From the NCBI GenBank assembly GCA_963921275.4, contig OZ001293.3, positions 1,024,001 through 1,088,000 of the forward strand: a stretch of DNA of 64,000 nucleotides. The letters run 5' to 3'. The stretch is from an uncultured Hormoscilla sp. Its GTDB lineage: Bacteria > Cyanobacteriota > Cyanobacteriia > Cyanobacteriales > Desertifilaceae. How positions within the stretch are numbered: the stretch's first letter is position 1; each line of letters opens with the position of its first letter. A program made the translations under genes and the position numbers. Below, one piece after another: positions 1 to 64,000 of the stretch. Under the pieces are notes generated by a model that saw only the letters and a list, made by a program, of their open reading frames with translations, ran no database searches and was not told the DNA's origin.

Positions 1-1165
1 TCTTTTGCCTCTAGGAGACAATCGATCAAAAGTAAGGTAGGATTTGCCGACTTTTCATATCTCTCGTAAATATCGCGTAGCTGTTCCTTGAGGCGGTGCA
101 TTTTACCTAGCTCGGGGATCTGACGAGTGAATTTATTTAATCTTAATTTCCTGTTCGTCGTTGAAATATTTCTCATTTTTAAGCAATATATATTTACTTT
201 GGTTTACCATCGATATTTTGGCCTTGGGACTTGGATTTTTTTGCTTCATTTTTACACTTCTTTCGACAATTGTCTAGTTCTTCATTCACCTGTTTAAACA
301 CATGAAAACGAGGGGCTATAACTTCAGCATTCGGCATCAACTCTTTTACTAAACTTTTATAGGGTTTCCACAGGTCGCTTGCTCACTTCTTCTAGACCAT
401 TTAAAACCTCATCACCCCATAATAGCAAGACTTCTCGTAAATCTTCTTGTCGCCGAGACGGGACTATTTCCATAAGTTTGCTATTAGAAATGTCACTGCA
501 TACTGCTACATAATTTCCTTGCCCTTTTACCAGCGCAATTTCATCGATACCTAGCTTTCTTAGTTCAGTTGACGGCGGTTCAATTTTCAGATTTCCTACA
601 TCTGACAGCATTTGTCGCGTTCAGATTCTTTTAAGTCATACCTTGTCGCTACCCAAACGAATATCCCTATTTAATACTTCTCGAACCACTTGTTCTTTCA
701 GTCTATTTGTATATTGGCGCCGCTCTGCTACATATTCTAATTTTTCACCCTTCGGGCTTTGAGCAGCAATCGCACTTGTCGGCGATTTATTTTGAGAAAA
801 ACTTTTTTTTCATTCCAGGGCAAATCCTTAATTAAATAAGTATGATTTTGATGCAATCGCCGAGGATGACATATAGGACAAATTGCTTCTTGTTTTTCGG
901 CCTCAATCGTCATAATTTATTCTGTTAAATGAGGCCGATAACTTTCACCCCGGGAATGTTTAACAAGGTTGTTAGTATTTTATTATTCGAGCGTGCCATA
1001 AAATAAATTCCCCCTGTTTTTTCTAGAGAGCGCCAATATTTTCTACCATAACTAGACGATTAAAGTCAAACCTGATAAGGTTTTCCGGTTTTCGATCCCG
1101 GACGTTGAGCCGACGTTGATGCACCCATTCAATACCTATTTTAGCATACTAGATTGAGAAGAGCC
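1..1165 (-). mobile_element. ISL3-family IS, transposase broken into fragments; runs off the window start
   Basis: Fragment LGIDEIALVKGQGNY is an ISL3 motif; element end reads GGCTCTTC on the minus strand at 1165; many stops and frameshifts. Confidence 0.85.
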
Positions 1166-1407
1166 GGAATTATTTACGAGACCACGATGGTCTTGCTATC
1201 CCAACTCGGAACACTCATGAATACGTCATCAATCAATTTCTGAATAGTCCCGATCTCGATCGTCAAGAGATAGGAAGCAGCTGGAAGCGTCTGAGGATTG
1301 GTCGCAATCAAGCGGATTATGATGATGCATTTGCTGATTTACCGATTGTAACTAAGAGGTACTTAAAGCTAGGATCCAAAATAATTGCTAAGTTGCAGAG
1401 TATTTGA
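1166..1407 (+). pseudogene. HEPN-domain protein, C-terminal remnant cut by ISL3
   Basis: Manual translation (one frameshift) RNYLRDHDG...THEYVINQF...RLRIGRNQADYDD; RNxADY is HEPN-like. Confidence 0.55.
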
Positions 1408-1429
1408 GCAGGTAGAGCAATGCTAATGC

Positions 1430-1675
1430 TCATCGCCAATCATTTACTTCTAGACTTTTCACGTCTTCTATGAGTTCAACGATGTCGTAGTGGAGAGTAA
1501 TTTTACGGCTAGCGAGTAACCTTTGAAATTGAAGTTGATTCATGCGGGCAAACCGACTCGCTTGTCCTAGGGTAAACCGCTCTTGTTGAAATAGCATGAC
1601 GGCAATTTCGGTCAGTAATTGGGCTTCAGACAGCTGAATTTTATGTAATACTTCATCGTCAATGACAACGCTCAT
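1430..1675 (-). CDS. UPF0175-family protein (predicted antitoxin)
   Basis: 81 aa; EIAVMLFQQERFTLGQASRFARM motif. Confidence 0.8.
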   Translation of the reverse strand: MSVVIDDEVLHKIQLSEAQLLTEIAVMLFQQERFTLGQASRFARMNQLQFQRLLASRKITLHYDIVELIEDVKSLEVNDWR

Positions 1676-1780
1676 GGTTTTCTTCTCTCATCTAGGACTG
1701 TTGTGAAAATTGTGAATGGTTAATTGAAAATTATTTGCGATTGGCTTCACAATTGACAATTAACCATTTACCATTAGCAA

Positions 1781-2740
1781 TTAACCACCTAGGATTTTCT
1801 CCAGGACGGTTTCCGGTGAGATGTCTGCCATCTTGCCCGTGGGGGATTTGATGCCTATATATTTCTCAGAGTTGGGTAACAGTTTTTCTGGGTCCGTCGG
1901 ACCAAAGAGGGCAATGGTGGGAGTTTTGACCCCTACCGCTAGATGCATGGGGGCACTGTCGGTACAGAGCATGAGGTCGGCACTGGCAATTATTGCCGCT
2001 AGTTTACCCACATCTCCTGGTGAGGTAACTTTCAAATTGGGCACTGACTGCAACAGAGAACTTACCCATTCGGCATCTTCTGGTCCTTGGAGTACCACTA
2101 TGGGTAAGTCTGGTTGCTGCTGTTGCAGGTTCTGAATAATCTGTTGCCAGTTCTTTACGGGGTAGATTTTGTCAATGCCTTTAGCTTGCGCTAGTTCGCT
2201 GGAACCGCCGTGGATCAGTAGGTAGCCGCTTTCGGCAATCTCTAGTCTCCTCTGCTGAGCTTCTGCCCATTCTAGATCTTTTTGGGGCAGGCTAATGGTT
2301 AGTTCTTGACAGGGCTGATTTATACTTAGACCTTGCAGCAGGTCGTGGTACATACTAGCTGCATACTGCTCGGTCTTCAGGGGGACTGGGTTGGTGAGAA
2401 ACAGGGAACCGGGACCGCTATAGCCAACCCGGGTGGGAATGCCGGTCAGCCAGAGCAGTAGTCCTACGGCCCAGCGCTGTCCTAGGGATAGGGCCACTTC
2501 ATACTCCTGATCGCGGATTACACCCAGCAAGTTGCCCCAGTCGGCGGCAGAGTTGCGGTCTTTGAAGTCAAAGGGGATGACTTCGTTGACTGACTTGCAG
2601 ACTCGATAGGCTCCTTTGGCGCGGGGTTCGACAATCACGTCGATCATTGCGCTTGGGTAAGACTGTTTGAGATCCTCCAGGGTGGGGAAGAATAGAATTT
2701 GGTCGCCAATTCCGCCAGGGACAAGAGCTACTACTCTCAT
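1781..2740 (-). CDS. Glycosyltransferase family 9 (heptosyltransferase-like)
   Basis: GGIGDQILFFP and CTDSAPMHLAV...IALFGPT motifs. Confidence 0.92.
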   Translation of the reverse strand: MRVVALVPGGIGDQILFFPTLEDLKQSYPSAMIDVIVEPRAKGAYRVCKSVNEVIPFDFKDRNSAADWGNLLGVIRDQEYEVALSLGQRWAVGLLLWLTGIPTRVGYSGPGSLFLTNPVPLKTEQYAASMYHDLLQGLSINQPCQELTISLPQKDLEWAEAQQRRLEIAESGYLLIHGGSSELAQAKGIDKIYPVKNWQQIIQNLQQQQPDLPIVVLQGPEDAEWVSSLLQSVPNLKVTSPGDVGKLAAIIASADLMLCTDSAPMHLAVGVKTPTIALFGPTDPEKLLPNSEKYIGIKSPTGKMADISPETVLEKILGG

Positions 2741-2810
2741 GATGTTCTCCCTAATTTACCAACCATTCATTTTACTGCCTAATTCCCATAAGTTAATGGA
2801 AGGTGATGTG

Positions 2811-3080
2811 GTTAAACTAAGCCAGGAGGTCACCTTCCCGACTCGTCTTCAAAACCGGACGTGAGACTTTAGAAGGTAAGGTTTGAGAGTCACCTCTCTC
2901 CCCTTCCCGCTACTTAAGACCTTACATTTGATACTACCGTGAGGGCGTCAGCTTATCCTACTCATTACAAGTAGGCGTTTGCTTCTCCTCTCAATCCTTT
3001 CCAATCACGACCTGCCTTCTGAGCAGAGGTTGCGTCTGCGGTGACTACTCTGTCTATCGACCTGGACAGAGAGTAGGGGC
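2811..3080 (-). mobile_element. Group II intron 3' remnant (end of DI to DVI, no ORF, 5' arm of DV lost)
   Basis: Minus strand GGATAAGCTGACGCCCTCACGG and AAAGTCTCACGTCCGGTTTTGAAGACGAGTCGG...GGCTTAGTTTAAC match 34345-34365 and 37010-37068. Confidence 0.85.
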
Positions 3081-3476
3081 TTAAGGTTCCCACGTTACCT
3101 TCACCTGATATTGTTGACATTGTTGCTGGATGAAATAGAGTTGAGATTGTGAAGATTCACCGATTAAATGGATTCTTGCCTGGCGATTAGAGAACGAACT
3201 TCTGTAAATCAACAATTGACCGAGAGCTGATTTCCACTGTGAAACCCGCTTGACCTCGATAACTTCCATCCGCGTTAAGACATCAATACGACCACCAGGA
3301 ACGGTAACTTCGGTCTCGCCACCGAGCTTATTAGCCAGGCGATCGCGATACCAACTCTCCGTTCCTTTCTTCAGTGGGCGAGGCGGAGGTGGGGGAGGTT
3401 TGGAACCGTTGATTAAAATCCGAATCCATTTTCTCACCGCTTTCTGAAATTCGTTAGGCTTCTGTTGCTTGGGCAT
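3081..3476 (-). CDS. Hypothetical protein with PD-(D/E)XK-like nuclease motif
   Basis: GRIDVLT...IEVKRVSQWKSALGQL; likely ATG start at 3476, directly after the upstream gene. Confidence 0.6.
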   Translation of the reverse strand: MPKQQKPNEFQKAVRKWIRILINGSKPPPPPPRPLKKGTESWYRDRLANKLGGETEVTVPGGRIDVLTRMEVIEVKRVSQWKSALGQLLIYRSSFSNRQARIHLIGESSQSQLYFIQQQCQQYQVKVTWEP

Positions 3477-3480
3477 CAGC

Positions 3481-3927
3481 TTAACGTTTTTTAAACAGTT
3501 TGTAAACGCCGTAGCCCGCCAAACCAACAACAGCTCCCGCCGCCGCCACCGGAGCCATCGTTACCGCAACCCCTGTTCCGCCAACAAGCAAGCCCATCCC
3601 GCCAATGAGAGCCGACGCGCCCGCACCGACAGCCGCACCGCCCGCAGCCGCACCAACCGCCGTGGCATCTCCTTCCTCGATCGCTTTTTTCACGCCGTAA
3701 CCAGCCGTCCCGACAACAGCTCCCGCCGCCGCCACCGGAGCCATGCCGATCCCGACAGCCGTCCCAGCCGCCGCTAATCCCATCCCGCCAACCGCTGCGG
3801 AAACTCCCGCACCAGCCGCAGCACCTACCCCGACGCCGGTAGCAGCAGAAATCATCTCTTTGGTCTTGTTGTTCTTGGAGTCCGTTTCAATCATGTCTTT
3901 GGTCTTGTTGTTCTTGGAGTCAGTCAT
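3481..3927 (-). CDS. Glycine-zipper-like membrane protein with internal duplications
   Basis: Gly/Ala-rich hydrophobic module present twice; DSKNNKTK twice. Confidence 0.65.
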   Translation of the reverse strand: MTDSKNNKTKDMIETDSKNNKTKEMISAATGVGVGAAAGAGVSAAVGGMGLAAAGTAVGIGMAPVAAAGAVVGTAGYGVKKAIEEGDATAVGAAAGGAAVGAGASALIGGMGLLVGGTGVAVTMAPVAAAGAVVGLAGYGVYKLFKKR

Positions 3928-4032
3928 CGCTCATGTCCTCGTCACATCTTCTTGAGTATACCACGTTTTCCGATCGCACGATTAGGGTTAATCATTGTTG
4001 CTGTTCTCAAGGACACCAATCAGCGCTTAACC

Positions 4033-6789
<2,757 letters not shown>

Positions 6790-6802
6790 TCACAAGATCG
6801 CT

Positions 6803-7050
6803 TCAGGGCCCTGGCTTTCCTTTCGGGTTGACCCAGCGCAACCGGTAGTAGGCAATTTTGCCCGCATCTTCGCTATCAAATTTCGATATATAGGGAGTGC
6901 GGGTATTGAGGCCGAAAAATCTCAACTCATCTGTATTCGTCGGCGGTGCGTCCCCGATCTTCACCCAAATTTCTGCCCCCATGACACCAGCAGGTTTAGC
7001 CCGACAGTTAGGAGTGGTTTCGTCGAAGAAACGCAGCGTGTGACTCAAGG
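6803..7050 (-). pseudogene. Fragment of a hypothetical protein
   Basis: Protein-like 81 aa with no real start; abuts the intron remnant. Confidence 0.45.
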
Positions 7051-7547
7051 GTTGGGTTACTTCGTTCCTATAGATGATTTTTCGTAGCTTTAGGTGGGTA
7101 TTCTACACCGGGTTTATTGTCAGTACATACTGGTCAATGACAGAGTTGCCAGCGACTAATCCGTGTCCATTTTTTGGACGTTGCGTATCAGCCCTATTTC
7201 GCAACTTGCTTATGACGACGCTTAGATACCTTCACTTGCGTTCACCATGGCTCCTTGCTCAACGTATACCAGTGGTCGGATTTCATCCTGGGCTTCTGGC
7301 AGAGTGCCTTTCATTCCCGCTTTACGGATTGATGCCATCGCTACCGTAGGGAAAGTGCTGTCACCCCATGCACCAGGGAGGCGGACTTCCTTAGAAACCT
7401 AATGGTTCACCTGCTGTCTTTGCCTGTTGGCTCGGCAAGCGTCACCGCCATCATCTATAAGTTGTCATCGCTTCCAAGGAAAGGAACCCGGTGCTAGTCA
7501 TCCCAATTACCTGTGAACCGGTGAAGTTTCGACTAAACGAATCGCAC
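7051..7547 (-). mobile_element. Group II intron 5' remnant (domain I)
   Basis: Minus strand GTGCGATTCGTTTAG...CGGTAGCGATGGCATCAATCCG...GGAACGAAGTAACC, homologous to the introns at 17227 and 32960. Confidence 0.88.
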
Positions 7548-8190
7548 CTATCTTTAAGCCTCACAAGGTTAACAACCTTGAGCAACTACAACATCAGCAT
7601 TAGAAATGGTAATTACACCATCACTGCTATGGCTATGCTAAAGGCGATAGCCTGCAATGCCCTCAACATATTGAGAGCGCGTATACGTATTGCGTTGCGA
7701 CGCACACGCGCGTGTGTTATGTACTTTTACCTCCTTTTTTCCTCGTTACAAGGATCCGCCTTGTAATGCCTTGCACATGCGTACTGTGGGCGTGTCGTGC
7801 CAAGTAGATGCAATACCTACCAGGGTCAAGGTGCAGGCATAATTAGCCCGATGTCTTCCTTGACTCTTTTTTACTCTAACTTACTATGTTAGCTAAAGTC
7901 AAGCTTGTTAACAATACCTGAGGGGCAACATGCCTGCTGAAATCCATACCGGCTATGTATTTCAGCCCATAAGTTCCCAAAACATGCTGTTTTGGGCAGA
8001 CAGACGACGTAGCTATAAGGGTTTGAGCTTCATGAAAATGAAAGGAGGGTCAATTTGCGAATGTATCTTGTCTGAGATCATTGGTCTCAAAGCCTTATCT
8101 AGTAAGCTTTTGAGGGCTCATGTGCTCCTATCAGTAACAATATTTAATATTTTAGCTATAAGCGTCTATGTTCTAACAGGAGACACTACC

Positions 8191-8883
8191 GTGCATTTAT
8201 TGATACCAGCTGCTGGGATGGGCAGGCGCATGGGGAGTAGTCGCAATAAGCTACTCCTGAGTTTGTTGGGCGAACCTTTGATCGCTTGGACTCTGCGTTC
8301 CGCCCAGTCCTCTGGCCTGATTAGCTGGATTGGGATTATCGGACAACCTGCTGACTGGGATGATTTTCAGCAGATTGTCGCTGGTTTATCGCTGAGTAAG
8401 CCTGTAAAGCTGATTACAGGCGGGGCGACCCGCCAGGAGTCGGTTTATAATGGTTTGCAGGCTTTACCTGACTATGCGCTGCGGGTGTTAATTCATGATG
8501 GGGCCCGGTGTCTGGCTACCCCAACATTATTCGATCGCTGTGCTCAGGCCCTACTGGAATGTTCGGGTTTGATTGCGGCGGTGCCAGTGAAGGACACGAT
8601 TAAGGTAGTGGATGAGACTGGAGTGATTCAGAATACACCTGACCGCAAGCAGTTGTGGGCCGCCCAAACACCCCAGGGATTTGAGGTGCCTCTCTTGCGG
8701 CAATGTCACCAAAAGGGGCAGGATCTGGGTTGGCATGTTACTGATGATGCTGCTTTGTTTGAAAGGTGTGGGTTGCCTGTTCGGGTTGTCCAGGGGGAGG
8801 AGACGAATCTGAAGGTGACGACACCGGTAGATCTGGCGATCGCCGAATTCATTCTCCGCCAACGGGATAAGCAATTTGTTTGA
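8191..8883 (+). CDS. ispD: 2-C-methyl-D-erythritol 4-phosphate cytidylyltransferase
   Basis: LIPAAGMGRRM, HDGAR, AQTPQGF, TDDA; GTG start at 8191 behind AGGAG (the upstream ORF extension is spurious). Confidence 0.95.
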   Translation: MHLLIPAAGMGRRMGSSRNKLLLSLLGEPLIAWTLRSAQSSGLISWIGIIGQPADWDDFQQIVAGLSLSKPVKLITGGATRQESVYNGLQALPDYALRVLIHDGARCLATPTLFDRCAQALLECSGLIAAVPVKDTIKVVDETGVIQNTPDRKQLWAAQTPQGFEVPLLRQCHQKGQDLGWHVTDDAALFERCGLPVRVVQGEETNLKVTTPVDLAIAEFILRQRDKQFV

Positions 8884-9007
8884 TATCTTAATATCAGCTG
8901 AGGGTATTAGCCGCTCCTGTCACTTTACACATATAATTGAATATATTTTCATATGTGTAAAAATCAGAACTCTCGGTCGGTAAGGGCACTTCCAGAGCTA
9001 CCACTTC

Positions 9008-9143
9008 TGTGTCCCTCGGGGCGAGGTGTATCCTGGGGCGAGGTATGTCTCGGGAGCGCTAATCGCACAAAAGGGGACATACAGAGCGCTAATTGCACAT
9101 GCATGGGAGACACTTCGCGCTAGTCGCACTACCCAGGATACAC
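9008..9143. repeat. Nested cluster of diverged hairpin elements related to the 45-bp family
   Basis: Three left arms, then three GCGCTA(A/G)TYGCAC loops with right arms; GTGTATCCTGGG/CCCAGGATACAC perfect IR. Confidence 0.6.
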
Positions 9144-9297
9144 GGCCCTCACCCGTTCCCAGGCGGGAGCCTCTTAACGAGGGGTGGAGCTAGACAAACC
9201 TTCGCCCGCCTGCGCGGGCTAGATTATCTTCTTGAGATGCTCCCAACAGAAGGGGCGATCGCCAACTCTTGACTGTCGGTCTATTAAGAAAACTTGG

Positions 9298-9356
9298 AAG
9301 CACTAAAGTGCTTACTACGAACTCCCAAGGCAAGCACTAAAGTGCTTACTACGAAC
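9298..9356. repeat. Two direct copies of AAGCACTAAAGTGCTTACTACGAAC (small dispersed repeat)
   Basis: Exact 25-nt duplication; related inverted copy near 6740-6762. Confidence 0.75.
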
Positions 9357-9360
9357 GAGA

Positions 9361-9870
9361 TCAGCGCAGTTCCTGCAATAGGGCTTCTGCTTGTTGGACG
9401 CCATCAGTGTCTCCCTGACGGCGGTAGAGTTCCAGGGCTTGGAATAAAGCAGTGATCGCCTCGGGAATGCGATCGCTCATTAACAGGGCTTGAGCAAGGT
9501 TATAATGGGCATCAGCATTTTGGGGAGATAACTCGATCGCCTGCCGATAAGCGACGCTCGCCAGAAGGTAATCGGACTGCTGCATATAAAGAGCGCCCAT
9601 TGCGGCATGTGCTTCGACTAGACTGGGTTGGAGTCCGGCAGCCTGCTGATAAGCGGCTATTGCTGAGGGGATGTTGTTGTATTTCTCGTGAATTCTACCA
9701 ACCTGAAGGTGAACTTCGGCATTAGCTGGAGCGATCCTGACTGCTTGTTGCAGGGCCTCACGCCCGGCATCGATGTTACCTAAATGCAGCCACGCGGTAG
9801 TTAATTTCAACTGCACGCTAGTTGCTCTTGGGTTCAGTTTAGCTGCCTGCTGGAGCTGTTCTATCCCTTC
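9361..9870 (-). pseudogene. TPR-repeat protein, 5' truncated
   Basis: Tandem TPR motifs such as YRQAIELSPQNADAHYNLA; no intact start. Confidence 0.75.
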
Positions 9871-10140
9871 CCTGTGTTGTCCCAGTTGCAGCAGCGTTAT
9901 CCCGATCGACTCGTAAGAAATGAGGATTTAATAATTTGTCAAAATTACGTAGCGTATAGGTAGGGAACGGGGAACGGAGGGGGCTCCAGGGGCGATCGCG
10001 GTAAGGTTGATCCTGTTGCATTTTAATACTGTCAGATCCTTCCGATTTGGCGGGGGGCGATCTGGACCCTCAGGGGATCTAGCAGAGCCTTTTTTCCGTG
10101 ATGCCTGATTTTTAGTGCTCCCTCAACGCTCTCTAGCGCC

Positions 10141-10787
10141 CTACATCGGTTGTGGCTTGGCTGTATAGTTCCATTGTGGGAGAATATTGTCAAAGACAAT
10201 TTGCATATTTTCCTTAAAACTTGAGCCAACTTTCACTCCTGTTTGATAAAGCTTATCAATTACGGTTGTAAATACCTTTAATCCTGTCTTTGTTGTCCTT
10301 GTGGCTATCAAATTTTTGACCGTTTCCACCTTGTCGAATATTACCCCCTCACATGTCCGACATGGGGAAACAACCGATGTTCAATGGGATTATACTTAGA
10401 GGTATAGGGGGGATAATGAGCCATCCGAATTTCTATGCCTAGCTTGTTGCTAAGCTTTTGCAGATTTTCCTTAAACAGGTAAGAGCGGGAGCTGTTACTA
10501 CCACCGCCATCACATAACAATAAAATTGAGCTTGCCAATGGATACAGTATAGAGCCGTAAGTGAGCCACCAATAGCTAATTGAGTCACTTCACAAGTGTC
10601 ATGAGATGTCCCAATCTGTATCAAGCCCTCCTTGTAGTTGAGATCGTATAAACCATGGGGAATTATCTTGCCTTGAGCCAGAGATGGCCAGTCATGGTCG
10701 TAAACATTGATTCTCTCTTGGGTTAAGCAGAGCCCATCACGATATAGTTGAGCTATAAACTCTTTTTTTTTGTGTCCATACTTATGG
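10141..10787 (-). pseudogene. ISAzo13-family transposase, C-terminal fragments
   Basis: SMDTKKKE, DGGGSN, HYPPYTSKYNPIEHRLF, LPQWNY. Confidence 0.88.
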
Positions 10788-11049
10788 AAGGGGGTAATTG
10801 CGAATGAAAACGTGTTAATTGCGAATCATATGCCAAGCCAATTTAATATTTATAATTCATTTTTATGAGGATAATTTATGGTTGATGATTGATGATTGTA
10901 AATATGAGATGCACCCACTTTACGGGGAGCAATCATGTACTATAGAAGCAGATCAAAAAAAAGAGAACTTGTTGTGCTCTGCCTATAAAAAAACTTATGA
11001 ACACCATCAACCGCGACAATGGAAGCGAATTTGCCAGTGTCAGAGCAAT

Positions 11050-13212
11050 GGGTGCATCTCACTTTTGCATCTGTGACCTATCATAGACTTTTATCTATGA
11101 TAAAATTTATTGGCTTTTGCCAAGGATGCATCTTACTTTTGCAAAAACATCATGTAGAAAGGGCCCCATTTATATAAGCACAACGTCAAGAAAGTATTTG
11201 GGGAAGGTTGGATATATTCCATTGAGCCCCTGAAATTTTTATCCGTGTTCCAATACGTTTAATCACTGATTCTATTGAACCAGAACCGATAGAACTCACT
11301 GATTCTAACTGATAATACTGATAATCAATTATTCGAGAACGATGTTTTTCCAAATAATTACATAAATTCTGAGTTTCTTTTTGATCCGATTGAATAATAG
11401 TATTGTTTCATCAACTTTTCCCGACCAGAGGAGATTTTTAGCTTTTTTTATCCTCGTAGCCTCCTACTTTATGAAGATTTTCCTTGAGATGATACCAATC
11501 TAATATTTCTCTTCTCTTGCCTGGTTCGCCTATCTGTTTAAATAATTTCCAAATTCCTGCATGTCCATCTCCTAGACAATAAAATGGAGCCAAAAGTTTT
11601 TGACAATTTACCCAATCAAGTTTGCTCTTCTTGAAAAAATGCTCCGCAATATATCCCACTGACTGCTTTATAATCTTTCCATTCACAAGCTTGTCCTTTT
11701 TCTTTTGTTCTAATCCTTGCTTTTCCTCCGTGCGACTTCTTTCACTTCCAATACTGATGTTGGCAACTCAAAATCCTGCCTTTGAACTAATCTATGTAAT
11801 GTACTATGACTAATTTTTATTCCCGTGAGCTCTGCAGCTTTTTGATAAGATTCATTCGCACAAATTAACATAGCATTTTTCTCCATTTTGGGACTGGATT
11901 TCACATGAGACTTCAAAATAATTAGCTTGTCGATTGGTGATTGATATCTTTCCCACAATGTCAATTGACGTTTTTTTCCTGTTTTTATCCCCGTATTCAA
12001 TAATTTGTGAGTTCTGGATCCACTCTTTCGATCAGAAAATCGTTCAATTTCTAAATCTTCAAAATTTTCCAAGTTTGGAAAATTTTAACCAGTAGAGCCA
12101 AATTTTTTAAGTTTTTGTCTATACATTCGTCAATTTTAAATTCCTCCATATCAAAAAGTTGTTCTGGGTTCATAGCAGCAAGAAAATAACTTCAATTTTA
12201 ATCTATCATAGATAATGTATAAATATCCAAAAGACTGCAAGTTTTTATTATATAAATATCGAAGCTGGGGTCGAGCCTATTGTCACCTCCCAACCCTCCC
12301 TTTCGGAACCGTGCATGCGACTTTCACCGCACACGGCTACTGGGTAGATAGCCCTTGTCCTAAGTAGAATTACTCAGGATTACTCCCTTTGTTCCTTTCT
12401 TCATGCAATTTCACCCCTTATGGTTAGTCTCAGACTACATATATGCCCAACTCCGGAAGGTTCGCGGGGGATAACAGTACCAACCCATATTATCCGCTCT
12501 TTACTAACGTTTACCTAATTTATTAGGTTCTCCAAGTTTTACCCGGTCAGGTCTTTAGTCCAACATTCATTACCTGGGATTTCTCCTGGTCTATAACATT
12601 AAGGTTACTTTCACCCAAAGATTCTATCTATCACCGACCCACGTCAGCATATCCATAGGTGTTACCCCAGGCGTTCGCTTCTTGGGCCATCTCTCTTCTC
12701 ATGGCTTGCGCTTTACATCTAACTTGTCCAAATGAGGACAGCTCATGAGAAGTTACTTCGTTCCCTGGTCTCATTTCACGATATCCTTAGACCCTCACTT
12801 TACCCCGGTAGTTCTTCGAGCACGATATTGGTCAAAGTCCATAACCAATACTAACTACTTTTCCCTTTTGGACCAGCGCATAAAGCCTTATTTCGCTGGT
12901 TCTACATTACGAGGCTTACACGAGTTTGCTTGTTCTGATCTTAGACATCTTTCCTAGCGGCGTCACTGATTTAGGCTATCAGCTATCCTACATTTAAGTC
13001 CTCGCTTAGCACCGCGACGATGTGGCTCCGCAGCACCTCACGCGGTTACCCCCATGCCTAGGGAGAGGAAATTTAACCCCCATGAGTACCAGAGTTCCTA
13101 GTTTCCTAGGCTAGCGTTCCGTATTTGACCACGTTAGGCTAGAACTCATCGCACAGACTCATCATAGATAAATATCTATGATGAGTCACAGATGCAAAAG
13201 TGAGATGCACCC
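11050..13212 (-). mobile_element. ISKra4-like IS (guest element) with 8-bp target duplication; degraded transposase ~11190-12130; carries a group II intron
   Basis: IRs GGGTGCATCTCACTTTTGCATCTGTGAC; AGAGCAAT at 11042-11049 and 13213-13220; LGDGHAGIW, LDWYHLKENL, IGSGSIES motifs. Confidence 0.88.
12263..13154 (-). mobile_element. ORF-less group II intron, diverged copy B
   Basis: 5' GTGCG; DV AGCCGTGTGCGGTGAAAGTCGCATGCACGGTT; collinear with copy A; 3' boundary set by analogy. Confidence 0.9.
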
Positions 13213-14808
13213 AGAGCAATGGGAAAAGCACGTAAGGGCCATAGAGAGTGCCCAAAACTTGAGTGCGTTGGTAATTGCTGTATTACAAATGGCTTGGTAC
13301 CTGGGCTTACAACTGCTTGAAGCAGAACTAGAACAGCGAGGCAGCCTCGTCCGAGAGAATCGGTTTTGTCCTCACTGTGGAAGTCGTCTACACAGTAAAG
13401 GGAAAGTTCGCCGCCAAGTCCACACCTTGTTGGGGGTGGCGCAATGGAAACGGCGAGTGCTGCGATGTCCCCAGGGTTGTCCTGGGAGTCAGCAAATCCA
13501 TCAGATGAGAAGTTGGGCATCGCCCCTTATGAGCAAACCTCCTGGGAAGTCAAACGACTGGGGTGTCTATTGAGTGTGTTTGTGCCCTATGAGTTGGCCA
13601 CGCAATTGCTCGAACAACTCACAGGAGTCCGCATCCGCGACAGCAGTCTATGGAATTGGATACAGCAGGCAGGCCAACGAGCCAAACTGATTTGGGAAGA
13701 GCGTCTGACAGCGATGGAATCTGGAGAGGAAGTGGCCAAAGAAGCCATGAGTGCTGAGCTTCAGACCTTGATGATGGTGTTGAGTGCCGATGGTGTGATG
13801 GCACCGAAGGTGGTATGGCGAGCGTGATGGTGGAGTGGGCTTTTGGCGACTGTATCGAGAGTGCTTTTCTGACTGTGCGGTCGGTATTCTAGACTTTTAC
13901 CATGCAGCAGGCCATCTATGGCGAGCGGCGACTGCTTGGTTGGGTCATGACCCCGAAGCGGCTGAGATTTGTTTTGAGCGCTGGCGACATCTCCTGCGCC
14001 ATGGCAAACATACCCAAGTGCTCATGGAGTTGACCCGGCTGGTGAATCGAGTGACTTTGAACGCCGAATCCATGAAAGTACTGGCACAAGTCCAAGCAGA
14101 TTTCCAAAATCACTGCCAGCATGTGGCTTATTCGGCCTTTGAACAGGAGCAGTTGCCTTTGGGTTCTGGTCTTGTGGAAAGTGCCTGTAAATGGTTAATT
14201 CAGCAGCGCTTTAAGTGGGTGGGTATGGGTTGGAGTTCCACGGGCTTTGAGCATCTCCTCTATCTTCGCTTGGCTTGGGTCAATCAACGCGGGAGATACC
14301 CTTTTCCCCTCAGCCCTAATGTCAACCCCCAACCTTTAGATGCGCCCCGTGATGAAACATTGCTGGTGCGTCCAGTGGTTCTGGGTCTCAAAAAAAATAC
14401 CCGTAATGGAGAAAATTTTCATTGCCATTCTCTGTAGTCTAGCAGCAGATGTTGTTAATACAGCCCCAGTGGCTGTACTGTATCGAGGACCCGCTTCGTA
14501 TTGAAGGATTATTCCAAACAGTGACAGAAAATTTTCACTGCTCCCTTCAGACTTTGGGTTATCCGGTCATCGGCTTGATTTTCTTTTTGTTTGGCAATGG
14601 TAGCTTATAAGATTTTAGCTGTTGGGCGGTTTTAGGTAAGGTGCATGGTCCCGGAAAAATTATGGCTGCGCCCCCCGTAGCGTGGCCCAGCCATGCGCAG
14701 CGCTATCGGCCTCAGATTTTTACTTGGTCAATGAAATCCAAGGGACGCGGGATGATGATTGCAATTGAACCAGAACAAAGGATGCGTATTTGCATCAATA
14801 AACAAATT

Positions 14809-15780
14809 TATAGCATTTCTCAAAATAGTGAGGTACAGTAGCAACGTAAAAAAGTTGTATAGATCTGACAAACTAACATTTTCAAAACCATCAGTAATTG
14901 CATGGTTCTCGGTGACATTTTTTTTATAGCTCTTTAGCTGCGACCAAAAGTTCTCAATTGGAGAAAAATCGGGAGAATAAGGAGGTAGATAGACTAACCG
15001 CGTACCTACTTTTTTAATAGTTCCTCTTATGGCTTTTCCATTATGTATTGTACATCGGTCCACGACTAGGCTCCTTTCCATAAACGAGGAACTAAATGTC
15101 TAACTATAAAAGCTTCAAAAGTTAAGCTATCATAAGAACCTAAAATCTTGAATGAACTCACTACTCCCTTAAGACGCTCCGACTATCGAAACGTTTTTTC
15201 CTCGCTTACTTGGCTTACTTCCATGGGCTCTTTGACCACATGCGACCATAAATGCGTGTTAACCCCAGGTTAACACCGGATTCGTCCAAGAAGATTAAGT
15301 CAAAAGGGTCTATTCCTTCTATTTCTTTCCAGTAGTCTACCCTTAATTTTTGGACTCTATCACTTCTTTTCTCTGTTGGATGTAACACTTTTTTTTTGAC
15401 GGTAAATCCCAACTTCTTTATCATCCTATCTATTCTCGAACGGCTGACCACCGGTCTCTTTTTCAAGACTAGATTGATATTCTTCTAAGGTCCAGTCATT
15501 ATTTTCCTTTACTAAATTATGAATAATTGCCAGTTCTTCATCCTTAAGTTTTCGTGGACGACCAGGACTTTTCTTAGGTAACAAATTGCCGCCGATCTTG
15601 CTGGATGATTTTGGTAACAAAACTTAAAGCTACCCTAAATCTGCTCGCCAGTTTTCTTTGTGATATATTCTCATTTTTATAGACAGATTTTTGTAGATAT
15701 ACTGAATAGGGTTTCATAGCTTTCTCGTCCATATATTCTTGACTCTCTTATTGTACCTCATGTTTTTGAGAAATGCTATA
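14809..15780 (-). mobile_element. IS630-family IS, degraded
   Basis: IRs TATAGCATTTCTCAAAA...TGAGGTACA; FLDESG and LPPYSPDFSPIE motifs. Confidence 0.9.
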
Positions 15781-16665
15781 AGTTGGTAGATGTTCTTTGA
15801 GATTTAGCAAAAACGAATTCCTTTAATTGATTTTCTGGGTGCAGCCCCGCGCACCCAAAGTTCCGACTCTATATGACCCTCGTCATCGGAATGTCTCAAC
15901 TGCCCGACTTTTAACGAACGCATCTCGGTCACCTTTCCCATCACATTCTCGACCCACTCATCGGTGTCGCGTCGAAGGTAGGAAAGGAGTATCATAACTA
16001 ATTTTACTGCTTGAGGCAATCTCTGATTCTCAACAGATTTAAATAAATTGAGAATCAGCTAGCGCATAATCATTGATTATCAATTGCCTCAATTAATTGA
16101 TAATCATCTGACAAAGAAGTGGAACTAACAAAGACGCGAATTCCCAAACAATTCGAGATTTTAAATTTTGCCTATATATTGAGAAAATTTCGCCAAAGAA
16201 CTGAACAATTCGATGTCTCTGCCAGAGCTTTTGTCCCAGGGAACATGGCTGCGCTCCCGCAAGGGATACGGCACACAGGAGAGATCGACGCAACAACCGA
16301 GAAAAATATGGCTGCGCCCCCAGCGCAGCGCGATCGGCTGGGCGGGCCATTGTTTCCCGTCACCTTGACAGGGCTAGGAGACAAACTTAGCTATTGAGAC
16401 GGGCACAGGAGGCTTGACAAAATACAACCGAACAAAGCTGCGTCTCCCGGGGGACACAGCCAGAAGCTGTGGGAGTTTTGTTTTAACCCTACCTGATAAA
16501 ATCCAGAGGTCTGTCAAACAAATAGATCTAAAGCCTGTCTTCAGAAGAGATGGCTAATGGTATAAATTTACCTAATTTTAAATAAATGACTATCTTTGAA
16601 GTTAGCCGCTCGCAGAACTTTCTGGTTAATCTGGCGGCGGGAAGGAAAAAATAACTCGGGACATT

Positions 16666-16674
16666 TGATATAAT
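16666..16674 (+). promoter_or_regulatory. Extended -10 element (TGATATAAT) upstream of cyclophilin copy 1
   Basis: TGnTATAAT, conserved at 19632-19640 ahead of the paralog. Confidence 0.5.
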
Positions 16675-17226
16675 AAGGCGTATTCGCGAGCAGGATTCAG
16701 AAATGGAAGATTTACCCCAGTTAACAGGTCTGGCGACGGTGGTGATGGTAGTGAATGGCGACCCAATAACCATCGAAGTGGACGGCACAAATGCCCCAAT
16801 TACCTCTGGTAACTTTGTCGATCTGGTGGAACGACGGTTTTACAACGACATTTCCTTTCACCGAGTGGTACGGGAACCAACTCCGTTTGTAGTGCAAGCT
16901 GGAGATCCGCAAAGTAAAGACCCGAATTTTCCCCCAGAACTGCTGGGAACAGGCGGTTTTGTTGACCCGGAAATTGGTGAGGAACGGGAGATTCCTTTGG
17001 AAATTAAACCTGTAGGGGCCGCTGAACCGATCTACAGTCAAACTTTCTCTCAGGCGGGAATTACGGCGCCGCCAGTGTTGCCAAATGTTCGCAGTACGAT
17101 CGCGATGGCGCGGGTAGGTGGGATTCCTGATTCAGCGTCGTCCCAGTTATTTATTAATTTGGCAGATAATCCTTTCCTGGACGGGGAATTTGCTGTCTTA
17201 GGAAACGTGACGGCAGGAATGGATGT

Positions 17227-19296
17227 GTGCGATTCTTTTAGCTTAAAATAACTTGACACAAGTCAAGAAGGGGGACAGCTAACAGGGTCTCATTAGCCCT
17301 GATAACTTATAGATGATGGTGGTGAAAGCCCACCCGTCCAGGTGCAGGACTGAAAGCATAACCCCTACGGTAGCGATGGCATCAATCCGTAAAGCGGGAT
17401 TAAAAGGCGCTCTGACTGGTAGCCTAAACCGGTGATCGCCAAGCAAGTAGTCATGATGAGTGAAAGCAAAGACTCATAAGTGTCGTCACCCAGAACCAGC
17501 GAAAAGGCTGAAACGCTGGCCCAAAAAAAGGGAAAGGATAATGGCCATTGGCGGTTACATTCCCGACCAATAAGCACTGGCAACAAACCCGGCACATAGA
17601 GTCCATCTAAAACTACGATCAATCATCTATGGGAACGAAGTAAACCAGGTATGTACTCTCTATCACCGGTCGATAGATAGAGTAGCCACCAAAGGCGTAA
17701 CATCTGCCTTCCATTAGGGCAGGTCATATTTGGGAAAGATTGAGTGGAGAAGCAAAAGCCTACCGTAATGGGTAGGATAAGCTGACACCCTCACGGTAAT
17801 GTCAAAAGTAGAGTTGCAAATAGCAATGTAAATGTTATAAGCACGATGGGTATATCGATGAATGAATGGGAGAGTATCCCCTGGCGGAAGTTAGAGAGGA
17901 TAGTCTTTAAGTTGCTTCTGAGAATTTACAGAGCGGCACAACGTGGAGATAAGCGGACAGTTCGCAGACTCCAAAGGTTACTGGTAAAATCCCGGGCAGC
18001 CAAAAGTCTAGCGGTACGACAGGTAACACAGGATAACCAGGGAAAGAAAACAGCAGGTGTGGATGGTGTGAAATCACTGACCCCAAAGCAAAGAATGAAA
18101 CTGGTAGGACAAATAGAAATCTCAAACAAGGCCAAACCTGCACGACGAGTGTGGATACCAAAGCAAGGAAGAGACGAAAAACGTCCATTAGGAATACCAA
18201 CAATGTACGACCGTGCGACACAGGGGTTACTAAAAATTGCGCAGTTATCCTGAATGGGAAGCGTATATGGAAGGAAACTCCTACGGATTCAGACCGGGAA
18301 GAGGATGTCATGATGCAATCGAAGCAATATTTCTCAGCATCAAACAAAAATCTAAGTGGGTCTTAGATGCTGATATAGCCAAATGTTTAGATAAAATTGA
18401 CCATAAAGCACTAATGGAAAAACTGAATACAACATCACCAATTCGTAAACAAATACGAGCATGGTTAAAAGCCGGGGTGATAGAGAAGAAAGAATGGTAT
18501 GCAACCGAAGAGGGTACAGGGAGGAGTCATATCACCATTACTAGCGAATATAGTTCTACATGGACTAGAAGAAGCGGTAATGGAACTCGCAGAAACACAA
18601 AGAGAAAGATACAAACTGACAGTAGTCAGATATGCAGATGACTTTGTGGTAATGCATGACGATAGAGAGAAGATAGAACAAGTGCAAGAGGTCATAGCAA
18701 AGTGGCTAAAAGGAATAGGACTAGAACTCAAGCCTGAAAAGACAAAAATATCTCATACGCTAAAAGGAGAAGATCCAGGATTTGACTTCCTAGGATTCAA
18801 CATAAGGCAACATGAGGTAAGTAAGAACAGAAGCGGCAAGAGCAGAAATGGAAAACCCCTAGGCCAAAAAACCCTCATCAAACCCAGTAATAAATCCATA
18901 GGTAAGCACAAAGAAAGGTTAGCAGAAATAGTAAGCAGCCTTAAAGCAGCTCCACAAGCTGCCCTGATAAGCAAACTAAACCCGATAATACGAGGATGGG
19001 CAAACTACTTCAGGACTGGAGTAAGCAAGGAAGTTTACTCAGACATGGACAAATACCTATGGGAAATCCTGTGGAATTGGGCAAAGAGAAGACACCCTAA
19101 CAAATCAAAAGGTTGGATAGCCAAAAAATATTGGTCAATAGACCAAGATGTACAATGGCGATTTCAATGTCAGAGAGAGGAAGGGGATGTAGAACTATAT
19201 CAACACGCGAGTGTAGAGATAGTAAGACATGTGAAAGTTAAAGGAAAAGCCAGTCCATATGACGGGAACCTCACATATTGGAGCACGAGACTAGGC
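17227..19296 (+). mobile_element. Group II intron with frameshifted RT ORF; 3' end deleted
   Basis: GTGCG at 17227; EBS1 loop ACATTC pairs with exon end GGATGT; no DV/DVI. Confidence 0.92.
17846..19296 (+). pseudogene. Group II intron reverse transcriptase/maturase, two frameshifts
   Basis: RPLGIP, SYGFRPGR, QGGVISPLLAN, YADD, GFDFLGF across three ORF pieces. Confidence 0.92.
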
Positions 19297-19673
19297 ACCG
19301 GGACTGCTGTTTCTCCAGGAAATGTGGATGCTGCCGATCGCATTATTGATTTCAATCCGGGCCAGGGCGATTGGGTGGCGATAGCGGGTTTGAGTAATGC
19401 AAGTAATTTGGAATTTAATGCCTCGGGCAGTGACACGCTAATTCAACTGAGGAATGGGAATATTTTGGGCATTGTCGAAGATACCGCAGCGAACATCGTG
19501 GAGAATGCGACATTCATAGTGAGTGGCCGGGATTTAGGGATGACTATTGGCATCGGTAGGTAGAGTAGGCATAATAGATCAGTAGGGTGGGCATCGCCCA
19601 CCTTTTGATTTCCTAAGGAAGGCGATCGGTTTGATATAATCAGGCGTATTGAAATTGCGAGAGTGATGCAGAA

Positions 19674-20882
19674 ATGGAAGATTTACCCCAGTTAACAGCT
19701 CCGGCAGCGGTGGTAATAGTGGTGAATGGTGCCCAAATTACCATATCAGTTGACGGCACAAATGCCCCAATTACCTCTGGTAACTTTGTCGATCTGGTGG
19801 AACGAGGCTTTTACAACCAAATTTCCTTTCACCGAGTGGTACGGGAACCAAATCCGTTTGTGGTGCAAGCTGGAGATCCGCAAAGCAGAGACCCGAATTT
19901 TCCCGTAGATCAGCTGGGAACAGCGGGTTTTATTGACTCGGTAACCGGTCAGGAATGTAGAATTCCTTTAGAAATTCAACCTGTCGGCGCAGCAGAACCG
20001 ATCTATAGCCAAACTTTCTCTCAGGCAGGAATAACGACTGCGCCACTGTTGCGGAATGTTCGCAGTGCGATCGCGATGGCGCGGGAGGGCAATAATCCTG
20101 ATTCAGCCTCGTCCCAGTTCTTTATTAATTTGGCAGATAATCCTTTCCTCGACGGGGAGTTTGCTGTCTTCGGGAACGTGACCCAAGGAATGGATGTGGT
20201 TGACCAAATTCAACAGGGCGATCGCATTATCTATGCTGGGGTAACTGAGGGCATAATCTCGGGTCGAGTTTCGTCTCTGATTACCGATTCTGTGCTGCTG
20301 AACAATTTGGTGAATGCTAGTAATGCTATCAAAGTTCCGGTTCTGACCAACTCCAGAACTGATGGCAACGAGGTGATTCAGCTTTCGACAAGCGATCGGG
20401 GAATTCTAGCTTTAGATGGCATTGATAATGTCGTTGGTTCCGATAACTCTGATGTGGTTAACGGTAATCGCGATGACGATATCATTGAAGGTCGTGCTGG
20501 TGATGATTTTCTCCGGGGCGGAAAAGGGAATGATATTTTAATTGGCAGCAGCGGTAACGATTATTTGGTGGGAGATTTGGGTTTGGATATCCTCACTCGT
20601 GGCAGCGATGCAGATACTTTTATCTTGCGCACCTTTGCCGCTGAGGCTGACGTGGATGCTGCCGATCGCATTTCTGATTTTAATCCCGGGGAAGGCGATC
20701 GGGTGGCGATCTCGGGCGAGATCGATCAAACAGATTTAGTATTTAATGCCTTGGGCAATGACACGCTAATTCAACTGACTAATGGCAACATTTTGGGTCT
20801 GGTGCAAAATGCCGCAACGGACATCGTGCAGAATGCTACATTCATAGTGGGTAGCGGGGATTTGGCGATGACTATTGGTTAG
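19674..20882 (+). CDS. Cyclophilin-type peptidyl-prolyl isomerase with RTX-like Ca-binding repeats
   Basis: [34 protein letters not shown]-type nonapeptides. Confidence 0.9.
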   Translation: MEDLPQLTAPAAVVIVVNGAQITISVDGTNAPITSGNFVDLVERGFYNQISFHRVVREPNPFVVQAGDPQSRDPNFPVDQLGTAGFIDSVTGQECRIPLEIQPVGAAEPIYSQTFSQAGITTAPLLRNVRSAIAMAREGNNPDSASSQFFINLADNPFLDGEFAVFGNVTQGMDVVDQIQQGDRIIYAGVTEGIISGRVSSLITDSVLLNNLVNASNAIKVPVLTNSRTDGNEVIQLSTSDRGILALDGIDNVVGSDNSDVVNGNRDDDIIEGRAGDDFLRGGKGNDILIGSSGNDYLVGDLGLDILTRGSDADTFILRTFAAEADVDAADRISDFNPGEGDRVAISGEIDQTDLVFNALGNDTLIQLTNGNILGLVQNAATDIVQNATFIVGSGDLAMTIG

Positions 20883-21020
20883 AGAGTGATAGGGTGGGCA
20901 ATGCCCACCTTTCTTTCTATGATAATATATCAATAGGTTAGTTCTAGGATCTGTCCCCCACAAGCTGTCGAACTCATGTTAAACTGCTAGCAGCAGCGCC
21001 TCCTGGGAGCACTATTCGTA

Positions 21021-21605
21021 CTACCCAGTAGACATTGCTTTGGCATATTCGACAAAAACATCAAAGTAGCGGTCTTCTTTAAATACACCCGTGTCCAACA
21101 GTTCAAATTCTAACCTGCGGCTTCGATGTCTCCTGGGAGCACTATTCGTACTACCCAATAGACATCGATCGCGCCTTTGATTCTCTTCGACCAACCAATC
21201 ATAAGGATAAGCCCCAAGGGGATATTTGTACAGACCCTTCATATAGGAATGAGTTGGGGTACTGTCAAGATATCAATAATAGTCTTTAACGTTCTCCCCA
21301 TGATTTCCTTGACAGGAAGTCAAGCCAAATGTCCGTTCTTTCAGCATGGGGTCTTTGCCATTCCAGAGGGCAATCTCGAAACACAGTCGCTGGTGGTTAT
21401 CAGAAATTCTCAATATCCCATCTTCTCCCCAGCGATAAGCGCGGTAATGGGATTGTTCGTGGGCAAAATAGTCCCAAGCTGCACCGTCAGGGCTATAATC
21501 TTCCCGCACCGTTCCCCACTGTCGTTCGCTTAAATAGGGACCCCAACGTTTCCAATAAGCTTGGCGGTTTCTGTCTGCTTCTAGTCTTTTTTCTTCCTGA
21601 GTCAT
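21021..21605 (-). pseudogene. MGH1-like glucosidase, N-terminal remnant
   Basis: [39 protein letters not shown]; truncated at a hairpin-element remnant. Confidence 0.85.
21121..21165 (+). repeat. 45-bp hairpin element inserted in a HIP1 site
   Basis: CTTCGATGTCTCCTGGGAGCACTATTCGTACTACCCAATAGACAT; removal leaves G|CGATCGC. Confidence 0.9.
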
Positions 21606-21612
21606 GGTTTTG

Positions 21613-21925
21613 TCAGTTTTCCCTTGTTACTGTTTGCAACTTAGGGGGATTAGGTAGCGATCGCCAAAAGGGCTTATAAGACAAATTCAACCTCTGACAG
21701 CGATAAGCCCCTTCAGGAATGCCGATATCCGCCGGAATCAATTCCCCCATTTTTTCTGGTAAAAGACCTGTTTTCGGTAGTCCTAGGGTCATCGTCCAAC
21801 GCCCTTTCATAAAATCTCCTGGAGCCTCTCCCGTAGTATAATCGACACCTGATGGAACATCTAGAGATAAAATGGGCGCCTTTGTAATATTTGTCCAGTT
21901 GATTAATTCCCGTGCAACTCCCCCC
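21613..21925 (-). pseudogene. NAD(P)H-hydrate epimerase (YjeF N-type), C-terminal fragment
   Basis: Manual translation APILSLDVPSGVD...TMTLGLPKTGL...ADIGIP. Confidence 0.75.
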
Positions 21926-21958
21926 TCGTCATACTTGGCAACCTGTTCTACGACAAGT

Positions 21959-22078
21959 TTAGCAACCTATTCGCTCATGGGACCCTGACGCCACATCAAC
22001 TACATAATGCTGTACCCTCAAAGCTGCGCTCAAGGTTTGGGCTAAAGCTTCGTCATCCTCCACTAAAAAAAGTCTCAT
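21959..22078 (-). pseudogene. Response regulator, N-terminal stub
   Basis: MRLFLVEDDEALAQTL...YVVDVA, then breaks off. Confidence 0.7.
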
Positions 22079-22090
22079 AACCTTTGCTCG

Positions 22091-22135
22091 ATGTCTCCTG
22101 GGTAGTAAGAATATTGCTCCCAGGAGACATCGAAA
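22091..22135 (-). repeat. 45-bp hairpin element (intergenic, after ftsZ)
   Basis: ATGTCTCCTGGGTAGTAAGAATATTGCTCCCAGGAGACATCGAAA. Confidence 0.88.
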
Positions 22136-22163
22136 ATGCTCAATCCTGAACCCTAGGCAACAG

Positions 22164-23441
22164 CTATCTTGGTGGACGCCGCCGTTGCAGAAAATCAGGA
22201 ATATCCAATCCTGGTTTGTTTTCTGGCTCCGTCGTCGGCCCTGGTCTGGTTCTGGTAATTGGTGGCACCGTTCGCGGTTCCACATTAGCTACTCGCTGTG
22301 AACTAACTGGTGGGGCTTGCACTTCACCAGTGAAACCCGTAGCGATCACAGTAATTCTGACTTCACCCTCAACGCGGTCATCAATCACCGCACCAAAAAT
22401 AATATTGGCGTTAGGATCTACCGCTTCGTAAATCACCTCAGCAGCTGCATTCACCTCATGCAAAGTCAGGTCACTACCGCCAGTAATGTTAAAAACCACC
22501 CCTTTAGCACCAGAAATCGAGGTTTCCAGCAATGGGGAAGAAATTGCGGCATAAGCGGCCTCACTAGCTCGGGATTTGCCCGAACCGCCTCCGATACCCA
22601 TCAGGGCCGAGCCAGCATCTGCCATTACCGCTCGGATATCGGCAAAGTCTACATTAACTAGACCAGGAACTGTAATGATATCGGAAATCCCTTGTACCCC
22701 TTGGCGTAGAATGTCATCAGCCACGCGAAATGCTTCTTGGACTGGGGTCTGTTCTGAAATCGCCGATAATAGCTTATTGTTCGGGATGATAATCAGGGTG
22801 TCTACCCGGCTTTTCAAGGCTTCAATACCTTCATCGGCTTGGCTCGTGCGACGCCGTCCTTCAAAGGTAAACGGGCGAGTCACTACCCCCACTGTCAAGG
22901 CTCCCATTTCCTTTGCCACTTCCGCCACGATCGGGGCTGCACCGGTGCCCGTCCCACCTCCCATGCCAGCCGTGATAAAAACTAGGTCTGCACCTTCTAA
23001 GGCGATCGCCAGTTCTTCCCGAGACTCTTCAGCTGCCTTTTGACCGATCGCCGGATTACCACCAGCCCCCAGTCCTCGGGTCAGCTTTTGTCCTATTTGC
23101 AGGCGTCTGGAAGCTGCTGAGTTTACTAATGCTTGGGCATCCGTGTTGATTGTCCAAAATTCTACACCAGCAACTTCGCTAGCGATCATGCGGTTAACAG
23201 CATTGCCGCCACCCCCACCAACGCCAATCACTTTGATTTTCGCTATGCTACTGGGCACTATATTGTCATTTAATGGTTCTTCTGCAAGCCGGCGGCCATC
23301 TCGCGACTGGGCCATTTGGAATCCAGCGTTGCCAAATGGGTTGGCGGCGTCCACTGCCTTTGAATAGGTAGATTTCTTTTCGCCATTGGAGCTTATATTA
23401 GTAAGCGGTAGCTGAGTCTGATTAGTAGGTGTCATCGGCAA
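22164..23441 (-). CDS. ftsZ: Cell division protein FtsZ
   Basis: [23 protein letters not shown]-terminal LDIPDFL; start may be the ATG at 23435. Confidence 0.99.
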
Positions 23442-23625
23442 TTCAGTAATGTCTAGTCAATGACGCTGGTATGAGCGCAGCAGAAGACGGCGGTTTATGT
23501 CACATGGTAGCCTAAGGGCCACGGCATATTCAGCCAACAGTCTCTCAGAGTACTGTCACTTGACCTGCATTATATGCTATTCTAGCGTGCCTGTCAAGTT
23601 ACAGGTAAGTTCGGTTATGTGTATT

Positions 23626-24429
23626 CTATTTTACTGTATCTGACTTCATTTGAATTGAAGGTGAGGCGGGATTGGTGAGGTCAATGTAAGCAATTTGGCT
23701 AGAATTTATCTGTGCTGGCAGCTGTTGCATTTGAGCTAGAGTCAAAAGTTGAGTGGAAAACTGCGTTGACATTGAGCCAACATGAACCATCCCGAGCTGT
23801 GTGTTCAAAATTATATTTCTGGGGTTTTGCCAATCTATTGTCAATATTTTCACCGGACAGCGGCTGATTGCTTGATACACTGCTTCCCAGTGAGGTTGAT
23901 ATTGAGCCGGTGAACCGATGACTGTGAAGTTGGGTAATGGAAATGACCCATTGACATTAGTATAGCTGTATTTTGGCATCAACTCCCCCTGTGAGTCTAG
24001 TAATCCTAGCATCTTTGGCTGTCCTGCTTCCTTAACGGCGATCGCCACTGGCTCTCGTTCGAGTACCTCGATTATCAGCCTGGGCGGTAACAGATGGCGA
24101 CTGACTGTTGCACTTGCGATCAGGGCTTTTGCGGACAGCCCTCTAGCAATCTCTTGGGGTTGCAGCCGAAACAGGGACTGGGGATAGTCGATCGGTAGCG
24201 CCTTACGAATCGCCGACCTTGATAGCAATTTATTGCCGGCGATCTCCACCTGCTCTGGTTGACGGATCACCCAACCGGGCTGGGCGATCGCCCAGACTAC
24301 ACCGCCAGCTATGCCGCTGACAGCTACTGTGCGCCAGAGGGTCTGCAAAATTTTTAGACGCCTCGCTTGTCGCAATTTTTGACGCCGATGAGCCAATTGA
24401 GCTTGATATACATCAGGGATGATTGTCAT
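23626..24429 (-). CDS. ftsQ: Cell division protein FtsQ/DivIB
   Basis: Basic N-terminus, TM helix, POTRA domain, YIDL; immediately upstream of ftsZ; start approximate. Confidence 0.88.
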   Translation of the reverse strand: MTIIPDVYQAQLAHRRQKLRQARRLKILQTLWRTVAVSGIAGGVVWAIAQPGWVIRQPEQVEIAGNKLLSRSAIRKALPIDYPQSLFRLQPQEIARGLSAKALIASATVSRHLLPPRLIIEVLEREPVAIAVKEAGQPKMLGLLDSQGELMPKYSYTNVNGSFPLPNFTVIGSPAQYQPHWEAVYQAISRCPVKILTIDWQNPRNIILNTQLGMVHVGSMSTQFSTQLLTLAQMQQLPAQINSSQIAYIDLTNPASPSIQMKSDTVK

Positions 24430-24622
24430 CAATACGCGCGGCCACATGCTTCTAGCTTTGGGAGCTATCCTATGTTATAATTATAAGGGATAAAACAGGA
24501 TAGTTAGATTTTACGGCACGCTGCGCGAAAAATCGGCTCGGCTCATCAATAGAAATATCATGCCCAGCTGGAGAGCTTTTAAGTTATAGTTGTAAGCAAA
24601 CTAACAATACCAGAGTACAGGT

Positions 24623-26404
24623 ATGAAAAAGTTTTTAGTTCTGTGCTTGTTTATCTTGGGGCTGTCAATGGTCCTGTTAAACTTCAAAGGTCTGGCCAGA
24701 TCGGGAGAGTTTCAGTCTATCGTACTGGACTTTCGGGAAGAGCGAGCGGGCCAGATAACTGAGCAGGTGTGGGCGATCGCGGATCGATACGGGGTCACCC
24801 CCAAACTCAACAGCGAGTTCTCAGATGCGGACAATGTCTATATTGTAGAGGGCGATCTGGCATTGCTGAAGGCCTTGAGAAGGTCCGAACTAAAGGATTA
24901 CACGGAATACATCGAGCCTAACTACGTCTACCAGACTAGCTTAGTACCCAACGATCCGGAATATCCCAAACAGTGGAATCTTCGCAGCATTAACATTGAA
25001 CCAGCTTGGGATGAAACTAAGGGGAATGGGGTGACGGTCGCGGTGCTGGACACGGGCATCAGTAGAGTTCCTGACTTAAAGGAAACGAAGTTTGTCCAAG
25101 GTTACGACTTTGTCAACGATCGCATCGAAGCATACGATGATGTCGGTCACGGTACCCATGTTGCTGGTACTATAGCCCAATCCACCAATAACGAGTATGG
25201 CGTGGCTGGCATCGCCCACGAAGCCAAACTCATGTCCCTAAAGGTGCTGGATACCAGTGGCAGTGGCACGGTTGCGGATATTGCTGAAGCGATCAAATTT
25301 GCCGCCGATCATCAGGCGGATGTAATCAATGTGAGCTTGGGTGGCGGTGGCGAAAGCCAACTGATGAAAGAGGCGATCGATTATGCTCACCAAAAAGGCG
25401 TGACGATCGTGGCAGCAGCTGGCAACTCGAATCAGAATGCTGCTAGCTACCCCGCCCGTTATCCCCATGTCATAGGGGTGGCGGCGATCGGTCCAGCTGA
25501 GGAAAAAGCCCCCTACTCTAACTTTGGAGCTGGCGTGGATATCTCCGCCCCCGGTGGGGTGATTACAGAAAACAGTTCTAGTGGTGGGATTCTCCAAAAT
25601 ACGATCGATCCACAAACTGGCAAACAGATTTTTGCTGCTTACCAGGGCACTAGCATGGCCTCTCCCCATGTCGCCGCTGTGGCAGCTTTGGTGAAATCAG
25701 CCAGCGTAGAAAACCCTGATGAAATCCTAGAGATTCTCAAGCAGTCCTCCAGGAAAGTGGCAGAAGACCCACTTAATCACTTTGGCGCAGGTCATCTGGA
25801 TGCGGCAGCGGCTGTTAAACTCGCCTTGCGAGGACAAATTAATTTTCGGGATTTCTTCTGCTGGTTGCGAGATAATGGCTATCTCAATCCTGGCTTTTGG
25901 ATAGATAGCGGTGCCGTAGCACTCCTGCCCAAGATTGCGATGGTCTTGGGTTCCTATCTGCTAGCATGGTTACTGCGGTATTATTTCCCCTTCGGCTGGA
26001 GTTGGTCCCTGGCTACTGGTCTGGTTGCTGGCAGCAGTGGCCTATTCCCACTACGGGGCTTTTATCTGTTCGACCTGCCGCAATGGCCGTTCCGGATGAT
26101 GGGCAGTTCCATTCCCGAACTGGGTAACGCAGTTACTGGCAGCAGTTTGTTAAACCCCCTGTTTGCCAGTATCCTCATCCCAGCTGTGCTCGTGCTGTTG
26201 CTGCTGGGACATCCTCACTGCAAATGGTTTGCCATTGGCACAACTCTGGGGGTCGCTAGCTGTTTGGCAGTGAATGCTGTTGTAGACCCAGGGATGTTAT
26301 GGTTGGGTGCTGGCATTCCAGCCCGTCTCTTCTTGCTGGTGAATGCTCTATTATGCTTTGCACTGGCTCGTTTGGCAGTGAAAGGAGAAGGGAAGCTGGC
26401 ATGA
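24623..26404 (+). CDS. S8 subtilisin-like serine peptidase with C-terminal membrane domain
   Basis: VAVLDTG, HGTHVAG, GTSMASPHVA catalytic motifs. Confidence 0.93.
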   Translation: MKKFLVLCLFILGLSMVLLNFKGLARSGEFQSIVLDFREERAGQITEQVWAIADRYGVTPKLNSEFSDADNVYIVEGDLALLKALRRSELKDYTEYIEPNYVYQTSLVPNDPEYPKQWNLRSINIEPAWDETKGNGVTVAVLDTGISRVPDLKETKFVQGYDFVNDRIEAYDDVGHGTHVAGTIAQSTNNEYGVAGIAHEAKLMSLKVLDTSGSGTVADIAEAIKFAADHQADVINVSLGGGGESQLMKEAIDYAHQKGVTIVAAAGNSNQNAASYPARYPHVIGVAAIGPAEEKAPYSNFGAGVDISAPGGVITENSSSGGILQNTIDPQTGKQIFAAYQGTSMASPHVAAVAALVKSASVENPDEILEILKQSSRKVAEDPLNHFGAGHLDAAAAVKLALRGQINFRDFFCWLRDNGYLNPGFWIDSGAVALLPKIAMVLGSYLLAWLLRYYFPFGWSWSLATGLVAGSSGLFPLRGFYLFDLPQWPFRMMGSSIPELGNAVTGSSLLNPLFASILIPAVLVLLLLGHPHCKWFAIGTTLGVASCLAVNAVVDPGMLWLGAGIPARLFLLVNALLCFALARLAVKGEGKLA

Positions 26405-26622
26405 GCATTAACGTCACTGGCAAGATCGAACGCAAAGGATTTGGTCCGGGCACTTGGGCTCTGGTAACTGATGAAACTACCTATGAACTTAAAGATGCCC
26501 CGGCTGAGTTATGCCAAGCCGGACTAAAGGTCAAAGTTGCTGGTATTGTCCGAGATGATGTCATGACTTTGGCTATGATTGGTCCGGTTCTGGAAGTTAA
26601 CTCCTTTGAATTGTTGGAATAG
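26401..26622 (+). CDS. Small conserved hypothetical protein
   Basis: MSINVTGKIERKGFGPGTWAL...; ATGA overlap with the S8 stop codon. Confidence 0.8.
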   Translation: MSINVTGKIERKGFGPGTWALVTDETTYELKDAPAELCQAGLKVKVAGIVRDDVMTLAMIGPVLEVNSFELLE

Positions 26623-27469
26623 TGGAGGTAGGGGCAAACTCATCTTATTTTTGAGATGAGTTTGCCCTGGAAATCATCCCCGGTATGGTTGTTAGTGCTC
26701 TTGGGTGTGGTCAAAAGTAGTTGATATCCTGGCAAAAAGGATCGACTCGGGCAGATTACAGCGTAGCGAACGTAATACGAAAATAATAAGTAGTATATGT
26801 AATCATTAGTATTACAAGGGCGGGAGCTGCTTATCAACTGGTTAAATAGTCAGATATGACCTTTTCTTCCCAACTGGTTTTGACCGCACCCAGTGCTCTT
26901 GTATATTTAGCCCCTTGGCTTTTTGCTCCCAATTAAGCAAAAGGCCAGAATATTGAATAATTTCGTATCGTAATTCTATGATGATTTACGGAATTCCAAG
27001 AGTTTTCCGATGGCGAGGTAAATAAATTTGAAGTTTTATACTATAACCTTCAACCTTGAACTTTTATACTTCATCAGTCAGACTTCATCATACTTTCTGA
27101 GGAGATAGAAGTCGATAGCTGAGCAAAAAACCCTCAGTCTATCAGCTGGGGGAGATAAATCAGGGTGCATCTACCATTCCTTTGTTCTCGGGTTTGCCAC
27201 TACCATCCGGATAAATTTTAGCTCGATGTCTCCGCCGTGTCTCCGATGTGCTCTGCGCGCTCGCGGTAGGGTAATTTTTTGGGGTGCATATAAGAGCAAC
27301 TTTTTGGAGTGCTAATCTTATGGGAAGGCGTAGAAATTGAGACTAAATAAAGCTGTTAACGGGAATTGGTCAGTTGCGTAGGGCGGGCGGATCGCCTGCC
27401 CGTCAATTGTCAATTTTGAATGCAGCACGAAGCCTCGATTTGAGAAGCAAGCAGGAGTGCAGGTGAAGT

Positions 27470-30199
27470 GTGACTCAAGAATTTCATCTTTCTGTGACCC
27501 CGGTGGGAGCAGATACCTATTTAGTGCGGACGGAACAGGTGGCTCGTGGCGTGCCACTGGCAGAAGAGCAAGTTGTCTGGCCAGTTTCTGATTGGTTAAA
27601 TCGGGCTCGTCAACTCTATTTAGACCCAATACAGGGCTGGCTAGAGACCCCTGTATTATCAAACTCAGAACCCGCTCTCCCTGTAGCCCCCTCGGGGGCA
27701 CGACCTCATTTATTGTCTCTGGGTCAGCAGCTCTATGAGGCTTTGTTTCAGGGGACTATTCGCGATAGTTGGCTGATCGCTGGGGTGCTGGCCCAGGACC
27801 GGGGCGAAAAGCTGCGGCTGCGGTTGGGACTGAAAACGTCCGATCGCGTAGCGTGCGCTCCGCGCAATCGATGTCTCCTGGGTAGTACGAATAGTGCTTC
27901 CAGGAGACATCGAAGCTGTTTGGCTCGCTTGCCTTGGGAGGTGCTCCATGATGGCTCTCGCCCTCTTGCTACTGGCACGGATGTGGTGTTTTCTCGCTAT
28001 CATCCGGTACATATCTCTTCATTTAATGGCTCTTCCGATCGCGAGTTATCGGCAGATCCCTTAAAGATTTTAATGGTGATCGCGGCCCCGAGCGATCAGG
28101 AAACTCTGGAGCTGGAACGGGAAGCCCGCAATTTGCAAGCGGAACTGCAACTGGCGAATGGGTCTGTTGGCCAAATTCAACTGACTATCTTAGCTCAGGC
28201 GGACCGGGAGCAATTGACTCAAGCCTTGGAACAAGGGAAATATGATGTTTTTCACTACGCGGGCCATAGTAACCTGGGGGTGTCTGGGGGAGAGATTTAT
28301 CTGGTCAGCGGCAGAACTGGTCTGACGGAAAGGTTAACTGGGGACGACCTGGCGGGGTTGCTAGTTAATAATGGTATCCACGTAGCGGTGTTTAATTCCT
28401 GCCGCAGTGCTGATGGGGTGGCCGAGAGGGGCGATCGCAATTTGGCAGAAATCCTAGTCTTGCGGGGTATTCCGGGGGTGTTGGCCATGGCCGAACGCAT
28501 TCCCGATCAAGTGGCCCTCACTCTCAGCCAGCTGCTTTACCGCAACCTCAAGCAGGGCTATCCGATTGATTTGAGCCTGTCTCGTGCTAGACAGGGACTG
28601 ATTTCTGCTTACGGTTCTCATCAGCTGTACTGGGCTTTGCCTATCCTTTACCTCCAGCCTGGGTTTGACGGTTGTCTTACCTCCAACGGCTCCCGAGAAT
28701 GGGATTGTCTGTCTGCTGAACCAGAAGATCAAATGTCCGATGGGACGATTCTGCCAGATGGCGATCGCACCAAAGAACTTGGCTTATACCAGGAGGCGGT
28801 CTCTGGCAAGGATAATGATTTACTGGCTGACAACAATTTAGGCTTGACCTTATATAGTCAAGGACCTATTCATGATGCGATCGGGGTCAAGCAGCTAGCT
28901 GCTTCGATGTCTCTTGGGAGCACCTCGTTCCCAGGCTCTGCCTGGGAACGTACTACCCAGGAGACATCGCTAGCTAATCTGAATTTTGCTGATGCCCATT
29001 ATAACTTGGGGGTGGCTTTTTACGAACAAGGACAGCTCGAACAGGCGATCGCCTCTTACCTCAAGGCGATCGAAATTAATCCTGACTTCGCTGATGCTCA
29101 CAATAATTTGGGCATAGCTTTCTATGAGCTGGGACGCATTGATGAGGCGATCGCCGCTTACCAGCAGGCTCTTGTAATTGACCCCCTCCACGGTAATGCT
29201 AACTATAACTTGAATCTCGCCCGCCTGTCTGGATCCAGACTCTCAGTTGCTGCGCCCACTAAGAGTCTGGATCCTCAAGCAGAACAATTGTCAGCTGTTC
29301 TGGAGAGTGGGAATGAGAATTTATCTCAAGAGCAAATCTCAATTGAGAGTAAGTTTTTGAAATGGCTGTGCTTGGGCATGGGGGTAACTGCTTTATTTTT
29401 GTTCTTCGGGTTGTTTCGCTGGCAGCCTAGTTCCCGGTTGGACCCACTACCTCCCTACCTGGATCCCCCTCCTGCTTCGATGTCTCCGGAGAGCGCTAGG
29501 AGCACTACTTCGGAGACATCGAATGCTAATTCTGACTCTTCTAATGATAACATAAATATTACAGATCGCGCCGCTCAACTTTTCCGTGAGGGTAAGATCG
29601 ACCTCGGGTCAACTGAGGTGGAAAAACTCTTAGACTCGGGCGTGCTCAACTTTGCTTTGGCAGCGATCGCTGCCGTGCCCAAAGACCAAATTAATCACCC
29701 TCGCATCAGTTATCTTCGGGGCCGACTGGCATGGCAGCAGATCCAACAAGGGAACAGCAACTACAGCTTGGACGATGTGCGACGTTTCTGGGAATGGGCC
29801 GCCAAGCAGGAAGGGGATAACCCTATTTATTACAATGCTCTTGGTTTTGCTTATTATGCTCTTGGTAATCTGGATCCAGCTTACTATAGCTGGATCCAGG
29901 TACTGGAGTTGATTAAAAATTCCCAACTACCTGACCAAAAAACACAACAAGTTTGCCCTGTTAATCAAGATGGATTGACTGCTTGTGCTGGGTTAGCTCT
30001 TGTGCTTTTCAAATCTGCCCAGAACCTACCCCTCGACCAACAGGATCCTTTGCTCGATCGGGCTCAAGCCTTGCACCAGCAGGTAATCCAGGCCGATCGG
30101 AGCAATTTTCAGCCCTTGGCCTTAGCTAAAAATAACTGGCTCTGGACCGAAACCGCCATCGCTGATTGGCGATCGCTATTTGTTGAGAATGAGAATTAA
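27470..30199 (+). CDS. hetF: HetF-like CHAT-domain/TPR protein carrying several in-frame repeat insertions
   Basis: N-terminus QEFHLSVTPVG...YLVRTEQVARGVPLAEE; HYAGH and FNSC CHAT dyad; TPRs; TM segment. Confidence 0.85.
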   Translation: MTQEFHLSVTPVGADTYLVRTEQVARGVPLAEEQVVWPVSDWLNRARQLYLDPIQGWLETPVLSNSEPALPVAPSGARPHLLSLGQQLYEALFQGTIRDSWLIAGVLAQDRGEKLRLRLGLKTSDRVACAPRNRCLLGSTNSASRRHRSCLARLPWEVLHDGSRPLATGTDVVFSRYHPVHISSFNGSSDRELSADPLKILMVIAAPSDQETLELEREARNLQAELQLANGSVGQIQLTILAQADREQLTQALEQGKYDVFHYAGHSNLGVSGGEIYLVSGRTGLTERLTGDDLAGLLVNNGIHVAVFNSCRSADGVAERGDRNLAEILVLRGIPGVLAMAERIPDQVALTLSQLLYRNLKQGYPIDLSLSRARQGLISAYGSHQLYWALPILYLQPGFDGCLTSNGSREWDCLSAEPEDQMSDGTILPDGDRTKELGLYQEAVSGKDNDLLADNNLGLTLYSQGPIHDAIGVKQLAASMSLGSTSFPGSAWERTTQETSLANLNFADAHYNLGVAFYEQGQLEQAIASYLKAIEINPDFADAHNNLGIAFYELGRIDEAIAAYQQALVIDPLHGNANYNLNLARLSGSRLSVAAPTKSLDPQAEQLSAVLESGNENLSQEQISIESKFLKWLCLGMGVTALFLFFGLFRWQPSSRLDPLPPYLDPPPASMSPESARSTTSETSNANSDSSNDNINITDRAAQLFREGKIDLGSTEVEKLLDSGVLNFALAAIAAVPKDQINHPRISYLRGRLAWQQIQQGNSNYSLDDVRRFWEWAAKQEGDNPIYYNALGFAYYALGNLDPAYYSWIQVLELIKNSQLPDQKTQQVCPVNQDGLTACAGLALVLFKSAQNLPLDQQDPLLDRAQALHQQVIQADRSNFQPLALAKNNWLWTETAIADWRSLFVENEN
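27871..27915 (-). repeat. 45-bp hairpin element, in frame in hetF, nested in a 24-nt repeat
   Basis: Encodes [15 protein letters not shown]. Confidence 0.9.
28902..28967 (+). repeat. 45-bp hairpin element with a 21-nt longer loop (66 bp), in frame in hetF
   Basis: Loop contains CGTTCCCAGGCTCTGCCTGGGAACG; related sequence near 9153. Confidence 0.88.
29475..29519 (+). repeat. Diverged 45-bp hairpin element, in frame in hetF
   Basis: CTTCGATGTCTCCGGAGAGCGCTAGGAGCACTACTTCGGAGACAT; compensatory stem changes. Confidence 0.85.
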
Positions 30200-30371
30200 A
30201 AATTGAGAATTGCTTCGAGTATTCCCTCGTTCCCTGTCTCTGGCAGAGAACGCGATCTTGAGGCTCTGCGGACAGTCAGATATCCACGGGAATATCTGTA
30301 GTTGATGCCACTTGATAAAAGACAAAGTTACTGTTACAATATTTAATAGGAGAGAGCAGGAGTTAGTGAGA

Positions 30372-30598
30372 ATGTCAGAGAAACTAATAGCCGACTTGAC
30401 AGTAGACGAACTCAAAGCTTTGATTGCAGAGGTGATAGACGAGCGCATGAGGTACTGGCCAAAATTTGAGCCAGTGGTAGACAAAGTGGCTTTGAAGAAA
30501 ACTTTGGAGTCGATCGACAGCCATATGTGGACACGCTGACGCTACCACCAGGAGCGCGCTCGACGCTGGAAATGTTACGTGAGGATAGAGGCAGATAA
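30372..30598 (+). pseudogene. Putative antitoxin (disrupted)
   Basis: MSEKLIADLTVDELKALI...; tail STLEMLREDR lies beyond a stop; overlaps the PIN gene start. Confidence 0.6.
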
Positions 30599-30995
30599 TG
30601 GCAACTTATGTAGTTGATACCAGTGTAGTGTTCAGCGTTTCATCATAGAGCAATACACAGGTGCGGGTATTGTTGGAGCGGATGCATCAAGGCGATCAGT
30701 TATATATTCCTGAGTTTTGTACGAGCGAGTGCGTCAAGGTTTTGTGGAAGAATGTTCGCTTTCAAGGACTGCCACAGACAGATGCAGAGCAATTTATTGA
30801 TGAACTGTTGGCTCTAACGTTTCAGATTGTACCAGTCAAGTATCTACTTTTGCAGGCTTTGCAAATTGGCTTGACTCGTCAATTGGCAGTGTACGATTCC
30901 CTTTATATTGCTTTGGCTTTAAAGCTGAATTGCCCATTAATTACAGTAGACGATCGTTAAGCAGCGGCGGCGGCAGAAAACGGTGTTACCCTAGT
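30598..30995 (+). pseudogene. VapC/PIN-domain toxin (frameshifted, premature stop)
   Basis: MATYVVDTSVV...AVYDSLYIALA...LITVD. Confidence 0.8.
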
Positions 30996-30998
30996 ATG

Positions 30999-31833
30999 CT
31001 ATCGCCGCCCCAGTAGCAAACTAATACCTACAAGAGCAAAAGTCAATAAGCCAGCCGTAGATTCTGGTACAGACTTGGGAGAGAAGACAACCTTACCAAA
31101 AATCTGGACATTAATATCTGAGGACTTGTTCCACCCGTTGCCATTGCTATCGACGGTCCCCAAGAATGTGCCCCTCGCATCAAATTCTAGAAATTGATTG
31201 TCCGCACCTTCCTGGGGCGAACCACTCAAGGTAGCGTTGGCAGCGTGGATGTAGGCAGGATAGAAAAAGTCTTGCCCTGGTACTTGACCCCCGAACACCA
31301 AAGCGATATTCTTCTCCACCGGCGATCTCCCAATTGAGATTGTTAAAATCTACTTGCCAAATATTAACTTCCTCACCAAAGTTGTTGTAGTTGGCGCCAT
31401 TGGAATAGGTGACTTAGGTGAATGTCACATTGCTGTCGTTGATAAAGTTGTCAGTCGTTGCAACTGGCGATATATCACTGCCCGACCTATCACCAGTGAA
31501 AAGGGTAACGCTTTCAAACCATTCTCCCAAATTGGCAGGGTCACTAATAGAAAGACCGGGTACTATCCAAGTGCGGATCCTGTCGATCGCATAAGTTTCG
31601 CCAGTTGTTCCTATAGTGAAATCATCACCATAGAATTCTTGGCTATTAACACCGGTGTCCCACCGGATATTAGAGCGGTTTGCGTCATTCCCGTTGAGGT
31701 TTTCTGCTGGCAGTCCCCGTGAGAACAAAAGGGCCCCATGAGCTGGCCCTGTGCTATCGGACAGTACAACTCCAGCAGCGGCGATGGTGGGGACGACTGT
31801 TGCGAGCGCTATATTTTTCCAATTCCTGACCAT
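30999..31833 (-). pseudogene. PEP-CTERM sorting-domain exported protein (broken)
   Basis: Signal-like N-terminus; C-terminal VPE + TM helix + RR; split over two ORFs. Confidence 0.75.
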
Positions 31834-32183
31834 GTTCAAAGCTCCTGAAAAAGATTTTTTACCGCAAAAGATGGTGCTGGGGTGTATATTACGGGAATCT
31901 ATGTTAAGTATTAGAGACTGATCTGTTGGAAAATCAATATTGGCATCAGTTCGGCCAGTCGGTGTGGTACCGGCGATCTTTGGTCAATTTCATCAATGAC
32001 TGGCTGAAAAAAGCTGACCGGGATTTTTACGTATTTATACTCAAAGAGCGGGCTCGCTCTAGTATTATAACGCAAGATTGATGTTCAAATGTCCTAGAAA
32101 AATTCAGTAATAATCACGATGGTAAATCGGGAGCAAGCAGTAAGAATGGGAAAAGGAATTTTGACGAAAGAGGCGGAAAACCA

Positions 32184-32959
32184 ATGAAGGGACTAGAAGA
32201 AACCTATTTGTTTTTACCAGACTTTCAATGGGATCTTTCCGGCCAGTTGCTGGGGCCATTATTAGAACCGGCGGCCCATCATCAGGGAACTGGCAGTGGT
32301 GGGGTGGTAGAAGATGAGTTGATGATACGGGAAACTGCTGCTCCGAGAAAATTAGATAAAATAGAGCGTCCCATTGGCGGCTTCAGTTCTGAGCCATTGC
32401 TGTCGGAGGAATTTGAAGAAAATTTAGCGAGCGCCAGACAGACCTCATAACAGGAAAAAAGGTCCGGCAAGTGCCGGTCAGACCTCGTGCAGAGGTTCTG
32501 CAAGTATCTAATGAGAAAGGGGGAATTGACGGACAGAATTATACTTTAGAAGTTAGCGCCCCTTCGATGTCTCCTGGGAGCAATATTCGTACTACCCAGG
32601 AGACATCGCCACCCAATCGATCGCCCCTATTTAGCTCGTCGCCGGTGGTTGAGGCCAGAGTCAATACAGCATATAGTTACATACCCACAGTTGTAGACCC
32701 TGATGGCGACTTCTTGACTATAAGTTTGGTTGATGGACCGGAGGGAATGGCGGTCAACCCCGATACGTTTGAGGTAACTTGGACGCCAACAAGCGACCAG
32801 TTGGGGATTGGTGATGTCACCCTGAGGGTAACAGATGGACGGGGTGGGACGGCAGAGCAACAATTTTTGGTTATGGCACTCATTGAAGCAGGAAATGCAC
32901 CGCCGACGATTGTATCGTCACCGAAAACGACGGTTGATCGAGGTACTGACTATGTATAG
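32184..32959 (+). pseudogene. 5' exon of the giant Ig/Calx-beta/RHS gene (frame broken near 32450)
   Basis: 32497-32959 is paralogous to 40112-40530 and continues at 37069. Confidence 0.85.
32562..32606 (+). repeat. 45-bp hairpin element, in frame
   Basis: Absent from the paralogous linker at 40171-40190. Confidence 0.93.
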
Positions 32960-33197
32960 GTGCGATTCGTTTAGCGTAAACTAACTTGACACAAGTCAAG
33001 GAGGGGGACCGCTACCGGGATTTCGTAAGTCCCGAAAACTTACAGGTGATGGTGGTGAAAGCCCGCCCCTCCAGGTGCAGGAGTGACAGCACCCTCCCCA
33101 CGGTAGCGATGGCATCAATCCGTGAAGCGGGAAGGAAAGGCGCTATGGCTGGGAGCCTAGACCGGTCATCGTCGAGCAAGTAACTATGATGAGCGTA

Positions 33198-34032
<835 letters not shown>

Positions 34033-34394
34033 AAGCGAAGGTTTGCAACGTCGTAAAGCCTATCCAGTGTAATAAGGCTGATACACTGGCCCAAAAAGGG
34101 AAAGGATACTGGTCATTGGCGGATGTATACCCGACCAATAAGCACTGACAATAAACCCGGCGTAGAGAACCCGTCTAAGGTTACGACCAATCATCTGTAG
34201 GAACGAAGTAACCCGGTTGTAGCACTCTCCATCACCGGTCGATAGATAGAGTAGCCACCACAGGCGTAACATCTGCTCTCCGGAAGGCAGGACGCAACTG
34301 GGGGAGATTGAGTGGAGAAGCAAATGCCTGTCTGTAATGGATAGGATAAGCTGACGCCCTCACGGTCTCGTCAATTGTGAAGTTGTAAGTAGTA

Positions 34395-37062
34395 GTGAAT
34401 ATGTCACGGAACTTAGTCGAAAGACAAGAGTATGAATGGAAGACTGTCGCCTGGCGAAAGCTGGAAAGGATAGTTTTTAAGCTGCAAAAGCGAATTTACA
34501 GAGCGGCACTGGAAGGTAATAAGCAGAAGGTTCGTAAGCTCCAAGGATTACTAAATAGGTCATGGTCCGCGAAGATGATAGCGGTACGGCAGGTAACACA
34601 ACAAAACCAGGGAAAGAAGACGGCTGGTGTGGATGGTGTGAAAGCACTGACCCCAAAAGAACGTATCGAACTGGTAGGTCAAATCAAAGTTACTCGAAAG
34701 GCGAAGGCAAAAGCCACACGAAGAGTGTGGATACCGAAGCCACGAAGGGAGGAGAAGCGGCCATTAGGAATACCAACGATGCACGACCGCGCACTTCAGG
34801 GATTGGTTAAAGAAGCGCTAGAGCCTGAATGGGAAGCGTATATGGAAGCCAATTCCTACGGGTTTAGACCAGGTAGGGGATGTCATGATGCAGTTGCAGC
34901 GATATTCGCTAGCATCAGTCAAAAATCGAAATGGGTGTTAGATGCGGATATTGCGAAGTGTTTCGACGAAATTGACCATTCCGCGCTCCTAAAGAAATTG
35001 AATACTACGTCACCAATCCGTAAACAAATACGGGCATGGCTAAAAGCTGGGGTGATGGACCGGGGAAGGATGGAATCCACAGAAGCCGGAACTCCCCAAG
35101 GTGGGGTTATATCTCCATTACTAGCCAATATAGCTTTACATGGGCTGGAAGGGGTAGTAATGGGTCTCGCTCACACAAAAAGAGAGAAGGAGAAGTTAAC
35201 CGTAGTAAGATATGCGGATGACTTTGTGGTAATACATAATGACCGGTCGATGATTGAGGAAGCTCAAGGAGTGATTGAGGAGTGGTTGAAGGGAATAGGG
35301 CTGGAGCAAAAAGCCGAGAAAACGAAGATATCCCACACATTGGAAGGAGAGAGCCCTGGATTTGACTTCTTAGGGTTCAATATCCGACAATATAAAGTAG
35401 GGAAACACAGAAGCGGCAAACTCTGTAACGGAACCCCCCTAGGATTCAAGACCCTAATCAAGCCTAGCGATAAATCCATAAGGAATCATAAAGAGCAGCT
35501 ATCAGAGATAGTTCGCCGCCATAAAGGGGCACCGCAAACGGCCTTAATAGCAAGACTAAACCCGATGATAAGGGGATGGAGCAACTATTATAGGACGGTG
35601 GTAAGTAAAGAAACTTACAGCTCTATGGATAACTACTTATGGAAGTTGTTATGGCGATGGGCAAAGAGAAGACATCCTAACAAAACGGGCAAATGGATTG
35701 CTAGTAAGTACTGGGGTATGACCGGGAAAGACCGGTGGAGGTTCGCTGGCAAGTCTAAAGAAGATGGAGGAATGAAGCTAAACCGATACTCTGAAACTGA
35801 AATAATCGGATGGGGTCGAGCCGGGAATCGCTTCCCGACCCTCCCTTGAGGAACCGGACTTGCGATTTTCACCGCATCCGGCTACTGGGTACTAGGCCCT
35901 TTTCATAGGTAGACTTAATAGGAATTACTTCCGTTAGCCCTTGCCGCCTGTCTTTTCTTCCCTTTCCTGGTTTAGCGAGTGGTTGTTCTGATAACCGTTA
36001 GTATCACCATTTTCAAGTCAGTTTTACCAGTTATCCATACCTTATCCTCCACTTGCGTTTCGGATTAGTTCCGTGGCTTTTTAGGATTACTCATTCCAGC
36101 AGCTTCCTAGTATCACCGACCCACGTCAGCGCTGGCTACCCAGCATCATCTACATTACTGTAGATGTTATCCCAGGAATTACCCCGGGCATTCGCTTCTT
36201 GGGCCATCCCTCCCCCCGTGGCTTGCGCTTAACATCTAACTTGTCCTGATGGACAGCACACGAGAGGTTACTTCGTTCCCTAACAACATTTCGCGATACC
36301 TTTAGGTCCACACTATACCCCGGGAGCTATTTGAGTACTATATTAGCCAGAGTCTAAAACTAATACTAGCTACCATTTCCTTTTTAGGCCAGCGCATATA
36401 GCCTTATTTCGCTGGTTCCTTATAACGAGGCTTGCACATGTTTGCCTGCTCTAACCTTGGATATCTTTCCTAGCGGCGTCACCGGCTTAGGCTGCCAGTT
36501 ATCCTACATTTGAGTCCTCGCTTAGCACCACGATGATGTCGCTTCGTAGCACCGAGGACCGGTGTCACCCCCGTACCTGGGGGGAGGGGAATTTAACCCC
36601 CATGCGGTCAGAGTTCCCGGCTAATGAAACCGGGCTAGCGTTCCGTGTTTGACCACGTTAGGCTAGAACGAATCGCACAGACACGTAAAGGTTAAGGGGA
36701 CAGCTAGCCCGTTTGACGGTAATCTGGTTTATTGGAGCAAAAGACTGAGAAAAAGCCCGGATGTGAGCGCTAGAGTTATCAGACTGCTAAAAGAGCAGGA
36801 TGGTAAGTGTGTGCACTGCGGACTGAAATTCAAAGATGGCGACAAATGGGAGGTTGACCATATTCTACCAGTTTCTAAAGGAGGTAAAGACTGGTATACC
36901 AACCTACAGTTGCTGCATGATTATTGCCATGATGTAAAGTCTGCCAGAGATGGTGACAAAGGCCGTATCCATGACAAGGATGGCGAAACTGAGGAGCCGG
37001 ATGAGGTGAAAGTCTCACGTCCGGTTCTGAAGACGAGTCGGCGGGGTGACCCGTTGGCTTAG
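34395..37062 (+). pseudogene. Intron-encoded RT-maturase-HNH protein, split at 35807/36679
   Basis: RT motifs with YADD intact; rejoined ETEII|RHVKVKG; HNH CVHC...VDH...NLQLLHDYCH. Confidence 0.93.
35808..36678 (-). mobile_element. ORF-less group II intron, copy A' (871 bp), antisense within the RT ORF
   Basis: Differs from 4772-5641 by about one substitution and one indel (by eye). Confidence 0.95.
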
Positions 37063-37068
37063 TTTAAT

Positions 37069-40000
37069 CAAGTAGAGGCGATAGATCCGGATGGTGACGA
37101 GTTAACCTATGAGTTAGTATCGGGACCAGAGGGGTTAACAATAGATCCCATGACAGGGGAAATAAGAGGGGGGAGGGATGCTCTTAGAGATGTATCGTTA
37201 GAACGGCGAATCTTTTTTGGAGAAGATTTAGCACTAGCATATTCGGAATCAGAGAGAATTGAAACGCCTAACTCGCTGCAAGCACGGGATGAATTTTTAG
37301 GAGCTTTAACGGGTTGGGAAACGGAAGACTTTGAAAGTTATAATACGGAAGAAATAATAAGAGCATTGAAGTTGGGAGAAGGTAGAGCAGACCTGGTAAA
37401 TGAATCAGGGAAAATCCAAAGAGCTGAAATACAATCAGTAATAGAAGGGGGTGCGATTAGGGGAAGTTTCCCATTATCGGGTATAAATTTTATTAATGAC
37501 TTTCAAAAAGTATATGCTATAGAGTTTGACGAACCAAAATCAGCATTCGGTTTTTTCGTAACTGATGTTGGCGATTTTGAGGGTGAACTGAGTATAGGAT
37601 TAACGTATGAAGATGAATCGAGAGAAGCTCTAGAGGTACCTCATACAATTAATGCGAGGTCAGGGTCAGCGCTATATTTCGGTTTGATAGATGCTGAAAA
37701 GAGTTTTACGAGAATAGAGCTGATTAATACAAGGTATTTCCATGATGCATTTGGATATGACGATATAACGATAGCAACTCCCAAGCCAATTCGCTGTCCA
37801 TTAATTCCGGTCACGGTCAAAGTGAAGGATGACGGTGGAGGCGTAGATACCCAAAGTTTTGACTTGAAGCCCTGCATTAAAGAGAATTTGCTCTCAATTG
37901 AAGATGCAAGGATAACGGAAGGTTCGTCTGGGACGACAGAGGTGGAACTGACGGTCAGTTTGTCCGAGGAAAGCGACCAACCAATTACGGTAGATTTTGC
38001 GACAGTGGAGGGAACGGCGATCGCCCCATCAGATTACACCTCAGCTAGCGGCAGCCTAACCTTTAATCCTGGCGACCCTTTAACTCAGACTATTACTATC
38101 TCGGTATTGCCGGATACAGATATCGAACTGGATGAAACATTTGTGGTAGAATTATCTAACGCAAGGAACGCAACTATAGCGAGAGAGCGGGCGACGGTAA
38201 CTATCATAAATGACGACACGTATTTTGTCTCAATTGAAGATGTAACAATAACGGAAGGTTCTAACGGGACGACAGAGGCAGAACTGACGGTCAGTTTGTC
38301 GGGGGAAAGCGACCAACCTATTACAGTAGATTTTGCGACAGTGGAGGGAACGGCGATCGCCCCATCAGATTACACTGCGGCTAGCGGCACCCTAACCTTT
38401 AATCCTGGCGACCCTTTAACTCAGACTATTACTATTTCGGTATTGCCCGACACAGATGTAGAACTGGATGAGGAATTCGTTGTAGAATTATCTAACGCGA
38501 CGAATGCAACTATAGCGAGGGAGCGGGCAACGGTAACTATCATAAATGATGACACGTATTTTGTCTCGATTGAAGATGCAACAATAACGGAAGGTTCTAA
38601 CGGGACGACAGAGGTGGAACTGACAGTCAGTTTGTCGGGGGAAAGCGACCAACCTATTACAGTAGATTTTGCGACAGTGGAGGGAACGGCGATCGCCCCA
38701 GAAGACTATACTGCCGCTAGCGGCACCCTAACCTTTAATCCTGGCGACCCTTTAACTCAGACTATTACTATTTCGGTATTGCCGGATACAGATGTAGAAC
38801 TGGATGAAACATTTGTTGTAGAATTATTTAACGCGACGAATGCAACTATAGCGAAGGAGCGGGCGACGGTAACTATCATAAATGATGACACGTATTTTGT
38901 CTCGATTGAAGACGTAACGATAACAGAAGGTTCTAACGGGACGACAGAGGTGGAACTGACTGTCAGTTTGTCAGGGCAGGGGAACGAAGCGATTACTGTA
39001 GATTTGGCGACGGGAGATGGAACGGCGATCGCCTCATCAGATTACACGGCCGCTAGCGGCACCCTAACCTTTAATCCTGGCGACCCTTTAACTCAGACTA
39101 TTATTGTTTCGGTATTGCCGGATACAGATGTCGAGCTGGATGAGGAATTTGTTGTAGAATTATCTAACGCGACGAATGCAACTATAGCGAAGGAGCGGGC
39201 AACGGTAACTATCATAAATGACGACAGGTATTTTGTCTCGATTGAAGATGTAACAATAACGGAAGGTTCTTCAGGGACGACAAAGGTGGAACTGACAGTC
39301 AGTTTGTCGGGGGAAAGCGACCAACCTATTACAGTAGATTTTGCAACGGTGGAGGGAACGGCGATCGCCCCAGAAGATTATACGGCAACTAGCGGCACCC
39401 TAACCTTTAATCCTGGCGACCCTTTAACTCAGACTATTACTATTTCGGTATTGCCCGACACAGATGTAGAACTGGATGAGGAATTCGTTGTAGAATTATC
39501 TAACGCGACGAATGCAACTATAGCGAAGGAGCGGGCAACGGTAACTATCATAAATGATGACACGTATTTTGTCTCGATTGAAGATGCAACAATAACGGAA
39601 GGTTCTAACGGGACGACAGAGGTGGAACTGACAGTCAGTTTGTCGGGGGAAAGCGACCAACCTATTACAGTAGATTTTGCGACAGTGGAGGGAACGGCGA
39701 TCGCCCCAGAAGACTATACTGCCGCTAGCGGCACCCTAACCTTTAATCCTGGCGACCCTTTAACTCAGACTATTACTATCTCGGTATTGCCGGATACAGA
39801 TATCGAACTGGATGAAACATTTGTGGTAGAATTATCTAACGCAACGAACGTAACGATATTAGACGCGCAAGCAACGGTAACGGTCATAAATGACGACATT
39901 ATAGCAAACGCGGCTCCCGAATTTACTACTACACCGGTTGATGAAGCTGCGGTAGGCATTGATTATATTTATGAAGCTGGGGCTCACGACTCCGATGGAG

Positions 40001-43000
40001 ACCCACTGACTTACGAGTTATTATCACCACTAGAGGGCATCTCCGTCGATAGGGATACGGGGATTTTAACCTGGAGGACGACAACATCGGACATCGGCAC
40101 CCATTTGATCGTTCTGCAAGTATCTGATGGCTTTGGGGGGATTGACCGACAGAATTATACTTTAGAAGTTAGCACCCCGCCACCTAATCTACCGCCCCTA
40201 TTTACCTCCCCACCAATAGTTGATGCCAGAGTTAATACAGCTTATAGTTACATTCCCACAGTTATAGATCCCGATGGCGACTTGTTGAGTATAAGTTTAG
40301 TGGACGGTCCGGAAGGAATGGTCCTTAACCCCGATACTTTTGAGGTAACTTGGACGCCAACAAGCGACCAGTTGGTAATTTATGATGTCACCCTGAGGGT
40401 AACAGATGGACGGGGTGGGATAGCAGAGCAAAAATTTTCGGTTCTGACACTCCTGGAAGCAGGAAATGCACCGCCTCTGATTGTATCGTCGCCAGAAACG
40501 AAGGTTTATCTCGGTGCTGACTATGTCTATCAAGTAGAGGCTGTAGACCCGGATGCTGACGAGTTAACCTATGAGTTAGTTTCCGGACCAGAGGGGTTAA
40601 CAATCGATCCCATTACAGGCGAAATTATCGGAACCTTCGATGCTATAGGCGGAGAAAAATCATCAGTTACAGTGCAAGTGAAGGATGGTCGGGGAGGCGT
40701 AGATACCCAAAGTTTTGACTTGAATATCAGCGCCAGGGGCAAAATTACAGGTCGTGTTGTCGAAGAGTTAGGAAATCAGGCGAAGACAACTATTGTTTAT
40801 TTTAAGGATTTTGAAAATGCTAAGGATTTATTAACTGAATGGTCAAACCCAGAGATAGCTACAGCTCCAATCAGTTCTCAGCAGTTTCTCGGAGAATACG
40901 GAGGTACATTTTATGAGGATGAACCGTCAAAGAGAAAAGCTACTCTTACACTCACCGACTTAGCAGAACACGATACGGTGACGGTCAACTTCCAATTATA
41001 TATTCTCAAATCCTGGGATGGCTATGCTCAAAGATTTCCCTGGAATGGTCCCGACTTCTGGGAATTAAAGGTCGGAGAAGAAAGCTTACTGCATACGCTT
41101 TTCAGCAATAACGAACAGTATAATGAGCCTCAACAATATCCTGGCAATCTGGGCGAAACACACCCCCCTCATCAGGGAGCTTCCGCAGTGGGAACTCTGG
41201 GATACACTTACTTTGGCAGAGATGCTACCTATGACCTGTCGTTGACATTTGCTCATGACGATTCAACTCTAGAATTGAATTTCCTAGGCGGTTCTAATCA
41301 AGAAATATGGGATGAAAGTTGGGGTTTAGATAATGTTGAGGTCCGAGTGAGTTCTCAACAACCAAAGGGAATCGCTAACGCCTTTGTTTATTTAGATAGC
41401 AATGACAACCGCCAACGAGATCCTGGGGAATTGTTTACTCAAACTGATGAGGAAGGTCGCTACGAATTTATTCTCGAACCAGGGGTTTATACAGTTGCGC
41501 AAAATCACCCTCTAGGTTGGACTCAGGTAACGCCAGAGTTGTCAGTTCATACTGTTACTTTAGAAGACGGTCAAACACTAACAGATTTAGATTTCAGTAA
41601 TAGTGGTAGCGAAGCTGAAAATGAACCACCTGTTTTGATCAGTACGCCTCCAACTGAAGCGGTAATTTGTCTGCCATTTCGATATCGCGCTCTAGCAGAG
41701 GATGGGAATGGAAACCCTTTAAGTTATGCCTTGTTAGTTAAGCCTTCGGGAATGGTTATAGATGAAGGGAGCGGACAGATTGTTTGGACTCTTACTGAAG
41801 AACAACAAGGAGAGACTGCGGTCATTATACAAGTCTCTGACGGTCAGGGGTTGACCGATATACAATCGTTTCAGTTGGGGGTTTTACCATTTAATACTTT
41901 ACCAGTTTTTACTAACCAGACAAAGGGGATAACAGCTAGAGAGAATCAACCGTTTGAATATCAGTTTCAAGCTATTGATGCGGAGGGTTCTCAAATCAAA
42001 TACAGGTTAGAAGGAGAACCGGTCGGGGTGACAATAGATACGGAAACGGGGTTAATTCAATGGACGCCTACAGATTCTCAGGTAGGGAGTCACTCTTTTG
42101 CCGTTATAGCTAGGGATGTGCGCAATGGAGAAGCTATCCAATTAGTAACTATCTCGGTGATGGGGTTGACTACTAATTCTGACCCTCTGATTACGTCTCA
42201 ACCTCGGGAAGGCGTGAAGTTGGGAAGTGATTATCTCTATCAATTAGAGGTGTTTGACCCCGATAATAATCCGCTGGAAATAACGCTGTCCGGCCCAATT
42301 GGGATGGAAATTGATGGGGATGGATTGGTATTCTGGCGACCCACTGCTGTACAATTTGGACCGAATGAGGTGGCGATCGCTGTCTCGGACTCCCTGGGAG
42401 GGGTTACCAGACAAGAGTTTACGATTTCCGTCACATCTCAAGATCCAAACAGTCCGCCGTCAATTACATCGACCCCGAGTTTCGGGGCGGTGGCGGGACA
42501 AGAATACGAATATAATTTGACCGAGACTGACCCGGATGGGGACTTGCTATTGTGGGAACTTACAAAGGCCCCGGCGGGAATGACGCTGGATGCTTTGTCA
42601 GGGTTTTTACACTGGACGCCTGAGGTCTCTCAGGTAGGAAATCATCCTATTGATATCCGGTTGTTAGATAGTCGCGGTGCCTTTACGGGTCAAGCTTTTG
42701 AAATTGATGTGAGGGGTGTAAATACTCCACCCATTATTACATCACCGCCAATTACCGCCGCTGCGGTGGATAAACCTTATGAGTATCAAGTGATAGCAAG
42801 GGATGCAGAAAATGATGTTCTGACTTATAGCTTGACCGGTGCAGTACCCGAGGGCATGACGATTAATAGCGCCACGGGATTGATTTCATGGACGCCGAAG
42901 AACTCTCAGGTAGGGTTGGAGAATGTGTCGGTGCTGGTCTCAGATAGTTTGGGGGCGATCGCTTCTCAAGATTATGGAATAATAGTAGAATCGGTGGCAG

Positions 43001-46000
43001 CTAACCTACCTCCGGCAATTACGTCAGTGCCGATCTACGGTGCGGCGGCGGGAGAGGTTTATTCCTATATGCTTGAGGCGACGGACCCCGAGGGTGAAAG
43101 CTTGACCTATCAATTACTTTCGGGACCGCCAGGGATGAGTCTTAGCGAGACGGGTTTGTTGTCTTGGGAACCCACAGTAGGGGATGTGGGATTGTACGAT
43201 ATCCACCTGGGTGTTGTTGACCCCAAGGGGTTAGGTGGGGCGCAGCAATTTGCTCTCACTGTACGGTCAAATAACGCTCCTAATATTGTTTCAGCACCGG
43301 TGATAACGGCGACACCAGGACTGCTTTATTCCTATCCGGTATTGGCGGTGGATGCAGATAACGATCTGTTGAGTTACAGGTTAGTTAATGGTCCTACGGA
43401 TGCGACAATAGATGCAGCGGGGATTATTAGTTGGATGCCCCGATCGGGTTCTTCTGGCGACGAAGAGTTTTCCGTGAGGGTAACGGATACTTTTGGTGCA
43501 GCTTCTACGCAAAGTTTTACGGTTTCTTTGCAGGGTGACGATACTCCTCCAGAGGTAACCCTATTGCAGAGTTTCAATTTTGTCTATACGGGACAGTCCC
43601 AGACTTTGTGGACTTCTGCGACTGATGATGTGGGGGTAGAAACTCTGGACTTGAGGATAGATGGCGAATTTGTTGCTTTGTCTCCTGATGGGGTGGCGAC
43701 GGTTAGTTTTGATAACCCGGGGTTATATGAGGCGATCGCCACGGCCACGGATGCGGCAGGAAATTCGGCGTCGGCGTCAGCTACCATAGAGGTGTTGGGT
43801 AAAAGTGACGGGTCATCTCCAGTAATAGAACTCGACCCTCTACCGGACGATCTGGTGACCAATGTTATTGAGTTGACGGGTACGATCTCTGACGATAATT
43901 TGGCAGAGTACAGGTTTGAGGTGGCGCCAGTTGGCAGTAATGATTTCGTAACGATATTCACGGGAACTGAAAAGGTAACAGATGGGGTGTTAGGAGAGTT
44001 TGACTCGACTTTATTGCAGAATGATTCTTATACCCTGCGGGTGATAGCAACGGATACTTCTGGAGAGAGTTCTCTTGTTTCCGAAACAGTTGATGTGGGT
44101 GGTGACTTGAAGTTGGGCAATTTCCAACTTAGTTTTACTGACCTGGAGGTGCCAGTTTCGGGCATTCCTATTAGCGTGACCCGCACTTATGATAGTCTGG
44201 GGGTGGGAACGCAAGATGATTTTGGCCCGGGTTGGCGTCTGGAGTTCCGGGATACAGAGCTGCGCACTTCTTTGGGACGGGATGAAATTTATGAGACTGT
44301 TGGCATTCGTTCAAAAGCTTTTACTGATAACACGCGGGTATACGTTACTCTACCTGGTGGGAAGCGGGAAACTTTTACTTTCTCTCCGACGCCCGATCGC
44401 CTGAGTCGGTACGTGACCAGTCCTAATGGCGAGGGCGGTTTGTTCCACCCGGCGTTTACGGCCCAAGATGGTTCCAACAATACTCTGACTGTTAAGGATG
44501 TGTTCCTGACTCGCAACCCTAATGGCGAATATGTGGCCTTGAGTGGCACTCCCTATAACTCGGAAGATTCTTTCTTTGGCGGTTCCTATACTCTTACTAC
44601 TAAGAAAGGTATTGTTTATGAGATCGATGCTACAACCGGTGACTTGCAGACGGTGACCGATCGCAATGGCAATACTCTCATTTATACTGATGAAGGGATC
44701 TCTAGCGATACTGGGGTAGAGGTTATTTTTGAACGGGATGCGCAAGGGAGGATCTCTAGCGTTATTGACCCGGCTGGTGAGAAGATTGTCTACTCCTACG
44801 ATGCCGTTACTGGAAACCTGGTCGGGGTGCGCGATCGGGCCAACAATACTACTACATTTGACTATGAAGCAGAAGAACGTCCCCATTACTTGACGGGAAT
44901 AAACGATCCTCTGGGACGGGAAGCGGTGCGCAACGAGTATGATGAGTCCGGGCGTCTGAAGCGGATCCTGGATGTGAATGGGGAAGCAGTTGAGTTAGAG
45001 TACGATCGGGATAATTATACTCAGACAGTTAAGGATGTGTTTGGAAATTCCACGACCTACGTGTATGATGAGAGGGGGAACGTTCTCACGGAAGTAGATC
45101 CGGTAGGGTTGGTGATCAAACGGACCTATGATGATGACAATAATATGCTGACTGAGACCATCATTACTGATGAAAGCGGTCCGGAAGGGTACACCACCAC
45201 CTACAGTTATGACGGAAATGGAAACTTGCTTTCCACGACCGCTCCTTTAGGAGACACCACTTTCAAGACTTATGACAGTAATAATAACCTGCTTTCAACA
45301 ACAGATTCTCTAGGCAACACCACAAGCTCCACCTACGACAGTCGTGGTAACAAGACTGCCGTTACATACCCTGATGGCTCGGTGGCGACGTTTAGTTACG
45401 ATCGCGCTGGCAATCTGACTGCCATTACTGATGGTGGAACTCTGATGGTCAGCTCTGAGTATGATAACGCTGGTCGCGTAATTCGCCAGGTAGATGCAAA
45501 CGGCGAAGAGACAGCGTTTACCTACGACGCAAATGGTAACCGTCTAACAGAGACAAGGACAGTAGAGGGGCGCACGCTCACCAGTACCCTTACCTACGAT
45601 CGCTCTGGACGGATGACCTCCTACACGGACTTTGGTGGTAATGTATCGAGTTTTGAGTACAATGCTGCTGGAAATCGGATTGCGTCCACAGACGGACTCG
45701 GTCGCCGTACCGAATATCGCTACAACGAAAGCGGAGCACTTGTAGAGACGATTTTCCCTGACGACACGCCAGAGGACATGTCCGATAATCCCAGAACTCG
45801 CATTGAGTACGATGCTGCTGGACGGGAAAAAGCTCGCATTGACCAGCTAGGACGTCGCACAGAATTTATTACGACCCAGTCGGACAGCCGATCTCCACAG
45901 TATTTCCCGACGACACGCCGGACGATCCGCTCGATAATCCCCGCACCCGAACTGAATATAGTCTAGCTGGCGACGTAGTTGCCCAGATTGACGAGCTGGG

Positions 46001-46010
46001 CAACCGAACG
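37069..46010 (+). pseudogene. Giant surface protein: 6 Calx-beta repeats, many putative Ig repeats, YD/RHS repeats; 3' truncated
   Basis: 2938-aa ORF; DY...SGTLTFNPG repeats, DPDGD.LTY repeats, YD repeats; no RHS-core end or toxin tip. Confidence 0.9.
37891..39900 (+). repeat. Six tandem 336-bp Calx-beta coding repeats
   Basis: ATTGAAGA at 37897, 38233, 38569, 38905, 39241 and 39577. Confidence 0.93.
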
Positions 46011-46644
46011 GACTCTCCAGATTTCTTTGACTGAAAACTTGCAACGGAAAGACCTCAACCCTGTAGAGGAAACAGAAGGAATTTTATCGTTATTATCGAT
46101 TAGACTAGGTTGCTCTGTGGAGGCGGTTGTTTCTATCCTTTATAAACTCCAAAACAAAGTCAAAAAAAAAGTTACGGCTGAGCTTGATGATGCTTCTTTA
46201 GAAGCAGTAACGAATGTTTTTCAAGAATTAGGGTTGATGAGTTGGGAGTCTTTTATCAGCAATCGCCTCCCCTTGCTCAATTTACCCCTTGACATCTTAG
46301 AAGTAATACGTCAAGGTAAAGTATCTTACACTAAAGCTAAAGCGATCGCGTCCCTAAAAGACCAAGAAGCAAGAAGCAAGCTATTGTTTCTTGCTATTGA
46401 TGAAAAATTATCGTTAGCAGCAATCAAAAAAAAAATATCCCAACTAAAGACAAAACAAAAAACAACATCCCCTAAGATTCAAATCAAGGAGATTAGTCGC
46501 CGATTGAACCAAGCTCAGCTCTGGAAAAAAGACCAGAAGCGATGGGAGCGAGTGCAGAGTTATCTGAATAAAATCGAAGCTATATTAACCGAAGGGAAAA
46601 ATCCTCATCCAGAAGATGTCGTTGGTACTGAATCGGATTATTAG
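46011..46644 (+). pseudogene. ParB/Spo0J-family protein lacking its N-terminus
   Basis: LTENLQRKDLNPVEE motif begins right after the junction with RHS sequence. Confidence 0.85.
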
Positions 46645-46740
46645 CAATCCAGTTAAAATTGTGGAAAGGGGCGTTGAATAAACCTAACGCATTGATATTG
46701 ATACCCATGCAACAGTGTGTAAAAATGTGGTAAGATAAGA

Positions 46741-46864
46741 CAATACTTCGGACTTGTTGTTAGTGACAACAGTAGAATGCGGATTTCGTACTCGGAAATG
46801 GTCCCCATCACCAACAATAAAATGAGAATTTCAGCCAATGACTGGAAAAATGTCCGGACTATTG
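46741..46864. mobile_element. ~125-bp MITE-like element
   Basis: Ends CAATACTTCGGAC / GTCCGGACTATTG; homolog at 60483-60605. Confidence 0.7.
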
Positions 46865-46983
46865 ATAAGAAAAAGCAGGAGAATTAGCTCTCAGCCGAAA
46901 TTGATTCAGCTATCCGAAGTTTCGCTCAACAATCCACTGCTGGGGCAACCGCTCCAAAAATAAAGGTTCGTTCGATATTATCG

Positions 46984-49023
46984 TTGACATCAGAGATGCT
47001 ACCAGAAGTACAAAAGGATCACTGGCCTAGATGGCCAGAAGTAGACCGCGATACATTCGATGCGGTCAACGCCAGTCTATACACTAGGCGCTGGGCGCTC
47101 GCTAGCGCTCCTAATCGAGGCGGCAGCAGCATCGACCGCGCCGAAGCTCAACTCGCAGCCTTATTTGGACGCGCTTTTGGCATTACAACTTGCAATGGTT
47201 CCGCTGCCATTGTCATTGCCCTACAAGCTTTGGGCATTGGGGCGGGCGATCGCGTCTTAGTCACCGCTCTAACCTGGGTAGGCTGTGCTACTGCCATCCT
47301 GCGTGTCGGGGCAGTGCCAGTGTTCGCTGACTCTGGAGACAATACGCAGCTAATGGCAATTTCCGAGTCTCAGTGCGCCCAGTGGGGGAAAATTAATGCC
47401 ATCCTGGCAGTCCACCTCTATGCCTCGCAACTGGAGATCGAAACTTGGCGGCAAGCCTTCCCTGGCGTGCCCATTATCGAAGACTGTTCCCACTGCCAAG
47501 GGGCTCTTGACCCTACAGGGCGTCCCTTGGGCTCCAGGGGAGAAATTGCTATTTGTAGCTTGCAAGGCAGTAAAATTATCACTTGCGGTGAAGGCGGGGC
47601 AGCATTGACAGACAATCCCGAATTAGCCCAGCGCCTAGCCGCCTTGCGTGCTGACTCGCGGGTGCGCCCCCAGGAATTTAGTCTCTGGCGAGAGGTAGAT
47701 TTAGAACCATCCCCCCTGGTACACGGCGCTAACTTTGCCCTCTTAGAGATTGCCGCCGGACTATTGCTAGATCAATTACAACGGTTTCCAGAGCAGGCTA
47801 AAAGGCGAGCGCAAGGTCTAGAACATTTTCGGTCTGCCTCGCAAAAATTGGGATTGGAAGTAATTGGCGATCGACCCAGCTGGCAATCAGGATCTTTTTA
47901 TGGTGTCATGGTTTGGCTAGGAGAAAATTTCTTTCAAAAGACCAACAGAGAAGACTGGCTGCGCCAAGTAAAGCAGAATTGCCGCATTGCCCTGTCTCCG
48001 GTATATCCGCCTATCCCCCAGTCGCCCTTGTATCGCCCGGCGGTCATGAAGCAGTATGCTAACCTAGCAACAGCTAATTTTGACCTGAATCATGCTAAGA
48101 AATGGCATGACAGTGGATTAGTAATCCCCCATTGGGCGTTCTTAGCTGCCCCTGCTACCCTAGTAAATTTAGCCGAAACTTTAGATGCCCTGAGAAACAA
48201 TAAAACTCCATCAGCGGCAGTACAGTCGCAGACACCTACCTCCACTAACTACCCAGAAATCGCTGTAGTAATTCTCACTAACGGTAAGCGTCCAACTTTA
48301 CCGCTAGCGCTAGCCAGCGTTGCGGCCCAAGATTATCCTGGTAGCGTGAAAGTGCTGATTCTCAAAGATGAGACAGACAGCAGTCAAAAAGTCCCTATTG
48401 ATTATTCTTCTAGCTTCCCTGCGGCTAAAGAAATTAGCATCCAAACCAAAGAAGTATGGCAGGATTGCCCGCTTGTAGCCAGAATAGCTCGGTTGCGGAA
48501 TTTGGCCCTAGAGTTTGTTAGCAGCCCCCTAGTATGTTTCCTCGACGACGATAACACCTGGGAATCTCATCACTTATCGAGTTTGTGGCAAGTCATGGCA
48601 GCAGAGGGAGTGCCTGCCGCCCATAGCTGGCGGCGCTTGCTTAATCCAGACGGGACAAATTGGCAGGGCGATCGCTTTCCTTGGCTGCCTCCTGGCAAGA
48701 CCGAAAAACACCGCTACGCCATCTATCGAGAATGTGGTATGTTTAGTCCTGGCAGTAGTATAATCAAGGATACCGTCTCTTTGCTTGTAGGAACAGAAGA
48801 CTTCGGCATGGTAGATATGGGCGAGTGGCTGCTAGAGACAACTTTAATCCGGCAATTGCGATTTTATACCACCTACTCAAAGTCAGAAATCGCCAATATG
48901 TGTGGAGAAGATGACAAACTCTTAAACTGCTTGCGTCAGTTTGGTATTGACATCGCCTGCACCAAGCAACCAACCTTAATCTACCAACTCGGTGGAATGT
49001 CCAACACCTTTGCTAACCTATAG
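46984..49023 (+). CDS. DegT/DnrJ (inosose-type) aminotransferase fused to a GT2 glycosyltransferase
   Basis: WPRWP, IIEDCSH, SLQGSKIITCGEGG (PLP Lys); C-terminal domain ASVAAQDY...CFLDDDN...LGGMSN. Confidence 0.88.
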   Translation: MTSEMLPEVQKDHWPRWPEVDRDTFDAVNASLYTRRWALASAPNRGGSSIDRAEAQLAALFGRAFGITTCNGSAAIVIALQALGIGAGDRVLVTALTWVGCATAILRVGAVPVFADSGDNTQLMAISESQCAQWGKINAILAVHLYASQLEIETWRQAFPGVPIIEDCSHCQGALDPTGRPLGSRGEIAICSLQGSKIITCGEGGAALTDNPELAQRLAALRADSRVRPQEFSLWREVDLEPSPLVHGANFALLEIAAGLLLDQLQRFPEQAKRRAQGLEHFRSASQKLGLEVIGDRPSWQSGSFYGVMVWLGENFFQKTNREDWLRQVKQNCRIALSPVYPPIPQSPLYRPAVMKQYANLATANFDLNHAKKWHDSGLVIPHWAFLAAPATLVNLAETLDALRNNKTPSAAVQSQTPTSTNYPEIAVVILTNGKRPTLPLALASVAAQDYPGSVKVLILKDETDSSQKVPIDYSSSFPAAKEISIQTKEVWQDCPLVARIARLRNLALEFVSSPLVCFLDDDNTWESHHLSSLWQVMAAEGVPAAHSWRRLLNPDGTNWQGDRFPWLPPGKTEKHRYAIYRECGMFSPGSSIIKDTVSLLVGTEDFGMVDMGEWLLETTLIRQLRFYTTYSKSEIANMCGEDDKLLNCLRQFGIDIACTKQPTLIYQLGGMSNTFANL

Positions 49024-49046
49024 ATAGAAAGGAGCATTGCTAAATC

Positions 49047-50111
49047 ATGATTCGCGAACAAAATCGCTTGCTAAACCTAGACGAATACCGACAAGGCAAA
49101 ACCAACCTCAACAGCCGCCCTCAGTATCTAATTGTAGAGCTAACTCAAGGCTGCAATCTTTACTGTGATATGTGCCGACCTGAGGTAATAAGTACAAAAT
49201 CTCGCCTGATGTCGGCAGAGACATTTCAAAAAATTGCCTCAGAACTTTTTCCTACAGCCAAAATGATAGATTTGCGAGGTTGGGGAGAAAGTCTAATTCT
49301 GCCAAATATACGCGAATATATAGAAACAGCCGTTAGTTTTGACGTTGACATCAGGTTTGTCACTAACCTATCATTTGTGCGGGATGAAATTCTCGATTTG
49401 CTAGTGGAATATGGTTGCTATTTATCCATATCAGTAGATAGCCCCGATCCCGAAACCTTTGCTCGACTGCGACGGGGCGGCAATCTCGTAAAAGTAGAGC
49501 GTAATTTGCGCAAGCTAACAATAGCATATCGTGCTAAGTTTGGCTCTGCCGATCGCATCAACCTAACGACGACCGTACAAAAGCCAGCTTTAGCAACTCT
49601 ACCCAATCTCATCGACTTTGCCGCCAACCTTGGGATTGAGGAAATTCGCCTGTTTGGCGTTACGGTCCCCTGTGATTCGCCCCTAACACTGGACAAGCAA
49701 GAAGCAGAAATTGATGCTACCCTCGCTCAAATGAAAGAGCGCAGTAAATTGCACGGAGTTAAATTAATCGCAGGCACGAAATTGGGTTCTCTTCCCCACA
49801 AACATCCAGACGCTTCCCCTTGTTTTCATCCTTGGAGTTACGTTTATTTTGCTTATGATGGCTCCGTTGGCTTCTGCGATCACTTGATCGGCCCCGACGG
49901 ATCGGAGTATATCTTAGGTAATCTGAATAACTCTAGCTTTGAGGAAATTTGGAATGGAGAGGAGTGGCAAGTTTTGCGGCAAGAACACTTAACAACTCGT
50001 TCGGCTCATGCTCCTTATTTTGAAGAGTGTAGTTGGTGTTATAAGAATCGCTATGTGGATTTTGAGAACTTCTTTTTGCCAGAAGCTAAAGAAGAAATAT
50101 GCAGGCTTTGA
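49047..50111 (+). CDS. Radical SAM protein with a twitch/SPASM-type C-terminus (HygY-like)
   Basis: CNLYCDMC; DLRGWGES; CFHPW...GFCDH...ECSWC. Confidence 0.88.
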   Translation: MIREQNRLLNLDEYRQGKTNLNSRPQYLIVELTQGCNLYCDMCRPEVISTKSRLMSAETFQKIASELFPTAKMIDLRGWGESLILPNIREYIETAVSFDVDIRFVTNLSFVRDEILDLLVEYGCYLSISVDSPDPETFARLRRGGNLVKVERNLRKLTIAYRAKFGSADRINLTTTVQKPALATLPNLIDFAANLGIEEIRLFGVTVPCDSPLTLDKQEAEIDATLAQMKERSKLHGVKLIAGTKLGSLPHKHPDASPCFHPWSYVYFAYDGSVGFCDHLIGPDGSEYILGNLNNSSFEEIWNGEEWQVLRQEHLTTRSAHAPYFEECSWCYKNRYVDFENFFLPEAKEEICRL

Positions 50112-50842
50112 AATTTAATAATCTGGGGATGCCAACAAAAATGCCAAAAAGTGTTATTCCGCCTAGCCATCAAATAGCGCAGTCATTGATAGCCAAAATT
50201 TTCTCGCTCAGTCCCTATGACAAATTTGACTATCAATCTATTCCTCTAGACATGCAAGGGTGGGGTTCTACGGACTCAATTTTTGCACAATTGATTCAGA
50301 CAGTTCAGCCCAAGCTGATTGTTGAGGTTGGGACTTGGAAAGGCGCCTCAGCTATCCACATGGCGAATCTCTTGAAAGGAGAAAATATTGATGGGGCAAT
50401 TTTGTGTATTGATACCTGGTTGGGAGGGTTAGAACATCTGATTGATAAAGAAGATCCAGAATTAGGATTAAGCAAATTTCGCGAGCACGGATACCCTACT
50501 CTTTACTATCAGTTTTTAGCCAATGTGATGCATAGCGGATTGGAAAACTATATTGTTCCTCTGCCTACCACTAGCAAAATTGCTGCTAAATGGCTCGAAC
50601 ATTATCAAATTGTGCCTGATTTGATTTATATTGATGCCAGCCACGACCGAGATGATGTCTATGCAGATGTGGTTGCTTATTGGAAGTTGTTGAGTCCTGA
50701 TGGCGTCATGTTCGGAGATGATTGGTCGGAGGGTTGGAGTGGAGTAATTGAAGCAGTAAGTGAATTTGCAAAAGTGTATCAGCTTGAGGTAGGATTAGAT
50801 GGAGAGAAATGGTTTATAAAGAAGACAAAACAAGAAGTATGA
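50099..50842 (+). CDS. Class I SAM-dependent methyltransferase (Methyltransf_24-like)
   Basis: VEVGTWKGAS, CIDTW, IYIDASH, FGDD. Confidence 0.88.
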   Translation: MQALKFNNLGMPTKMPKSVIPPSHQIAQSLIAKIFSLSPYDKFDYQSIPLDMQGWGSTDSIFAQLIQTVQPKLIVEVGTWKGASAIHMANLLKGENIDGAILCIDTWLGGLEHLIDKEDPELGLSKFREHGYPTLYYQFLANVMHSGLENYIVPLPTTSKIAAKWLEHYQIVPDLIYIDASHDRDDVYADVVAYWKLLSPDGVMFGDDWSEGWSGVIEAVSEFAKVYQLEVGLDGEKWFIKKTKQEV

Positions 50843-50885
50843 AAACACAAGTTGGCAGGTATGATATTTAGAGGAAGATGGGAAA

Positions 50886-52274
50886 ATGACAAAAGACAAA
50901 GCTCCCTATTTATCGGTTATTATTCCAGTTCATAACAAGCAGGATTCTTTACGTCGGTTATTAGCAGGGCTCAAGGAGCAAGAACCTCCAGCATTAAATT
51001 ATGAAATTATTTTCATTGCCGATGCTTGTAGCGATGAAAGTTTGCCGATGCTAAAATCAGCGAAAAAGGAACAAAGCTTCCAAATTGTTGAAACAAATCC
51101 CGAACTGCGAGGCCCTAGCAATGCTCGCAATCTTGGTATTGAAACAGCGAAGGGGGCGCATTGTTTATTTATAGATGCAGATATATTACTTCCGGCAAAT
51201 TTTTTAAGGGTTGTCATTCACCATTGCCAAGAGTTTCCTGATACTGTATATTTGGCTCCTGTTTGTGGCAATTCAGGTTCTTTGTCTACTTGGCCTTTTT
51301 TAGTGCCAAATAGTCACTCAATAGAGAATTTAAGTAATAGGGAATTATTGCTGTGGGCAAAGGCACAAAAACCCCTGCAAGATTTAAGGGTAGCTTTTGT
51401 AGAAGCATCAGCAGGCTGGTTCGATCGCTTACCTGCGCCTTGGGTTTTTTCTTGGAGTAGCGTGATGGCAGTACGGCGATAAATACTGCTGAAAGTTGGA
51501 GGCTTTTATACGTCTTTTCGAGAAAAGGGATCGGAAGATTTAGAATTAGGCTATCGGTTGTACAAACTTGGCATCAGATTTCGGCTGATGCTAGATACCT
51601 ATGTGTTTCATTTGCCGCATAAGCGCGATCGGGACAAAGAAGAACGTACCGATAGGCTGCAAGAAAGGCAAATGCTTAACATGTATCCCACTCGCCAAAT
51701 GGAAGCTTTATGTGCATTTGATGGAGCCCACGCTAATGCTATGATTGAGTGCTTGCAAACTATCGATCGAGAAGCCGTCAATCAGATTAAAATGTACTGG
51801 GCAACGCCTTTTGACGGACATAAATTAGGTCTTCCAGACAAAATTCCTTTGGTAATGGGAACGATTGCTGATTGGATGGTTTCAGCTTGGAAACCTGATT
51901 ACACAGTCAATCCAGGTAGTGACTCAAACAACCAAAATCTGTCTTTGATTGGGCTAGCGCTGCCTTTTGACGATAAAACTTTTGCTAGTGCGATTTTAGT
52001 GGGGCTTTGGCAAATTTTGCCGGAACGCCTGAGTTGTAGAATTTTTCAAGAAACACTGCGGGTAGCAGATCGGGTGTTTTTACTTAAACATACTCAGATG
52101 CCTGGAGAGCTAATCCCCTGGCCTCTGGATGTATTAGCGATCCACGATACACCCTACTGGGAGCGTACCTGTGCTATTCGCCGCTCGTTCTTTGACTTCT
52201 CGCTCACAGCCTACGGTCAAGATGGTAGCGCCGAATTATTTCAGATTGAACTATCGAGCCACTGCCCACAATAA
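50886..52274 (+). pseudogene. GT2 glycosyltransferase with one in-frame TAA at 51480-51482
   Basis: SVIIPVHN, ARNLG, FIDAD; same frame resumes ILLKVGGF...GSEDLELGYRL. Confidence 0.85.
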
Positions 52275-52336
52275 ATTGATGCGGATTCAGGCTAAAGTAA
52301 GAAAAATATAATCCACAAATAATGTTATTTCACTAG

Positions 52337-52987
52337 AATGAACTCAAAAGCAGAGCAACCGTGGGCGAATTATGGAGCCAGCGCATTCAGTTGGTGCCAG
52401 GATGGCTCAATTCCTGGGAAGGTCGCAGATTAATGGATTTGGCTGAAGCGATGGCAGCAAAAGGACCTATCGTGGAAATTGGTATGTATTGGGGACGCTC
52501 TACTTTATGCTTGGCAGAAGGTGTTCGTCGCGCTGGAAAAGGACATATCTGGACAATCGATCTGTTTGAGGAAACTTATACCTTTGAAGGCTGTCCTTCT
52601 CCTCATCCTTCATTCGTGCAATCCCAACAAACTTTAGTAGACCACAAGGTGCAGGACTTGGTAACCATTGTTAATGGAGATTCGCGACTTCCAAGTACCA
52701 CAAAACGGACACCAGATGATATAGCTTTGCTATTTGTAGATGGGGATCATGTTTTTGATGCCCTCAACCAAGAGTGGAAGTTGTGGAAGCCTAAGTTAAG
52801 CAAAGATAGCGTCATAGTATTCCACGACTACGATAATGAATGTGTTGGGGACGGAGTGACTCGGTTCTGTGATGAGGTGCTCCGACCACAATTTTTACAA
52901 GTGGAAGTGTGCGATCGCTTCAAACGAGAACCAGGGGCTATCCCTGGTGGAATGTTTATTGCTAAATCTTTGCATGCAAAGATTTAG
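52337..52987 (+). CDS. Class I SAM-dependent methyltransferase (Methyltransf_24-like)
   Basis: VEIGMYWGRST, LFVDGDH, VFHDY; in-frame ATG at 52337. Confidence 0.85.
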   Translation, partial: NELKSRATVGELWSQRIQLVPGWLNSWEGRRLMDLAEAMAAKGPIVEIGMYWGRSTLCLAEGVRRAGKGHIWTIDLFEETYTFEGCPSPHPSFVQSQQTLVDHKVQDLVTIVNGDSRLPSTTKRTPDDIALLFVDGDHVFDALNQEWKLWKPKLSKDSVIVFHDYDNECVGDGVTRFCDEVLRPQFLQVEVCDRFKREPGAIPGGMFIAKSLHAKI

Positions 52988-53163
52988 CAACCTCCGTTAG
53001 GGACTTGTGTAGAAATAAAGTACCAGTCAAACCTGCTGTACTCTTGAAATTGCTTTACCGGCGTTGGTACATTAATAACCAGCAAGTCCCTTACTTCAAC
53101 TTCCTGGGATCGTGACCAGGTTTTAATGTCAACTGAACCAGTTTTAAATAGAAGGAGACAAAA

Positions 53164-54356
53164 ATGAACAGCAGCGAAAAAAATCGGGTAGGTGTTTGGA
53201 TTGTTGGCGGACGCGGTTCCATCGCTACGACAACTATATTAGGCAAATTTCTACTTCAAGATCGGAAAATAGAGCCTATTAGCCTGCTAACCTGTTCAGA
53301 AGATTTTCAGGATTTACCATTTTTGGATTGGCAAGACCTTACCTTTGGCGGCTGGGATATTCATTCCCATAGCTTGACTAAATCTTTAGAAGTGCTAATA
53401 GAAGATAATGTAGTCCCGTTAAAATTGCAGTTAGATGCAACTAACTACCTACAACAAGTAGATCCAAACATTGAGAATATCTTTCAGCTCTTGCCGTTAG
53501 AAGAAAAATTGCCCCCTAGCAAGCAAATACAGGGTTTGCGTCGATGTTTAGAGCGAGTTAAACAGGAGCAAAATTTAGAGCGGCTTATTGTGGTTGATTT
53601 GTCTTCTACTCAACCTGTGGCTGAAATTGAAGATAAATTATTTAGCTTTGCCGCCTGGGAAGCTTTACAGGTATTTCTAGAATCTACAAAGGATTCTATA
53701 CCTTGGAGCGTAATCTATGCTACGGCTGCCCTTTTAGAAAACTGCGCCTACATTAACTTTACTCCTAATATTGGCACTGAGTTACCAGCATTACAAGATT
53801 TGGCATTGCAGCGCCGACTACCCCATGCAGGTAAAGATGGGAAAACGGGGGAAACGCTCTTGAAAACTGTTTTAGCTCCTATGTTTCTGTATCGCCAAAT
53901 GAAGGTATTATCCTGGCAAAGCTACAATATGCTAGGTAACAGCGACGGGGCAATACTGTCCAATCCTAATAGTAAAAAAGCCAAAATCCGGTCCAAAGAT
54001 TCTTCCCTGCGAAAATTTTAACCAACAGTCCGGACCTTCACAGTCACATTGCCATTGATTACGTTCCTTCCTTAGGAGACTGGAAAACGGCAATTAATTT
54101 TGTGCATTTTGAAGGATTTTTAAATACACGGATGTCGTTTCAGTTTACTTGGTCAGGATGCGATACGATTTTAGCGGTACCCCTAGTGCTAGATTTAATT
54201 CGCTTTGTGGAACTAGCATGGCGTCAGGGGGAATTTGGCAAGCTCGATTACTTATGCCCCTATTTCAAATCCCCGATAGAGTATCCTGAAGCTGACTTTC
54301 GAGAACAAATCAGGACGCTGTTTGCTCATTTCCCTGGGGTCCAGAATAGTGAATGA
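53164..54356 (+). pseudogene. myo-Inositol-1-phosphate synthase, frameshifted near 54015
   Basis: GKDGKTGETLLK, NMLGNSDG; alternate frame continues DYVPSLGDWK...GCDTILAVPLVLDL. Confidence 0.88.
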
Positions 54357-54404
54357 GCGCCTGGAAGTCCGGATCAGAGTTTAATGCAGTTGCTATTTTG
54401 TCAT

Positions 54405-54612
54405 TAGACCTCTTGCAAAAGTAACAGGACTTACGCATAGACTCCTTCTGTAGGGTGCGCAGTGCACACCAGACGCTATATATAGCTATCAATCCTACAA
54501 TGTGCGTAAGTCCTAAGTAAGTTAAGCAATCAAAAGTGATGGTGTTACAGTCAAATCTGATCCCATTCCCTTTGCCCTTTGCCCCTTTCCCCAGACTTTT
54601 GCAAGAAGTCTA
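54405..54612. mobile_element. MITE with a second MITE nested inside (54427-54513)
   Basis: Outer IRs TAGACCTCTTGCAAAAGT/ACTTTTGCAAGAAGTCTA; inner AGGACTTACGCA/TGCGTAAGTCCT. Confidence 0.7.
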
Positions 54613-55764
54613 TTATGCTTCCACTATGTACACCGTCTGGCAATTTCTTTCGGATTCAACAAATCCTTCAAAAGCATCAAGATAGGGACGCCCAACCCGA
54701 ACATCTAGTTGATGCAGGTGATTTTGAGCAACTTTCCAAGGTTGAGATCGGCAAAATTGGTGAGCTAATGCTTCTTCGCTAGCAATTTTCAGCCTGGGGG
54801 GAGCATTTTTGCTTTGATGTAGTTCATAGCTTATGCCTGTCTTTGCCAGCATTACGGCAGCAAACCGGGCAGCACTAGGAGTAAACACCTTGGTATTAAT
54901 CCAAAGTCCGTCTGCACCTATCCAACCTGCTACTTGTTTAAGTGCTTTGAGTGCTGCGGGTGCTAATTGCTCGATGGTACGACGCCAGTAAGGATTTAAA
55001 TCAAAGCTATCAATTAGCAGTACTCGGCGACCAGCCAACTCGTCTCGCCCCACCACGCAGTGAATTTGACCCGCACAGCGAAAGTTAATATATATTTCTA
55101 AGCAAAAAATGCTTGGATCGAAAAGATAGAAAAACATAATATCAGAGTTATCGCACTTCGGTGCATGAAAAGCCGTGCAAATGTCAGAATAGTTGCCTTG
55201 AGCAAAATCGAGGCTGGGGCTGCGCGACCAAATGGAAAAAAATAAAGTCCGGTCGAGAATGCGTGGCAGCTGCTTTTTTACCGCACCTTGAGCATTTAAC
55301 CAAGCGCGGGGTTCTTCAGTCTGCAAAGCTTCTATAGCTTTCTCAACCAGTCCCGGTGTTACCCGCATCCCTTTTTGGGAAGCTGCCTTAATCTGGTTGA
55401 GGCAAAACTCAGACAGATTATGTACGCTCCCACTAACGTCCAAACACAGACTAGCAGGATAGACAAGACCTGTTTTAGCTGCAAAAGCCGCAAATTCTCC
55501 AGTGCGGCAGTAGTCTAGAATATTTGCTAACAGTGAGGAGTTTTGCGCTTCTAATTTCCAGAGTTGCAGCCACGCTGCATCGAGGTGATATCTTTTGGGG
55601 TTGGACATCCATTTCTCGGCAACTAGCTTAGTCAGATTATCAAAACCAAAGGCTTTGATGTGGTTGTACTCTTGCTTGTCCTCTAGGGAGCATATTTGGC
55701 ATAAGAGCGTGGCAAGGTGGTGAGCTGTTTGATTCGGCATTTCTATTGATTGCTGGTATTCCAT
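54613..55764 (-). CDS. Hypothetical protein (383 aa)
   Basis: Long ORF with no family recognised. Confidence 0.65.
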   Translation of the reverse strand: MEYQQSIEMPNQTAHHLATLLCQICSLEDKQEYNHIKAFGFDNLTKLVAEKWMSNPKRYHLDAAWLQLWKLEAQNSSLLANILDYCRTGEFAAFAAKTGLVYPASLCLDVSGSVHNLSEFCLNQIKAASQKGMRVTPGLVEKAIEALQTEEPRAWLNAQGAVKKQLPRILDRTLFFSIWSRSPSLDFAQGNYSDICTAFHAPKCDNSDIMFFYLFDPSIFCLEIYINFRCAGQIHCVVGRDELAGRRVLLIDSFDLNPYWRRTIEQLAPAALKALKQVAGWIGADGLWINTKVFTPSAARFAAVMLAKTGISYELHQSKNAPPRLKIASEEALAHQFCRSQPWKVAQNHLHQLDVRVGRPYLDAFEGFVESERNCQTVYIVEA

Positions 55765-56233
55765 TGCTATATCAATCCTAAATCATTTGTAAAATTTTCG
55801 CCACCTAAAAGGGTTGCCACGATTTGATCGGAAACCCGAATATGCAGTTTAGATGCGCGACAGCTTAGAAACTGATCGCTATATGTCTTAGTTAATGAGG
55901 CTTTCAGCGCTTGGCCAGTATGACGGTTTTCCCGATCTGACACAAGAGCGTTAGGATTGCTATAGTAGGTCAATCTCATATCTTGTACCTGTCGCAACAG
56001 GCCGCCTCTGGTTAAAATTGTCCGCTAAGAGCGCAAGTCCACAAAAGTTGACTAAACCCTTTCTATACAAGGCTTTCAGTCGGTTTTCAACCGACTTTAG
56101 CTATTAGCCGTGGGTTTAAACCCACGGCGGGCCAGGAGGCGTTCTTGAGAATGGTGCAAGATCTCAGTCAATGACAATTTGACAAGAGCGCTTCTAGATC
56201 GGTTAAGATTAATCTGTCCTTCGGCAAACTTTT

Positions 56234-56393
56234 CTAAGTAGTTGTGCAAAATTATTTTTATATTTCTGCGAGGGGGCGATCGTCCAGGAAAGTTATGGCT
56301 CTCAAGCTCTATCCCATAAGGATTTCAGAAAATTAACTTCTCGGAAATTGACGGTTGGCAAAAATATCAAAATAATTTTGCCTATGTACTTAG
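56234..56393. mobile_element. MITE-like element
   Basis: IRs CTAAGTAGTTGTGCAAAATTATTTT / AAAATAATTTTGCCTATGTACTTAG. Confidence 0.6.
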
Positions 56394-56445
56394 TAAGCCT
56401 TGTGACCGTTTTTATTTTACCACTCCTACATTTCCTTTTTCATTG

Positions 56446-58245
56446 ATGTACGACTTGATCAATCCCCAACTAACAAAAGGTTTCCTTACTACTTTTAAGT
56501 TTGCTTGGCGCTATTGGTCACAGCAGCCCTATTTAGTATTGCTGCTACTGGTATTAATGGCTTTTTATGCAATATTTGAGGTTTTAGTCCCAGTGATAAC
56601 TGGAAAGATAGTAGATAGTTTCACTAGCGCTACAGGGGACTGGCAAGCTATAGCATTGGTGCTAGCTTACCTGATTGGAGCCAGAATAATTGCCTACATT
56701 TTCCGCCAGTGCGCTGTTTTTATTTGGCATCACCAAGCCACGCAAATTATGGCAAAAATTGTTACCCACGCTTTTGATGTGGTACAGAGGATGAATACGA
56801 ACTGGCATACTAATAATTTTGCTGGCAGCACAGTGAGAAAAATTACGCGCGGTATGTGGGGTTTCGACCAATTTGGCGATACACTTTATCTAGCTATTTA
56901 CCCACATGTATTGGCAAATATTGCGGTTGCAGTTATTCTGTTTCAAAATGGTTGGGCGATTGGCATGCCGAGCGTACTTGGTTCGGTACTATTTCTCTAT
57001 GTCAGCGTTAAACTTTCCACAGATTATTTAGCGCCAGCTTTGGCGGAATCAAATCAACTTGACAGTCAAATTGGCGGGCTTTTATCTGATTCTATTACTT
57101 GTAATAGTGTGGTGAAGGCATTTGCCAGTGAAGAGAGGGAAAGAGAAAAATTAGTGGGCATTGCCGAACAATGGCGCGTTAAAACGAGGAAGGCTTGGTG
57201 GCGAATTGAAACGTTATTTTCTGTGCAAGTAACATTATTTATACTGATTGAAATTAGTTTGGCCGTCGTGTCTTTTTGGTCGTGGTTGCAAGGCTATTGT
57301 ACAGTAGGAGATATTGTAACAATTCTGGCAAGCTTTCAACTAGCTCAATCTCACATGAAAGAGCTTGGCAATGATATCCGTAACCTGCAACGTTCCATTA
57401 ATGATATGGAAGATATGATTGGCTTAGAAGAGATAGATGCAGAAATTCCTGAAGCTTCCGATGCATTGCCTTTAGAGGTAGAAGCAGGTGCTATTACTTT
57501 AGAGCGAGTAACTTTTGGCTATGAAAATCAAGAAAAGCCAATCTATCAACATTTTTCTTTATCTATTAAAAGCGGCGAAAAAATAGCTTTAGTGGGAGCT
57601 TTTGGCAGCGGCAAAAGCACTTTTATTAAGCTGATCCAACGGCTTTATGACGTCCAAGCAGGGACGATCTCTATTGATAATTACAACATCCGCCGCGTAA
57701 CTAAGCAAAGCTTGAGGAAGGCGATCGCTATGGTGCCTCAAGAACCTATCCTATTCCATCGCTCGATTCGAGAAAATATTGCCTATTGCAAACCCGACGC
57801 TACCCAGACAGAAATTGAAGATGCAGCGCGCCAAGCTTTTGCTCATGACTTTATTATGGGACTGTCAGAAGGGTACAATACAGAAGTTGGCGAAAGAGGA
57901 GTAAAGCTATCGGGCGGGGAGCGGCAACGGGTAGCAATTGCTCGGGCTATCTTGGCAGATTGTCCGATTCTGATTTTAGATGAAGCGACGAGCAGTTTAG
58001 ATTCTATTTCGGAAGCTTTAATTCAAAGGGCCCTGGCTAATTTGATGACAGGAAGAACAACAATTATTATTGCTCATCGACTTTCAACCATTAAAGCAGT
58101 TGACCGCATTCTGGTGTTTTCCCAAGGCAAGATTATTGAGGAAGGCAGTCATGAAATATTGCTGAGTCAAGTTGATAGCCACTATGGCATTCTCTATTCA
58201 CTTCAGTCTAAAGGTATGCTGCCCCTAGAAGGGGTATCAACTTAA
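56446..58245 (+). CDS. ABC exporter (fused TM domain + NBD)
   Basis: TM helices, GAFGSGKST, LSGGERQR, ILDEATSSLD, IAHRLST. Confidence 0.95.
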   Translation: MYDLINPQLTKGFLTTFKFAWRYWSQQPYLVLLLLVLMAFYAIFEVLVPVITGKIVDSFTSATGDWQAIALVLAYLIGARIIAYIFRQCAVFIWHHQATQIMAKIVTHAFDVVQRMNTNWHTNNFAGSTVRKITRGMWGFDQFGDTLYLAIYPHVLANIAVAVILFQNGWAIGMPSVLGSVLFLYVSVKLSTDYLAPALAESNQLDSQIGGLLSDSITCNSVVKAFASEEREREKLVGIAEQWRVKTRKAWWRIETLFSVQVTLFILIEISLAVVSFWSWLQGYCTVGDIVTILASFQLAQSHMKELGNDIRNLQRSINDMEDMIGLEEIDAEIPEASDALPLEVEAGAITLERVTFGYENQEKPIYQHFSLSIKSGEKIALVGAFGSGKSTFIKLIQRLYDVQAGTISIDNYNIRRVTKQSLRKAIAMVPQEPILFHRSIRENIAYCKPDATQTEIEDAARQAFAHDFIMGLSEGYNTEVGERGVKLSGGERQRVAIARAILADCPILILDEATSSLDSISEALIQRALANLMTGRTTIIIAHRLSTIKAVDRILVFSQGKIIEEGSHEILLSQVDSHYGILYSLQSKGMLPLEGVST

Positions 58246-58275
58246 GCCGGGAAAAGAGAAAGAGGATTTCTGGTA

Positions 58276-58490
58276 TATAGCATTTCTCGAAATCATGAGG
58301 TACAGCGTCCTGCGATGGAAGCTAAGCAGTTCGCAGTTCGCAGTTCGCAGTTATTTTCCGAGCCGGAGATCTCCAGCTACCAAAGGGTAACAGCGAGTAT
58401 TACGATATTACATAATGTGCAATTTAAATGCACGACAGCTTAGTGATAGCAAAGCTTTCACTGTACCTCACCTTATTGAGAAGTGCTATA
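58276..58490. mobile_element. MITE with the ends of the IS630 at 14809-15780; contains a GCAGTTC heptamer run
   Basis: TATAGCATTTCTC...TGAGGTACA / TGTACCTCA...GAGAAGTGCTATA. Confidence 0.75.
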
Positions 58491-59185
58491 ACCCACATTC
58501 CGCACGACAATTTGTAACATACTAAGTAATATGTAATGGTACGGTACGATTGCCATTGCACGACAATTTGTAATACGTAATATATTTGGCGATTTGGCAA
58601 ACACAAGGTAGAAATATTTATACGCATATGAGCTTTTCTGTTTGCCAAATCGCCAAGCGCTTGTAATCATATATACTACAAATAGTATATATGTAGGTTA
58701 CATAGGGCTTGCTGAAAAAGGCTACAGGGCGAATCTAGACGCCACACAGCTTACTACACCGTCGGTCTATCACTCGGCTCCAAGCAGTAACCCCCCGGAA
58801 ATGCTCCGATTTTGGGGACTCGGAAAGCAAAACCTTGCACAATGCAAGCAAAAAAAACGCCAAAACCCTTACATTACATAGTCAGATTTACAGCTTTCTG
58901 ATGCAATCCCTACATAATCTGCAAATCTGCGCTTCCTGTCAGGGGTACAGAGCTCTTACATAGAAAACGTTAGTGTCAGTCTTTTTTTTGTCAATCCCTT
59001 CTGCTGGACCGACGCTCTAGTCTTCACGCGATCGAGGGGCTTACCCATGCCAGTTGAGAAAAGCGCAGTTCCTGACCGTTCGGAGTATAGAATGAAATCA
59101 TCATGTGTTCGGAGCTACATCAGTCCTAAGCCTCGACAAAACCGGCGAACAATACAGCATACTGGTAAATCCGGAACCTTATTTA

Positions 59186-59257
59186 TGGGTCGCCCGGGAT
59201 TTGAACCCGGAACTAATCGGTTAAAAGCCGAGTACTCTACCATTGAGTTAGCGACCC
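59186..59257 (-). tRNA. tRNA-Lys(UUU)
   Basis: GGGTCGC/GCGACCC acceptor stem; anticodon loop CTTTTAA; TTCAAAT T-loop. Confidence 0.96.
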
Positions 59258-59313
59258 TTGATTTTCCTTTCTTTTTCAAGATAACACAGATTTCTCCAAG
59301 TGGGAAGGGGTAT

Positions 59314-60179
59314 TTACAAAAATTTTGCCGCGATCCGTACAAAAGTTTCCATCTGGGCCCCCGGTTCCAGGGTGAGCAGGTTTTCGCCGGTATTCGTTGC
59401 GGGGACCGGTCCAGGGTTCGAGGCAATAGAAATCTTTGCCCTTAACTGTCCAAAAAACAAGGGTAGAGTAGGTATCGTCCCAGGTCACGATCAGTTGTAA
59501 CTGCCGGCTATGGTCTGTCACGCTAGCGGACTTGCTAGTGAGATCCCGAAAGGCCACATCAATTTCATCCTGGTTGAAGTCAAAGACACCGTTGAAGGGA
59601 TGGAACTCTTGGCTGCCCTTTTCTTGGTACTGGTCTGCTGGGATGTCAATGTCCAGCTGGCTTTTATCATCAACTAGGAAGTAGGGATGAAATCCTGCCG
59701 AAAAGGGCATCTCTGAGGCCGATCTATTTTCGTAACGTTGCTTTATTTCCAGGCTGTTCCCCTTTAGCTGATAAGTGAAGCAGACGTTAAAGTCAAAGGG
59801 ATAAACAGTGCGAGTCTGTGAGTTGCTGTCTAAAACGAGGGTGAGAGAAGCTAGGTCATTCGTGACTTTATCTGTTACTTTCCAAGGCAGTTCGCGGGTG
59901 AAACCATGTTGTTTGAGAGTATATTCTTTCCCCAGATGGATGTAGGTGTTGTCGGGTAAGTTACCACAGATGGAGGAATAAAATCGGAATACCTCCCCGA
60001 ACACTTAAGTCGGAGTTTTTTAACCGTTCGCTGTCCAGATAGAATATTTCCTGACCTTGCAGTTGCCAGTGGGTGATTATTCCACCTAGTTCTGGCACTA
60101 CCTCCAGTCGAGACAGTGCGGTTTTGTCAGAAAGAATGTAGGTTTTGTATTGTTCGTGTTTTACTGCGATCTCATACAT
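59314..60179 (-). pseudogene. Aldose 1-epimerase family protein, two frameshifts
   Basis: RGGIPILF / ICGNLP, QHGF, GFHPYF, CLEPW; breaks near 59975 and 59395. Confidence 0.85.
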
Positions 60180-60213
60180 GGCGTTTTCTCTCGTTGGGGA
60201 CTCGTGGTTTAAT

Positions 60214-60605
60214 ATAACTCAAGTTGCTACCTATTAAAATTGCTACGTCCCAGACAGCCATTTTTTGCAAATATATCCGAAAAAATGCCATTTTGGGGTA
60301 AGTCACAAGGCATTTTTTGCTGATTTTGGTGTTGAGGTTCTATAGGTAGCAACTTAGGTTAATATAGAAGTTGCTCTTATTAGTGTGATATGTGGTCAAT
60401 CGCTGAAACCCATATGCTGTATGCGATTTACCGTGTACCGTCTATATGATATCGTACCACATCAATCTGAGAAACGCTATAACAATACTTCGGACACTTT
60501 TTCAATGGCAACGGTATAATGAGGGTTTCGGACTCCGATATCGCCCCACTCACCAACGCTAGAATGCTGGTTTCAGCCGTTCTCCTAAAATTGTCCGGAC
60601 TATTG
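60214..60605. mobile_element. Three adjacent MITE-like elements
   Basis: IR pairs AAGTTGCTACCTAT/ATAGGTAGCAACTT; TATAG...GCTATA; CAATACTTCGGAC/GTCCGGACTATTG. Confidence 0.6.
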
Positions 60606-61029
60606 TTAATAATGTACCAGTTATTTCGCTACTCCTTCGAGAAATTGATGGTATAGCTGATATTGTATTTCTGCGCAAGTCCATTGTGATATTAACATGA
60701 ACGTTCGCAATAAGCTCATAAAACCAACATTCTGCAGTACAAAGTATATTGCGTAATGATTACAAATACTTGGTGATTTTGCGAACCATAAACTTGATAA
60801 GCTGTCGCGCATCTAAACTGCATATTCGGGCTGTCGATCAAATCGTGGCAACCTTCGACCCATAAGCGCTTCAGCCAAAATGGCTATTTTTTACTATGCA
60901 GTTTAAATGCATCAGTATAAATATTTATATGTTATAATTTCCAAATAACCAGATATATTACGCATTACCAAATGTATTACAATGGCAATCCAACCCAGGA
61001 ATTCCGTCAGGCCGAACTGATGCCAATAT

Positions 61030-61359
61030 TGATTTTTTGGCACTATAGAAGCCTATAAAAATGCTCGTCAAGTCGCTGCTCATGCTCTTTTGACACCGGT
61101 TGAGCGTTCAAGTGGCTCTTCGGTACTTGGGTTACCCAGGCTGTCACGAACGGGTAATGCCCGGGCTCGGTTGCGTAATGCTTTGTATTGGCCTGCTATT
61201 GTCGCCATGCGACATAATCCCTTGCTTAAAGCGTTCAGTGAGCGGTTGCTGAGTCGGGGCAAGGTAAAGATGCTCTTCTTTGGAGCGGTGATGCGTAAGT
61301 TGTTACATTTGGCTTTTGGAATTTTCAAATCCCAAAAGCCCTTTGACCCCAATTTTTGA
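61030..61359 (+). pseudogene. IS110-family transposase, C-terminal fragment
   Basis: GNARARLRNALYWPA...AVMRKLLHLAFG. Confidence 0.85.
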
Positions 61360-61560
61360 TCGACAACCCCTTGACAGGTAACACAGTATCTACAGAGCAA
61401 AAGTTGTCCGTTGTAGGTCACGCCGAGCCGATCGCCCCTTATCCAAGCTAGCGCGTAGCGCACTGCGTATTAAGATACTTCCAGAATACGCGATCGATGG
61501 TCACCATCTTTCCTAATGTCAAGCCTACAGATGCACCCGATGTACAGATGCACCCGTTGT

Positions 61561-61626
61561 CAATTCTCAATTCTCAATTCTCAATTCTCCATTCTCAATT
61601 CTCCATTTCCAATTCTCCATTCTCAA
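61561..61626. repeat. Heptamer tandem repeat (CAATTCT; STRR-type)
   Basis: About nine imperfect units directly after the TpsB gene. Confidence 0.85.
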
Positions 61627-61634
61627 GGATATAA

Positions 61635-63347
61635 TCAAAATTGGAAGTTAATATTGAAGTTGAAACCGCGCTCTTGAGCATTGTTACCGCGATCGTCCAG
61701 ACGAACCAAAGGCAAAGCATAGTCAAACCGCATCTGGAGTCCCTCAAGTTCCAAGGATAATCCCAAACCGACACTAGCGAGAAAGTTCTGTTCTCGTAAA
61801 GAATTGGGATTATCAGGTTGATTCCAGACCATGCCCAGATCGAGAAAGGGTATCAGCTGTAGAGTCAAATTATCTGTAACATCCCGCTGCACGGTAATCC
61901 TGTCTTCAATAGAGACCCTAAATCCATTATCTGCTAACCGTGCATTTTGTCTATAGCCCCTGACCGATTGGCCACCGCCAATCGAAAACTGCCGGGAAGA
62001 TAAGAGGCTATCAGGAGTCAACTGTAGGTCAGTCTGCAAAATCAGTAAATGGTCTGCTCCCAAACGTTGAACCCGCCTGCCAGAAAAAACCCAACTGAAG
62101 AAATGTCCATCGGGAATCGGGTCAGGATTTATTGTAGCATCTAATAAGCCCGTGCCGAAACTAAACTGCGAGCGCAGCGCCCACGCGCTATTAACTTCAC
62201 GCCGCAAGAAAGAGGTGCTTAGTTGCACCACACTGGTACGACTTTTCCCATCTTCATCGGGTCCTGAACCAATGCCAAACAGTTGATTTTCAGGGATAAA
62301 AGTTTGACCACTTTGGTGAGAAAACCAGACCTGTAAGGATAATTCTTCTATTCTCCCTTCACGGATGTTCTGCACTAGAGGTTGCTGATAATTTATCTCA
62401 AAAGCCCTGGCTTGACCCCGAATACCTAACTCCTGAAATGGGTCCGCAGTGATAGCATAGCGATTACCTGCTATCCTGAAGACGATCGCGCCATCTCTAG
62501 GATTAAGAGGAACCTGATAATCAAAGGAATAAGCATTAGCACCGCCTGTAGTAGTGCGGCTATAGGATGCGGCCAACTCATCTCCAATACCAATTAAATT
62601 ATGATAGCGGACAACACCGCCAAATCGTTCGCTGCCAATACTGGGATGCGAAGAGTTATCAACAAACAAGCTAGTATTCTCATGCTTTGCCTCTGTAACG
62701 CGAACCATGAGAATACTCTTACCGATATCACTGCCTGCCCGCAGACTAGCTTCCACATTTTCAAACATCCGATTAAGATTCAGCAATCTTAACCTCTCTT
62801 CCAGGGTACTGCTATTGAGAGGTATCTTAGCACCAAGACGTATCCGCGATCGGATGTAATCGGGATTGACTCGGCGGGTTCCTTCTACCTCGATCGACTC
62901 CAGAGACCCTTCGATCACCCGAATCTGCACGACCCCTGCGGTAATCTCCTGATCTGGTACAATAGCCCTAGAGTTTATAAAGCCCCCGTTGAGGTACAAT
63001 TTGGTAATGAGATCGGCTGTTTGAGTTATTTCTTTGAGTGTAACATAACGCCCCTCCAAAGGTTGGACGATCGGGTCAATGACATCAGCACCGAAAATAG
63101 TACTACCTGTGACTAAAATTTTCTCGATCGCAATCTTCGGTTCCGGTTCTGGCGATTGGTTTGATATTGCATCATGAGAGGATATAGAAGGCGAACTTGC
63201 CCAACTATTGGTAATACAGGCAAGAACAACCAAACTAGAAATTAACAACCCATATCCACAGGATATCGCCCCCGCAGCCTTTTCGTTGGTGACGGGCAGA
63301 TCCTGAGCCTTTTCGTTCCCAGACAGAGCCCTTGTCATTACCCACAT
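61635..63347 (-). CDS. ShlB/FhaC/HecB-family (TpsB) outer-membrane transporter
   Basis: POTRA domains, GGGQSVRGY, C-terminal Phe; start uncertain. Confidence 0.92.
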   Translation of the reverse strand: MWVMTRALSGNEKAQDLPVTNEKAAGAISCGYGLLISSLVVLACITNSWASSPSISSHDAISNQSPEPEPKIAIEKILVTGSTIFGADVIDPIVQPLEGRYVTLKEITQTADLITKLYLNGGFINSRAIVPDQEITAGVVQIRVIEGSLESIEVEGTRRVNPDYIRSRIRLGAKIPLNSSTLEERLRLLNLNRMFENVEASLRAGSDIGKSILMVRVTEAKHENTSLFVDNSSHPSIGSERFGGVVRYHNLIGIGDELAASYSRTTTGGANAYSFDYQVPLNPRDGAIVFRIAGNRYAITADPFQELGIRGQARAFEINYQQPLVQNIREGRIEELSLQVWFSHQSGQTFIPENQLFGIGSGPDEDGKSRTSVVQLSTSFLRREVNSAWALRSQFSFGTGLLDATINPDPIPDGHFFSWVFSGRRVQRLGADHLLILQTDLQLTPDSLLSSRQFSIGGGQSVRGYRQNARLADNGFRVSIEDRITVQRDVTDNLTLQLIPFLDLGMVWNQPDNPNSLREQNFLASVGLGLSLELEGLQMRFDYALPLVRLDDRGNNAQERGFNFNINFQF

Positions 63348-63459
63348 TTTTTAAGTAATCTTTTAGATCGGGCATCGGTAGTGGTTCAACTAAGCCGGGG
63401 AGTCGCCTCCCCGAGGAGTCTCCAAAACCGTGCTTGATAGTTTCCCATCACAGGGCTCC

Positions 63460-64000
63460 TCAATGGCGTCGTTGACCTGGTTTTTGATATTTTTGCTCCC
63501 AAGCCTGGAGTAGATGTGAGGTTTTCACTGATGTCAGAGGTGATTCGGCTACAGCATAGAAGGCTGCTTGACGGGCCAGTTCCTTTATTTCTCCCCCACT
63601 CAAGCGCCAGCGCTGGGCCAGAAACTGCCAATCTATGTCAGGATCTAGGGGGACTTGGGCCGGAAATGCCTGTTGCCACAACTGCAGCCTCGCGCCTTCG
63701 TGAGGTAAGGGAAATTCGATTATCCGGTCTAATTGTCGCACGATGCTGGGTTTTACCGTTTGTCGCTGTTCCACCGTCAGCAGGGTAATACAATGCTCCG
63801 AAGATCGCTGGTGCATGAATTGGTTGATTTCAGTTGCCGTCAGACTGCCATTGCGACCCAACCACTCTTGTGTCGATTTTACCAGTAATACCCTTGGCGA
63901 TGTTGCCATTATTTCTGCCCATACTTGCTTTTGACCATAGCTGTCCAGTAAAGCTAAATCCGTCGTTACTAAAGGTCTTTGTAAGCTATGGGCGATCGTC
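63460..64000 (-). CDS. AAA+ ATPase-like protein, C-terminal part (continues beyond the window)
   Basis: IEFPLP...RLQLWQQAFP...LSGGEI; frame open to the window edge. Confidence 0.75.
   Translation of the reverse strand, partial: TIAHSLQRPLVTTDLALLDSYGQKQVWAEIMATSPRVLLVKSTQEWLGRNGSLTATEINQFMHQRSSEHCITLLTVEQRQTVKPSIVRQLDRIIEFPLPHEGARLQLWQQAFPAQVPLDPDIDWQFLAQRWRLSGGEIKELARQAAFYAVAESPLTSVKTSHLLQAWEQKYQKPGQRRH

Follow-up and report, generated by a model that had tools for sequence, protein, structure and literature searches.

The small dispersed repeats SDR1-8 of Nostoc punctiforme and its relatives, reportedly described by Elhai et al. in 2008 (Genome Res 18:1484), are said to form hairpins with compensatory changes, to nest within their own kind and to insert precisely without duplication. 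REP and REPIN elements are reportedly associated with RAYT transposases, as set out by Bertels & Rainey in 2011, and palindromic elements (RPEs) are said to have been found in Rickettsia by Ogata et al. in 2000. To our knowledge, the mechanism of movement is not known for SDRs, for REP families that lack a transposase or for RPEs. For SDR5, HIP1 is given as the exclusive target, entered between nucleotides 3 and 4 (PMC4390886), and SDR-like repeats are given as not found outside Nostocaceae (PMC5861425). A REP is defined as a stem-loop of 20-40 bp that carries an unpaired tag, GTAG (or CGTC), at one of its ends (PMC3733652), and the RPEs of an obligate intracellular alphaproteobacterium are described as about 105-146 bp long, adding 35-50 residues (PMC3184786, PMC3733652). 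Bacterial MITEs (e.g. Nezha of Anabaena/Nostoc) are described as 70-400 bp long, with terminal inverted repeats of a parent IS and target-site duplications (PMC3184786).

The hairpin family presented here was recognized in a 64,000-nucleotide stretch of the chromosome of an uncultured Hormoscilla sp., referred to as the window. In behaviour it resembles the SDRs of Nostoc, the RPEs of Rickettsia and intragenic REPs, and it is apparently a new family within a known type of miniature mobile DNA. The features described below, together with their general reading as a selfish hairpin DNA of 44-46 nt that is genus-restricted, miniature, non-autonomous, SDR/REP-like and mobilised in trans, are considered likely to be correct. 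After filtering for structure, the 7-Mb genome yielded no fewer than 251 hairpins, 185 of them simple and 66 nested; the loop motif has 186 matches genome-wide, 143 of them with at least 10 stem pairs. In each copy a stem of 14 bp encloses a conserved loop of 16 nt, AGCRCTANTCGYACTA. The order of the unit is a 5' leader of 1-2 nt (usually TT), a 14-nt arm, the 16-nt loop and a complementary arm of 13-14 nt. The reverse strand of the loop gives GTAG and then a mini-stem of 5 bp, which includes a G.T wobble and a bulged T. Inserted units measure 44, 45 or 46 nt, or 42 and 66 nt with loop variants, and the inserted length and the leader vary with the stem class; the 45 bp given in a preliminary description of the window do not hold for every copy.

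The likeness to SDRs and RPEs drawn in that description is apt. The Hormoscilla hairpin and the SDRs are very small dispersed elements of a HIP1-rich cyanobacterial host, each with a compensated hairpin, self-nesting and presence or absence between relatives, and each without terminal repeats, target duplication or a known enzyme. However, the hairpin is longer (44-46 versus 21-27 nt), its loop is conserved while its stem is free, and its genus lies outside Nostocaceae; it is set apart from the SDRs by length and description. The sequenced genome also carries families of 24-27 nt, which are seemingly closer to SDRs. As with RPEs, a palindromic repeat with no known transposase lies in frame in many protein genes, housekeeping genes included, and is apparently tolerated. 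The hairpin differs from RPEs in its host, in being a third of their size, in nesting within its own kind and in its free stem sequence.

The six full copies and the partial one reported earlier in the window were all recovered by consensus, repeat and covariance-model searches. With up to three mismatches, the consensus search found the copies at 21121 (+), 22091 (-), 27871 (-) and 32562 (+), and none of 100 dinucleotide shuffles gave a match; the repeat search added the copy at 29475, both halves of that at 28902 and the partial copy at 20991-21037. The covariance model, trained on 78 hairpin copies, gave scores of 60-67 bits to five of the window copies, 42.6 bits to the partial one and 40.7 bits to the copy at 28899-28971. 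A further weak match to the model, at 9005..9150 (+) and absent from the first list, belongs to the same family; it is a degenerate composite with several levels of nesting, of the 'CACAAAAG' variant type. No Rfam family reached the gathering threshold over any window hairpin, and none matched the three top-scoring loci at E up to 0.1.

The full 45-nt copy at 21121..21165 (+) lies in a frameshifted, truncated remnant of a GH63-like gene (a pseudogene). It is an insertion specific to the sequenced genome within the perfect HIP1 target noted previously (GTGCGG/CGATCGCG, the slash marking the junction), and its site is empty in the congeners G002, G003 and G004, where the GH63-like gene region is uninterrupted. 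A 5'-truncated copy (20991..21037, +) sits at the junction of a deletion of about 2.4 kb that removed most of this gene, and has in common with the nearby copy at 21121 an unusual arm variant, TAGACAT. The copy at 22091..22135 (-) is intergenic, 29 nt downstream of the stop codon of ftsZ (22164-23441, -). Its site is empty in G001, and deletion-decayed copies are present in G002, G003 and G004.

Three hairpins are in frame in a HetF-like CHAT/TPR gene of 909 aa (27470..30199, +), assigned from Pfam CHAT and TPR matches and homologue alignment; against NCBIfam HetF it scores 736.6 bits, under the curated cut-off of 1200. The copy at 27871..27915 (-) is antisense to the gene and encodes 16 residues. 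Its site is empty in G001 and G004, while in G002 and G003 it is occupied by a copy whose loop harbours a second hairpin. A separate 24-nt insert, GCGTAGCGTGCGCTCCGCGCAATC (27846..27869, without strand), abuts this copy and was found only in the sequenced genome. The sense copy at 28902..28967 (+), which encodes SMSLGSTSFPGSAWERTTQETS, is 66 nt long because a second small hairpin, CGTTCCCAGGCTCTGCCTGGGAACG, occupies its loop; this 25-nt hairpin of a second family (28923-28950 region) stands in place of the loop centre TATT. G001 has an empty site here, and in G002 the copy is a 42-nt form whose loop is AGCACTCGTACTA. The other sense copy (29475..29519, +) has the loop AGCGCTAGGAGCACTA and encodes SMSPESARSTTSETS. 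This copy, in which compensatory stem changes had been pointed out, belongs to the common CCGGAG/CTCCGG stem subfamily, and its site holds differing deletion remnants in G001-G004. The gene is thus read through hairpins in both orientations, as had been described.

The remaining full copy (32562..32606, +) is located in a 162-aa Ig-domain gene fragment, which is interrupted by a group II intron at 32960 and is a paralogue of a giant ORF of 2938 aa (37150-45966). Within this ORF is the corresponding empty site, GTTAGCACCC/CGCCACC, at 40170..40185 (+), with the junction between 40177 and 40178. The empty-site control proposed in the preliminary description (40171 versus 32554) proved exact: the pair differs by a 45-nt indel, GTTAGCRCCC/45 nt/CGCCACC, with a placement ambiguity of 1 nt and no duplication.

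The empty sites in four congeneric genomes and this one paralogue define precise insertions of 44-46 nt. Orthologous empty sites were found for the copies at 21121, 27871, 28902 and 22091. The first is filled only in the sequenced genome, the site of the second is empty in two of the four congeners, and those of the other two are each empty in one of four. At ten more sites a hairpin is present in other genomes of the genus and the sequenced genome has an empty or rearranged site, and of 74 copies taken from the other genomes, 11 match split or empty sites here, with inserts of 44, 45 or 46 nt. No target-site duplication was found at any empty site examined, in the paralogue or in the congener orthologues. 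Mobility is supported by this precise presence and absence at orthologous sites in four congeners; movement as such is inferred solely from the differences between species. Like MITEs, the hairpin is non-autonomous, folds on itself and has empty and filled sites among relatives, but the size range, IS-matching terminal repeats and target duplications of MITEs are not seen in it.

The insertions are mostly between C and G, the G of the target completing the stem. In the earlier proposal they lie just 5' of CG, which extends the stem; only the G, or CG, of the target was present before insertion. The four G/CGnnnGC targets read in the window (copies 21121, 27871, 28902 and 29475) are present as given; the 'GC' of the 27871 target is supplied by the separate 24-nt insert unique to the sequenced genome. 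Insertion into HIP1 occurs, as in SDR5. However, HIP1 is only an occasional target, with GATCG on the right in 4 of 63 copies that have the TT leader (background 1.2%), and for the one window copy inside HIP1 the cut in the target lies between nucleotides 2 and 3 (or 1 and 2), not 3 and 4.

The copies could also be spread by recombination-type processes rather than transposition, such as capture as filler at double-strand breaks (e.g. at HIP1-like sites), ectopic gene conversion or template switching at palindromes. The truncated copy lies exactly at the 2.4-kb deletion junction, 130 nt from a copy with the same rare arm variant; block changes of TACCC to AAAAG and loop inversions are seen at orthologous sites, insert boundaries differ by 1-2 nt, and the enrichment of GATCG on the right flank, although modest, would fit as well. 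However, in most cases a whole unit has been inserted, its ends constant from one unrelated site to the next, and neither flanking homology nor an accompanying deletion is seen; nesting takes place at a fixed loop position, and one conserved loop is common to hundreds of copies. Spread by recombination is decidedly unlikely.

The stem is 96.2% Watson-Crick paired across 169 copies, compared with 71.3% when the arms are shuffled. There are 94 distinct 5' arms among these 169 copies, and the pairing is kept despite the variation in sequence. In 78 copies from five genomes both sides have changed in 14 of 18 pairs; 151 double-change cells were observed against 40 in shuffles, and none of 500 shuffles reached the observed value; slid controls pair at 33-49%. 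Such very strong covariation, the conserved loop and the copy just after ftsZ might indicate a selected structural or regulatory motif (terminator, mRNA stabiliser or protein-binding site) instead of a selfish element, the covariation reflecting selection at each locus. However, in strict orthologues, a small sample of 10 sites, 19 stem changes are one-sided and only two are paired, and pairing is therefore not maintained in place. Furthermore, intergenic copies are not enriched after gene ends (21% versus 19% within 150 nt), a third of the copies are within coding sequence, where five different frames are used, sister species have lost copies piece by piece through deletion, and there is no match to an Rfam family. 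A selected motif appears extremely improbable.

Hairpins insert into the loops of their own kind, always at the same loop position, and the nests are up to 4-5 levels deep. Some features speak against the reading as a mobile selfish hairpin: the junctions of nested copies are 2 nt off the position predicted from the C/G rule, with GC missing from the host loop and a leader of T instead of TT, the inserted length and leader are not constant across stem classes, and a discrete TACCC-to-AAAAG variant (107 versus 317 copies, intermediates being rare) is found repeatedly at orthologous sites. The loop is inverted at loci L020 and L042. Decay after insertion consists of ordinary one-sided mutations, deletions between short repeats and occasional loop inversion.

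About a third of the copies are in frame in real genes, including those for topoisomerase I, PEP carboxylase, GlyS and the HetF-like protein. By gene calls that approximate genes from codon usage and are not annotation, 65 of 185 copies are inside genes, which cover 65.5% of the chromosome. Codon usage is in frame in 77 of 114 read-through ORFs of at least 100 codons, and 17 of the 20 largest host ORFs have a Pfam match, among them PEPcase, TopA, GlyS, ARC6/Ftn2-like, Omp85 and AmiC-like amidase. In TopA a clean insert of 15 residues was found beside EAHEAIRP by comparison with the solved homologue 6pcm. In the ortholog alignments suggested earlier, the hairpin peptides were absent from all 10 aligned HetF-like homologues of other genera. 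Judged from these alignments, the peptides predicted from the hairpins are genuine additions to proteins. The claim of 15-aa peptides written into proteins stands for such cases as TopA and the HetF-like protein but not for two of the six window copies, one intergenic (22091) and one in a pseudogene (21121).

A copy is tolerated in a gene if it adds a multiple of three nucleotides and leaves the frame free of stops. The use of the frames in ORFs of at least 150 codons is 26, 16, 11, 9, 7 and 0, and the commonest reading is a hydrophilic peptide of about 15 residues, S-M/V-S-P-G/E-S-A-x-R-T-T-Q/P-E-T-S. The peptides are probably neutral passengers in loops and linkers.

Genic copies are mostly in the sense direction (54 versus 23 antisense). 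This bias, like the existence of a 5'-truncated copy, could be expected if the hairpin spread by way of an RNA copy that was reverse-transcribed into new sites by enzymes of the many group II introns of the genome; the window alone has six matches to intron domain V and one intron RT ORF. However, A-tails and intron-like boundaries are absent, both orientations occur in DNA that looks untranscribed, and the intergenic copies are unlinked to gene ends. The sense bias is also expected from stop-free frames and tolerable peptides, and the contigs of the RNA library derive from a related strain. A route through RNA is very improbable.

The genome-wide search by covariance model, recommended earlier as a check, confirmed the family and matched all five congeners; among 60 other genomes of the order there was no match, with the exception of one at 27 bits. 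The loop pattern was likewise found in the five congeners (157, 26, 50, 50 and 68 matches) and in none of 36 genomes outside the genus. In the species collection the 74 matches listed are all from Hormoscilla records. The family was found in one genus only, and the named records are Hormoscilla; the presence of hairpins differs among species of the genus.

No mobilising enzyme was found, in agreement with the preliminary description, and this counts against a hairpin mobilised in trans. None of the 13 Y1-transposase loci in six genomes (G000-G005) has a hairpin within 1.5 kb, and the two Y1 genes of the sequenced genome are flanked by other repeats. The possibility of an IS end had also been raised. 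The hairpin is absent from the ends of TnpB elements, and in an ISL3-like family it is an internal insertion in the transposase ORF, the window's own copy of this family being without it. An origin as a MITE or IS end was rejected, since there is no target duplication, no terminal inverted repeats are shared and the TnpB elements lack the hairpin. An IS200/IS605-derived palindrome-associated element was also rejected, in view of the single symmetric hairpin, the lack of Y1 association and the absence of an IS200/IS605-type orientation bias on the chromosome (116 versus 100).

Like REPs, the family is a short, GC-rich, lineage-specific hairpin repeat in hundreds of copies, with GTAG in a conserved core; some copies are read through within genes, and the REP-like core is flanked by a palindrome. 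It is possible, though doubtful, that the hairpin derives from the GTAG-tagged REPs of the genome and is moved by a REP-associated tyrosine transposase (RAYT). In that case the conserved 'loop' would serve as the REP recognition module, to which the long arms would add a palindrome. The core reads GTAGTGCGAnTAGCGCT on the reverse strand. The GTAG REP (GTTCGTAGTAAGCACTTTAGTGCTTC) has at least 202 copies in the genome, one of them about 320 nt upstream of a gene that NCBIfam assigns as a RAYT. The best alignment of a REP variant with the core has the GTAG tag and a GCGCT half-stem in common, with a score reached by 2 of 5000 shuffles, and an A-T to G-C covariation in the mini-stem is common to both. 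REPs within palindromes, intragenic REPs and REP families without a dedicated transposase are described by Di Nocera et al. 2013 (PMC3733652).

However, this best pair was chosen out of 120 comparisons and is the only one for which the likeness is significant; the commonest REP and the commonest core align no better than chance (862 of 5000 shuffles reach the score). The GTAG of the hairpin is inside the loop (reverse strand, at the stem-loop junction of the 44-nt hairpin), while that of a REP is unpaired at the foot of the stem. The RAYT gene is frameshifted in the sequenced genome and was detected with this query in two of five genomes of the genus, whereas hairpins are present in all five (57 to at least 151). 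The 13 Y1 loci without a nearby hairpin also speak against this origin and distinguish the hairpin from REPtrons. Its copies are not arranged as inverted REP dimers, as in REPINs, nor are they enriched downstream of genes, and the intragenic share of about a third is far above what 'extragenic' implies.

For a selfish hairpin mobilised in trans, the following course can be proposed. The hairpin would move as a folded single strand. An enzyme supplied in trans would recognise the conserved loop, and the only requirement on the stem would be pairing. If the stem need only pair, then only foldable copies would found new copies, and many perfectly compensated stems would result. The most concrete candidate for the enzyme is a REP-associated (Y1/HUH) tyrosine transposase, although this identification is tentative. 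It is rather unlikely that the mechanism reads only the 16-nt loop and the pairing, rebuilding one arm from the other in each round (fold-back or intrastrand templating). Such rebuilding would explain the many different paired stems, 94 in 169 copies, the one-sided decay of orthologues and the self-nesting in the loop. If true, the hairpin would be a self-templating class of mobile DNA of less than 50 nt, independent of known transposase families, and the arm-rebuilding reaction would yield the TACCC/AAAAG switch and the loop inversion as side products.

The family provides an unusually clean data set on the movement of small repeats, comprising hundreds of copies in which the loop is sharply conserved and the stem is free. 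Exact empty sites over five related genomes, nesting at a fixed position and a possible link to GTAG REPs are further assets. SDR-like behaviour is extended beyond Nostocaceae. Essential enzymes such as topoisomerase I (right after EAHEAIRP), PEP carboxylase and GlyS readily accept insertions of 15 residues, which is relevant to annotation, to protein-family alignments and to the origin of new linker and loop sequence.

All six full copies and the single partial copy of the hairpin listed in the preliminary description are recovered in the window. Four of them, 21121(+), 22091(-), 27871(-) and 32562(+), match the 45-nt consensus with three mismatches or fewer, a level reached by none of 100 shuffles. 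The copy at 29475, both halves of 28902 and the partial copy 20991-21037 are added by a repeat finder. An unfiltered scan of the window with the covariance model R1 gives 60-67 bits for the five plain copies, 42.6 bits for the partial copy 20991 and 40.7 bits for the nested copy 28902; it also flags a degenerate nested composite at about 9005-9150, absent from the earlier list. In copy 28902 a 25-nt hairpin from another family takes the place of the loop centre (TATT), which brings this copy to 66 nt.

The window covers positions 1024001-1088000 of contig C1 in the source assembly (G000), which comprises 7.03 Mb with 47% G+C and 4738 HIP1 sites and is thereby cyanobacterial. The hairpin census of this assembly was made by BLAST and structure-aware regular expressions. 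The loop motif AGCNCTAN(1-3)CGNACTA occurs 186 times, with at least ten flanking stem pairs in 143 cases, and the structure-aware search finds 251 hairpins. The loops are 11-17 nt long in 185 of these (exactly 16 nt in 169) and 22-138 nt long in the other 66, where they hold further copies or other small repeats. Counted by the junction at the 3' side of the loop, the genome contains 617 canonical and 174 variant units. In runs X2, X4 and X6, bins containing the hairpin (window 27834-27924 and 29472-29562) are covered about 25-60 times as deeply as the single-copy gene on either side, consistent with a high copy number of the hairpin, and the assemblies of these runs break at hairpins. One contig of the assembly, C3 (31,420 bp), has 17.6% G+C and no HIP1 site, compared with 47% G+C for the chromosome; it is probably the DNA of another organism, or else an unusual extrachromosomal element.

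The 169 copies with a 16-nt loop come from a search demanding 11 of 12 inner pairs. Watson-Crick pairs make up 96.2% of their 14 stem positions, a value that falls to 71.3% on shuffling the arms between copies. The 5' arms of this set comprise 94 different sequences. Loop positions 1-3, 5, 11 and 13-16 are invariant, while positions 4 and 12 co-vary, being G-C in 151 copies and A-T in 13. Because of the pairing requirement, covariation was checked separately on 78 copies (five from the window and 73 from four other genomes) chosen by a 22-nt core alone. Across these five genomes both sides change at 14 of 18 pairs. Double-change cells number 151, compared with 40 in shuffles, and none of 500 shuffles reaches the observed value; 93.3% of the cells are paired, as opposed to 33-49% with the partners slid. 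A C.A mismatch and a bulged A are constant features of the inner helix as read on the forward strand; they correspond to a G.T wobble and a bulged T, immediately 3' of GTAG, on the reverse strand.

An empty site is present within the window itself. The giant ORF 37150-45966 has a paralogue in the 162-aa Ig-domain fragment at 32471-32959, and the sole gap in their alignment is exactly 45 nt, so that the internal control proposed earlier holds. The junction, GCRCCC/.../CGCCACC (slashes mark insertion points), is ambiguous by one C and contains no duplication. The fragment is a diverged duplicate of an internal part (40090-40600) of this 2938-aa Ig/Calx/RHS-like ORF and ends at an intron; it may be a duplicated exon fragment moved along with the intron. 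Group II introns break up the Ig-domain gene fragment over 32960-37100, with GTGCG starts at 32960 and about 33199, domain-V matches at 33954-34031, 35810-35886(-) and 36991-37068 (six in the whole window) and an RT-like ORF at 34395-35849. The layout looks like that of nested introns.

Orthologous sites were compared in four congeneric genomes (G001-G004), whose DNA is 83-93% identical. The site of 21121 is empty in G002, G003 and G004 at GTGCGG/CGATCGCG, a HIP1 site, in line with the perfect HIP1 target listed in the preliminary description. The site of 27871 is empty in G001 and G004 and filled in G002 and G003, with a second hairpin inside the loop; that of 28902 is empty in G001 and holds a 42-nt form in G002; that of 22091 is empty in G001 and contains deletion-decayed copies in the other three. 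Copy 29475 is full-length in the source genome only, with differing deletion remnants in the other four genomes. The partial copy 20991 lies exactly on the junction of a deletion of about 2.4 kb that ruined a GH63-like gene, which is whole in G002, G003 and G004.

Mapping 74 copies of four other genomes onto G000 gives 42 filled sites, 11 split or empty, 13 with one flank and 8 unmatched. The inserts at clean empty sites are 44 nt (loci L039 and L052), 45 nt (L066/L090 and L089) or 46 nt (L087) in length, the right flank is mostly G, and no target duplication is found there, a possible GC in L039 being the sole exception. Non-nested copies with a TT leader number 63. The leader follows a C in 49 of them, and in four of the 63 the right flank is GATCG (background 1.2%), one of these restoring a full HIP1. 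These counts indicate C/G(A) as the usual target, with HIP1 used occasionally. The target thus contributes the G or the CG, and the fixed unit of 45 bp gives way to a range of 44-46 nt.

The automatic set of 42 filled sites held paralogues (31% flank mismatch), and strict flank identity leaves ten sites. Seven of the ten are equal in length between genomes, and their stem differences are 19 one-sided vs two paired, both paired changes being part of one block substitution. Pairing is therefore not restored in place. The compensated diversity of the stems must have its origin in those lineages from which new copies descend. The loop is inverted in two orthologous copies (L020, L042), and a discrete variant at the loop-arm junction, TACCC to AAAAG, is carried by 107 copies vs 317 canonical ones; intermediates are rare, and the variant twice distinguishes orthologous copies (L019, L043).

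The composites are built by nesting, up to four or five deep. The host loop is broken directly after AGC, 18-nt left units (AGC plus arm) pile up 5' of the innermost loop, and 25-nt right units (arm plus TAnTCGCACTA) pile up 3' of it. The nested junctions are 2 nt off a simple C/G insertion, with the host GC gone and a leader of T instead of TT. Junctions of another type lie at the edge between stem and loop and bring a net gain of 45 nt. One G000 copy has a 24-nt HIP1-associated repeat within its loop that is missing from the orthologue (L081).

Several other small elements accompany the hairpin. A second hairpin family, CGTTCCC(n8-14)GGGAACG, 25-27 nt long, has 164 copies genome-wide, including 28923-28950 and 30225-30252 of the window; its inner stem varies with compensation, and it is frequently nested in the loop of the 45-nt element. 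A third family of about 24 nt around GCGCTGCGCGCAC has about 233 copies in the chromosome contig (for example at 313747 and 5697226), mostly in (C)GAT/CG HIP1-like contexts, and is polymorphic between genomes inside the hairpin loop of L081. At aligned position 28434 of the HetF-like gene, palindromic inserts of 27 nt in G003 and 24 nt in G002 and G004 (L001, L002, L003/L006) split HIP1 between nucleotides 3 and 4 (GCG/ATCGC), an SDR5-like position; G000 and G001 are empty here. A MITE-like unit of about 110 nt consists of CCCGCC, a hairpin with extended stem, GGGTTCAAACCC and AGTCGGTTnAAACCGACT. Its nine copies in the chromosome contig (4134035, 4752243, 4961544, 5431604, 6220612, 5863567, 3476088, 1676682 and 1530055; a tenth pattern match, 2153026, failed to align and is left out) have unrelated flanks, and some also hold the second hairpin family. 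A tRNA identity of its tRNA-like 'group B' unit (GGGTTCAAACCC) is rejected, as 10 of 10 copies are negative in ARAGORN and Rfam gives no match.

Many copies lie in reading frames. Of the 185 simple copies, 69 are in ORFs of at least 150 codons that read through, compared with 1832 of 3000 random 44-nt windows. When genes are called approximately, giving 4775 ORFs over 65.5% of the chromosome, 65 of the 185 are genic, about half the random expectation, and the 120 intergenic copies are not enriched after gene ends (21% vs 19% within 150 nt). Under a six-hypothesis codon-usage model applied over whole ORFs, in-frame usage is the best hypothesis for 77 of 114 copies in read-through ORFs of at least 100 codons, 54 in sense and 23 in antisense orientation. 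Only one of the element's six frames is closed, and each of the other five is read in some copies (26, 16, 11, 9 and 7), most often the one encoding the hydrophilic SMSPGSAxRTTQETS. Among the 20 largest host ORFs, 17 have a Pfam match, including PEP carboxylase, SNF2 helicase, adenylate cyclase, topoisomerase I, a sugar-nucleotidyl transferase/phosphomutase fusion, an ARC6/Ftn2-like division protein, GlyS, Omp85, an AmiC-like amidase, CbiG-CobJ, NFACT and a chorismate-binding enzyme. The topoisomerase I aligns with a solved mycobacterial enzyme unbroken but for 15 extra residues, VSPESASRTTQETPP, directly after EAHEAIRP. From such alignments, the peptide inserts probably sit in loops or linkers.

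The 909-aa ORF at 27470-30199 (+), which contains copies 27871 (site 1), 28902 (site 2) and 29475 (site 3), is HetF-like, with CHAT and TPR regions and an NCBIfam HetF score of 736.6 bits against a cut-off of 1200. It was aligned in a set of 18 proteins, ten from other genera and eight close relatives including the window protein. All three peptides are missing from every one of the ten homologues from other genera; together with the topoisomerase insert, this bears out the earlier proposal that 15-aa peptides are written into proteins. The seven other close relatives are 78-94% identical to the window protein, and the two with names are Hormoscilla. Site 1 is filled in three of the eight, site 2 is filled in four and site 3 is complete in two. 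The filling of site 1 does not follow overall identity, so this site was either hit more than once or precisely lost. Contigs of an RNA-library run belong to a related strain in which the site-1 hairpin is kept and the 66-nt site-2 insert is missing, with 17 different letters instead. These are strain differences, and evidence neither of transcription nor of removal at the RNA level.

Just upstream of the HetF-like gene are a short tandem repeat (27028-27083) and an Rfam NsiR1 match at 27123-27176 (-), with 50.1 bits for a gathering score of 39. Heterocyst-forming cyanobacteria have NsiR1 arrays upstream of hetF. Since Hormoscilla, the genus of the named relatives, is not known to form heterocysts, this neighbourhood is notable as conserved synteny.

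All five Hormoscilla-group genomes contain the loop pattern (157, 26, 50, 50 and 68 matches), which is absent from the 36 genomes searched from other genera of the family and order. The covariance model is likewise positive in all five, with at least 151, 142, 129 and 131 matches, these being floors for larger values with 150 candidates scored per genome, and 57 in the fifth. Among 60 other genomes of the order it finds no hairpin, save one 27-bit REP-like match. A species-level collection gives at least 74 matches, and all among those listed are in four Hormoscilla assemblies. No Rfam family matches the hairpin. A phage link is rejected; three viral contigs have the bare 18-nt core with no arms and are chance matches. 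No published description of repeats in Hormoscilla was found in a search that included H. spongeliae, transposases and passages of PMC7313196.

The preliminary description saw no mobilising enzyme, and the candidates checked agree with this, since no Y1 locus, TnpB element or ISL3-like copy has the hairpin as its end or flank. Two transposase genes of the Y1 (HUH) type are present in G000. The first, IS200-like with an NCBIfam score of 58.9 bits, is flanked by arrays of GTAGCCCTAC... repeats; after this gene (G000 C1:242260-242700) there are tandem units of about 70 nt with GTAGCCCTACyCTTTAGGGTTGGGGCGA, a further REP-like family. The second, frameshifted and with a GTAG REP about 320 nt upstream, is RAYT-like, scoring 43.4 bits with the NCBIfam model for REP-associated tyrosine transposase. 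In this gene (G000 C1:1348433-1349000; L010, L097) the HUH motif and the catalytic-tyrosine region are in different frames, with the shift near ...EENV, and the orthologue in G001 is matched in two pieces likewise; either the gene is a pseudogene, or the shift is an assembly error or programmed.

The GTAG REP family (GTTCGTAGTAAGCACTTTAGTGCTTC) has at least 202 copies and has the tag and 3' half-stem in common with the reverse-strand hairpin core, GTAGTGCGAnTAGCGCT. This resemblance, a sequence likeness, is the best lead to a mechanism, in which the hairpin may be linked to the RAYT. The best pair of REP and core variants aligns better than 4998 of 5000 shuffles, although 862 of 5000 align as well as the commonest pair. 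However, the query used finds the RAYT-like gene in only two of the five genus genomes, and the 13 Y1 loci of six genomes are all free of hairpins within 1.5 kb.

Two other sources were rejected. Six TnpB elements of 1.8 kb contain no hairpin, ends included. In seven ISL3-like copies the hairpin is an internal insertion in the transposase ORF and not an end; these degenerate pseudogenes (G000 C1) carry it in two forms 5 nt apart, and their paralogue at window 1-1170 (-) has none. No replichore pattern is found in copy orientation (116 vs 100).

The Nostoc SDRs described by Elhai in 2008 are reportedly tiny hairpins with compensatory changes that insert in HIP1 and nest in themselves. The present hairpin is like them in each of these features, going in part by passages of PMC4390886 and PMC5861425, and behaves like the intragenic or palindrome-embedded REPs and the RPEs in the relevant passages of PMC3733652 and PMC3184786. 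The likeness to SDRs and RPEs suggested before is thus one of behaviour; as also suggested, the hairpin is longer than SDRs. It does not take the exact HIP1 position of SDR5, and it differs from RPEs in size, from REP/RAYT systems in lacking the REPtron arrangement, and from MITEs in lacking terminal repeats and target duplication. SDR-like repeats were not found outside Nostocaceae according to passages of PMC5861425, and Hormoscilla is outside Nostocaceae by the grouping of its relatives. G000 also carries families of 24-27 nt, which look like true SDR analogues. The hairpin is a real, lineage-specific family of miniature insertion elements, and it adds short peptides to many proteins.

Follow-up and report, generated by a model that had tools for sequence, protein, structure and literature searches.

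An orphan aminoglycoside cluster has been described in Rickettsia buchneri (PMC8770908), and a survey of cyanobacteria lists the antiSMASH aminoglycoside class (PMC7761380). The class, which the original prediction for the present locus described as known mainly from actinomycetes and Bacillus, is therefore not confined to these groups. The literature that we searched, with most subscription journals outside its coverage, yielded no description of a cluster of the type reported here, and we know of no aminoglycoside that has been isolated from a cyanobacterium.

We analyzed a 64,000-nucleotide stretch of DNA (the window) from an uncultured Hormoscilla sp., and propose, with a probability of about 0.7, that the gene cluster at 46984..58245 was acquired horizontally, is now decaying, and encodes a pathway to a methylated aminocyclitol glycoside built on myo-inositol. 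The hygromycin B cluster was represented by a Streptomyces sp. SAT1 plasmid cluster (L109), whose genes we take to be the Hyg genes named below, based on gene content and anchored by APH(7'')-Ia at 94.9%.

Organization, decay and genomic setting of the cluster

ORF calling and Pfam confirmed eight genes (Table 1), six of which have open frames, and the motifs WPRWP, SLQGSKIITCGEGG, LRGWGES and GFCDHLIG were found in the cluster proteins. As originally predicted, Pfam revealed no inositol dehydrogenase, monophosphatase or canonical resistance gene (APH, AAC, 16S rRNA methyltransferase of the FmrO type or other) in the cluster. Nor were nucleotidyltransferase, dehydratase, flippase or polymerase genes present among the 12 proteins of the locus (Pfam, NCBIfam). 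Promoter and terminator scans gave chance-level results (27 vs 21.6 and 14 vs 12.9, respectively).

Table 1. Features of the cluster and its flanks
Feature	Position	Strand	Evidence and state
ParB-HTH gene remnant	45979..46644	+	Pfam (HTH_ParB E 6e-12) and ORF list; left flank of cluster
Aminotransferase-GT2 fusion	46984..49023	+	Pfam DegT aminotransferase E 2e-56, GT2 E 1e-7, one ORF; open frame
Radical SAM enzyme	49047..50111	+	Pfam Radical_SAM and SPASM; open frame
Methyltransferase 1	50099..50842	+	Pfam Methyltransf_24; open frame
Second GT2	50886..52274	+	Pfam GT2; pseudogene, in-frame TAA 51480-51482
Methyltransferase 2	52361..52987	+	Pfam Methyltransf_24, O-methyltransferase-like; open frame
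MIPS (myo-inositol-1-phosphate synthase)	53164..54356	+	Pfam, two frames; pseudogene, frameshift near 54012
orfX, 383 aa	54613..55764	-	GNAT-fold C-terminal part; no Pfam family
Dispersed genomic repeats	55800..56400	.	Between orfX and ABC gene; 112 blastn matches in genome
ABC exporter	56443..58245	+	Pfam; membrane and ATPase domains
tRNA-Lys(TTT)	59186..59257	-	3' end is right border of island

Both lesions mentioned in the original prediction proved to be real. The stop in the second glycosyltransferase (GT) precedes the conserved GSED motif. Logan contigs from three runs of one study, which may have supplied the assembly, span both lesion sites without differences, and a 151-base contig from a run of another study has the same second-GT stop. 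Since the stop and the frameshift both recur in short-read contigs, assembly errors were ruled out. Programmed frameshifting at MIPS was rejected by eye only: the A4T4 run at the site is presumably no canonical slippery heptamer, and a second, independent lesion favors decay.

The block forms an island that is specific to this strain and adjoins tRNA-Lys. Except for its repeats, it is absent from all four congeners, in which tRNA-Lys/galM is conserved and to which similarity begins at the tRNA-Lys 3' end. In GC3, the radical SAM gene and those that follow it through the ABC exporter fall in the 7th-12th percentile. The ParB-HTH remnant abuts a 2938-aa Calx-beta/YD-repeat gene whose end is cut, Logan contigs at the dispersed repeats show loose ends and joints, and a search of the genome for att-like copies of the tRNA-Lys end was negative.

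Enzymes of the proposed pathway

The fusion protein consists of a BtrR-type PLP aminotransferase (~46996-48216) and a HygF-like GT2 (48247-49020), with the ATG at 46996 a likelier start than 46984. The best PDB matches of the aminotransferase were of the BtrR/RbmB kind, namely BtrR (2c7t, E 2e-49) and 5w70/5w71, with ArnB at E 3e-28; its best solved relatives are thus 2-deoxy-scyllo-inosose aminotransferases. In a 21-row tree it fell among 13 cyclitol-context enzymes, with seven sugar-type DegT proteins apart (support 100/99), and the five aminotransferase-GT fusion proteins formed one clade (100/100). NCBIfam sugar aminotransferase models all scored far under cut-off. All four inspected top plasmid matches sit in cyclitol clusters, i.e., Burkholderia and Sodalis loci with DOI synthase, a Mycobacterium SMC-8 locus with a scyllo-inosamine amidinotransferase, and a Streptomyces BB1-1-1 locus with Gfo and a carbamoyltransferase. 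These sequence comparisons support the predicted assignment to BtrR/StsC-type cyclitol (inosose) enzymes, distinct from NDP-sugar aminotransferases; by the tree, the protein does not group with LPS/EPS sugar enzymes. The fused GT is related to a known aminocyclitol GT, sharing 35% identity (E 2e-44) with the HygF-position GT of L109, in agreement with the HygF-like call made originally.

The radical SAM enzyme carries a CxxxCxxC motif (C36/C40/C43) and four auxiliary cysteines (C259, C277, C328, C331) that are invariant in 84/84 sequences, with no further invariant cysteine. Three of the four align with BtrN cysteines, and the arrangement is that of one auxiliary cluster in the BtrN-type twitch pattern. 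PMC6231123 describes such a single four-cysteine site and points out that similarity does not predict function in this subfamily. With a profile, the best PDB match was BtrN (E 2e-9, both clusters aligned); the single sequence gave no PDB match. A fold comparison (VIA) did not favor BtrN, which ranked 30th with Z 17.9, BlsE reaching 23.5 and SkfB 23.4.

The enzyme had been likened to HygY, and this part of the original prediction failed. The HygY-position protein of L109 matched it at E 0.12 and does detect other proteins at 34-43%; moreover, HygY-like proteins adjoin members of the radical SAM family in three other loci (L022, L026, L048). As judged by sequence comparison, the enzyme belongs to a separate uncharacterized family that comprises at least 377 clusters and lacks an assigned reaction; it is perhaps a cyclitol dehydrogenase, and otherwise a sugar-tailoring enzyme. 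A NAD-dependent cyclitol dehydrogenase was seen neither in the window nor in L020, L026 and L029; four DOI-synthase clusters that carry the radical SAM family (L108, G382, G490, G678) likewise showed none, and the family was absent at E 1e-20 from four cyclitol clusters with a HygE, Gfo or BtrN-like gene. Against a dehydrogenase role, a Gfo dehydrogenase accompanies the radical SAM in L019, and in L025 an aldo-keto reductase lies nearby. The two closest contigs carry radical SAM homologues (P0002 and P0003) at 80-82%. The closest sequenced cyanobacterial relatives (65-68%, four genomes) speak against the proposed pathway, as they belong to a PKS-PhyH-EamA-Rieske cluster without a HygF-like GT, though they carry W79D in the pocket.

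When whole, the second GT has ~460 aa, with a C-terminal domain of no assigned family; whole homologues of 450-469 aa occur in L020, L025, L026 and L041. A methyltransferase-like look of this C-terminus found no Pfam support in any of five sequences. Methyltransferase 1 showed a weak CmcI/rhamnosyl O-methyltransferase match, no PDB match at E 0.01 and, among the compared loci, no close homologue and one weak match (G596). Methyltransferase 2 matched PDB 6g7d (E 3e-8) and O-methyltransferase entries, and has a 59% homologue in L019. The frameshifted MIPS is the cyclitol-forming cyclase of the cluster; elsewhere in the genome lies a second, unrelated MIPS with an open frame (C1:802532-803674).

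The convergent gene, orfX, was called unknown in the original prediction, which missed its fold. Its product has a helical N-terminal part and a C-terminal part (~residues 170-335) whose Foldseek and VIA-align matches are GNAT-fold by title (AlphaFold model pLDDT 76.5; Z at most 7.8 with VIA-align). The first Foldseek row was AAC(3)-Ia (E 6.9e-4), tied with protein N-terminal acetyltransferases. RxxGxG, the CoA-binding loop motif of GNATs, was not evident by eye. The protein has no Pfam, NCBIfam or PHROG family and no homologues in 400 genomes of the phylum or in viral contigs, and its Atlas look-alikes are unnamed. A literature search for a PcfJ-GNAT link gave no relevant paper. orfX homologues are linked to radical SAM homologues by same-size contigs, and orfX appears to travel with the radical SAM. 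On its modeled fold, we consider it a candidate acyltransferase or self-resistance protein of a rare family. Elsewhere in the genome, one APH-family match lies far from the cluster, and an FmrO search gave no match, its control likewise matching nowhere. The ABC exporter lies inside the island, with uncertain membership of the pathway, and was without a match at E 1e-90 in 12 genomes of the same family.

Taken together, these assignments would permit the following route. MIPS would cyclize glucose-6-phosphate and a host monophosphatase would release myo-inositol; with the cluster MIPS broken, the open copy elsewhere may now serve. A ring hydroxyl would be oxidized to an inosose, most likely by the BtrN-like radical SAM enzyme and otherwise by a host Gfo/Idh enzyme, and the BtrR-type domain would transaminate the inosose to an inosamine, possibly twice to give a streptamine-like ring. 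The fused GT would attach a hexose from an NDP-sugar, the second GT, dead here, would formerly have added another sugar, and the two O-methyltransferase-like enzymes would methylate the product. Finally, orfX may acylate it, for self-protection or as a tailoring step, with export possibly by the ABC protein. From the gene set, the product is most likely an aminoglycoside-like pseudo-di- or trisaccharide of the streptomycin/hygromycin kind; the strain itself would now be limited to a truncated methylated mono-glycoside, if it makes anything.

Related loci and competing readings

Four other metagenomic loci carry the aminotransferase-GT fusion, together with the radical SAM (4/4), MIPS (3/4; whole in L020, L026 and L029) and a whole second GT (3/4), counts that are biased because most comparison loci were found via the radical SAM itself. 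Fusion, radical SAM, second GT and MIPS recur together, their frames whole, in metagenomic loci spanning 33-58% GC, and three other cyanobacteria hold apparently intact relatives of the DOI-synthase type. Homologous clusters are associated with cyclitol synthases and, in the single case of L048, also with an Rmt/FmrO-like 16S rRNA methyltransferase gene that scores under the NCBIfam cut-off. Among the relatives are paromamine-type GT4 and PIG-L modules, accompanied by DOI synthase and an Rmt/FmrO-like gene, and L020 and L026 carry carbamoyltransferases. Against the proposed pathway, HygF-like GTs with no cyclitol aminotransferase in view also occur, in L021, L041 and G596. A single-protein scan of genome contigs returned only seven distant loci (22-30% identity). 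Of the hybrid aminocyclitol pathway originally predicted, the cyclitol aminotransferase, the HygF-like GT and the link to cyclitol synthases are supported, and the HygY part is not.

Some copies of the cluster lie beside defense genes or phage-like genes. In G490 a parB-like gene precedes the HygF-like GT, and the contig bearing L026, which is classed as viral, gave no match to portal or terminase families.

Within the preferred reading of an inositol-based pathway, we give somewhat less than even odds to a variant in which the radical SAM enzyme tailors the attached sugar and host enzymes oxidize inositol. HygY, NeoN and BlsE tailor sugars by oxidation, epimerization or dehydration. The family is tightly tied to the HygF-like GT, adjoining it in L019, L021, L022 and L046, with 7/57 GT homologues on a same-size contig as a radical SAM homologue vs 0.3 expected; GT-radical SAM fusions exist, the top structural matches include BlsE and DesII, and the genome holds five Gfo/Idh/MocA matches outside the cluster. 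However, the radical SAM does not simply replace HygY, since HygY-like proteins co-occur with it in the three loci named above, and it has no conserved extra cysteine like the one that NeoN uses as hydrogen donor (PMC10991966). The DOI-synthase clusters would, moreover, then be without a second-step dehydrogenase.

The main rival reading, which we estimate to be unlikely, is that an amino-inositol unit was instead built for a cell-surface glycan, glycolipid or protein glycan, assembled and exported by the GTs, O-methyltransferases and MsbA-like ABC protein. Such a role would fit the distant radical SAM homologues (≤37%, some fused to GTs) in glycan-type loci with GT, sulfotransferase and TPR genes and on Brachyspira plasmids, the GT-rich loci around the HygF-like GTs of L021 and G596, the EPS-type GT2 models that give the second GT its best NCBIfam scores, all under cut-off, and the inclusion of rhamnosyl O-methyltransferases in Methyltransf_24. 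The closest plasmid matches of the ABC exporter (56%) also flank EPS-type glycosyltransferase loci, in Gloeothece. Yet the window cluster and the four scanned fusion loci have no priming transferase or chain-length gene and no flippase or polymerase gene, the cluster occurs sporadically, as an island, and its relatives include those with the paromamine-type modules, DOI synthase and Rmt/FmrO-like gene. That the block is a dead mosaic of unrelated island cargo, never a coherent pathway, is very improbable: two pseudogenes, the ParB remnant, the cut YD-repeat gene, the surrounding repeats and the isolated methyltransferase 1 would suit it, but the recurrence of four of the genes with whole frames, and the six open frames here, largely refute it.

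We add a broader proposal that we consider doubtful. The cluster may represent an unrecognized family of aminoglycoside-type pathways that extends across phyla beyond the actinomycetes, into cyanobacteria as well. In it, a new radical SAM family would stand in for NAD-dependent cyclitol dehydrogenases (oxidizing inositol or inosamine, or dehydrating inositol to deoxy-inosose without DOI synthase), the ring would be channeled by the fusion toward its first sugar, and producers would owe their protection to a new GNAT family; some copies may be chemical anti-phage or anti-competitor weapons. If the preferred reading of an inositol-based pathway holds, the radical SAM family, the aminotransferase-GT fusion and the divergent GNAT would be named, testable enzymes, and the apparently whole clusters, four metagenomic and three cyanobacterial, would be a possible source of new aminocyclitol scaffolds and possibly of a new resistance enzyme family. 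The apparently intact relatives, including the cyanobacterial ones, point to unexplored aminoglycoside-like chemistry; because two of its genes are broken, the window copy is the weakest member to work on.

Comparison with known systems

The cluster resembles the hygromycin B cluster (L109) in its HygS-like cyclitol aminotransferase (31%), its HygF-like GT2 (35%), a radical SAM directly after the GT, and an ABC exporter. It differs in having MIPS where L109 has DOI synthase, in the fusion of aminotransferase and GT, in a radical SAM that is not HygY, and in lacking HygE, HygM, HygD, HygX, heptose genes and an APH homologue. From the butirosin system come the best solved relative of the aminotransferase (BtrR) and, for the radical SAM profile, the best match among solved structures (BtrN), which shares the single four-cysteine auxiliary site. 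However, the window enzyme exceeds the solved BtrN chain in length by ~85 residues and is not detected by a Sodalis BtrN-like protein, and the cluster has no DOI synthase, BtrM/BtrD or AHBA genes.

With streptomycin and spectinomycin (streptidine, actinamine), as described in PMC13707489, the cluster shares a predicted MIPS-derived inositol core and a PLP aminotransferase; by Pfam, it is without their NAD-dependent inositol dehydrogenase, monophosphatase, kinase, amidinotransferase, dTDP-sugar genes and phosphotransferase resistance gene. The R. buchneri cluster belongs to the DOI-synthase type and brings dehydrogenases and a kinase of its own, and its gene table lists no radical SAM, MIPS or fusion; like the present cluster, it comprises horizontally acquired aminoglycoside-type genes outside actinomycetes and Bacillus (PMC8770908). 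Finally, the aminoglycoside acetyltransferases AAC(3)-Ia, AAC(6')-Iy and AAC(2')-Ia have the GNAT fold in common with the C-terminal part of orfX, which differs from them in its extra 170-residue N-terminal part.

The gene block and its setting

We put at roughly 0.7 the probability that eight genes in this window form a real, acquired and decaying aminocyclitol-glycoside cluster. All eight, i.e., an aminotransferase-GT2 fusion, a radical SAM gene, methyltransferase 1, a second GT2, methyltransferase 2, MIPS (myo-inositol-1-phosphate synthase), the convergent orfX and an ABC gene, were present as ORFs where the original prediction had placed them, with each label borne out by Pfam. The two lesions that it had noted, in the second GT2 and in MIPS, were also present. 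The second GT2 is broken by an in-frame TAA at a position read through in whole homologues (450-469 aa), with the conserved GSED motif lying downstream, and MIPS shifts frame near 54012, on either side of which an intact homologue aligns gap-free. Short-read-derived Logan contigs from three runs of one study, possibly the source of the assembly, spanned both sites with zero differing letters; long-read error was therefore rejected. An identical second-GT2 stop was found in a 151-base Logan contig from a run of a different study.

HIP1 density is diagnostic of cyanobacteria, and at 0.69 GCGATCGC per kb the host was thereby identified as one. A tRNA-Lys and an aldose epimerase gene were 87-95% conserved in all four same-genus genomes, and among the matches listed 46.7-58.3 kb had no counterpart in any of the four except dispersed repeats. 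No close match was found to the radical SAM among 13 same-family genomes (best E 1e-7), or to the ABC gene among 12. From the radical SAM through the ABC gene, GC3 was 0.37-0.41 (7th-12th percentile), with ordinary overall codon scores. The left flank holds a ParB remnant and a YD-repeat gene, the latter apparently cut by a frameshift near 45870; a search for an att repeat found none.

Locations of the features discussed (window positions unless a genome, G, or comparison locus, L, is named)
Feature	Location	Observation
Gene cluster	46984-58245	eight genes
Second GT2	50886-52274	TAA at 51480-51482
Perfect 32-base palindrome	52959-52990	holds methyltransferase 2 stop codon; short-read contigs break there
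orfX	54613-55764 (-)	
tRNA-Lys and aldose epimerase gene	from about 59,110-59,180	
Calx-beta/Ig/YD-repeat protein	37150-45966	2938 aa; ends inside YD repeats; abuts ParB remnant
Fragment resembling that protein	32471-32959	
Reverse transcriptase of a group II intron (YADD); fragment of an IS110-like transposase, with multi-copy repeats	34395-35849 and 60000-61650	
Second MIPS region	G000:C1:799885-803674	window's own genome; MIPS preceded by a glycosyltransferase-like gene, split, and by pieces of group II introns
Apparently whole DOI-synthase-type clusters	G382:C122 (L105, L106); G490:C3:4575121-4589160 (L122, L124); G678:C90 (L123, L125)	
HEAT-repeat RlmKL-like methyltransferase	L020:8397-9962; L026:11102-12625	inside or beside cluster
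SIR2-like and HerA pair	L029:3259-6215	defence-system-like; directly upstream of whole homologous cluster
Plasmid-borne aminocyclitol clusters	L113	Sodalis praecaptivus pHS1, butirosin-like
	L114	Mycobacterium sp. SMC-8, amidinotransferase-containing
	L110	Streptomyces sp. BB1-1-1, NRPS-like/carbamoyl hybrid
	L109	Streptomyces sp. SAT1, hygromycin B-type
GT-rich locus	G596:C214 (L121)	HygF-like GT (41%) and HygY-like radical SAM (40%); no aminotransferase detected within 35 kb
PKS-PhyH-radical SAM-EamA-Rieske cluster	G136 (L102), G446 (L139), G547 (L140), G599 (L141)	DLRGDGE where window radical SAM has DLRGWGE; in G136, then ectoine-synthase-like, GT2, APS kinase, MATE and sulfotransferase genes

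Aminotransferase, fused glycosyltransferase and orfX

The proposed BtrR/StsC-type inosose aminotransferase was supported at the sequence level. BtrR-type glutamine:2-deoxy-scyllo-inosose (DOI) aminotransferases headed its 55 PDB matches (2c7t, E 2e-49; 5w70/5w71), with ArnB trailing 2c7t by 21 orders of magnitude. In a 21-row tree, with long branches in the sugar group only, it grouped with 13 proteins of cyclitol-type clusters (support 100/99), away from seven sugar-type DegT proteins that take in both paralogues of the window's genome; five aminotransferase-glycosyltransferase (GT) fusion proteins formed a separate 100/100 clade.

Of 18 plasmid matches to the aminotransferase, 10 from Bradyrhizobium and eight from elsewhere, five of the latter were inspected. 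DOI synthase was present in the Burkholderia FERM BP-3421 and Sodalis clusters, and scyllo-inosamine amidinotransferase in that of Mycobacterium SMC-8. The Streptomyces BB1-1-1 cluster contained a carbamoyltransferase, Gfo dehydrogenases and a gene homologous to the fused GT. That of Streptomyces SAT1 showed hygromycin B-type gene content, with APH(7'')-Ia at 94.9%. To the SAT1 protein in what we take to be the HygF position (the Hyg names in this cluster being our assignment), the window GT domain was 35% identical over 253 residues, in line with its predicted likeness to HygF. A weaker homologue (30%) lies in a non-cyclitol locus of Streptomyces Mg1.

orfX had only four matches at E 1e-30 among 1.84 billion representatives. 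Its model (13-row alignment, pLDDT 76.5) resembles GNAT-fold proteins; the first Foldseek match was AAC(3)-Ia (E 6.9e-4), tied with N-terminal acetyltransferases, and a wide structure search returned 50 rows, GNAT-type or uncharacterised by title, at modest Z scores of 6.5-7.8. That orfX belongs to the radical SAM cassette is indirectly suggested by matching sizes of the homologues' longest contigs, those of 3 of 12 orfX homologues being exactly equal to that of one of 119 radical SAM homologues (chance expectation 0.06, a rough density estimate). One size-matched pair joined a 68% orfX relative with an 80% radical SAM relative. The ABC gene is the least secure cluster member, because the closest relatives it has sit beside GT loci in plasmids of Gloeothece.

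The radical SAM enzyme and the proposed pathway

The radical SAM did not prove to resemble HygY, as had been proposed: it gave E 0.12 against the HygY-position protein of SAT1, which detects 34-43% relatives in L022, L026, L048 and G596, and this identity was rejected. Window-type enzymes also occur in three of these four loci, so the two types have different jobs. L022 adjoins an integrase. At E 1e-30 the window family numbered at least 377 clusters, whose source names include Cyanobacteriota, Acidobacteriaceae, Bryobacteraceae, Acidisoma and Lentimicrobium. Seven cysteines were invariant across 84 sequences, i.e., the SAM triad plus C259, C277, C328 and C331, the last four fitting a single, fully ligated auxiliary cluster as described for BtrN (PMC6231123); unlike NeoN, the family has no conserved H-donor cysteine like Cys249 (PMC10991966). 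BtrN was the best PDB match to the family profile (E 2e-9). The fold is not decisive, since BlsE, SkfB, SuiB and DesII (Z 22-23.5) outrank BtrN (17.9) against the model (pLDDT 96), and gene content is more telling.

In a set of loci that all carry the window-type radical SAM, we saw no NAD-dependent cyclitol dehydrogenase: the window itself, three of the metagenomic fusion loci (L020, cut at its end; L026; L029) and the clusters with DOI synthase (L108, G382, G490 and G678). This search covered 63 + 52 of 201 picked ORFs by Pfam, leaving out BLAST-assigned, short and most flank ORFs; annotation of G490 and G678 was mainly BLAST-based. The window-type enzyme was absent from four plasmid clusters with a HygE, Gfo or BtrN-like gene. 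We give cyclitol oxidation about an even chance. Against this role, L019 holds both a dehydrogenase and the radical SAM, L025 has an aldo-keto reductase nearby, homologues at 37% or less occur in glycan loci, and a 65-68% relative carrying W79D in its pocket belongs to a PKS cluster of four cyanobacteria. Sugar tailoring is the alternative, put at somewhat under even odds.

Enzyme families, lesions, island status and recurrence were established from sequence; for the pathway, we infer that inositol would be oxidised and transaminated, the ring glycosylated by the fused GT and, formerly, a second time, and the product O-methylated, given an acyl group by orfX and exported. Missing steps could be supplied by host genes: elsewhere the genome has four inositol monophosphatase-family matches, five Gfo/Idh/MocA matches and an unrelated open MIPS, with no tblastn match to the cluster MIPS.

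Related clusters and known systems

The fusion and radical SAM recur together in L020, L025, L026 and L029 (33-58% GC), with MIPS in three of the four, a second GT in three, a carbamoyltransferase in two and a HEAT-repeat RlmKL-like methyltransferase in two; the last, from a family without a name, possibly serves self-resistance by methylating rRNA. L048 combines MIPS, GT, GT4, PIG-L, B12 radical SAMs and an Rmt/FmrO-like methyltransferase.

L026 (also L146, in G689) is a whole MIPS-fusion-radical SAM-HygY-like-carbamoyltransferase cluster on a 42-kb contig, viral per IMG/VR, in which the tested portal and terminase families were not found; the gene next to it has a phage tail-sheath-like match, though a weak one. 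As aminoglycosides can block phage infection (PMC9239200), these neighbours and the SIR2-HerA pair of L029 are worth noting, but no more.

Among 400 genomes of the order, a HygF-like GT was found in four, the radical SAM in eight and the window's exact gene arrangement in none. Apparently whole clusters in G382, G490 and G678, from three cyanobacterial families, carry GT, aminotransferase, DOI-synthase-like cyclase, heptose-type, radical SAM, methyltransferase, PIG-L and GT4 genes. The cyclase is 33-35% identical to the HygC-position protein, with no NCBIfam model above cut-off. Cluster identity was 87-94% between G382 and G490, and 61-74% for G678. These are better targets than the broken window copy; of value is the family at large, including its unassigned radical SAM and GNAT proteins.

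No account of the fusion-radical SAM-MIPS cassette was found in the literature, in a search covering subscription journals thinly. The cluster class itself has precedents. Its predicted near-confinement to actinomycetes and Bacillus needs qualifying, as orphan aminoglycoside-type clusters are on record outside actinomycetes (PMC8770908) and the aminoglycoside/aminocyclitol class is named, with no details, in an antiSMASH survey that covered 196 cyanobacterial genomes (PMC7761380). In content, the clusters of G382, G490 and G678 are similar to the plasmid cluster of Burkholderia FERM BP-3421 (L108), and the described myo-inositol and DOI routes share their pathway logic with the window cluster (PMC13707489; PMC12904256; PMC11405602).
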